From NCBI RefSeq assembly GCF_030684315.1, contig NC_081394.1:2666001-2730000 (forward strand): a stretch of 64,000 nucleotides of DNA, given 5' to 3'. Under the pieces are notes generated by a model. That model did not search any database. It worked only from the letters and a program-made list of their open reading frames with translations, and was not told where the DNA came from. The translations under genes and the position numbers were made by a program. Shown piece after piece: positions 1-64,000 of the stretch. Every line of letters begins with the position of its first letter. Within the stretch, counting starts at the first letter, position 1. The stretch comes from Stegostoma tigrinum. Taxonomy: Eukaryota.

Positions 1-12045: not shown

Positions 12046-13469
12046 GTCAACAGCATCAGTTAATGACTAGCAGTTAACTGTAAATCTATGTTGATTAATC
12101 CTGAGTGCACAAGAAACAGATGGACAATCAGATTGCCAATTGGGCTTGAAGCTACAGGTATTAAGAGTTGAGGAACTGTTCTTTGCTGATGGAAAAGGCC
12201 AAAGGTATACACACTTCACCTGTTTCAACTCCACAAACAGGTTCCTCATTGCTGGTTCATTTCTCAGCAGTCCGAGTTCCTCCGAACTCCTCTCATAGCT
12301 AATGCCCTCCATACCAGGCAACATCCTGGTAAATCTTTTCTGTACCCTCTCCAAAGCCTCCACATCCTTCTGGTACCGTGGTGACCAGAATTGAACACAA
12401 CATTCCAAGTTCAGCCTAACTAAGGTACTGCAAATCTTCAACATTACCCGCCAATTTTAAAACTTTCATACCCCGGCCGATGGCTTCGTTTCAACTCGTC
12501 AAGCCATTCCTCATTGCTGGTTCATTTCTCAGCAGCACCTTGGGCAAGCAGAAACAAGCTGCTTCGTATCAAATGTGAACATGGCTCAGCATTTAACTGT
12601 CAGTCACCATCCACTGCTGCATTTACCAAAGCCATGCCTGTCCAAATCAACTCTCCCACCTCACTGTAAAAATGTTCCTTCCACCTTGTTATTTCTTGCA
12701 ATTTGAATGCTATCCTTCAGGGTATGAAGTCGGGCTTCCCCACCCCAGACCTACAAGTGACTCCAGGCTCACAGCAATATGGTTGCCTCTCCAACACCTC
12801 CTGGAATGGCCCAGAAAGCCCCTCAATTATACCATTTGCTAAAAAAAAGGCCGCAAAGAAATGAAACAAAACCATCAGCCCAGGCATTAAGTTTAAAAAT
12901 TGGCAGGTAATGCTGAAGCTTTGTAGAACCTTAGTTAGGCTGCATTTGAAACATTGGGTTCAATTCTGGTCACAACACCAAAGGTTCAGAGATTTCCTGC
13001 CTCAGCTCCACCCTCCAGGCACTGCATTCCAAAGCGCCCACCCTCTGGATGAAAATGTTCTTCCTCAAATCCCCTCAAAACCACCTGCCCTTCACTTTAA
13101 AATGATGCTCCCCTTGCCATTCACCTGATGACTAAGGGTCCCACCCACCCAGTCCATGCCCCTCCTAATCTGAGACCTCTCTATCAGGTTCCCACCCCTC
13201 CAACCTTCCCTGCTCCAAAGAAAACGACCCGAGTTGACCCAGACTCTATTCATCGCTAATCTCCTCCATCGCAGGGCAACATTCCTGGTGAATCTCCCTC
13301 TGCACTGCCCCCACCTCCCAGTACAATCACATCTTTCCTATTCATTTACCTGTCCAGAAGCCTTTTAAATGCTGTAACTGTACCAGCCCCCACCACTTCC
13401 TCTGGAAGCTCATTCCATACACGCACCACCCTCTGTGTGAAAAACAAATGCCCCTTAAGCCCTTTTGGG

Positions 13470-14200
13470 GAGAGAATTCAGAAGTCTGAAGCGCATGGAG
13501 ACTTGGGAGTTCTATCCAACATTCTCTCAAGGCAAACTTGCAGGTTGAGTCAGTATTCAGGAAGGTAAATGCAATGTTGGCATTTGTTTTGAGAGGACTT
13601 GAATATAAAAGCGGGGATATACTGCTGAGGCTTTATAAGGCTCTGGTCAGGCCTCATTTGGAGTATTACATGCAGTTTTGGACCCCATATCTCAGGAAGG
13701 ATGTATTGGCCCTGGAGCGGGCACAGAGGAGGTTCATGAGAATGGTCTCAGGAATGGAAAAGTTAACATAGGAGGAAGGTTTGAGGGCTCTGGGACTATA
13801 TTCATTGGAGTTTAGAAGGATGAGGGGGGATCTAGTTGAAGCTTACAGAATACTGAATGGCCTGGGCAGAGTGGATGTTGGGAAGATGTTTCCATTGGTA
13901 GGAGAGACTAGGACCTAAGGGCACATCCTTAGAGTAAAGGGAAGACCCTTTAGAATGGAGATAAGGAGAAGCTTCTTCAGCCAGAGAGTGGTGAATCTAT
14001 GGAATTCACTGCCACAGAAGGCCGTGAAGACCAGGTCATTGAGTACATTTAAGACTGAGACAGATAGGTTCTTGATTATCAAGAGGATCAAGGGAGAAAG
14101 CGGAAGAATGAGATTGAGGAACTTATCAGGCATGAATAAATGGCAGAAAAGACTCGATGGGCCGAATGGGCTAATTTCTGCTCTATGGTCTTATGGCTTA
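13470..14200 (+). mobile_element. CR1 LINE 3' fragment
   Basis: [27 protein letters not shown]; FFSQRVVNLWNSLP. Confidence 0.88.
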
Positions 14201-14204
14201 TTTT

Positions 14205-14590
14205 TAATTCTTTCCCCTCTCACCTTAAACCTGCGCTCCTCTGGTTTTGGACTCCCCTATCCTGGGCGAAAAGGCCTTGTCTATTCACCCTATCTATGCC
14301 CCTCATGATTTTATAAACCTCTATAAGGTCACCCCTCAGCCCCCGACGCTCCAGGGAAAATAGCCCCAGCCTATCCAGCCCCTCCCTGTAGCTCAAACCC
14401 TCCGACTCTGGGAACATCCCTGTAAATCTTTTCTGAGCCCTTTCAAGTTTCACACCATCCTTCCTGTAGCAGGGAGACCGGGATTGAACACAGTATTCCA
14501 AAAGTGGTCCTGACCACTCTCCAAAGTGCACCACATTGCATTTATTGGCGTTTAACTTCAGATGCTGACTGATCAGATTAATTTTGGCAA
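14205..14590 (-). mobile_element. CR1 LINE fragment with internal deletion
   Basis: KCNVVHFG fused directly to PLLEYCVQ..LERAQKRFT. Confidence 0.8.
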
Positions 14591-14659
14591 CTGAATGGGA
14601 GTGGCCTTTAAGACAAGACAAATTGTATTCCTGGTTCCAAGTGTAACAACTGCCGTGCC

Positions 14660-14837
14660 GAATTTTAAAATGAGGAACCTCTCACGCTCATCAACAGATA
14701 TTTCAAGTAACTTCCGCCTCCCCACAAAAATACACAGGAGATAAATGACCTGTTAGAAGAGGAACGGTTTGCTTGCTCAGTAAGCGACTGTTTTAATTTC
14801 TGGACTGCCACTTGATTCTATTTTACAAAGGAAGAAG
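14660..14837 (+). promoter_or_regulatory. Putative TATA-less promoter/5'UTR of the + gene with ETS/PU.1-like boxes
   Basis: Unique sequence between repeats with AAAATGAGGAAC (14667), ACTTCCG (14710) and AGAAGAGGAAC (14755); motif match only. Confidence 0.3.
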
Positions 14838-14907
14838 ATGAAGAGACCTCAGTGCAAAATGCTGTTAATTATTTGGACCTTCACTGCATGCATCACTCTA
14901 CTGTCTG
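14838..14907 (+). CDS. Exon 1 of + gene: signal peptide [23 protein letters not shown]
   Basis: aagATG start, basic N-region and hydrophobic core, phase-1 donor G|gtacgt compatible with the V exon; not in the ORF track. Confidence 0.8.
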
Positions 14908-17900
14908 GTACGTTTGTAGGTTTTATCATTCAGCCTTGTGTCTCCGGTGTTTTCTGTTAGATTTCAGCTTTCAAATCAAGCCTGTGCTACTTGTATCCTG
15001 TTGTAAAACACAGGCTAATTCTCTAAATCAATCATATAGTTCGGGCAGGTGATGTTCACATTTATTCCACATCTGCAGTGTGTGTGCACCCACAGTACTG
15101 TTAGGCGAGGAATTCCAGGACGTTGATGCTGGCAACATCCTTGTAAATCTTTTCTGAACCCTTTTAATTTTCACGATATCCTTGCTATAGCAGGGAGACC
15201 AGAAATGAACACCGTATGCCAAAGGTTGACTCCCCACTCTCCAGAGTGCATCACCCCACATTTTTCAGGGTTCAATTCCAGATACTGACTGCTCAGATTA
15301 ATTTTGAAGGAACAGCGATTTATTTCCAAGTCAGGATGGGGAGTGGAGGGGAAATTGCAGGGGCCTGGTGTTCCCATGTATCTGCCGCCCCTTGTCCCTC
15401 AGGATGGAAGTGATTGTGGGTTTGGAAGTTGGCCTGTAAGGAAGATTTCTGCAGCGCATCTTGTAGATGGTACACACTGCTGCAACTGAGTGTCGGCGCA
15501 GGAGGGAGTGTGGATGTGGGGCCGATCGAGCAGGGGCTGCTCTGATGGTGTCGAGCATCTTGAGTGTTGTTGGAGCCGTCCCATCCAGGGGCAAGTGGGG
15601 AGTATTCCATCGCACTCCTGACTTGTGCCTTGGAGATGGTGGGACAGGCTTTGGGGGGAGTCAGGACGGGAGTTACTCACTGCAGGATTCCCAATCTCTG
15701 ACCTGCTCTTATAACAAGTAACGTCACCATAGTCCAAGAGGGTCTTAGGGCTGCTGTTCCATTATAGAGCTGTGCCTGATAGTGGCATTAACCCAAGGAT
15801 ATGTTGAGAAGATAACACTTTTAGCTGGTGCTGGGCAACTACCTGCCATGGTAACCACATTATGCATATGGATGTCTAATCTTACCTTGCATCTAAAATC
15901 CCTCATTCCTCGGATCGTTCCAGGACCCATTTTCAATGGCAGGAGGTTCAGTAACCAGAGGGCTAGGGGAGAGAAAGAATCAGCAAGGAAAGCAAAGGGG
16001 TAGGGGTGGAGAAGAGGGAACGAGGTCTGTTTTTGACACAGTGAGCTGTTGCAATCTGCGATGCAATGCCTGACAGAGCTGAGGGAGAAGGTTCTAGAGA
16101 AGGTTTGAAAGTTGGGGAGCAGTTGGTGGAAACAGCCCAGGGCCATGAGGGGAAAGCAGGGTAGAACACTGAGCGATGCATGAGAAAAATATCCCCACGC
16201 TTTCAAATATTCTTCATAGATTGCTCATATCGCTGGGAAGCCCGGAGGTTGTAAAAGTGGCAGTTATCTCGTGAATATTTCACATTACGTTATAATTTCA
16301 GTGGCCGGGCCCCAGCTCCTCTCCACATGTGGTCTTATCTTCTCTTGTCTTTGCGAGATCTCTCCATGGTCATTCTAGAGCTGGCTCAACCATCCCAATG
16401 CAGGATTGGTTCTCCTCCAAGTGAAAAGGTGAGATGAATTTTGAAAGTTTTTCCTTTCGGACAGGACAGGAAATTTACCAAAGCCTCTTTGCCGTCAGCA
16501 GATTGTGAAGGGAAATGATTTATATTAAATTCTGAGGCATCACACGCCCCCACCAAAATATTGCTTCCTTACTGTTTAAATATAGGATTTAGAAATAGAG
16601 AAAATAGGAGCTTGAGTAGGCCATTCAGCCCTTCATGCCTGCTCTGCTACTCAATTGGATCACAACTGATTTCTCAACTCAGTCCCTGTTCCCCCGTATC
16701 CTATGATCCATTCAGCCCTACGAACTCGACCCAAACCTTGTTGTAGCCATTCAGTCTGGCCTCAGCCACCTTCTGTGGCAGAGAATCCTAGAAGCTCATG
16801 TCCATTTGCTCCCTACTGGGACAGTCTGGAGCCACAGTCTCGGAATATAGGGGCGCCAACTTCAGACTGAGATGAGGATGAATTTCTTCTCTCTGAGGAT
16901 TTTTTTTTGGAACACCGCGTCGCAGGGAGCTGCAATGGGAAGGAGTCCTTATGCATATTTAAGGGTGACATAGATTCCTTATCAGTCAGGGAAGTAAGGG
17001 TTACAGGGAAAGGACAGAATGAGGACATGAGGAATTTTGGATCAGCCATGACCTTGTGGAATATGGGAACAGGTCTGAGGGGCTGAATGGCCTAATCTCA
17101 TTCCAATTGCTTATGGTTCTATATGTCGAGGATTTTATGATTTGCTTGAACTCTCCATCTCCGATTCACTTTCAGCGTGTGTCTGCCTCCAATGTCTTTC
17201 CTAAATACAACATTTCCTGTTGTCTTTCGATAGTTACAACTTGTGTTGTTGGAGAAAGGGCCTTCCTTACAGCAATGGCTGGTACTGAGGTGCTGCTCCC
17301 ATGCTGGCCAACCGCAAACAACACAAATATAACGCAGTTTTCCTGGACAAAGGATGGTCAGGAGAAGCCTGTTGTTGTGTATAATCTGAAGTATGGGCCA
17401 TCAGTACCAAGTGAAAACTATTCTGGACGGATAGAGATGAGTAACCAACCTCTCCTGGATGGATCAATCCGAATAAAAGCTTTGAAAATACAGGACGAGG
17501 GAAATTACACGTGTGAGATAACACTATTCCCTCAGGGAGCAGAGAAAAAAGGAATCCATTTAACAATTCTAGGTATGTACCCAACCCGGGATCGGGATTT
17601 ATGTGGGNNNNNNNNNNNNNNNNNNNNNNNNNNNNNNNNNNNNNNNNNNNNNNNNNNNNNNNNNNNNNNNNNNNNNNNNNNNNNNNNNNNNNNNNNNNNN
17701 NNNNNNNNNNNNNNNNNNNNNNNNNNNNNNNNNNNNNNNNNNNNNNNNNNNNNNNNNNNNNNNNNNNNNNNNNNNNNNNNNNNNNNNNNNNNNNNNNNNN
17801 NNNNNNGTCTGAGTGAGTGTGTGTCTCTGTGCGCGTGTGTGTGTATTGGTGTGTGTGAGTGTGTGTGTGAGTGTCTTTGTGCATGTGTGTGTATGTGTCT

Positions 17901-18726
17901 GTGTGTGTGCGCGTATNNNNNNNNNNNNNNNNNNNNNNNNNNNNNNNNNNNNNNNNNNNNNNNNNNNNNNNNNNNNNNNNNNNNNNNNNNNNNNNNNNNN
18001 NNNNNNNNNNNNNNNNNNNNNNNNNNNNNNNNNNNNNNNNNNNNNNNNNNNNNNNNNNNNNNNNNNNNNNNNACGCATGTGTTAGTGTGTCTGTGTGTGT
18101 TTGTATGAGTGTATATGTGAAAGTGTGTGTGTATGTGTGTGTGTGTGTGCGTGTGTGTGTGTGTGTGCGTGCGTATGAGTGTCTGTGCGTATGTGTGAGT
18201 CTCTGTGTGTGTGCAAGTGCATGTGTTTGTGTGTGTGTGTGCGCGCACATGTGTGTGAGTGTGTGCGTGTGAGTGTGTGCGTGCACATGCATGTTTGTGC
18301 ATGTGGGTGACTATGCATGTGTGTTGCGCNNNNNNNNNNNNNNNNNNNNNNNNNNNNNNNNNNNNNNNNNNNNNNNNNNNNNNNNNNNNNNNNNNNNNNN
18401 NNNNNNNNNNNNNNNNNNNNNNNNNNNNNNNNNNNNNNNNNNNNNNNNNNNNNNNNNNNNNNNNNNNNNNNNNNNNNNNNNNNNNNNNNNNNNNNNNNNN
18501 NNNNNNNNNNNNNNNNNNNNNNNNNGTGTGTGAGCGTGTGGAGTGTTTGTGTGTGTGTGTATGAGTGTGTGTGTGTGTATGTGCTTGCACGTGTGTGTGG
18601 GCATGCGCTCGTGTGTGTGTGCGAATGTGTCTGTGGGTGTGTGTGTGCATGTGTAGTGGTGTGCGTAAGTGTGTGTGTGAGCAAGCATGTGAGTGTGTGT
18701 GTGAGAGTGTATGTGTGCTTGTGTTT

Positions 18727-18765
<39 letters not shown>

Positions 18766-20630
18766 CATGTGTTTGTGTGTGTGAAAGAGTGTGTGCGTGT
18801 GTGTGCGCGTCCCCACCTCCCTTACCTGTTCTTCCTCTCATCTATCCCCTCCTCCCACCTCAAGCCCCAGCCCCATTTCCTGCCTACTAACCTCATTAAC
18901 CACATCCCACCCCCTTGACCTGTCCGTCCTCCCTGACCTATCCCCTCCCTACCTCCCCACCTACACTCACCTCCACTGGTTCCATCCGCGCCTCTTTGAC
19001 CTGTCTGTCTCCTCTGTCCATCGTCTATCCGCCTCCTCCTCTCTCCCTATTTATTCCAGAATCCCCTTCCCCTGCCCCATTTCTGAAGAAGGGGCCTGGC
19101 CCGAAACGTCAGCTTTCCTGCTCCTCCGATGCTGCTTGGCCTGCTGTGTTCATCCAGCCCCACACCTTGTTATCTCAGATTCTCCAGCATCAGCAGTTCC
19201 CATTATCCCTAACCCAACGCAAACTCTATCTCTAGCTCTAACTCTAATAACACCAAAACCCTAACCCTAACCCGAACCCTAACCCTAACACTATNNNNNN
19301 NNNNNNNNNNNNNNNNNNNNNNNNNNNNNNNNNNNNNNNNNNNNNNNNNNNNNNNNNNNNNNNNNNNNNNNNNNNNNNNNNNNNNNNNNNNNNNNNNNNN
19401 NNNNNNNNNNNNNNNNNNNNNNNNNNNNNNNNNNNNNNNNNNNNNNNNNNNNNNNNNNNNNNNNNNNNNNNNNNNNNNNNNNNNNNNNNNNNNNNNNNNN
19501 NNNNNNNNNNNNNNNNNNNNNNNNNNNNNNNNNNNNNNNNNNNNNNNNNNNNNNNNNNNNNNNNNNNNNNNNNNNNNNNNNNNNNNNNNNNNNNNNNNNA
19601 CCCTAAACTTAACCATATCCCTGACCCTATTGCTAGCCCTAGCCCTAATCCTAAGCCTAATGTTAACCCTGACCCTAGCCCTGATCCAAACACCGACCCT
19701 GACCCTAGACTGAACACATCTCTAGGACCCTAACTCTAACTTATCCCAGACCCAAACAATAGATTGACCCTAACCCTCACCATGACACTGACCCTAACCT
19801 TGACTCTAACACTAAACCTAACCCTAAACCTAGACCTGACCTTAACCCTCACCATGAACCTAACCCTAGACCTGACCTTAACTCTCACCATGACCCTAAC
19901 CCTAGACCTGACCGGAACCATCTCCCTGACCCTAAACCAAACACTGACTATAACCCTGATCCTTTCCCTAACACTAACCCGACCCTAACTCTCACCTTAT
20001 CACAGGTTCCCCATCCCAACTACATCAGTATAATGACTGTCTGTCAGTGGAATCTCTGCCCCATAGAGTTAGACAGCACAACAGAGGCCCTTCAGCCCAT
20101 CATCCATCATCTGTCTACTCCCAGTGCCCTTTTCCCAGGAATTGCCTCATAACCTTATACCCTGTACCACTTCAAGCAATGGTCACTTTAGAACCTCATA
20201 CCCAAGCCCAGACCCATCTCATTCCCACACGCTGGCCTGCCTGTCCCATATAGAGTGACGAAGAGCAAATTGTATTTCACCGGGGACGAATGGCATGCCT
20301 CATCTGAAAGTACGTAACCTCTTTCAGTGACATTCTCGCTCATTCCTTCCTGCTCCTCACTGATCTCTTCCTGCATTCCCACTTTGCTCAAGTAAGGGCA
20401 GAAGAACTAGCAGCAGGGGTAGGCCATTCAGCCCCTCGCTCCTGCTCCAACATTGCAATGCGATCATGGCTTATCTCATCTCAGTCTTGACTCCTCACTC
20501 CTGCCCACCCTCCGTAATGCTTCTACTTGTTATTCATTAAAAGTCTGTCCATCTCCTCCTCCAATTTACTCAGTGTCCCTGTGTCTGCCACACTCTGGGG
20601 AGTGAGCACCCTTTGAGTGAAGTCATTTCC

Positions 20631-20683
<53 letters not shown>

Positions 20684-23600
20684 CGTGTTAAATCTGTCTT
20701 ATTCTAAAAATGATGATCTCTGTGTGTGTGTTGGGGTTTGGTGGGGAAGAAGTCGGGGAGGTGCTGGAGTTTAAGGTGAGAGGGGAAAGATTGAAAAGGG
20801 ACCTGAGGGGTAACTTTTTCACACAGAGGGTGGTGCGTGTTTAGGTCGAGTTGCCAGAGGAAGTGGTGGGGGCTGGTACAGTTACAGCATTTAAAAGGCA
20901 TCTGGATGGGTATGTGAATTAGGAGGGATATCAGCCAAACGCTGGCAAATGGGACTCAGTCTGATTAAGATGTCTACTCAGTGCAGATGAGTCGGAGCGA
21001 AGCCTGCGTTTCTGTGCTGCATGAATCTATGACACAGACCCAGGGAGAATGTGTAAGCTCCTCACAGACAGCCACCCGAGGCTGGGATTGAACCCGGTCT
21101 CCTGGCACAGCGCTAACCACTGAGCCACCATGCCAATGCAGCCGGCCGAAATGCTCTGTGAAGTGAGACTGAAATTGAACTCATTTCTCTTTTATCTCTG
21201 ACAGTGATTCCCACCAACGCAGCATCATCGATACCTGCCGAGGCTGGTCTCTCTGACGCTCCTGTGGCTCAGTGTACCTCGGCCTTCGGGAACCCAGCAG
21301 CTGAGATCACTTGGAAATCCAGTCTCCCGGGGAAGCACACCATGATCCATGTTGTAAACGACAACAATATGGTGACTGTCCACAGCAACTATACGATGAC
21401 CCCTCATCGTTCAAACAATGGGCAGACAGTGACATGTCAGGTCACTCACTCAGCAACAAGCAACAAGACTGAATATCCTGTACAGCTGTCCATCCTCTGT
21501 AAGTCTCATGTCCAACAACAGACTGTAGCTAAGAGGATGAGTATGAGAAGCCATTGATGTGGATCAATGCGATCGTAGATTCCCCAGTGTGAAAGCAGGC
21601 CACTTAGCCCATCATGAGCATCCCATCCAGACTCACCCCCCAACCTATCCCTGTTCCCCACATGTCCCCTGACTAACTCACCCAGCCTGCACATCCGTGG
21701 GCACTATGGGTAATTTAGCATGGCCAATCCACCCTAACCCGCACATCAAAGTAGGGCCTGGGTGAACACAGCAGGCCAAGCAGCATCTTCGGAGCACAAA
21801 AGCTGACATTTCGGGCCTAGACCCTACATCAGAGAAGAGGGATGGGGAGAGGGTTCTAAAATAAATAGGGAGAGAGGGGGAGGCGGACCGAAGAGGGAGA
21901 GAAAAGAAGATAGGTGGAGAGGAGAGTATAGGTGAGGAGGTGGGGAGGGGATAGGTCAGTCCGGGAGGACAGACAGGTCAAGGAGGTGGGACGAGGTTAG
22001 GAGTTAGGAAATGGAGGTGCAGCTTGAGGTGGGAGGAGGGGATAGGTGAGAGGAAGAAGAGGTTAGAGAGGCGGGGATGAGCTGGGCTGGTTTTGAGATG
22101 CAGTGGCAGAAGGGGAGATTTTGAAGCTGGTGAAGTCCACATTATACCATATGGCTGCAGGGTTCCCAAGCGGAATATGAGTTGCTGTTCCTGCAACCTT
22201 TGGGTGGCATCATTGTGGCACTGCAGGAGGCCCAGGATGGACATGTCATCAGAGGAATGGGAGGGGGAGTTGAAATGGTTTGCGACTGGGAGGTGCAGTT
22301 GTTTACTGTGAATCGAGCGTTGCTGTTCTGCAAAGCAGTCCCCAAGCCTCCGCTTGGCTTTCCCAATGTAGAGGAAGCCACAACGGATAAAGTTGACGCA
22401 GTATACCGCATTGGCAGATGTGCAGATAAACATCTGCTTGATGTGGAAAGCCTTCTTGGGGCCTGGGATGGGGTTGAAGGAGGAGGTGTGGGGGCAAGTG
22501 TAGCATTTCCTGCGGTTGCAGGGGAAGGTGCCGGGTGTGGTGGGGTTGGAGGGCAGTGTGGAGCGAAGAAGGGATTCACGGAGAGAGTGGTCTCTCCAGA
22601 AAGCAGACAGGGGTGGGGATGGAAAAATGTCTTGGGTGGTGGGGGCGGATTGTAAATGGCAGAAGTGTCGGAGGATGATGCGTTGTATCCGGAGGTTGGT
22701 GGGGTGGTGTGTGAGAATGAGGGGGATCCTCTTGAGGTTGTTATTGCGGGCGCGGGGTGTGAGGGATGTGTTGCGGGAAATGCGGGAGACGCGGTCAAGG
22801 GAGTTCTCAATTACTGAGGCGGGGGAATTGGGGTCCTTGAAGAACGCAGACATCTGGGATGTGCGGGAGTGGAATGCCTCATCCTGGGAGCAGATGCGGT
22901 GGAGGCGGAGGAATTGGGAATAGGGGATGGAATTTATGCAGGAGGGTGGGTGGGAGGAGGTGTATTCTAGGTAGCTGTGGGAGTCAGTGGGCTTGAAATG
23001 GACATCAGTTTGTAGGTTGTTGCCTGAGATGGAGACAGAGAGGTCCAGGAAGGTGAGGGATGTGTTGGCGATGGCCCAGGTGAACGTGAGGCGGGGTGGA
23101 AGGTGTTGGTGAAGTGAATGAACTGTTTGAGCTCCTCTGGGGGGCAAGAGGCGGCGCTGATACAGTCATCAATGTAACGGAGGAAGAGGTGGGGTTTGGG
23201 GCCTGTGTAGGTGCGGAAGAGGGAATGTTCCACGTAACCTACAAAGAGGCAGGCATAGCTGGGGCCCATGCGGGTACCCATGGCCACCCCCTTTGTCCGT
23301 AGGAAGTGGGAGGAATCGAAAAAGAAGTTGTTGAGGGTGAGGACCTTAACTGGCACATCCCTGGGCACTATGGGTAATTTAGCATGGCCAATCCACCCTA
23401 ACCTGCACATCCCTGGGCACTATGGGTAATTTAGCATGGCCAATCCACCCTAGCCTGCGCATCCCTGGTCACTATGGGTAATTTAGCATGGCCAATCCTC
23501 TCTAACCCGCCCATCCCTGGGCACTGTGGGTAATTTAGCACGGCCAATCCACCCTAACCTGCATTCTTTTGGACTGTGGGAGGGAACCCACACAGACATG

Positions 23601-26600
23601 GGGAGAATGTGCAAACTTCACACAGACAGTTGCCCGAGGGAGGGATTGAACCCGGGTCCCTGGCGCCGTGAGGCTGCAGCGTTAACCACTGAGCCACCGT
23701 GAGACATTAATCGTGGCTGATCTCATCTCAGTCTCAACTGACCTTCCTGCCCACTTCCTTTCACACATTATTCATTGCAAAGTCGAACCCTCCTCTCCTG
23801 TTCAGGTCACTTCACTCAGTGGCAGTGAGCTCCACAGGTTCATGACCTTTCGAGAGAAGCAATTCTTCCTCATCTCTGCTTTAAATCTGCCTCCTCCCAA
23901 AATCCTGAAGCTCGGACCTCTCATTTTGGATTAACCCACCAGGATGCAGGGAACAATAGACAATAGACAATTGACAATAGGTGCTGGAGTAGGCCATTTG
24001 GCCCTTCGAGCCAGCACCACCATTCATTATAATCATGGCTGATCATCCACAATCAGTATCATGTTCCTGCCTTATCCCCATAACCCTTGATTCCACTATC
24101 TTTAAGACCTCTATCCATGTCTTTCTTGAAAGTATCCAGACAGTTGGCCTCCACTGCCTTCTGGGGCAGAGCATTCCACACATCCACCACTCTCTGGGTG
24201 AAGAAGATTTTCCTCAACTCCGTTCTAAATGGCCTACCCCTTATTTTTAAACTGTGTCGTTTGTTTCCAGACTCATCCATCCGCGGAAACATGCTTCCTG
24301 CCTCCCCAGTGTCCAATCCCTTAATAATCTTATACGTCTCAATGAGATCCCCTCTCATCCTTCTGAACCCAAGAGTATACAAGCCCAATCGCTCCAATCT
24401 TTCAACATATGATAGTCCTGCCATTCCGGGAATTGACCTCGTGAACCTACGCTGCACTCCCTCAAAAGCAAGAATGTCCTTCCTCAAATTTGGAGACCAA
24501 AACTGCACACAATACTCCAGGTGCGGCCTCACCAGGGCCCTGTGCAGCTGCAGAAGGGCCTCTTTGCTCCTATACTCAATTCCTCTTGTTATGAAGGCCA
24601 GCATGCCATTAGCTTTCTTCACTGCCTGCTGTACCTGCATGCTTGCTTTCATTGACTGATGTACAAGAACACCTAGATCTCATTGTGCCTCCCCTTTACC
24701 TAACTTGACTCCATTGAGATAGTAATCTGCCTTCCTGTTCTTGCCACCAAAGTGTATAACCGCACATTTATCCACATTAAACTGCATCTGCCATGCATCC
24801 ATCCACTCACCTAGCCTGTCCAAGCCACCCTGTATTCTAATAACATCCACCTCACATTTCACACTGCCACCCAGCTTTGTGTCATCAGCAAATTTGCTAA
24901 TATTACTTCTAATGCCTTCGTCTATATCATTAATATATATCGTAAACAGCTGCAGTCCCAGCACCGATCCTTGTGGTACCCCACTGGTCACTGCCTGCCA
25001 TTCCGAAAGGCACCCGTTTATCACTACTCTTTGCTTCCTATCAGTCAGCAATTTTCAATCCAACTCAGTATTATGCCCCCAATACCATGTGCCCTAATTT
25101 TGCTCACCAATCTCCTATGCGGGACTTTATCAAAAGCTTTCTGAAAGTCTAGGTACACTACATCCACTGGCTCTCCTTTATCCATCTTCATAGATACATC
25201 CTCAAAAAATTCCAAAAGATTAGTCAAGCACAATTTCCCCTTCGTAAATCCATGCTGACTCTGACCTGTCCTGTTACTGCTATCCAAATGATTCGTAATT
25301 TCATCTTTTATAATTAACTCCAGCATCTTTCCCACCACTGACGTCAGGCTAACCGGTCTGTAATTTCCTGTTTTCTCTCTCCCTCCTTTCTTGAAAAGTG
25401 GGACAACATTCGCCACCCTCCAATCCGCAGGAACTGATCCTGAATCTATAGAACTTTGGAAAATAATTACCAACGCATCCACAATTTCTAGAGCCACCTC
25501 CTTAAGTACCCTGGGATGCAGACCATCAGGTCTCGGGGACTTATCAGCCTTCAGACCTAACAGTCTGTCCAACATCATTTCCTGCCTAATATAAATTCCC
25601 TTCAGTTCGTCCATTACCCTCGGTCCTTCAGCCACTATTACATCTGGGAGATTGCTTGTGAAGACAGATCCAAAGTACCTATTCAACTCTTCTGCCATTT
25701 CCTTGTTCCCCATAATAAATTCACCCGTTTCTGACATCAAGGGCCCAATTTTAGTCGTAACCATTTTTTTTCTTTTCACATACCTAACAAAGCTTTTACT
25801 ATCCTCCTTTATATTCTTGGCCAGTTTTCCTTCATAGCTTATTTTTTCTCTGTGTATTGCCCTTTTAGTTATCCTCTGTTGCTCTTCAAAAGCTTCCCCG
25901 TCCTCCGGCTTCCCGCTCATCTTTGCTAATGTTATACTTCTTCTCTTTTATCTTATACAGTCCTTAACTTCCCTCGTCAGCCACGGCTGCCCCCGCCTCC
26001 CCTTAGGATCTTTCTTCCTCTTTGGTATGAACTGATCCTGCACCTTCTGCATTATATCCAGAAATACCTGCCGTTGTTCTACTGTCATCCCTGCTCGGGT
26101 ATTGAACCACTGAACTTTGGCCAGCTCCTCCCTCATAGCTCCATAGTTCCCTTTGTTCAACTGCAATACTGACACTTCCGATTCTCCCTTCTCCCTCTCA
26201 AACTGCAGATTAAAACTTATCATATTATGGTCACTACCCCCTAATGGCTCCTTTACTTTGAGGTCCCTGATCAAATCCGGTTCATTGCACAACACCAGAT
26301 GCAGAATTGCCTCCTCCCTGGTAGGCTCCAGTACAAGCTGTTCTAAGAATCCATCTTGGAGGCACTCCACAAACTCCCTTTCTTGGGGTCCAGTGCCATC
26401 CTGATTCTCCCAGTCTACCCACATGTTGAAATCTCCCATAACAACTGCAGTGATACCTTTGTGACAGGCCAATTTGAACTCTTGATTCAACCTGCACCCT
26501 TCCTCCTGACTACTGTTTGGGGGCCTGTAGATAACTCCCATTAGGGTCTTTCTACCCTTAGAATTTATCAGCTCTATCCATACTGACTCTACATCTCCTG

Positions 26601-29600
26601 ACTCTATGTCTCCCCTCGCAAGGGACCGAATATCATTCCTCACCAACAGGGACACCCCACCCCCTCTGCCCATCAGTCTGTCCTTTCGATAGCACCTATA
26701 GCCTTGAATATTCATTTGCCAGGCCCTGTCCACTTGAAGCCACGTCTCAGTTATCCCCACAACATCATACTTGTCAATTTCCAACTGAGCCTCAAGCTCA
26801 TCCACCTTATTTCTTTTGCTTTGTGCATTCATATATAATATTTTTAATTTGTTTCTCCCCTCACCCTTCCTATCAATCCCTATTTCACTTGGCCATACTG
26901 TACGATCCCTTCTTGAGTTTTCTGTTCCATTGATTCTTAACTTCTCTTATTCTCACTTTCCCTTTAACTTCATTCTTCAATTTCCAGATTGTTCACTCCC
27001 CCCGACTACTGAGTTTAAACACACCTGTGTTGCAGTGGCAAACCTGCCTGCCAGAATGCTGGTCCCCCGATTATTAAGATGCAAACCGTCCCTCCTGTAC
27101 AATTTATTCTTACCCCAAAACATATCCCAGTGATCCAAGAATTTAAATCCTTGCTTCCGACACCAGTCCCTCAGTCACACGTTCAAGTCCATTATCTCCC
27201 TGTTCCTGCCCTCTCCAGCCCGAGGAACTGGAAGCAAACCGGAGATAACCACCCTGGAAGTCCTGCTTTTCAGCCTTCTTCCGAAGTCCCGCTGTAGAAT
27301 GTCCCTCCTCTTCTTCCCGATGTCATTAGTGCCAACATGCACCATCACCTCTGGGTCTTCACATTCACCCTCGAGGATTCTCTGCGCTCTATCAGTGACG
27401 TCCTGGATCCTGGCACCAGGAAGGCAACACATCATCCTCAAATCTTGCCTTTTGCCGCAGCAACCCCTGTCAGTCCCTCTCACAATGGAGTCCCCTATTA
27501 CCACAGCTCTCCGTGATGTCTGACTTCTTGGCTCTGCCTCTACAGCAATTTTTGACTCGCAGATCTGTCCACCTCTCGGACTGGCAGTGTCGTCTATCTC
27601 GGCAGTTTCCAAGACAGTCAGCTTGTTTACAATAGGTGCTTCCCCTGGGGTCTCTTGTACTTCATTCATGTCTTCCTTTGTCATCGATATCCCCCTTCTC
27701 TCTTCAGGTATCCTCAGTGTAGTGACCTTGCTGAAGGTCCTGTCCAGAAAATTCTCATTCTCTCGGATGAGCCTGAGGTCTTCTAGTTCTTTCTTCAGGG
27801 CTGCAACATGCTCCTTCAGAAGCTGAATGTGTACACACTTACCACAGCTATAGGAGCCAGAAACATTATCAGTGTCCCTGACCTCCCACATCATGCTCGC
27901 AGCACACTGAATCAGCTTGGCAGTCATGTCTTCACCCTCTTCAACAATGGCGTAATCTCCTCACTGAGCCTCTTCGCCGAAAACTCGCACTTTACTCACC
28001 AGGCACTTCCCTCAGCCCTTGTGTGTTTGCTGTGAGTCTGTGGGCTCTTAATTAGGTTAGAGGAGGAGGGTGGGAGGGAGGCCCTACCGTGTAGGACCTG
28101 GGGCTGAGAACACACCTACTTAAATAGCACTCCGCTGCAAAAAGGACCCGCTGGCTTCGAGGTAAGGACTGAAATAGCACTCACTTACCTTCCCAACAAT
28201 CTCTTCCTAAAGTAGAGAGAAGTTCAACTTTGCCTATTGAGTGAGTAGACTTCTTCCTGATACCTGTGTGACATGCTTATTGGATTTTTAAATGCAGTTA
28301 AAATTGATTTAATTTGCTCGAGTCCATCTATTTGTAGATTCCAACTGAATATATTTAAAAATCTAAACAAAATGTCTTATTCATCTGGACTGAGACTGTT
28401 GGCAATCCTGGTCTCCCTGCTACAGGAAGGATGTTGTGAAACTTGAAAGGGTTCAGAAAAGATTTACAGGGATGTTGCCAGGGTTGGAGGGTTTGAGCTA
28501 CAGGGAGGGGCTGGATAGGCTGGGGCTATTTTCCCTAGAGCGTCGGGGGCTGAGGGGTGACCTTATAGAGGTTGATAAAAACATGAGGGGCATGGATAGG
28601 GTGAATAGACAAGGTCTTCCCCCCCAGGTAGGGGAGCCCAAAACTAGAGGGCATAGGTTTAAGGTGAGAGGGGAGAGATTTAAAAGGGACCTTTGGTATG
28701 GTTTAGAAGGGGTGGACACTAGGAAGTTGTTTCTGTTAGGCAGGGAGACTAGGACCCGTGGGCACAGCCTTAAAATTAGAGGGGGTAAATTTAAAACTGA
28801 AATGCAACAACATTTCTTCAGCCAGAGAGTGGTGGGCCTGTGGCATTCATTGCCATGGAGGGCAGTGGAGGCCGGGACGTTGGATGCCTTCAAGGCAGAG
28901 ATTGACAAATTCTTGATCTCAAAAGGAATCAAGGGCTACAGGGGGAGTGCAGGGAAGTGGTGTTGAAATGCCCATCAGCCATGATTTAAATGGCGGAGTG
29001 GATTTGATGGGCCGAATGGCCTTTCTTCCACTCCTATGTCTTATGGTCTTATGGGCCTGAGGGGCAACTTTTTCACACAGAGGGTGGTGCGTGTATGGAA
29101 CGAGCTGCCAGAGGAAGTGGTGGGGGCTGGTACAGTTACAGCATTTAAAAGGCATCTGGATGGGGACATGGATAGGACGGGGTGAGAGGGATATGGGTTG
29201 AATGCTGGCAAATGGGACTGGATTAATTTAAGATATCAGGGTCAGCACGGACAAGTTGGACCGAAAGGTCTGTTTCTGTGCTGTACAGCTCCATGACTCT
29301 GTGACGTGAAGCTTAAATGAACAGATTTGCAGGAACTTGGGTTCCTTTTAATTTTATTCAGCAAGGTCCATTGGGACGATTGGCTCAACATAAGTTGCCA
29401 TACAAATGCAATGTGTTGTAGTGCAGAAAGGGTGTTATTGGAGGATCCCTGAATCATGCGAGAATGGATCACATTTTGAGGAAGGCTGTGAGAGCTGAAT
29501 CATTTCCTTTCCTGCGACACTCTCTTCTGCAATCAGCGCACTATTTTATTCGAAGTGCCCTGGTGCTGCAGCCCATTCTACAGAGTCCAGGCTCTTTCTG

Positions 29601-32600
29601 GATCACTGATGGGAAACTGTCAGCCAAGTGAGTTCATTACAAACAAAACAATTACAAAAAAATAGCAGTTTACCAACAAACAGACGTCTGCAAATATATA
29701 CTACACATGCGGTGCCTCAGTGGTTAACACTGCTGCCCACGGTGCCAGGGACCTGGGTTCGATTCCACCCTCGGGTGACTGTCCGTGTGGGGATTGCACA
29801 TTCTCCCCGTGTCTGCGTGGGTTTCCTCCCACAGTCCAAAGACGTGCAGGTTAGGGTGGATTGGCTGTGCTAAATTACCCATAGTGCCCAGGGATGTGCG
29901 GGTTAGGGTGGATTGGCCGTGCTAAATTACCCATAGTACCCAGGGATGTGCAGGTTAGGGTGGATTGGCCATGCTAAATTACCCATAGTGCCCAGGGATG
30001 TGCGGGTTAGGGTGGATTGGCCGTGCTAAATTACCCATAGTGCCCAGGGATGTGCAAGTTAGGGGGATTGGCCGTGCTAAATTACCCATAGTGCCCAGGG
30101 ATGTGCAGGTTAGGGTGGATTGGCCGTGCTAAATTACCCATAGTGCCCAGGGATGTGTGGGTTAGGGTGGATTGACCGTGCTAAATTACCCATAGTGCCC
30201 AGGGAAGTGAGGGTTAGGGTGGATTGGCCTCCAACCATGTCATTGACCCGTCAACTACGCTGATTTCTACTGGACTGGGCCATGCCCCATGTAATAGTCA
30301 TAGAGTTATAGAGCTGTACAGTACGGAAACAGACCCTTCAGCCCAACACGTCCATGCTGACCAGATACCCTTATTAATCTAGTCCCATTTGCCAGCATTC
30401 AGCCCATATCCCTCTAAACCCTTCCTATCCATGTCCCCGTCCTGATGCTTTTTAAATGCTGTAACTGTACCAGCCCCCAACACTTCTTCTGGCAGCTCAT
30501 TCCATACACGCACCACCCTCTGTGTGAAAAAGTTGCCCCTCAGATCCCTTCCACGCCTTTTCACTCTCACCTTAAACCTACACTCCTCGAGCTTTGGGCT
30601 CCCCTACCCTGGGGAATAGATCTTGCCTAGTTATCCTACCCATGATTTTATAAACCTCTATAACCCCTCAGCCCCCGACGCTCCGGGGAAAATAGCCCCA
30701 GCCTATTCAGCCCCTCCCTGTAGCTCAAACCCTCCGACCCTGCCGAGAGCACGATGGGATGATCAGCGGATGGGCTGAGGAACGGCAGCTGGAGTTTAGT
30801 TTAGATAGGTGAGACGAGCTGCATTTTGTTTGGGCCAATCAGGCTGGACTTATACGCATAATCTTACACAGCTGCATCAGGTCCCTCTATTTTATTCGCG
30901 TATAATTCATAGATTAAAAATAACATTTTCTATACTTGCTAACCGTCTGACAACTTGCGGAAAGTGCACAGAATTGGATGACCTGTTCCATGAGACACCC
31001 TCCCACTTGCTGATGCTCATCAGAGTCACTCCTGCCTGGAGAGCTGTCTCATGCCATGCCACATTAGTAAGTCTGGCACTATCTGTACACCTCCATTGTA
31101 GTCCACCTGTGCCCACACACGGGTCATCCATGATGATGGGGCATCTTCCTGCCCAGTCTCCACTTTAGCCTCAAGCCCCAGGTCTCTGCAGCTTTTCAGC
31201 TCTGCACAAGCGAGCAGAAAGTCAATATTTTCGTACCTGACTGTCTCTCCTTACACCTCCTGCAATTTCAAGTGTTCTTTCCTTGGTCTTGAGGAAATGT
31301 GTGGAGGGCATGGAATTTCTAGCACACGCTCGCTTCCAAGTCATTTATCTCTAGGTTTCCGAAGCAGACATGAAATTGGATAGGGTACAGCAATGTCCTG
31401 GTTATAAGTCCGTACTCCTCTGTTGTTAACACATCTGCTGCCTCAGGCAGTTTGATTCTGATTTTATATAGAATCCTTGGGGCGTGGAAGCAGGCCATTC
31501 AGCCCCAATCCTGGCTGCCTCCTTTCGGGTATAGATTGGGTTATTGGCGGCTGTCTTTTTCCTAAGATGGGGATTTCAAGACGGGGGAGGGGGCTACATT
31601 TTCAAGGCGAGAAGAGAGAAATGTAAGAAAGACAGGAGGGGGCAATTTTTTTTACACAGAGGGTGGTTCGTGTGTGGAATGAACTTCCAAAGCAAGTGGT
31701 GGATACGGTTACAATATTTAAAAGACATTTGGATGAGTACACAAATAGGAACGGTTTGAAGGGATATGGGCCAGGAGGAGGCAGGGGCTGGCTTAGTTTG
31801 GGGTAATGGTCGGCATGGACTAGATGGGCCAAAAGGTCTGTTTCCATGCTCTAGGGCTCTATCGCTCATCGTGAAGACACGAATCTACTACTTTCTTCCA
31901 TTGTGACAGCACCCTCTTCAATCATTGCTGTGGGTCCTGCGGAGAAAAGGGCTCTGATGCCATGAATTATTTTCTTTGTAGATCGACCAGTCGTGACGAT
32001 AACGGGGTATGATGGGACCTGGAGTGTAAACACACACAATGTTACTGTTACATGTAGCACAGATGCCAATCCTGAACCAACTAATTACACCTGGAGAGGG
32101 TACGTTAGAAAGGAATTCGTTCGCTCAGACGTTCATGTTGTAGACTTTCTACGCTGTATGAATAATTGTGCATTGATATACTATTTGTGATACAGAAATG
32201 TAGAATATAGGATCACAGATAGGCCATTCGGCCCATCGAGCCTGCTTCACCATTCGATCATGTCTCTCATGTCTATCAACCCCATTCCCTTGTCTCCTCC
32301 CTCTAACTCTCCATCCCCTTGCTCATCTGTCATTGAGACCCTATCTATCTCTGTCTTACATACACTCAATGACCTACCCTCACCAGCTCCCCTCTGTAGG
32401 AATGTGTCCCACAGATTCACATCCCTTCGGCTGAAGAAATTCCTCTCCCATCTCAGCTCTAAAGGGTTGTCCCATCGCCCTGAGGCTGTGCCTGTCCCAG
32501 TCTCTCCCACTGGTGGAACCATCTTCTCCGTGTCCGCTCCATCCAGGCCCCTCAACATTTTCCGAGCTTCAATCAGATATGCTCCTCCTCCCTTTTAAAT

Positions 32601-35600
32601 TCCACAGAACCAGAGTCTTCAACCACTCCTCATGGGAGGAGCCCTTCATCCTGGAATCATTTTCATGAATCTCCTCTGAATCCTCTCCAAGGTCAGAACA
32701 TCCTTCCTTAGATAGGGTTCTGAAGAGCTGAAAGAGGCCATTCAGCCCCTTGCAACAATCCTTTGAAGGCCATCCCACCCAGATTCCGACCCTATCCCCA
32801 TAACCACACATTTCCCATAGCTAATCCACCTAGCCTGGATTACACATGCCTGGGCACTAAGGGTAATTTATCATGGCCAAACCGCCCTAACTTGTACATC
32901 TTTGGACTGTGGGAGGAAACCGGAGCACCCGGAGGAAACCCACGCAGACGCAGGGAGAATGTGCAAACTCCACACAGACTGTTCCCGAGGGTAGAATTGA
33001 ACCTGGGCCCCTGGGGCTATATAACAAAGATATGGAAATTAAAACTGCCCTCACTGTTCCAAACTCAGTCTGACCAGAGCCTTATACAGTACACCTCTGC
33101 TCCTGTAAACTAGCCCTCTTAAAATGAATGCTGACATTGCATTTTCCTTCCTAACTGCCAACTGAACCAACATGTTTAACCTTAAGAAATCCTGAAGTGG
33201 GACTCTCAAGTCCGTTCAGCCCTTAGATAATGACATAGTCAGCGTACGCTGCTGTCTCATCAAACCAGCCTCGACCAAGCAGTGTCTCAGACACAGAGCT
33301 TAACAGTTGAGTCAAGTTCTGCATCGGAAATCCTGGGATTAGTTTCCACTTTGGCTGAAGCTGGGAACGTAGTCATAGCCCCAGTGATAGTGAGTCCAGC
33401 AAGTCCACACTGAAACTCAGAGAATCCCACTCAGACCCGTCCCCCTAATCTACACATACCTGGACACTTTGGGCAATTTCCCATGGCCAACCCACCCTAA
33501 CTTGTACATCTTTGGACTGTGGGAGGAAACCAGAGCACCCGGAGGAAACCCGTGCAGGCACGGGGAGAATGTGCAAACTCCACACAGACAGTCGCCCGAG
33601 GGAGGGATCGAACCCACGTTTCTCATGCTGTGACGCAGCAGTGTTAACCACTGAGCCACCGTGGTACGCTTGCCTTTATTGGTCAGTACATTGAGCACAA
33701 GAATATAAGGAAATGGGGCAGGAGTGGTCTGGCCCCTCAAGCCTGCTCTGCCATCCAATAAGTGGACTCAGCTCGACTTACCAGCCCGTTCACTGGAACC
33801 CTTAATTCCTTTATTGTTCAAAAATCTGTCTTATAAACATTCAATAAGGTGGCCTCAACTGCTTCACTGGGCAGGGAATTCCTCAGATTGGGTGAGGACA
33901 TTCCTCAACTCAGGCCTGAGTCTGCTTCCTCTTGTTTTGAGGTTATACCCCTCGTTCTCATTTCATCTGCTAGTGTGCACAGCGTCCCTGCTTCTTTTCT
34001 CATCTATTCCCTTCTTAATTTTATGTGTTTCTATAAGATTCCTCATCATTCCTCAAAATTCCAACAAGAGTTGGGATGTCACATTGCGGGTCTACAGGGC
34101 ATTAGTGAGGCCACTTTTGGAATACTGCATTCAATTCTGGTCTCCCAGCTATGGGAAGGGTGTTGCAAAGCTTGATAATGTTCAGAAAAGATTTACAAGG
34201 ATGTTGGAGGGTTTGAGCTACAGGGAGGGGCTGAATGGTCTGGGGATATTTGCCCTGGAGTGACGGGGGCTGAGGGGTGACCTTTATCGAGGTTTATAAA
34301 ATCATGAGGGGCATGGACAGGTTAAACAGACAAAGTCTTTTCCCCCAGGGTAGGGGAGTCCAAAACTAGAGGGGCATAGGTTTAAGGTGAGAGGGGAAAT
34401 ATTTGAAAGAGATCTAAAGGGGAACTTTTTCACACAGAGGGTGGCGTATGTACAGAATGGGATGCCGGAGGGAGCAATGGAGACTGGTACAGTTACAGCA
34501 TGTAAATGGTCAGAAATTACACAACACCAGGTTTTAGTCCAGCACTCTTCAGGTGTTAGTGAGAGAGGGAGCATCAGACACAGGATCCATAAATAAAAGA
34601 TCACAGGGGCACACCACTGATGAGGATGTATTAAACAAACCTAAGATGCTGTTAAATTTTTCATCGGTTAGAAAGTTTTAATCGATTAATATGTGTATGT
34701 AAATCCCTGAATTTGTTTCGTGTCACTGCCCTGGGAGAATGAAAGGCTTTATCAGTGTGAAGAAGAGGTGACATTTTTGGTCAGAGAATGCATGTTAGGA
34801 TGTGAGGCCTTGTTTAGAATCTGTTTGTGTTTTGGTTTAGAGTCAGACTGGCTTTATTCCTAAAATAGGAATTTATAAAATGTCACATTGACCGACTGTA
34901 AGCAGATTCTAAACAAGGCCTCACACTCTAACATGCACTGTCTGACCTAAAACGTCACCTCTTCTTCACACTGATAAAACCTCTCGTTCTCTCAGGGCAG
35001 TGACATGAAGCAAATTCAGGGATTTACATACACATGTTAATCAATTAAAACTTACTGGCTGATGAAAGGTTTAATAACACCTTGGGTTTGTTTAATACAT
35101 CCTCATCAGTGGTGTGCCCCTTTGACCTTTTATATAAATGCTGTGTCTGATACCACTTCACTAACACCTGAAGGAGGAACGAGGCTTGTGTTTTCAAATG
35201 AACCTGTTGCCCTATAACCTGGTGTTGTGTGATTTCTGACCTTGTCCACCCCAGTCCGATACCCGCACTGCCACAGCATTTAAAAAGGCATCTGGGTGGG
35301 CACACGAATAGGAAGGGACTGGAGGGATATGCTGTCAAATGGGACTGGATTTATTTCGGATAACTGTTGGGTGCGGACGTATTGGACCAAAGGCTCTGTT
35401 TTCCATGCAGTGTGACTCTATGACTGTAAATGTGGGTTTGCTGCAACTATTTTCTGTTGTAATTTGCAAGGTTACCAGAAGGAGTGGAGATCAAAAATGC
35501 ACAGGTGTTCATCGGGGAGGAGAGCGCTCTGGAAAATGGCAACTGGACATGTGAAGCTGCCAACACAGTTGGGATAGGAGTGGGCCGTGTGGAAGTTGTG

Positions 35601-38600
35601 CTAGGATCGAGCAATTCCTCAGGTACACCGTACAGTGATCTCACATACAGCATCAGTGGCCATTCACTCTGCTAACCATGAGGGATTGTGGTCAGCGATG
35701 GGTAATAGGTCGAACAAGAATTGGTGCATTTGGTCAAAAGGAGAAGAGGATGGAATTAAAAGTCAGACTCGACACTGAGCAGGGGGAGTCCCAGGTACCA
35801 ACGGTTTACTTCCATGCCTGTGGGCAGGGGCTCAGAGCCAAGCTGCAAACAGCAGTGACTTTTATTCACAAAATACTGCCACCCGTCCTATTCCTGGAGA
35901 GCAATGGACCTGTCACTAACTTAGCATTCAGAGAACGTGTGTCACTTACTAAGCAAATCTTCCAAATCTGGCTGTTTAGGAATCCAAACCAACTTTAACA
36001 ATGCAACCTTCCCACAAGTCAGCAGATTCAAAGCGAAATCTGTGCTGCCTGAAAGCAGCTGAAAGTTAATGTGGGAGACAGTAGGAACTGCAGATGCTGG
36101 AGTCTGAGATAACAAGGTGTGGAGCTGGATGAACACAGCAGGCCCAGCAGCATCAGAGGAGCAGGAAAGCTGACATTTCAGGTTGAGAGTGATAATGGGA
36201 ACTGCAGATGTAGGAGAATCCAAGACAACAAAGTGTGAAGCTGGATGAACACAGCAGGCCAAGCAGCATCTCAGGACCCTTCTTCAGAAATGGCCCAGAC
36301 CTGAAACTTCAGTCTTCCTGCTCCTAAGATGCTGCTTGGCCTGCTGTGTTCATCCAGCTCTACACCTTGTTATCTTGAATGTTAATGTGTTTTCCTGACA
36401 GGACTGTACTGTGGTTTAAAGGCTTCGCTATCTAATTAGCTACCATGAAATAGTGTATAATATCCTAAGGATGAGAACTCCAAACCCCAACCCCTCCCTC
36501 AGGGGTTTGACCTCAAGTTACCCCAATGAGTGTCCAGGTCTTCAACAAGAACTGGCCGAATTTTGCTTTCTGACCTGCGGCTGTCTGGTGACCTTCTGTT
36601 ATCTTTTGGGGTTTTCTGCACCTTATCTCCAAAACTCACAGACTCGGGGATTCCTTTTTCCTCATTAGAACTGTGATGGAATACTCATTTCCTACTCTGA
36701 GACATCAATCCTAAGTGTGAGCACAGTTTTCTCCACACTTTGGGCTCTTCCTGCATTAACCCTCGCCATGCTGAATAATACTGGGCTGTTCATAGAGGAG
36801 ACAGACAGGTTAAAGAGGCAGGGATGGAGCCAGTAGAGGTGAGTGTCGGTGGGGAGGGGATAGGTCAGTCCGGGGAGGTCAAGGGGGCAGGATGAGATTA
36901 GTAGGTAGGAAGTGGAGGTGTGGCTTGAGATGGGAGGAGGGGACAGGTGAGGAGAAGAACGGGTTAGGAAGGCGGGGACAGGCTGGTCTGGTTTTGGGAT
37001 GCGTTAGAGGGAGGGGGGATTTTGAAGCTTGTGAAGTCCACATTGATACCATTGTGGCTGATGAGTTAACCTTGGGATGTCTGGGGATGATGGCGGGCCT
37101 CCTTCATGCCTGGAAACAAAGCAAAGCATTGCAGACCTCATCGAATGTGACAGATCCATTAATAACAGAAGGGCCATGCTGATTTGTAACCCAAAGCCTT
37201 GCTCACTCTCCATTCCCTTGCTGTTTTAAAAGGTCATACCTATATTGTGCTCACCATTTCATGTGTGGTCGTGGCACTGCTGATCGTAGCTCCAGTGGCA
37301 TTGCTCATTGTCCTACAAATCAAGAAACAACGCAATTCAGCAGGTAAATAATTTGAAACTAAAAGTAGAAGTTTTTTCCTGGACAACAATAGGTATTTCA
37401 ACACATTGCAGCTGTTCGATAATGCATCATTCCATCTTTCATAGGTGACTGTCTATTTACGCAGTCATGGTCCTGATAATTAGCTGCAGGATGGCTCAGC
37501 GGTCGGCACTGCTGCCTCACAGCGCCAGGGGACCGCGTTCGATCCAAACCACGGGCGACTATCTGTGTGGAGTTTGCACATTCTCCCTGTTTCTGCCAGG
37601 TGCTCTGGTTTCCTCCCACAGTCTAAAGATGCGCAGGTTGGGGTGGATTGGCCATGCTAAATTACCCATAGTGCCCAGGGATGTGCAGGTTAGGGTGGAT
37701 TGGCCATGATAAATTACCCATAGTGCCCAGGGATGTGCAGGTTAGTGTGGATCGGCCATGATAAATTACCCATAATGCTCAGGGATGTGCAGATTAGCGT
37801 GGATTGGCCGTGCTAAATTACCCATAGTGCCCAGGGATGTGTAGATTAGGTGGGTTATAGGGGGATGGGTCTGGATGGGATGCTCTGAGGGTCGGTGCAG
37901 ACGTGTTGGGCCGAAGGGCCTGTTTCGATGCTGTAAAGATTCTATTCTATGATCTATTTTCCTGGATAGCTGCAGGTAATTCAACACATTACAGATGTTC
38001 GATAACGAATCATTCCACCTTTTATGGGTAACACATATTCCGCCTGGGAACCCTGCAGCCATATGGTATCAATGTGGACTTCACCAGTTTCAAAATCTCC
38101 CCTTCTCCTACTGCATCCCTAAACCAGCCCAGTTCGTCCCCTCCCCCCACTGCACCACACAACCAGCCCAGCTCTCCCCCCTACCCACTGCATCCCAAAA
38201 CCAGTCCAACCTGTCTCTGCCTCCCTAACCGGTTCTTCCTCTCACCCATCCCTTCCTCCCACCCCAAGCCGCACCCCCAGCTACCTACTAACCTCATCCC
38301 ACCTCCTTGACCTGTCCGTCTTCCCTGGACTGACCTATCCCCTCCCTACCTCCCCACCTACACTTTCTCCACCTATCTTCTTTACTCTCCATCTTCGGTC
38401 CGCCTCCCCCTCTCTCCCTATTTATTCCAGTTCCCTCTCCCCATCCCCCTCTCTGATGAAGGGTCTAGGCCCGAAACGTCAGCTTTTGTGCTCCTGAGAT
38501 GCTGCTTGGCCTGCTGTGTTCATCCAGCCTCACATCTTATTTTCATGGGTAACTGTCTATTTATGGTGCCATTGTTCCAATAATTAGTTGCGGGGTGACA

Positions 38601-41600
38601 CGGTGAATCATGGAATCCCCACAGTGTGGAATCAGGCTGTTCGGCCCAACAAGTCCACACCAAGCTTCAGAAAAGCATCCTAGCCTGCTGCTGTAAGCCA
38701 TACATTTCCCATGGCTCACCCAGCTAGCCTGTACATCCTGGACACTAATGGGACAATTTAGCACGGCCGATCCTCCCTAACCTGCTCATCTTTGGACTGT
38801 GGGAGGAAACCGGAGCACCCGGAGGCAACCCACGCAGACACGGGGAGAATGTGAAAACTCCACACAGATGGTCACCCGAGGGTGGGATCAAACCCAGGTC
38901 CCCAGCTACCAGAGGAAGCGATGGGGGCTGCTACAGTTATAACATTTAAAAGGCATCTGGTTGGGGACATGGATGGGAAGTGTTTAGAGGGATATGGGAC
39001 AAATGCTGGCAAATGGGACTATTTTAATTTAGGTTATGTGGTTGGCATGAAAGAAGGGTCTATTTCCATGCTGGATATCTCTGTGACTCCATGCTAACCA
39101 CTGAGCCACCACCCAGCCCATTTCTTGTACTATCAACCAGTTATTGGCTGTGAAGTTACAAATATCTCGATGATGCCTCCCCTCTCTCCCAGTTCACTTC
39201 CTTTAAGACTTGACTCACACTGCTGCTTTAATCATCCATGCTGCTCGTGTTCTTGAGCAGTTAATTTCCCATACCACTGCCTCAGATCCACATATCTCTC
39301 GATTTTCTCTTGATTGAGGATTCCAGTCCTCTATCCATGCTGTGGATGACTGCATTTCAGACATATTCCCACTCTCTCTGTCTCTCTTTAGCTCTCACTC
39401 CTTCAGGCCTGCCCCCCTGGGTTTTTCCCCCCTCCCTCAATCTGTGGACCCACCATTCTGTGCCCTTCAATGAACACACTTTGCTTCTTTCAGTTCTGCC
39501 AACGAGGTGCCACCATAGATGTGGTTTACATTCCCATTTCAACCCTCTACCGCCTCCGCCAACTGCCCTCCTTCTCCCATAGTACTGTTCTCTTCATGCC
39601 AGGTCACTCACCAGGCCCTCACCTCTCCATTTCTCACTTACGGGTGTACGAAAGCCGTTACATCAGCATCATTTTCTGTTCATCTGTGGGATAGGGGCTG
39701 GCTGGGACAAGCATTTACTGCCCTGCCCCTAGTTGCCCACCTTGAGAAGGTGGGGGTGAGCTGCCTTTTTGACCCCGCTGCAATCCATGCTCTATGGGTT
39801 GACCCACAATGGCCCTTAGGGAGGGAATTCCAGGATTTTGACCCAGCAACACTGAAGGAACGGGGATACATTTCCAAGTCAGGATGGGGAGGGTCTCGGA
39901 GGGGAACTTGCAGGGGGTGATGTTCCCATGTTACTGCTGCCCCTTGTCCTTTTAGATGGAAGTGGTCGTGGGTTTGGAAGGTGCTGCCTGAGGGGCCTTG
40001 GTGAGGTTCTGCAGAGCATCTTGTGGATGGTACACACTGCTGCGACTGAGCGTCGGTGGGGGGAAGGGAGTGGGATGTTTGTGGATGTGGGGCCGATCGA
40101 GTGGGGGCTGCTCTGTCCTGGATGGTGTCGAGCTTCTTGAGTGTTGTTGGAGCTGTCCCCATCCAGGGACAAGTGGGGGGTATTCCATCCCCCTCCTGAC
40201 TTGTGCCTTGTCGATGGTGGGACAGGCTTTGGTGGGGGGGGGGGGCGGGGGGGGGGGGGGGGGGGGGGGGCGGTTCAGGACGGGAGTTACTCGCTGCAGG
40301 ATTCCCAGCCTCTGACTTGCTCTTGGAGCCGCTGTGTTTATGCAATGGGTCCCAGTTGAGTTTCTAGTCAATGGTAGCCCCCAGGATGTTGATAGCAGGG
40401 GATTCAGTGATGGGAATATCATTGAATGTCAAAGGGTGCTGGTCAGATCATCGCTTGTTGGAGACGGTCACAGCCTGGCATTGGGGTGGTGCAAATATTA
40501 TGTGCTACCTGTGGGCCCAGATCTTGAGATGATAAATATGGACCTGGAAATTCACAGCTGGTCAGGCAACAAGTGAGGAACAGGGAAGTTGATGTTTCGG
40601 GCCGAAATCCTTTATCAGGACCGGGGAGGGGGAGTGGAGCCCAGAAATAAATAGAGGGAGAGGGGTGGGTCTTGGGTGGGGGTGAGGGTAGGTAGGATGG
40701 AGATAGGTGAATGCAGGTAGGGTGTTACTGTTACTGTGGGTCAGTCAGTGGGATGTGTGGAGCGGATGAGGAACATGGACACATCGTTGGGAGGAGAGAT
40801 TTTGAAGCTATTGTCCAGATCTTGTTGTATTTGAACACGGACTGTTTTGGTATCTGAGGAGTTGTGAATGTTGCTGAAAATTACTTCCTTCCATTTCAAA
40901 ATTCCATGCTGGAAACACACCTTCAGGAATAGCAGTGATTTACAGGCACTCGAAACAGAAAAGAGTTTGCTTCACTTCTGATCATTTCAGCAGTTTTCAT
41001 CTTTCGGCTTACAAGTATCTCGGTAAAACCCCTTCACTGCAGACGAACGGTCAGTCCTGAGGGAAGGGCTCACCTGCATTCCCTTCCACCGACATGTCAA
41101 CGAATACCTCTCACACTTGGACGTTGAGCAGTTTTTCTGCAGCCTCCGCACTTACTTGTTTAATTGTGAACCTACCCCTCCCTCGACTGACCAGTTCTCC
41201 CACCTCCAACACACTCCGTCCTCCAGGGCACCATCCCAAGGTCTCCTACTCTCCCTCGACCTCTTCATCTCCAAATGCCGTCGTGACATCTATCGACTCA
41301 ACTTCTCCACCCCGTCACCCACTCCAACCTCTCCCACTGCAGAACGGGCAGCCCTCCGCTCCCTCCGCTCCCTCCGCTCCAACCCCAACCTCACCATCAA
41401 ACCCGCAGACAAGGGTGGCGCAGTGGTAGTATGGCGCACTGACCTCTACATCGCCGAGGCCAGACGCCAACTCTCCAACACCTCCTCCTACCGCCCCCTG
41501 GATCATGACCCCACCCCTGACCACCAAACCATCATCTCCCAAGCCATCCACAACCTCATTACATCAGGTGACCTCCCACCCACAGCCTCCAGCCTCATCA

Positions 41601-44600
41601 TTCCCCCACCCCACACAGACTGCTTCTATCTCCTTCCCAAAATCCACAAACCTGCCTGCCCTGGTCAACCCATTGTCTCAGCCTGTTCCTGCCCCACCGA
41701 ACTCATCTCCACCTATCTCAACTCCATTTTCTCCCCTTTGGTCCAGGAATTCCCTACCTACATCCCTGACACCACCCATGACCTCCACCTCCTCCAGAAA
41801 TTCCAATTCCCCGGTCCCCAACACCTAATTTTCACCATGGACGTCCAGTCCCTATGCACCTGCATTCCCCATGCAGATGTCCGAAAGGCTCTCCGCTTCT
41901 TCCTGTCCCCCAGGCTCGACCAGTCCCCCTCCACCAACACCCTCATCCACTTTGCCCGAACTCATCCTCGCCCTCGACAACTTCTCTTCCGATTCCTCCC
42001 ACTTCCTACAGACAAAGGGGGTGGCCATGGATACCCGCATGGGCCCAAGCTACGCCTGCCTCTTTGTAGGTTACGTGGAACAGTCCCTCTTCCGCACCTA
42101 CACTGGCCCCAAACCCCACCTCTTCCTCCGTTACATTGATGACTGTATCGGCGCCAGCTCATGCTCCCACAAGGAGCTCGAACAGTTCATCCACTTCACC
42201 AACACCTTCCAACCCAAACTCACATTCACCTGGGCCATCTCCATCATATCCCTCACCTTCCTGGACCTCTCTGTCTCCATCTCAGGCAACCAGCTTGTAA
42301 CTGATGTCCATTTCCAGCCCACCGACTCCCACAGCTACCTAGAATACACCTCCTCCCACCCACCCTCCTGCAAAAATTCCATCCCCTATTCCCAATTCCT
42401 CTGCCTCCGCTGCATCTGCTCCCACGATAAGACATTCCACTCCTGCACATCCCAGATGTCCTTGTTCTTCAAGGACCGCAACGTTCCCCCCACAGTGGTT
42501 GAGAACGCCCTTGACCGTGTCTCCCGCATTTCCCACAACACATCCCTCGCACCCCGCCCCCGCAATAACCACCAAAGCAGAATCCCCCTCGTCCTCACAT
42601 ACCACCCAACCAACCTCCGGATACAACGCATTATCCTCCGACACTTCCGCCATCTACAATCCGACCCCACCACCCAAGACATTTTTCCATCCCCACCCTT
42701 ATCTGTTTTCCGGAAGGACCACTCTCTCCATGACTCCCTTGTCTGCTCCACACTCCCCTCTAACCCCACCACACCCGGCACCTTCCCCTGCAACCGCAGG
42801 AAGTGCTACACTTGCCCTCACACCTCCTCCCTCACCCCCATCCCAGGCCCCAAGAAGACTTTCTACATCAAGCAGATGTTCACCTGCACATCTGCCAATG
42901 TGTACTGTATCTGCTGTTCCAGATGTGACTTCCTCTACATCCTGGGCCTCTTGCAGTGCCACAAAGATGCCACCCGAAGGTTGCAGGAACAGCAACTCAT
43001 ATTCCGCTTGGGAACCCTGCAGCCCAATGGTATCAATGTAGAATTCACAAGCTTCAAAATCTCCCTCCCCCGACTGCATCCGAAAAGCAGCCCAGCCCAT
43101 CCCGGCCTCCCTAACCTGTCCTTCCTCCCACCTCAAACCCCATCCCCATTTCCTACCTACTAACCTCATCCCGTCCCCTTGACCTGTCTGTCCTCCTTGG
43201 ACTGACCTATCCCTTCCCTGACTCCCCACCTACGCTCACCTTTACTGGCTCCATGCCCGCCTCTTTGACCTGTCTGTCTCCTCTCCATCTTCTATCCACC
43301 TCCCACTCTCTCCCTATTTATTTCAGAAGCCCCTTCCCCTCCCCCATTTCTGAAGAAGGGTCTAGGCTTGAAACATCAGCTTTCCTGCTCCTCTGATGCT
43401 GCTGGGCCTGCTGTGTTCATCCAGCTCCACACCTTGTTATCTCAGATTCTCCAGCATCTGCAGTTCCTACTATCTCTGCTTATTAATATACATGTGTACA
43501 GTGCAGAACAAATTTAAGATATCAACAGCATAGTTTGTTGTTTGCAGAAAGAAAGTGAATATGCAATTATACGATGCTACATTTGAACCAGCAATTGTCT
43601 GTTCTTGTACGCAGGATAATAGACCAAAAGATTCGAGAACAGCTTCTTCACCCTTGTTATTAGGCTTCTGAATGGACCTCTCCAATTTCAAATTTAATGT
43701 TGACCTCACTGTCTGTGCTCCTTCCCTGTCGCTGAAACATTTACTGTTCGCTCTGTTGTATTACTCTAATGCACTTTGATCTGCCTACACTGCAAGCAAA
43801 ACAAAACTTTTCACTGTACCTGTGTAAAAGTAAGAAATCAGATCAAATCAAATGTCTTTGCAGGCGAGACCAAATTCAAGATACCAACTCAAGCTTATTC
43901 TCACTGCAGTATCAATTTTTGCTCCTTCTTGGCATTCCTGCATCTGAGTATATTCAAGATGGAAATAGACAGGCTCTTGATTGTGAAGGGGGTCAAGGGT
44001 TATGGGGAGGAAGCAGGAGAATGGGGTTGAGAAACTTATCAACTCTCATCGAACAGCAGAGCAGAATCAATGGGCCAAATGGCCTAGCTTCTGCTCCTAT
44101 CTCTTCTGGTCTTACGGCCTGGCTGAGTGTGGGATGAATGACAGGTTACATTTTACGATCATGATAGAAGCTATCTTATCTGTCCTGCTTTATTCCTTCA
44201 GAGGAAGTCTATATCAACATTCCCAATCAAAGGAAGAAAATTGAACAGGTCAGTGAATCCTTTCAACTCATCTACAATCATGTCCCTTTTAATGATAACA
44301 GGCTGGTCCCTTTTGGGCTAATAATATGATTTTAAGCAGAACCACTTGTTAGAAATTGACACTTAATCTCCCAAAGAGTAGAGTAGGAAATAAAACATTC
44401 ACTTTATTATGGGCATGTATTTTAATATTTTTCTCAGGTGTGAAAGTAGGTATATAATGGCACAGTTATTACTAGCAGGTGCTTATTAATATTTATGAGA
44501 TATGTGTACAGTGTATAGTTTGTTGTTTGCAAAAAGTAAGAAAGTAAATATGCAATTATACAATGCTACTTTTGTACTAGCAAGTGTCTGTTCATATACA

Positions 44601-47600
44601 TAAGAAATACATAAACAGTAACAAAACAATTAAATGTGGACAGGTTTCGCATTGATGATGATATCACTTGAAGTGATGATGGTGTAAAATGCCACAAAGA
44701 ATCCCTGATGTGGAGGTCGAGGTCAGAAATCACGCAACATTAGGTTATAGTCCAACGGGTTCACTTGGAATCACAAGCTTTCGAAGCACTGCTCCTTTAT
44801 CGGGCGAAGTGGAAGGAACTGCACAGGCACAGAATTTATAGGCAGAGAGATCAAACAATCATACAAGTGGTCTGGGTGGAATGTCAACAGGCTGAATAAT
44901 AAACCTCTGCAGGTGATCAAAAGTGTCAGATGGTGTGAGTAAAGTGTCAACAGCTGAAGGGATGACCTATGATCTGATCAATTGAGGCAATGAGATAATT
45001 ACAAAAAACAATGAAAAATAAGGTGGCGATGGAGACAAACAAAATGGCTGCAAATAACATGATAGGTACAGGACCATAAGACCATAAGACATAGGAGTGG
45101 AAGTAAGGCCATTTGGCCTATCAAGTCCACTCCGCCATTTAAATCATGGCTGATGGGCATTTCAACTCCACTTCCCTGCACTCTCCCCGTAGCCCTTGAT
45201 TCCTTGTGAGATCAAGAATTTGTCGATCTCTGCCCTGAAGGAGTCACATGGTGAGGGTCTAACAAAAGTAACAAGTACTCTGCAACAATAGTAGTCTCGC
45301 CAACTTTAAGGGCACTTAAATGGTCATTGGATAAACATATGGATGCTAATGGAAACATGTAGGTTAGATGGGCTTCAGATTGGTGTCATAGGTCAGTGCA
45401 ACATCGAGGGCCGAAGGGCCTGTACTGCGCTGTAATATTCAATGTTCTGTATGTTCTATAATCCAAAACTGTATCAGCTAATTAAGGTAAAGAGTCAAGT
45501 TGCCAAGGTGATGGTGTCAGAGCAGGACAGTAAGGATGATTTTACAAACAAAAGAACAGTGCAGTGGGGTCACATGTAGCATGACATGAACCCAAGGTCA
45601 TGGTTGAGGCTGTCTTCATGGGTAAGGAACCCGATCAGTTTCTGCTCGGCAATCTTGCATTGTTGCTTTGGCGGATGTTTACCCAAAGACCCAAGGCCGA
45701 ATGTCCCCACCCGCTGAAATGATCCCCCACTGGTAGGGAACATCCCTGCCTGGTGAGTGTCGAATAGTGCCCATTCATTCATTGTTGTAGCATCTGCACG
45801 GTCTCGCCGATATACCATACCTCTGGCAGCATCTAAGGTAGACAACATTGGCCAAGTCACATGAGTGTCTGGGTGGTGTTCCTTTGTGTGATGGTAGTGT
45901 CCATGTCAATGATCTGGCACATCTTGCAGTGGTGACAGGGTTGTGTGGTGCTGTGGGTCGATGTTGCCGCGAAGGTTGGGTGGTGTGCTGCGAACAATGG
46001 TCTGTTTAAGGTTTGGCGGCTGTTTGAAGTCGAGAAATGAGGGGCATAGTGATGATGTTGGCATGGTGTTGGTCATTATCGCTGGAGTGTTGAAGGCTGC
46101 GGAGAGCGTGGCGCAGTCGCTTCGGTCTGGGGAAGTATTGGATGTCGAAGGGTACCCCATCGGCGCTATCTCGTGTCTGTCTTCTGAGGAGGTCATTATG
46201 ATTTCTCACTGTGGCACATGGAAACTGGCCATCAATGAGTTTTATACCCTGTTACTGTGAGGGTGTCTTTCAGCATTTTTAGGTGTCTGTTGCGTTCTTC
46301 CTTGTCTGAGCAGATCCTATGCATACACGGGGCTTGTCCATTGGGGATGGCCTCTTCCATCTATTTCAGGTAGAAGAGCAGCATCATGAGGTTATCCATG
46401 GGCTTGCAGTAGGGTGAGGCAGCAGTGTCTATCCTTGATGGATACACATATTGTCTAAGAGTGAGATAGATTTTGAAGAGTGACATTTAATATAAAATAG
46501 TGACATTTAAGCGACTGCTGGACATGCACATGGGCAGCAGTGAATTGAGGGGAATGTAGGTTAGGTTATTTTGTTTTTGGATGAGGATTATTCCACGGCA
46601 CAACATCGTGGGCCAAAGGGCCTGTACTGTGCTGTATTTTTCTATGTTCTATGTTCTAAGAGTGGTCATGGGGTGGACATGGTGCGGAGGCGCTGGTATT
46701 GGCCTGGGGCGGACAAAGTGATGACGGCTCCGAAAGCTTGTGATTTCAAACAAACCTGCCACACCATAACCTGGTGTCCTGAGTCTTCTGACAAAGAACC
46801 TTGCGACTGGAATTTTACAGAGAAGCGTACCAATTGCTTTCAGGCCTTTGTATCCCTGCTTTAGCGGAAACTAAAGCTCAACACTTTTATGGACCGTTTG
46901 ACACAGGTTTAAAGCAACTGGGGGAAGGACGAACAAAATGGTGAAGTTTTTTATTGACACGGTGAGCTGTTATGATCTGCCTGAAAGCCTGATAGTAACA
47001 GGAATACTAAAGAACAAAAACGAAAGTTGCTGGAAAAGCTCAGCAGGTCTGGCAGCATCTGTGAAGGGAAAAAAAGAATCAGAGTTAACGTTTCGGGTCC
47101 GGTGACCCTTCCTCAGGACTGAGGGAGGGTCACCAGACCCCAAACGTTAACTCTGTTTTCTCCTCCGCAGATGCTGCCAGACCTGCTGAGCTTTTCCAGC
47201 AACTTCCGTTTTTGTTCCTGATTCACAGCGTCCGCAGTTCTTTCGGTTTTTATTAGGAATCCGGAAGAATTGGGGTGGGGCGGGGGGTGCGTGCGTGGTT
47301 AGAAAATTATTTACAGCGGAAATAAATGAGGCCGCTCTAGGGGAAAACTCAAGATGAAGAGTGGAATATTTAGCAAGACCTTTGAAAGAACATGCTCGGG
47401 TGCAGTGGGTTCGGAAATCTGTATGACTTGAGACTCCAGTGACCACTGCAATATATTAATTTATTCCCAGAAAAAGATTGGAGGCATTGGTCATCTTATT
47501 CGTTGTCCAAATTGAGCCCATCATGTCTGCATTTCCCCTTCTGTTTCCCTTCCGGTCGAGGTCTATTCCAGAATATTCCATACCTGAAAACTCTTGTCTT

Positions 47601-49377
47601 TTTTCCCAAGGAATCCCCAGAGATCAACGCTACCTACACTGTAAGTAGAGCTCACGTACTAATTCACGCGCAACGTCAATTGAACCTAACATTATCGAGG
47701 GAGCAGTAAATCTCACTTATGATCATTTCCCACAGAGTGTGAACTTAGGGGAACAGTCGGTGTACAGTGACCTAAAAAGGTAGGATTCATGCTGTTTCCT
47801 CAAGCGTCAAACAATCAACCTATAATAGAAATCCATCCTGCTAAACATCCACCTTCATATCATGTATCTCTCAATTTATGTGCGAAATGTCTGTTTAATA
47901 GCTAACAGTTTATCTATNNNNNNNNNNNNNNNNNNNNNNNNNNNNNNNNNNNNNNNNNNNNNNNNNNNNNNNNNNNNNNNNNNNNNNNNNNNNNNNNNNN
48001 NNNNNNNNNNNNNNNNNNNNNNNNNNNNNNNNNNNNNNNNNNNNNNNNNNNNNNNNNNTATCTGTCCATCTTCATCTGTCTACCTATCTATCTATCTACA
48101 TCTATCTCTACATATCTCTATCTATCCAGCTATGTATATCTATCTCTCGATCTCTATCTATCTATCTATCTATCTTTGTCTATCTCTATCTATCTATGTA
48201 TCAATTTTTATCTATCTATATCTATCTATCTAAAAAACAAAAGAACTGTGGATGCTGTAAATTAGGAATAAAAATAAAGTTGCTGGAAAAGCTCAGCAGG
48301 TCTGGCAGCATCTGTGGAGGAGAAAACAGAGTTAACATTTCGGGTCTGTTGACCTTTCCTCAGAACTGATGGTATGTATGTGTGTACCTATCTATCTATC
48401 TATCCATATCTCTCTGTATATGTATTCATCTATCCATCTGTCTGTCTGTGTATCCATCTATCTATCTTTCTCTATCTGTCTAATTATCTATATATGTATC
48501 TATCCATCTTTCTCTAGCTTTCTTTCTATCTATCTATCTGCCTATCTGTCTATCTCTATCTATCTATGTATCTATCTTTATCTATCTATATTTATTTGTC
48601 TATCTATCTATCTCTATCTCTCTATATCTATCTATGTATCTGTCCATCTTCATCTGTCTACCTATCTATCTATCTTTCTATCTCTATCTATCTATCTATC
48701 TATCTATCTTTATCTATCCTTCTATCTATTGATCTATCTCTCTATCTATCTACATCTATGTATCTGTCCCTCTTTCTCTATCTATCTATCTGTCTTTCGA
48801 TCTGTATGTATCTATCCATCTTTATCTATCTGTATCTATCTATCTGTGCATTCCATATAAAAACTAAACGATCCTCTAAATCAGGAACAAAAACAGAAGT
48901 TGCTGGAAAAGCTCGGTAGGTCTGGCAGCATCCGTGAAGAAACTGGTCGGAGCTAATGTTTTGTGTCCAGTGACCCTTCTTCAGAAGGGTCCTTCCTATT
49001 CTGAGGAAGGGCCACTGGATTCAGAATGTTAGCTCCGATTGACCATTCACGGATGCTGCTAGAACTGCTGAACTTTTCCAGCAACTTCTGTTTTTATCTA
49101 TTGATCGATCTGTCTATCTATATCTATCTATCTATTTATCTATCTATCTATTAATCTATCTATCTATATCTATCTATCTATGTGCCTATCCTCTGTGTTA
49201 TCTGTTTATCTTTCTATCTTTGTATCTATTGACGCATCTATCCAGCTAACAGTTTGTTCAACCATTTCTGTATAACAGCTGTTTTAAATCCTTTATTCCG
49301 ATATATTTATACAGATTATGTTTGTTTATTTTGCCGATTTTGATCCTGGGTCTGTTATGCTTTTATTTTCCAGGTGA
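14838..49377 (+). CDS. Complete multi-exon nectin/PVR(CD155)-family Ig-superfamily receptor (leader-IgV-IgC-IgC-TM-cytoplasmic ITT+ITAM), 402 aa; join(14838..14907,17234..17572,21205..21498,31982..32099,35471..35622,37233..37343,44202..44248,47611..47640,47736..47779,49374..49377)
   Basis: All nine introns are GT..AG with matching phases (1,1,1,2,1,1,0,0,2); the joined 1209 nt reads open to TGA. The V domain has the PVR-family submotifs ITQ, (A/V)X6G (VVYNLKYG) and LFP in CEITLFPQG. The third Ig domain is split over two exons as in nectin genes. Confidence 0.88.
15305..15715 (-). mobile_element. Non-LTR retrotransposon RT C-terminal fragment (CR1/L2-group); second copy at 39690-40510 (-)
   Basis: KAQVR..MEY.P and [14 protein letters not shown] remnants in shifted frames. 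Confidence 0.7.
16815..17115 (+). mobile_element. Old CR1 3' end directly upstream of the + strand V exon
   Basis: gggccacagtctc..agactgagatgagga.gaatttcttctctc..ggctgaatggccta pattern. Confidence 0.7.
17234..17572 (+). CDS. Exon 2 of + gene: nectin-type IgV domain
   Basis: Acceptor tgtctttcgatag|TT, donor CTAG|gtatgt, 339 nt, phase 1-1; LPC..ITQFSW..DGSIRI..DEGNYTC..LFPQG V-set pattern. Confidence 0.95.
17608..18810. repeat. Long degenerate (TG)n microsatellite, partly N
   Basis: Direct reading. Confidence 0.95.
18810..19207 (+). mobile_element. Penelope-like element 3' end/pLTR
   Basis: Matches 43100-43455; includes CTGAAGAAGGGGCCTGGCCCGAAACGTC. Confidence 0.8.
19207..20000. repeat. Degenerate telomere-like (CCCTAA/CCCTGA/CCCTAG)n interstitial array
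   Basis: Hexamer periodicity, e.g. ccctaaccctaacccgaaccctaaccctaa. Confidence 0.85.
21205..21498 (+). CDS. Exon 3 of + gene: nectin-type IgC domain 2
   Basis: Acceptor ttttatctctgacag|TG, donor CTCT|gtaagt, 294 nt; [17 protein letters not shown]...[19 protein letters not shown] is typical of nectin domain 2. Confidence 0.93.
21748..23345 (-). mobile_element. 5'-truncated Penelope-like retroelement (RT C-terminal half + GIY-YIG endonuclease + pLTR), frameshifted, inserted in a SINE 52-bp array
   Basis: [27 protein letters not shown]; VYC....CGFLYIG.AKRRL GIY-YIG motif. Confidence 0.9.
23346..23700 (-). mobile_element. HE1/V-SINE-like tRNA SINE with about 4 copies of the internal 52-bp unit (continues at 21680-21747)
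   Basis: The - strand shows cggtggctcagtggttaac A box, gggttcaatccc B box and ctgtctgtgtg.agtttgcacattctcccc V-domain. Confidence 0.8.
23954..28195 (-). mobile_element. Near-full-length decayed CR1 LINE: ORF1 (27175-27927; Zn-finger/coiled coil + SGNH esterase), ORF2 in pieces (APE 25948-26832; RT 24059-25920), (ATTGTCT)n tail
   Basis: ORF1 [17 protein letters not shown]; APE VGITETW, MGDFN, GSDH; [34 protein letters not shown]; 5' boundary approximate. Confidence 0.93.
28405..29302 (+). mobile_element. CR1 3' fragment with a nested CR1 3' fragment of another subfamily (about 28692-29052)
   Basis: [20 protein letters not shown]; host sequence breaks at aagggacct and resumes at gggcctgaggggcaactttttc. 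Confidence 0.8.
29708..30230 (+). mobile_element. HE1/V-SINE-like element with about 7 tandem 52-bp units
   Basis: A/B boxes, then repeats of gggatgtgcaggttagggtggattggccgtgctaaattacccatagtgccca. Confidence 0.85.
30295..30745 (-). mobile_element. CR1 3' fragment
   Basis: [17 protein letters not shown]. Confidence 0.85.
31982..32099 (+). CDS. Exon 4 of + gene: first half of Ig domain 3 ([14 protein letters not shown]...[15 protein letters not shown])
   Basis: Acceptor ttttctttgtag|AT, phase-2 donor GG|gtacgt; matches the nectin Y-P-V-I-GYD..W...C...ANP-P..Y-W pattern. Confidence 0.92.
33445..33662 (-). mobile_element. HE1/V-SINE-like element (others at about 21036-21135, 32810-33015, 38700-38905, all -)
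   Basis: tRNA-like head plus V-domain. Confidence 0.8.
34506..35272. mobile_element. About 770-bp fold-back element (second Penelope-type family) inserted in a CR1 3' fragment (34065-35425)
   Basis: Arms about 34508-34825 and 34903-35241 are reverse complements; flanking duplication acagcat(g/t)taaa. Confidence 0.75.
35471..35622 (+). CDS. Exon 5 of + gene: second half of Ig domain 3 (LPEGV...[13 protein letters not shown])
   Basis: Acceptor aatttgcaag|G is phase-compatible with exon 4; donor TCAG|gtacac; contains the second Cys (CEAAN.VG). Confidence 0.9.
37233..37343 (+). CDS. Exon 6 of + gene: transmembrane exon ([37 protein letters not shown])
   Basis: Acceptor ctgttttaaaag|GT, donor GCAG|gtaaat, 111 nt, phase 1-1; about 24 hydrophobic residues followed by the basic stop-transfer KKQR; no charged TM residue. 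Confidence 0.88.
37490..37950 (+). mobile_element. HE1/V-SINE-like element with about 4 copies of the 52-bp unit
   Basis: A/B boxes, array, CR1-like tail. Confidence 0.8.
38033..38544 (+). mobile_element. Penelope 3' fragment with intact hammerhead motif (38451-38483) and 9-bp target duplication
   Basis: ATGGGTAAC at 38024-38032 and 38545-38553. Confidence 0.8.
41025..43455 (+). mobile_element. Long Penelope-like retroelement (RT + GIY-YIG with internal deletion), one frameshift near 41950; inverted pLTR remnant upstream (about 40553-40810)
   Basis: [33 protein letters not shown]; the endonuclease segment is deleted relative to the 21748-23345 copy. Confidence 0.9.
44202..44248 (+). CDS. 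Exon 7 of + gene: cytoplasmic exon [16 protein letters not shown] (YxN/ITT-like motif)
   Basis: Strong acceptor ctttattccttcag|AG, donor CAG|gtcagt, phase 1-0. Confidence 0.78.
44710..46480 (-). mobile_element. Decayed Penelope-like element of a second family, with nested CR1 ends (45070-45460)
   Basis: [12 protein letters not shown] remnant; terminus ggtcagaaatcac.caaca..aggttatagtcc shared with the 34506 fold-back. Confidence 0.6.
47007..47255. mobile_element. Short palindromic element (third pLTR-like family); related copies at 48235-48370, 48880-49095, 60390-60470, 53630-53750
   Basis: gttgctggaaaagctcagcaggtctggcagcatctg...cagatgctgccagacctgctgagcttttccagcaac. Confidence 0.7.
47611..47640 (+). 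CDS. Exon 8 of + gene: [10 protein letters not shown] (first ITAM tyrosine)
   Basis: Acceptor cttttttcccaag|GAA, consensus donor ACT|gtaagt, phase 0-0. Confidence 0.82.
47736..47779 (+). CDS. Exon 9 of + gene: [14 protein letters not shown] (second ITAM tyrosine)
   Basis: Acceptor catttcccacag|AGT after a 95-nt intron; donor AG|gtagga; read-through would give AGG TAG, the same R-stop. Confidence 0.82.
47860..49245. repeat. Degenerate (TCTA)n field, partly N, in the last intron of the + gene
   Basis: Direct reading. Confidence 0.9.
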
Positions 49378-49670
49378 GATGCTGGGAATGTTCTGCCTCA
49401 GTAAACACCAGCTTTTGAACAGCGTATCACTCTCCATTTGACCCTGTGCTTTCGTTTCAATTTCAAAAGAATCCTTATGAAACTTTTGTCCTCAAAGACA
49501 CAGACAGGATTCAAATCTTTGGCTATTTAATGCTGCAGTATATTTCTGTGCTTTAAATCAAGTTTAGGGACACCTCCCTACTGGAGACCTAGGGAACACA
49601 GGTATTTTATAAGTCTACCTTTCCCAACGTTCAGAACATTTTTAATAAAAATTTGTTCAGAGAAGAGTGA
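49374..49670 (+). other. Probable terminal exon of + gene: G-TGA stop (49375-49377), 3'UTR and AATAAA at 49644-49649
   Basis: Acceptor cttttattttccag|GTGA completes AG+G=Arg then stop; unique non-repeat sequence followed by a canonical polyA signal. Confidence 0.6.
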
Positions 49671-50111
49671 AACTGGGCCAGCACTTGTTACCCAGAGGGC
49701 AGTTAAGAGTTAACCACACTTGCTTGGGTCTGGAGTCATATATAGACCACATCGGGTAAGGATGGCAGTTTCCTTCCCCTGAAGTATATTAGTGAACCAG
49801 GTGGGTTTTTCCAAAACAATGGTTTCATTATCATCATTTGACTGTTAATTCCCAATTTTTATTGAATCTAAATTTCACCGTCGGCAGGATTTGAACCCAG
49901 GCCTCCTCAGAATAATACATGTGTCACTGGATTAATACTCTAGCTCTGTTACTACTTAGGCCAGCACACTTTCTTGCCCCATACTTGTCACTCCCATATC
50001 TTAGTGTCTAACTGTTCTCCATCTTTAAATGTTACCTCCCAAACCACAAATATTTGCAATTTCCTATTTGTTCTCTCCAGGTCTTACACTGAGTGTGAAA
50101 TCATGATATGG

Positions 50112-51030
50112 GTGGCACGGTGGCTCAGCGGTTAGCACTGCTGCCTCACAGCACTAGGGACCTGGGTTTGATCCCGCCCTCAGGCGGCTGTCTGTGTGAA
50201 GTTTGCACATTCTCTGCGTGCCTGTGTGGGTTTCCTCTGGGTGCTACGGTTTCCTCCCACAGCCCAAAGACGTGCGGGTTAGGGTGGATTGGCCGTGCTA
50301 AATTGTCCCATAGTGCCCAGGGATGTGCAGGTTAGGGTGGATAGGCCATGCTAAATTACCCATAGTGCCCAGGGATGTGCAGGTTAGGGTGGATTGGCCA
50401 TGCTAAATTACCCATAGTGCCCAGGGATGTGCAGGTTAGGGTGGATTGGCTGTGCTAAATTACCCATAGTGCCCAGGGGTGTGCAGGTTAGGGTGGATTG
50501 GCCATGTTAAATTACCCATAGTGCTCAGGGATGTGCAGGAGAGGGTGGATTGGCTGTGCTAAATTACCCATAGTGCCCAGGGATGTGCAGGTTAGGGTGG
50601 GATTGGCCATGCTAAATTACCCATAGTGCCCAGGGATGTGCAGGTTAGGGTGGATTGGCCATGCTAAATTACCCATAGTGCCCAGGGATGTGCAGGTTAG
50701 GGTGGATTGGCTGTGCTAAATTACCCATAGTGCCCAGGGGTGTGCAGGTTAGGGTGGATTGGCCGTGTTAAATTACCCATAGTGCTCAGGGATGTGCAGG
50801 AGAGGGTGGATTGGCTGTGCTAAATTACCCATAGTGCCCAGGGATGTGCAGGTTAGGGTGGGATTGGCCATGCTAAATTACCCATAGTGCCCAGGGATGT
50901 GCAGGATTGGTGGGCTAGCCATCATAAAAGCCCCATGTAGAGTTATAGAAATGAGGTGTGGGTCTGTATGGAACGTTGGTTCAAATTTGATGGGCTGAAT
51001 AGCCACTTTCTGCACTGTGAACATTCTATG
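50112..51030 (+). mobile_element. HE1/V-SINE-like element with about 12 tandem 52-bp units (50270-50905)
   Basis: ggcacggtggctcagcggttagcactgctgcctcacagc head plus array. Confidence 0.85.
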
Positions 51031-51540
51031 ATTACAGGGCATTGTGTTGGTAGAGTGCTGCAACTGGTTGACTATTAATTCAGGGAGATCAAGTAGTGTC
51101 CTGAGGACCTGGGTTCAAATCCTACCATGGTGGAATTTGAAATCCAGTTGAAAAATCAGGAATTAAGAATTGTGTGGTAACAGTGAAACTGTTGGAGGAA
51201 AAGCCCATCTGATTCACCATTTCCCTTTAGGGAAGGGAAATCTGCCGTCCTTACCTGATCTGGGTCTACATGTGACTCGAGACCCACAGCAATGTGGTTG
51301 GCTCTTAGCTGATCCCTGGGAAATCAGGGATGAGCAATAAATGCTGGCCTGGCTCGTGATGTCCATATCCTGTGGATGAAAATAAAACTTCACATGATGC
51401 CTGGCCGTCGATTTTGAGAAATGAAATGGGCCTCAGGAAACTTGCTTTAAAATGTTCAGAAAGGTTTCTGTGCTGAGAGGCCTCAGGAGATCCTTATCAT
51501 GAAAGACTTTGATGCTCGTCTAATTGTTTGTCACAGATAT

Positions 51541-53433
51541 TGTGAAGATGCTGTGAATTTATGAAGTTATTTTGTCCTGTATTTTCTGTTTTGAAGAGAG
51601 ATTGTAAGGCAGGGGCACAGGACAGTCTACCAGAACCGCACCAGTAAACACCTTCAGAGGCCTTGGGTATTTTTGTAACAGTCTGAAGGGGAATGGCCAG
51701 CTCTCACAGCTCCTGGGCGTTTAGGGCTAGCTTTAAGCAGAAGCATTTGGGGTCTCAACACCATTGAAGGTTCAGCGAGACATTGACACAATGCAGAGCT
51801 GGGCTGAGAAATGGCAGATGGAGTTCAACCTGGATAAATGCGAGGTGATGCATTTTGGAAGGTCGAACTTAAATGCTGAATATAGGATTAAAGGCCGGAT
51901 TCTCGGCAGCGTGGAGGAACAGCAGGATCTTGGTGTTCAAGTGCATTGCTCCCTCAAAGTTGCCACCCGGGTGGATAAGGTTGGTAAGAAAGCATATGGT
52001 GTTTTGGCTTTCATTAACAGGGGGATTGAGTTTAAGAGCCGCGAGGTTATGCTGCAGCTCTACAAAACCCTGGTGGGACCACACTTGGAATATTGTACCC
52101 TATTATAGGAAAGATGTGGAGGCTTTGGAAAGGGTGCAAAGGAGGTTTGCCAGGATGCTGCCTGGACTGGAGGTCTTGTCTTACGAGGAGAGGTTGACTG
52201 AGCTCGGACTTTTCTCTTTGGAGAGAAGGAGGAAGAGAGGTGACCTGATCGAGGTGTACAAGGTAATGAGGCATGGATAGAGTTGATAGCCAGAGACTTT
52301 TCCCCAGGGCAGGATTGACTGCCACGAGGGGTCATAGTTTTAAGGTGTTAGGAGGAAGTTATAGAGGAGGCGTCAGAGGGAGATTCGTCACCCAGAGAGT
52401 TGTGAGCGCATGGAATAGTTTACCAGTGGTAGTCGTCGAAGCAGAGCCATTTGTGACATTTAAGCGACTGCTAGACATGCACATGGACAGCAGCGAATTG
52501 AGGGGAATGTAGGTTAGGTTATTTTATTTTTGGATTAGGATTATTCCACGGCACAAAATCGTGGACCGAAGAGCCTGTACTGTGCTGTATTTTTCTATTT
52601 TCTATGTTCTATGTTTCTACTCTCTCTGAATTTTCTCTTGAAGTATTTTTCCTCCTGGATTGGAGAACTACATGTGAGAATCTGTGTCTGAATTTTCCCT
52701 TTGTTTGCCAAGGGTTATAGATGTTACTATTTTGGAAGAATGAATTAGTGATAGCTACTGTATCTATTATTCAGTTAAGTTTTCAAAAGGAGTTAAGTTA
52801 TTCTAAGTTCTTCTTTCTTTTGTTGTATTTTTAATTGATGTCATAGTTATAAGGTAACAGCACGGGAACAGACCCTTCAGTCTAACCAATCCATGCTGAA
52901 TGTAATCCCAAACTAAACCAGTCTCACCTGCCCTGCTCCGGGCCCATATCCCTCCAAACCTTTCTTATTCATGTCCCTATCCAAATGTCTTTTAAACGCT
53001 GTAACTGTACCCACACCCACCACTTCCTCAGGAAGCTCATACCCTCTGTGTAACCACCCTCAGTATGAAAACATTGTCTCCTATACCTTTTCTAAATCTC
53101 TCTCTTCTCACCTTAATAATGTGACCCCGAGTCGTGAAATCTCCCACCCTCAAGAAAAGTCAGCTACCACTAACCATATCTACACCCCTCATTGTTTTAT
53201 AATCTTCTATCAGATCGCCTCTCTACCTCCTACAGCTCCAGCGAAAGGAGACCCAGCCTATCCAGCATTTCTTGTGTTTGAATAAATTGAGATTTGCTTT
53301 AATGTTGAGTAGTTCGACAGGTCGCTTAGCATCTGGAACACACACTTCACTATTGTCCTTAAAAACGAGAAAAAGCTTGGATCTAAGCTACCTTCTTAAA
53401 ATATTTTGAGGGGTTCTGGACTGGTCCATAACA
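51541..53433 (+). mobile_element. Gypsy-type solo LTR (TG..CA) interrupted by two CR1 fragments (51765-52612 +, 52842-53270 -)
   Basis: Starts tgtgaagatg..ttattttgtcctg, ends ggtccataaca; reverse complement of 1076-1895 and 4222-4800. Confidence 0.6.
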
Positions 53434-53849
53434 GTGTAAAAGTATTTTTAATGCTTCAGTAATGGTGTCATGTTCTACTAAATAACTTGCTTGTTCGTAT
53501 GTAATTTGACATATTTTTGTTAACCGAAGATATTTTGAAATGGATAGACCTATAGGGATTGCTAAGTGAATAGTGCACACCCATACCCCCAAAATAAGAA
53601 GTACAATAATGATCAGAAGATCTACATTAAAAATGAAGAACTGCAGATGTTGGAAATCGGGAACTAAAACAGAAACCACGAGGAACATTCAGCAGAGACA
53701 AGTAACATCTGTGCAGAGAAATCAGAATTCGGGTCTGGTGATGCTTCAGGATGGATTCGAGCTTGGAAAAGCTATACGCTGAAAGATTAGAATGGAATCT
53801 GTCAGAGAGGAGGAGAACTTCTTTTCTTAATTAAATTATATCTTCTTAA

Positions 53850-55203
53850 GTCTCACGTCTGTCGTCTGCAAGGTGTTCGAAAGGATTCTGAGGGATGGGA
53901 TTTATGGCCATCTGGAAGAGCATGGCTTGATCAAATACAGTCAACACGGCTTTGTGAGGGGTAGGTCATGCCTCACAAACCTTATCGAGTTCTTTGAGGA
54001 TGTGACTAGAAAAGTTGATGAGGGTCGAGCTGTGAATGTGGTGTATATGGACTTCAGTAAGGCATTTGATAAGGTTCCCCATGGTAGGCTCATTCAGAAG
54101 GTCAGGAGGAATGGGATACAGGGGAACTTAGCTGCCTGGATACAGAATTGGCTGGCCAGCAGAAGACAGCGAGTGGTAGTAGAAGGAAAATATTCTGCCT
54201 GGAAGTCAGTGGTGAGTGGGGTTCCACAGGGCTCTGTCCTTGGGCCTCTTCTGTTTGTAATTTTTATTAATGACTTGGATGAGGGGATTGAAGGATGGGT
54301 CAGCAAGTTTGCAGATGACACAAAGGTTGGAGATGTCGTTGACAGTGTAGAGGGCTGTTGTAGGCTGCAGCGGGACATTGACAGGATGCAGAGATGGGCT
54401 GAGAGGTGGCAGATGGAGTTCAACCTGGATAAATGCGAACTGATGCATTTTGGAAGGTCAAATTTGAAAGCTGAGTACAGGATTAAGGATAGGATTCTTG
54501 GCAGTGTGGAGGAACAGAGGGATCTTGGTGTGTAGATACATAGATCCCTTAAAATGGCCACCCAAGTGGACAGGGTTGTTAAGAAAGCATATGGTGTTTT
54601 GGCTTTCGTTAACAGGGGGATTGAGTTTAAGAGGCGTGAGATCTTGTTGCAGCTCTATAAAATTTTGGTTAGACCGCATTTGGAATACTGCGTCCAGTTC
54701 TGGTCGCCGTATTATAGGAAAGATGTGGATGCTTTGAAGAGGGTTCAGAGGAGGTTTACCAGGATGCTGCCTGGACTGGAGGGCTTATCTTATGAAGAGA
54801 GGTTGACTGAGCTCGGTCTCTATTCATTGGAGAAAAGGAGGAGGAGAGGGGACCTCATTGAGGTATACAAGATAATGAGAGGCATAGATAGAGTTGATAG
54901 CCAGAGACTATTTCCCAGGGCAGAAATGGCTAGCACGAGGGGTCGTAGTTTTAAGCTGGTTGGAGGAAAGTATAGAGGGGATGTCAGAGGCGGGTTCTTT
55001 ACACAGAGAGTTGTGAGAGCATGGAATGCGTTGCCAGCAGCAGTTGCGGAAGCAAGGTCATTGGGGTCATTTAAGAGACTGCTGGACATGCATATGGTCA
55101 CAGAAATTTGAGGGTGCATACATGAGGATCAATGGTCGGCAGAACATTGTTGGCTGAAGGGCCTGTCCAGTGCTGTACTGTTCTATGTTCTATGTTCTAT
55201 GTT
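53850..55203 (+). mobile_element. 5'-truncated, relatively young CR1 LINE (RT + 3'UTR, (TTCTATG)n tail)
   Basis: [37 protein letters not shown]; few disablements. Confidence 0.92.
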
Positions 55204-55665
55204 TAATTAAACCTACATTTTCTTAGTTAAATCTGCATTTTTTTCATTAAATCCAATTTTTCTCAGTTAAATCTATATTTTCTTTAGTTAAATGCACATT
55301 TTAAAATAAATGTATATTTTCTGTCATTAAAACTATATTTTCTTTCGTTTAATCTACTTTTTAAAATTTTAATCTATATGTTCTTTTGTTAGTCTACATT
55401 TTCTTATTGAATCTATACTTGTTCATTAAATCTATATTTTATCAGTTAAATCAATATGTTCTTTAGTTAAATCTATACTTTCTTTAGTTAAATCCACATT
55501 TTTAGTTAAATATTTTTTCTTTAGTTAAATCTATATTTTCTTTAATCTACATCTTCTTTAGGTATATCTGTATTTTTTTTGTTACATCTTCATTTTTCTG
55601 AGTTAGATCTATATTTTTGTCATTAAGTCTATGGTTCTTTGGTTAAATCGATATTTTCTTAGTTT
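55204..55665. repeat. AT-rich minisatellite, unit about 20-22 bp (tagttaaatctatattttcttt)
   Basis: About 20 degenerate copies. Confidence 0.85.
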
Positions 55666-55904
55666 TGGCACTCTTGGTGTGTTTGAAGTTTGGTGACATT
55701 TTTAATGGTGAGAATCATCCCCCCCCCCCGCCCCCCCCAATAAAAGTGTGCACCATGTTATTTTCAACACTCGGTCGAATCTCGAGCAGCTTGGTCTCTT
55801 TCCAGATCCTCAGCGAATGACTCACTCTTTATAACTGCTTTTTAATTGGATGATCAAGTAGTGCTATGCAACCTAAAGCAAACAACAAGTAATTCCCCTT
55901 GGAT

Positions 55905-56660
55905 TTTATTGACTGATTGATCGATTTATTGTCACGTGTACCGAAATACAGTGAAAACCTTTGTTTACGAGCGGTACGAGCAGGTCATAGGAAGCAAAGG
56001 ATGTACAGGTCAAAAAGGCTCAGATAGGTTACACTGCACAGGGCGTGCGCTAGGCGAGATCAGCGTTAGCAAGATCAGCGTTATTTGAAGCTGGAGAGTC
56101 CATTCATCAGTCTGATAACAGCCGGGAATCAGCTGTTCCTGAGCCTGCTTGTGAGTGTGTTCAGTTTTCTGTATCTTCTACCTGACAGAAGAGGTTACAG
56201 GAGATCATTACTGGGCGCGATGGGTCTTTGCTGATGCTAACAGCCTTTCCCCAGCAGTGAGCCCTGTAAATGGAGCCTATGGTTGGAAGGTTGGCTTCTG
56301 TGATGATCAGGGTTATGCACACGACCTTCTGTAATTTTCACAGTCCTTGGCCGAGCAGCTGCTGTACCAGGCCATTATGCACCCGGACAGTATGCTTCCA
56401 ATGGTGCATCTGTAGATGTTGGCGAGGGACCTTATGACAGGCCAAATTTCCTGAGCAGCCTGAGGAAGAAGGGAAATTGTTGGGCCTTCGAGTGTTGCAT
56501 CTATGTGGGAAGTCCGGGACAAGTTCTTGTTTATTGTCACTCTGAGGAACTTGATGCTCTCCATCATCTCAACTCAGCTCCGATGATGTCGATGAGGTGG
56601 GGGGGGGGGGGGGGGGGGGGGGGTGCAGTTCTCCTGCTTTCTTCCTGAATTTTTGCCGAC
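55905..56660 (-). mobile_element. Rex/Babar-like LINE 3' fragment (related pieces at 63235-64000 and 43620-43850)
   Basis: IKFL.VTI..NLS.TSHI and YRCTI.SILSGCI.AWY remnants. Confidence 0.6.
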
Positions 56661-57184
56661 CTTGAGAGACCAAGTTGCATCAAAAGAAAGATCTGAAGCA
56701 GAGAGGGAAGACTCAGCTCATGTCGAAACGTGTGGCAGAGGGAAGAATTTACACACCGTTCAGCAGGAGAGACAGGGTGCAAAACACACAGAATTGTTGG
56801 AAACAAAACTGTGGAAAAGCAAAGTGAGGTTCAAGGCAGAACATAAAAGCATCTGAGACTGAACAAGGTGCATCTGCAACAGAGCACGTGCTTTAGCTCT
56901 GAGCCGATGTCAAAGGTCAATTCAAAATAGCCCGATCCACCCCCGCCCTGGGATGACCTCTTATCGGACAGAAGGACAAGATGCTTAACCTAACGGTCAC
57001 CAAGCCTCAGGCAAGGGGAAACGGTTGGATCGGCGAGTCCTCCATGGCAACATCAGCTGGATGTGGGAATTGAGCTGACAAAGTGAGCACCACTCTACTT
57101 TGCAAGTTAGCCGCCCAACGAACTGAGCTAACAGGAGACAAATACCTTTAGGTTACAGGCACAACTTTTATGCATTTAAGGTTT

Positions 57185-58800
57185 TGGCAAAGATCTGTAA
57201 CTCAGGTTGCAGATGAGGTTGCTGACTTGCTCACTGATCTTTGCCGAAACTTTGAACAGCTACAGGCATAACACGCTAAAAACAGCTCGACAGTGGGACA
57301 CCTTCGCCAGCCGACTGAGCTCGTCCCCGCGAACAACTTCACTTTCTCCACAAATGCCTCGGGAACCAGGCACTGCCCTGCAACGTGAAACACGGAGCTT
57401 CACTCAACAACCTAAATAAAGGCAAATAAAATAGCCGAGCAGAATGGACGCAGAATGCCACGAGCACTGAGTAATGATGCCCATTATTAACTCCAAAGGT
57501 ACGAATGAGAAATTGCATGCCAAAAATCACAGTATCTCAACTATGCAGACCAGCAATGGGCTACAACCCTAGAACAGGCCATCAACATCAGCCAACGCAA
57601 AACCAAAACTAAGAACAGATGTGAACTACAGGAGAAACTTGCCGAACTGATCCACCACAAAAACAGGGAAAACAATAGTATCAGAGATAATGGGATCGGA
57701 CACATGGGTAAGAAACTTATCTATTAGACAACAGAAACTGAGAAAGATGTCCTATTATTCAGGGCTGTACTATAATAGCAAAGATGTGAACAGAACAGAC
57801 TTCATGACCACTCTGGAAAATACATGAAACGGCAACAAATTCATGGACAAAACGCCACCATCCCCCTGGAAAACTATAATCGCCACACGTCGCAGAAGGA
57901 ACAAAGGCGACACCCTGAGCACAGCAGAGGGAAAAGCACTAGATAAACTCGGGAAAGACAAGAACATCACAGTCCTACCAGCAGACAAAGGGAGCATGGC
58001 TTTCATTATGAACAAACCAGGTAACGTTAACAAAGCACAGGCATTGCTCGCAGATACAAACACTTAACAACAGGTGGCGATAGGCTCAACGCAACAGCTG
58101 GGTAATAGAGATAGTAAGAGCTGCCGATGCTGTAGAATCTGAGACAACAAGGTGTGGAGCTGGATGGACACAGCAGGCCAAGCAGCATCTCAGGAGCAGG
58201 AAAGCTGACGTTTTGGGCTTAGACTCTTCTTCAGAAATGGGGGAGGGGAAAGGGGTTCTGAGATAAATAGGGAAGACAAGGGGAGGCAGATAGAAGATGG
58301 ATAGAGGAGAAGATAGGTGGAGAGGAGACAGACTAATACAGGGCAGAGGCATTGCTTGCAGATACAATCACTTACCAAAAGGTGGCGATAGTCCCATCAC
58401 CGCAGCGAAGTAATAGGATCGCCCAGGCACTGAAGAGACTAAAGGATGCAAGGCAGATAACCAAAACAGGCAGTGAAACCAAAAGGCACAAACACCCCCT
58501 CCTCCTATGGGCTTCCTAAATTACACAAACCAGACACCCCCCTCAGGCCCGCTGTCTCCCTACCACGCACAACTTCACAAAAACTGGCCAAGGACCTGCA
58601 ACAGAGATTGAAACACCGATCAGATGGATCACCACACTCCATCCACCCAACTCAAGACGAGCTCGATACCCTGAAGGACATAAAAATCAGCGATGATGAG
58701 ATTATGGTATCCTTTGACATCACCTGCTTTCTTCACATCAATTGACATCCCAATAGCCAAAGAAACAAATTACTAGAGGATCCAGCGACGCAGACCAGCA
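57185..58800 (+). mobile_element. Heavily decayed Penelope-like element 5' half with a nested pLTR (58108-58335)
   Basis: ITVLPADKG, YGLPKLHKPDTPLRP.VS and DEIMVSFDI RT motifs. Confidence 0.75.
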
Positions 58801-59714
58801 AAAAAATAAGACAGATCGGCGAGCCAGTCAACAACTTTCATACATCGTCCATAGAGCCATTAGCACAGGCAAGCAAGGGAGCCTTTATGAGCAACCAGTT
58901 TGACCTCTTCTGGTTTAATTCTGGACATCACACTTTTGAAGAGACATTAAGATGTTGGGGAGGATTGCTAAGAGGAGCCACATTCAAATAAATTCAGGAA
59001 CACGTGGACCTGTAGGAATTTCTTCAGTTAGCTCTTACTGATTGGTGCTGTATGATCAAGGAACCAAAGATGACTTGATGATGTAGTTGTACAAACAGTG
59101 AGTTGGTGCGATCAGGAATCCATGGTGAGATGATTTGTCAGAAGCAGATGCAATAAGAGGCCAATTCACAAGAAGTAATGGCCTATTGTTTTTACTGCTG
59201 GAGTAAGGAGCCAGAAGCTCAGCTAACATTCTGAGGATCTGGGTTCAAATCCTGCCACAACAGATATGTGAATTTAATTTTCAAAAAAATAATCTGGAAT
59301 CAAAAATCTATGGATGACCATGATTGTCAGGAACAGCCCGTCTGGCTCATTAATAAGATAGCAAGAACTGCAGATGCTGGGGTCAGAGATAAGAGTGTGA
59401 AGCAGGAGGAACACAGCAGGCCAGGCAGCATCAGGGGAGCAGGAAAGTTAACGTTTTGGGTCGGGACCCTTCTTCAGCCCATTTCTGAAAAGGGGTCCTG
59501 ACCTGAAATGTCAAGTTTCCTGCTCCTCTGATGCCACCCGGCCTGCTGTGTTCCCCCAGCTGCATACTTTGCTGCCTCTGCTCATTAATGCCATTCAGGG
59601 GAGAGCTCTGGTCTGGCCGACATGTGACTCCAGACCCACAGCAATGTGGTTGACTCTCAAGTGCCTCCTGCAAGCCACTCAGATCAAGGGCAGCTAGGGG
59701 TAGACATGCAGGAG

Positions 59715-62700
59715 TAGACTGGACAGTTTGAGTTATCAGGAGAGGCTTGATAGGCTGGGATTTCCTTCCTCTGGAGAAGCGGAGGGCGATGGGTGGCCTT
59801 ATAGAGGTTTAGAAAATCATGAGGGACATGGATAAAAGGTGAATAGAAAGGTCTCTTCCCCAGGGTACAGGAGTCCAAAATTGGAGGACATGGGCTTAAG
59901 GCGAGAGGGGAAGGGTTTAAAAGGGACCTGAGGGGCAACTTTTTCATGCAGAGGGTGGTGCGTGTATGGAATTGGCAGTGGTGGAGGCTGGTTCAGTGAC
60001 ATTTGGACATGTACATGGATAGGAAGGGTTTAGAGGGATATGGGCCAAATGCTGGCAAATTAGACGAGTTCAGTTTAGGATACCTGGTTGGCATGGACGG
60101 GTTGAACTGAAGGGACTGTTTTGGTGTTGTATGACTACGACTTATTTTTGAATAATAAAATATTGCATAAGCACTTAAGGATACACACACATATAGGGCC
60201 ACATGGGCAGCAGCTGGGGAGATGAGAATGGATTACATGGGCTTGATGGGCTGAAGGGCCTCAGCTGCTCCAATGATGTGGTGATTGTTCATAGAGGTTC
60301 CAAAAAGGATTATCATCACATCATTTCAATCAACAACAAGGGTAAATGTACCAGAGGAGTGGAACAGACTGTGACACTATGAAAACAAGCGAAAGAACTG
60401 AGGAAGGGTCACTGGACCTAAAACATTAACTCTGTGTTTTCCTTCACAGATGCTGCCAGACCTGCTGAGCTATGACATTAACAACCTGATCAACTCACAT
60501 TATGAGCAGAATGCAAATATAATAGGCAATGAGGAAAGCATATCACCACACTGCAATGTTTATAGTTTCATATATATCCAAAGGAATATACAACTGAGTT
60601 AATATGTTATTTGCAATCAGTTTTGGCTGACAACATTTGACATAGAAGATAGTTATTTTATACGATAGCATTAATGTTTTCCAAAATATAACATATTAAC
60701 AATGACATTAAGAGAGCTCAGCAAACAGTTCAATAACCACAAGGCACAAAATGTCTTTGAGTAAGATTCAAGTGAATTTGAGGAGCAGTGAGAGGGTGAC
60801 AGGGCTCTGAAATTCGTTGCCCGAAATCATCATAAATGGACAAACCAGCACAACAATTTAAAATGAAAATCTCTTGTATATTCATTTGGAATGCTGCAAT
60901 ATACCAAGCTGTGGACTGAATGAAGTGGGATCAGATTAGATAGCTGTTTATCAAGAGGCATATACATGAAAAACAGAATGGCCTCCTTCCATAGTATAAA
61001 TTTGCACGATCCTTCAAAAAGAAACAGTTGCATTCAATGTGTTGGTGTGACCACATCTGGAGTACTATGGGCTGTTTTGGCTTCCTTATTTAACAAAAGC
61101 TACTACTTCATTGGAGACAGTTCACAGAAGGTTCACTGGGATGATTCCCATTACAGAGGGATTGTTTTATGAGCAAAGGTTAAACAGGTTGGGACTCTAC
61201 TCGTTGGAGTTTAGACAAATGAGAGGTGATTTCATCGAAACAGATGTGACCCCTAAGGGGCTTAAACAGGGTCAATGCTGCGAGGATGTGTACCCTCATG
61301 GGAGAATCTCAGACCAGAGGGCACAGTCTCAGAATAAAAGGGAGCCAATCTAAGACTGAGATGAGGAAGAATTTCTTCTCTCAGATGGTTGAGAGTTTCA
61401 GGAACTCCTTGCCACAGAGAGCTGTGGGAGCTGAGTCCTTGAGTATATTTAAGGCTGAGATAGATCAACAGGGGAATCAAGATTCACGGGGAAATGGCAG
61501 GAACGTGGATCAGACATGATCCTGTCGAATGGTAGAGCAGGATGGTCTACTCCTGTCTTATGGTCATTCCTGCTGCTGGTATTACATTGCTTTTCAATGT
61601 GGGATGTGGCTACAGGATCTGTTGGCTGACTTCGTGGTCTCAGGGTATCAGATGTGCGTGGGCTTCTGTGTAAATTTGCACCTTTCATGGTGTGGCGGTA
61701 GTGTCTCTGCCTGTGAGCCAGGAGGCCTGCGTTCAAGTTCCACCTGCTCCAGATGCATGCCATAACATCTCTGACAGGTTCTTTTAAAAAAGTATGGACA
61801 GTCATGATTGTGTTATCACCATCAATGATAGGGTTGGCCACTGATTGATCAAAATGCACACATTAATGTGACTACCTACCTGTAAACTAAATTTTAAACA
61901 TCACATCACTCCGTAATGAACGGAATAAATCTATTTGTGTTTGAGAACACTATAGACAGTGCCTTCTGAATCAACATCATCCTCATGGCAATATTTCTTC
62001 GGCAATCTCACATTCTGCTGTTGGATATTCACAGATGTGTACACAATTTCACTGGGGCACTGTTGAAAAATAACATGTTTTGCCATGGTGAAAACTTTTA
62101 TCAATGCGCGTTACTCTGCCTTTCAGTTGCAGGCTTCGGTCAGCAAAATATCGACATTTCAACGCGAGACAAGCGAGTACTCAATGAACAGCAAGACCCT
62201 TGGGAGCTCAGAGGAGCATCTTGGAGTTCTTGTCCATAGACCCCCTGAAAGTGGCAAGACTGGCTAAGAAGTGGTTAATAAGACGGCCACAGGGACAGGG
62301 AGCTGTACAGAACCTTTTTGAGGTCACAGTTAGACTGATGCAACCTGGAGCTGGAGAAACACGGCAGGCCAGGCTGCACCAGAGGAGCAAGAGAGTCAAT
62401 GTCTTCATCAGAACTGGAGCCCCCTGTGCAGGTTTGATCTCCACACTACAGGAAGGCTGTGGTTGCACTGGAGAGGCAGATAAGCCAGGATGTTGCCCCA
62501 GGAAGGAGCAGTTTAGCGATGAAGAGAGAGACTGGATAAGCTCGGCTTGTTTTCTTTGGAGCAGGGAAAGCGGGAGCGGGACCTGATAGAAGTGTATAAG
62601 ATTAGGAGGGGCATGGACAGCATGGGCAGGAACCGACTGTTCCTCTTCGTCAAAGGGGTCAACAACAAGGGAAGCGTCATTTGAAAGTGAAGGTCTAGAG

Positions 62701-62925
62701 GTTTAGAGGGGTTTTGAGGGACCTATGTTTCGCCCAAAGGGTCTGGGATGCAATGCTGGGAGGGTGGGTTGAGGTGGGAAATCTCATGACCTTTTACAAA
62801 GCACTTGGGAATGTCAAAATATTCAATGCTATGGGCCTAGGACAGGAAATTAGGACTAGTGTAGATTTAGTGTATTTTAACAGTACAGACTCAATGGGCC
62901 AAAGGACCTCTGCTATAGCATGACA
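59715..62925 (+). mobile_element. Series of old CR1 3' fragments (59715-60140, 61040-61565, 62170-62925)
   Basis: RRFTGMIP..LNRLGLYSLEFR.MRGD and similar remnants. Confidence 0.7.
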
Positions 62926-63504
62926 GCTGTGAATAAGAACAACCAGAATATCTTGTTTGACAAGTGGCAGCGATGCCTTAAGCAATAATCTGCAAAGTTA
63001 GAACTAATGGTCTTTCACCCATAACCAATGACTGTCCCTGAATGGGCCATTTCTGAAGAAGGGTCTAGGCCCGAAACATCAGCCTTCCTGCTCCTCTGAT
63101 GCTGCTTGGCCCTGCTGTGTTCATCCAGCTCTACACCTTGTTATCCCTGAACTGACATCGGTGTCTCCCTCAACATCCTGACTGTGGGAAGGGCTGGTAC
63201 TGATGATACATGAACACCAACTCAGTAACAACCGGGTAATTTATTATTACATGCGATTGAGGACCAGGAATTGACCAGGGAAAAGGAGACAGCAACCCCA
63301 CACCAAACCAAAGTTCTGTTTTTGCATGCATTATAGGCAAATCATACTGTATAAAGTGAGTTAGGGTAGTAAAACAGGGCGAAGGATACAATGTTGTGGT
63401 TGCAGAGACGTGCACAAAGAGAGAGATCAACATTAGATATAAAATTTGAGAGATCTATTCCGTAGTCCATTAACAGCAGGGAAGAAACTGTTCTTGAATC
63501 TATT

Positions 63505-63710
63505 GATAACAAAATGTGAGGCTGGATGGACACAGCAGGCCAAGCAGCATCTCAGGAGCACAAAAGCTGACGTTTCGGGCCTTCTCTGATGAAGGGTCGA
63601 GGCCCGAAACGTCAGCTTTTGTGCTCCTGAGATGCTGCTTGGCCTGCTGTGTTCATCCAGCTCCACACTTTGTTATCTCGGATTCTCCAGCATCTGCAGT
63701 TCCCATTAGC
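63505..63710. mobile_element. Palindromic Penelope pLTR fold-back with hammerhead motif (63584-63616) and about 17-bp target duplication
   Basis: tcttgaatc(t/c)attgata on both sides. Confidence 0.75.
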
Positions 63711-64000
63711 TCTTGAATCCATTGATATGTGTGTTTAAGCCTTTCTGCCTGACTTGAAGAGGTTGGAAGATTTTGTAGCTGGAGTGGGAGGGTTCTTTGA
63801 TGATGTTGGCTGTCTTCCCGAGGAATTGGGAACTGTAGACGGAGTCAATAGATGGAAGGTTGGCCTGCTTGATGGTCTGGGTAGCATTCGCAACTTCTCT
63901 GTAGTTTCTTAGAGCCCTGGGCAAAGCAGATAGACCACTTTCTACGGTGCACCCATAAAATTGATGTGTCTTTCTGGAAGTGAATTCTCCTGAGCCTCCT

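Follow-up and report, generated by a model that had tools for sequence, protein, structure and literature searches.

The stretch of zebra shark (Stegostoma tigrinum) DNA that was analyzed here (the window, 64 kb in all) contains a plus-strand gene whose leader exon (14838..14907), located by a six-frame search and a splice check, has a phase 1 donor and agrees with the database proteins P0152 and P0153. An IgV exon of 339 nt in phase 1-1 comes next (17234..17572; Pfam V-set, 3.4e-15), with nectin-1 (1e-13) and PVR (9e-13) as its best solved relatives, and then a 294-nt exon encoding a second Ig domain of the CD80-like C2-set type (21205..21498; Pfam PF08205, C2-set_2, 6.3e-16), for which the PDB offers nectin-1, nectin-2, and PVR. 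The third Ig domain is divided between exons of 118 nt (31982..32099; Ig_3, 2.3e-4) and 152 nt (35471..35622); in P0152 both halves align to nectin-1 D3, and their splice sites were checked. The transmembrane exon (37233..37343) also agrees with P0152 but is skipped in the models X3 and X4. Its hydrophobic core has no charged residue, as an initial annotation of this DNA had noted.

Three small exons, all with AG acceptors and GT donors, encode the cytoplasmic tail. The first (cyt1, 44202..44248; phases 1/0) carries a YxNx motif (ITT-like, Grb2-type), the second (cyt2, 47611..47640; phases 0/0) ends at a phase-0 donor with the Yx of the first ITAM half-site, and the third (cyt3, 47736..47779; phases 0/2) supplies the remainder of the ITAM-like motif and two nucleotides of an arginine codon. 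When the exon lengths are summed, nine coding exons and four nucleotides at 49374..49377 account for 402 codons. The latter positions are a candidate last exon with a good acceptor, whose coding start G and TGA end the protein in ...KR (the length of isoform X2); an AATAAA lies at 49644. The 402-residue product is identical to RefSeq XP_059497374.1 (P0152), “nectin-1-like isoform X2,” which ends ...YSDLKR. An alternative last exon, identified by a splice check (53548..53569), encodes (R)PIGIAK and belongs to isoforms X1, X3, and X4 (proteins P0153, P0154, and P0002); cyt3 spliced to it yields R-PIGIAK and a stop, that is, isoform X1 (P0153). The peptide that the initial annotation had assigned to the three small exons is thus confirmed by canonical splice sites, translation, and identity to RefSeq. 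Of the exon set that it had placed at 44202–49377, the three tail exons are real, but the alternative last exon had been missed. These tail exons were already in the NCBI automatic annotation, where their only name is “nectin-1-like”; exon joins and expression rest here on the NCBI models, and among the sequencing runs searched no RNA run contained the stretch. The full-length analyses were run on P0152, and the exons were searched singly.

An assembly gap in noncoding sequence (47918..48058) begins 139 nt past the donor of cyt3, in the last intron, or in the 3′ UTR should that intron be retained. Read-through of cyt3 gives AGG TAG and splicing to 49374 gives AGG TGA, which yield the same protein. 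Since every exit from cyt3 either stops one codon on or adds PIGIAK, no claim, coding base, or frame hangs on this gap. Positions 47226–47900 are spanned by contigs from four genomic runs, which differ by 0 to 1 letters and agree throughout cyt2 and cyt3; for cyt1 the depth in the genomic runs is low, and no differences are listed.

The ectodomain is of the nectin type, as had been proposed from the letters alone. Residues 37–321 of P0152 align to nectin-1 (E 6e-48), then to PVR (5e-43), nectin-3, and nectin-2, and the single exons rank their solved relatives as the full model does, with nectin-1 and PVR foremost. The order of V domain, CD80-like C2-set domain, and third Ig domain is that of the nectin/PVR architecture across all three domains. 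Within nectin/PVR V domains, which mediate cell adhesion, a lock motif, AX6G, and a key motif, T(Y/F)P, have been defined (PMC10486284). The Stegostoma V domain keeps the canonical cysteine pair and the key aromatic (T-L-F-P opposite the A-T-F-P of nectin-1); its lock position reads V-x6-G, and the copies of Hemiscyllium, Cetorhinus, and Carcharodon read A-x6-G. It also has an (I)TQ triplet, which we take to be a feature of the PVR-like family. Membership in the CEACAM family was rejected: when the V exon, the second exon, and the full model were each compared with solved structures, the 60 best matches contained no CEACAM chain and were led by nectins and PVR. For the V exon, these top 60 also lacked CD226, TIGIT, and CD96. 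Classical nectins carry a C-terminal PDZ motif (E/A-x-Y-V) that binds afadin. The shark protein ends in ...YSDLKR or ...KRPIGIAK and lacks such a terminus, again as first described.

The strict ITAM consensus is (D/E)xxYxx(L/I)x6-8Yxx(L/I) (PMC2832619). The translation places the two distal tyrosines of the zebra shark tail 11 residues apart (YTSV-x7-YSDL), exactly as originally read, and the motif departs from the strict consensus by a V at +3 and an N at −3 of the first tyrosine. It is nevertheless ITAM-like, in that a pair of Yxx(L/M/V/I/F) sites stands at ITAM spacing and the first is split by a phase-0 intron. The split falls after Y-T; in known ITAM exons a phase-0 intron divides the first YxxL after Yx (PMC5112662; PMC2832619). 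The 41-residue tail is kept without indels in six other sharks, with both Galeomorphii and Squalomorphii represented. Chiloscyllium has YASL-x7-YNEI with D at −3, and hence the full published consensus; Hemiscyllium has YTSL-x7-YNEI, Cetorhinus YMGL-x7-YNEL, Carcharodon YMGL-x7-YSAL, and Pristiophorus YMGL-x7-YSEL. The Mustelus model stops right after YM (...GSYM, then LR), which is no more than a hint that its exon border is the same. YxxL-x7-YxxL/I is therefore present in every one of the five orthologous tails that are complete, with both tyrosines and the x7 spacing invariant, so that the conservation named by the initial annotation as a check on its reading is indeed found. Because each of these five has the canonical YxxL, the YTSV of the zebra shark is a lineage-specific L>V change. 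The claim of an intrinsic ITAM consequently stands in its canonical form for the five orthologues, but the zebra shark copy is only ITAM-like (YxxV, no D/E at −3); the caveat that its first half-site is YxxV was well placed.

The membrane-proximal motif is E-E-V-Y-I-N (EEVYINIP) in Stegostoma, and seven sharks share its Y and N without exception. CEACAMs that bear an ITAM commonly have a YxNx motif as well (PMC5112662; PMC2832619), and the ITT-like pYxNx of DNAM-1, with its conserved D/E-I-Y-V/M-N, binds Grb2 (PMC4647266). The likeness to CD226/DNAM-1 is one of motif only and does not imply orthology with CD226, since architecture and V-domain ranking differ. At −2 of the first distal tyrosine, the zebra shark and four of the other five sharks with complete tails have A; Pristiophorus has S there and A at −2 of the second tyrosine (QAVYSEL). 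The ITIM consensus is thus conserved at neither distal site, whereas the ITAM pattern is; the earlier remark that SVYSDL also fits an ITIM is correct for that sequence, but the fit is lost in Pristiophorus. When the last 90 residues of some 160 IgSF proteins were scanned for a relaxed ITAM pattern, it turned up only in this tail type and in a single unrelated protein. The matches included no ray, skate, or chimaera. Searches with the tail alone (P0152 residues 340–402; P0031 residues 145–207) matched their queries only, the word index being too coarse for such short tails, and the best match of the tail in the ESM Atlas (0.79) was under the chance-match level.

A partner gene, also “nectin-1-like” (P0151/P0001), lies head to head with this one on the minus strand. 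Its IgV exon (388..726) differs from that of the plus strand at 6 of 339 nt, and its leader exon (MSYLAWKTSLGVLLLLS; 8869..8938, the low end approximate) was found by a six-frame search; the two V exons are mutually inverted and 16.5 kb apart in the window. The tail of P0151 reads ITYASL...STVYADIKY, which is an ITIM followed by an ITSM. The twins are 98.0% identical over 295 ectodomain columns versus 29.5% in the transmembrane segment and tail. The three marks of a paired receptor, that is, near-identical ectodomains, opposite tail motifs, and neighboring genes, are thus found together. In the ectodomain tree the two tail types group together within Stegostoma, Hemiscyllium, Cetorhinus, and Pristiophorus (93.5–98% identity, starred branches), the same-type ectodomains of distant species are 45–64% identical, and the tail label needs seven changes on the tree. 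Since in these four species the ectodomains group by species and the tails by type, the comparison indicates a paired receptor whose ectodomains have been homogenized by gene conversion.

The spacing between ITIM and ITSM in the partner tails is variable. We considered that the ITAM tail arose from an ITIM...ITSM tail by deletion of the spacer. MAFFT placed TYxSLxL under TYASLDL, yet when 30 pairs were compared with shuffled sequences by local alignment, z was <3 in 26 of them; this gives no support to homology between the tail types, and the derivation was rejected.

On balance, the plus-strand gene probably encodes the activating half of a paired receptor with a nectin/PVR-type ectodomain (V, C2-set, third Ig), and the twins have the appearance of a long-established pair, one activating and one inhibitory. 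Gene structure, motifs, conservation, the twin, and the concerted evolution of the ectodomains were computed here, and it is from sequence that we infer phosphorylation, SH2 partners, direction of signaling, ligand, and cell type. The V domain would bind a ligand, most likely another molecule of the nectin/PVR family or an adhesin with which microbes target the inhibitory twin. The three tyrosines that never vary in the tail would then be phosphorylated by Src-family kinases; the membrane-proximal YxNx could recruit Grb2, as in CD226/DNAM-1, and the distal Yxx(L/V)-x7-YxxL could serve Syk/ZAP-70 as a docking site for their tandem SH2 domains. Because the transmembrane helix is uncharged, an adaptor of the DAP12/FcR-gamma type would be unnecessary, and the inverted twin, with its ITIM and ITSM, would give the opposite signal via SHP-type phosphatases. 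Activation by the ITAM-tailed receptor is thus a prediction, and the adaptor-independent activating receptor envisaged by the initial annotation is favored by the invariant x7 tyrosine pair, the phase-0 split, and the ITIM/ITSM twin. Its further suggestion, a decoy for pathogens that enter cells through nectins, is speculative. A classical nectin that has lost its afadin motif is a less apt comparison for this gene than the PVR-like/CD226/TIGIT and CEACAM1/CEACAM3 systems.

The CEACAM1/CEACAM3 pairs of mammals, Xenopus, and reptiles similarly combine an inhibitory member bearing an ITIM and an ITSM with an activating member that has its own ITAM or ITAM-like motif and an uncharged transmembrane segment; a phase-0 intron splits the YxxL of their ITAM, a YxNx is often present, their genes are mutually inverted, and their ligand-binding exons are homogenized by gene conversion (PMC5112662; PMC2832619). 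The shark ectodomain, however, is not that of a CEACAM: the cysteine pair of its V domain is canonical, and the best solved relatives of that domain are nectin-1, PVR, and nectin-2 to -4. Moreover, the shark twins are nearly identical over all three Ig domains rather than in the N domain alone, and the pair has been kept in both shark superorders. With CD226, TIGIT, and CD96 the shark proteins share the V-domain superfamily; the key aromatic F-P is kept, and the lock reads AX6G in the lamniform and Hemiscyllium copies and V-x6-G in the zebra shark. In both systems opposing receptors presumably compete for one ligand; the shark E-E-V-Y-I-N resembles the DNAM-1 D/E-I-Y-V/M-N (PMC4647266). The mammalian receptors lack an ITAM, and their ectodomains, with one, two, or three V-like domains, are divergent; the shark twins are 98% identical outside the membrane, and an ITAM is added in the activating one. 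Nectins 1–4 and PVR (CD155) have a V, C2-set, C2/I ectodomain that aligns to that of the shark from end to end, but the shark tail has three tyrosine motifs in place of the afadin-binding PDZ motif and the gene belongs to a fast-evolving family that is homogenized species by species. Presumably the two-exon ITAM cassette, with its phase-0 intron in the first YxxL and an x7 spacer with an NLG-like start, is also shared with the ITAM adaptors (CD3 chains, CD79, FcR-gamma, and DAP12). In the shark, however, the ITAM is in the tail of a ligand-binding receptor with three Ig domains, and the proposed likeness to the adaptors is one of motif structure.

The tail could instead be inhibitory, or a switch, as in TIGIT, with the YxNx and SVYSDL (acting as an ITIM) recruiting SHP-1, SHP-2, or SHIP-1, so that the gene would be a second inhibitory paralogue. 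We regard this as unlikely, even though SVYSDL, SVYNEI, SVYNEL, and SVYSAL match (S/I/V/L)xYxx(L/V/I) in five of the six species and the YxxV of the zebra shark is, by the specificities of SH2 domains, a poor Syk-type site. An ITT-like motif followed by an ITIM is also the arrangement of TIGIT, which is inhibitory (PMC11541569). The ITIM pattern is nonetheless broken in Pristiophorus, where YxxL-x7-YxxL/I persists as in every complete orthologous tail; the 11-residue spacing is fixed, as opposed to the changeable ITIM-ITSM spacing of the partner, which already provides an ITIM/ITSM tail; and the phase-0 split of YxxL is one described for ITAM exons. It is less probable still that the tyrosine motifs of a nectin-like adhesion molecule serve mainly as YxxPhi sorting signals, directing AP-2 endocytosis or basolateral sorting, and take no part in immune signaling. 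YINI, YTSV, and YSDL each match YxxPhi, such motifs have been labeled “endocytic or ITAM-like” in CEACAMs (PMC5112662; PMC2832619), and cell adhesion by nectin-type V domains through their lock-and-key motifs is established (PMC10486284), but sorting requires neither the fixed x7 spacing, nor an N fixed at position +2 after the first tyrosine, nor a two-exon ITAM cassette, and immune paired receptors follow just this pattern, of an ITIM/ITSM twin and homogenized ectodomains (PMC5112662). That the gene is an artefact of annotation or assembly, a duplicate that is silent or in decay and makes no use of its small exons, is very improbable: the joins do rest on NCBI models, and the window has six gaps and abundant repeat DNA, with the duplicate of the V exon adjoining gaps, but the frame is intact across nine canonically spliced exons, the tail is kept without indels in the six other species (the Mustelus model ending after YM), and independent genomic runs confirm the letters of cyt2 and cyt3.

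If the gene is the activating member of a pair, a broader but more tentative history can be proposed. An ancient shark pair on a nectin/PVR scaffold may pre-date the Galeomorphii–Squalomorphii split, the whole ectodomains of its inhibitory (ITIM/ITSM) and activating (CD226-like YxNx plus two-exon ITAM) members having been gene-converted repeatedly in each lineage. Such a pair could be either the ancestral TIGIT/CD226 axis or an independent pathogen-decoy system in the style of CEACAM1/CEACAM3, operating without DAP12/FcR-gamma adaptors. CEACAM paired receptors with an intrinsic ITAM are already well described in tetrapods, and the mammalian PVR-like axis (CD226 versus TIGIT/CD96) is a central immune checkpoint; in the literature we found no paper describing a shark nectin-type receptor with an intrinsic ITAM. 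Were the proposal true, adaptor-independent activation on a nectin/PVR scaffold would date to the common ancestor of living sharks, and the locus would provide a natural case of ectodomain homogenization maintained in at least four shark lineages. The automatic name “nectin-1-like” would then mask the likely immune role of these genes.

The exon structure, tail motifs, conservation and concerted evolution of the plus-strand "nectin-1-like" gene of the zebra shark (Stegostoma tigrinum) are described here, and we consider this gene to be probably the activating half of a paired receptor on a nectin/PVR scaffold. The nectin-type ectodomain claimed for it by the initial annotation is borne out: Pfam recognizes a V-set (3.4e-15) and a CD80-like C2-set domain (6.3e-16), the V exon is closest among solved structures to nectin-1 (1e-13) and PVR (9e-13), followed by nectin-3, nectin-4 and nectin-2, and the second Ig exon again matches the nectin/PVR family. 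Residues 37-321 of the database model P0152 align with nectin-1 (6e-48) and next with PVR (5e-43); no CEACAM, TIGIT, CD226 or CD96 chain occurs among the best 60 solved-structure matches. In the lock-and-key interface of the PVR family (motif definition from PMC10486284), the key aromatic (F-P) is retained in the zebra shark V domain, and the AX6G lock is V-x6-G in this species and A-x6-G in several orthologues. The ectodomain is shared with the classical nectins; however, their afadin-binding PDZ terminus is absent, as had been proposed, the tail ending in ...YSDLKR or ...PIGIAK. Hence, the gene is not a classical nectin.

Upstream of the tail exons, and like them on the plus strand, lie the leader exon (14838-14907), the IgV exon (17234-17572), the C2-set Ig exon (21205-21498), the two exons of a third Ig domain (31982-32099 and 35471-35622) and the transmembrane exon (37233-37343). 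The three short tail exons of the initial annotation are real, with canonical AG/GT borders in the segment read (44000-49600): cyt1 (44202-44248) encodes (E) and 15 further residues, cyt2 (47611-47640) encodes 10, and cyt3 (47736-47779) encodes 14 and supplies two nucleotides of an Arg codon. A candidate last exon with a good acceptor contributes four coding bases (49374-49377), and an alternative one (53548-53569) encodes (R)PIGIAK-stop. Phases are compatible across all exons, and the summed lengths of nine exons and the four bases at 49374-49377 give 402 codons. Exons were searched individually rather than as a spliced sequence, and full-length comparisons used P0152. With the V exon alone as a HMMER query, two near-identical proteins were retrieved, which a cluster look-up identified as S. 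tigrinum "nectin-1-like" RefSeq models. Isoform X2 (XP_059497374.1; P0152, 402 aa), with the C-terminus ...YSDLKR, is exactly the model initially proposed; isoform X1 (P0153, 408 aa) uses the PIGIAK exon, and X3 and X4 skip the transmembrane exon or start inside the V exon. These exons are therefore already in the NCBI automatic annotation, under a generic name only. The transmembrane exon, which is in-frame, is skipped in some NCBI models of both this gene and its inverted neighbor (P0154, P0002, P0001), and the predicted products join the third Ig domain straight to the tail, with no membrane anchor. The PIGIAK exon, 5.8 kb downstream, adjoins reverse-transcriptase-like ORFs (e.g., 53873-54535) and looks like a recruit from repeat-rich DNA.

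The claim of an intrinsic ITAM needs qualification. The zebra shark motif, YTSV-x7-YSDL, has V at +3 and N at -3, and fails the strict consensus (D/E)xxYxx(L/I)x6-8Yxx(L/I) (PMC5112662; PMC2832619), so that this tail taken alone is best called "ITAM-like". The comparative evidence is far stronger: with full-length P0152 as the query, the 41-residue tail was found, free of indels, in other sharks of both Galeomorphii and Squalomorphii, and all complete tails keep both tyrosines and their spacing. The orthologues are canonical YxxL-x7-YxxL/I: D-A-T-YASL-x7-YNEI in Chiloscyllium punctatum, YTSL-x7-YNEI in Hemiscyllium ocellatum, YMGL-x7-YNEL in Cetorhinus maximus, YMGL-x7-YSAL in Carcharodon carcharias and YMGL-x7-YSEL in Pristiophorus japonicus; the Mustelus asterias model ends directly after ...SYM. 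This comparison shows that the ancestral tail had the two tyrosines with their x7 spacer and, at +3 of the first site, a leucine; the zebra shark valine is a lineage-specific change. A phase-0 intron divides the first YxxL after Yx, as described for ITAM exons (PMC5112662; PMC2832619). When about 160 IgSF proteins were screened over their last 90 residues with a relaxed ITAM pattern, only this tail type and one unrelated protein matched. The tail presumably resembles the ITAM sequences of DAP12, CD3-zeta or CD79.

A second motif lies in cyt1, which encodes E-E-V-Y-I-N-I-P, with the Y and N invariant in all seven sharks; it is a predicted pYxNx site of the Grb2 type. A similar sequence, the conserved D/E-I-Y-V/M-N, occurs in DNAM-1/CD226, where Grb2 binding and the activation of NK cells depend on it (PMC4647266). 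CD226 is of the same superfamily, but the shark gene differs in architecture and adds the ITAM. Most ITAM-bearing CEACAMs also contain YxNx motifs (PMC5112662; PMC2832619). Biochemistry, ligand and cell type are inferred. In the mechanism proposed, a bound ligand would cause the YxNx site to be phosphorylated, opening a Grb2 route like that of CD226, and likewise the ITAM(-like) pair, opening a Syk/ZAP-70 route, with neither a charged transmembrane residue nor a separate adaptor being required. In the literature searched, nothing specific turned up on ITAM-bearing nectin-type receptors or on paired receptors in sharks and other cartilaginous fish; an older survey reported that an FcR-gamma homologue is absent in sharks (PMC4016189).

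The main alternative is to read the same tyrosines as a TIGIT-like inhibitory tail, composed of the ITT-like YxNx motif and SVYSDL as an ITIM. This we regard as unlikely, since it accommodates the invariant ITAM geometry less well and a dedicated inhibitory twin is already present. It also fits poorly with the variable -2 positions: alanine precedes the first tyrosine at -2 in five of six complete tails, and the second in Pristiophorus, so the ITIM pattern is conserved at neither. A purely endocytic role of these motifs is a still less probable alternative to an activating receptor. That the tail is an artefact is very improbable. A run of N (47918-48058) begins 139 nt past the cyt3 donor, but the ending is closed whether the cyt3 intron is retained (AGG TAG), spliced to the 49374 acceptor (AGG TGA) or spliced to 53548-53569 (R-PIGIAK-stop); the gap thus falls within an intron or else the 3' UTR, and the finding is independent of continuity across it. 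The stretch 47226-47900 is also spanned by contigs of four genomic runs, some possibly from the assembled individual. They carry no more than a single differing letter, and cyt2 and cyt3 agree throughout, so the valine of YTSV is encoded in the DNA and does not stem from an assembly error.

Very abundant short interspersed repeats, with summed contig depths in genomic runs of hundreds of thousands to millions, lie at 44990-45500, 46510-46770, 47020-47275 (one forming an inverted pair, 47020-47230), 48260-48370 and 48890-49100. The introns also carry several LINE reverse-transcriptase and endonuclease ORFs (e.g., 21978-23147, 24059-26832, 41117-43163). A long (CTAT)n-type microsatellite field (48060-49230) surrounds the gap at 47918-48058, and just behind the V exon (17600-19720) come (TG)n/(CA)n tracts that contain four more gaps; these simple sequences are probably the cause of the assembly breaks.

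The inverted neighbor, an ITIM/ITSM-tailed "nectin-1-like" gene (P0151, 407 aa), has its leader from 8938 down to about 8869 and its V exon at 388-726, both on the minus strand, the remainder lying outside the window; the start codons of the twins face away from each other, some 5.9 kb apart. Their V exons differ at 6 of 339 nt (two synonymous and four non-synonymous changes), and this likeness (95.9% over 539 nt) extends into the upstream intron, up to an assembly gap. The ectodomains of P0151 and P0152 are 98.0% identical, whereas leader, transmembrane segment and tail are unrelated (29.5%), the P0151 tail ...ITYASLDL...STVYADIKYQH having an ITIM and then an ITSM-type site through which the twin would signal. 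Other sharks, too, have both tail types. When the ectodomains are placed in a maximum-likelihood tree, those of the two types join each other within Stegostoma, Hemiscyllium, Cetorhinus and Pristiophorus (93.5-98% identity; starred branches), whereas ectodomains of the same type from distant species share only 45-64% identity. Seven changes of the tail label are required on this tree, and no bootstrap tree unites either type as a single group. CEACAM paired receptors likewise combine old tails with young, species-wise homogenized ectodomains in inverted neighbors, a signature explained there by pathogen-driven gene conversion between genes of opposite orientation (PMC5112662). The shark twins appear to bear this signature, and the pair would work like CEACAM1/CEACAM3, although its ectodomain is not that of a CEACAM.

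Derivation of the ITAM tail from an ITIM...ITSM tail by spacer loss was considered and lacked statistical support. In the white shark (C. carcharias), P0031, P0161, P0163 and P0162 have the same ITT plus canonical ITAM tail; copies with this tail have a single V domain only (207 aa), a TIGIT-like architecture, one being auto-named "T-cell surface protein tactile-like", and a 94-aa model is devoid of any Ig domain. Heptranchias perlo P0010 (688 aa) is an apparent fusion of two adjacent family genes, first a V-TM-tail gene (LVYASLNL...VVYGVVKH) and then a complete V-C-C gene ending in an ITIM/ITSM tail, a model that suggests tandem clusters of this receptor family in a hexanchiform shark.
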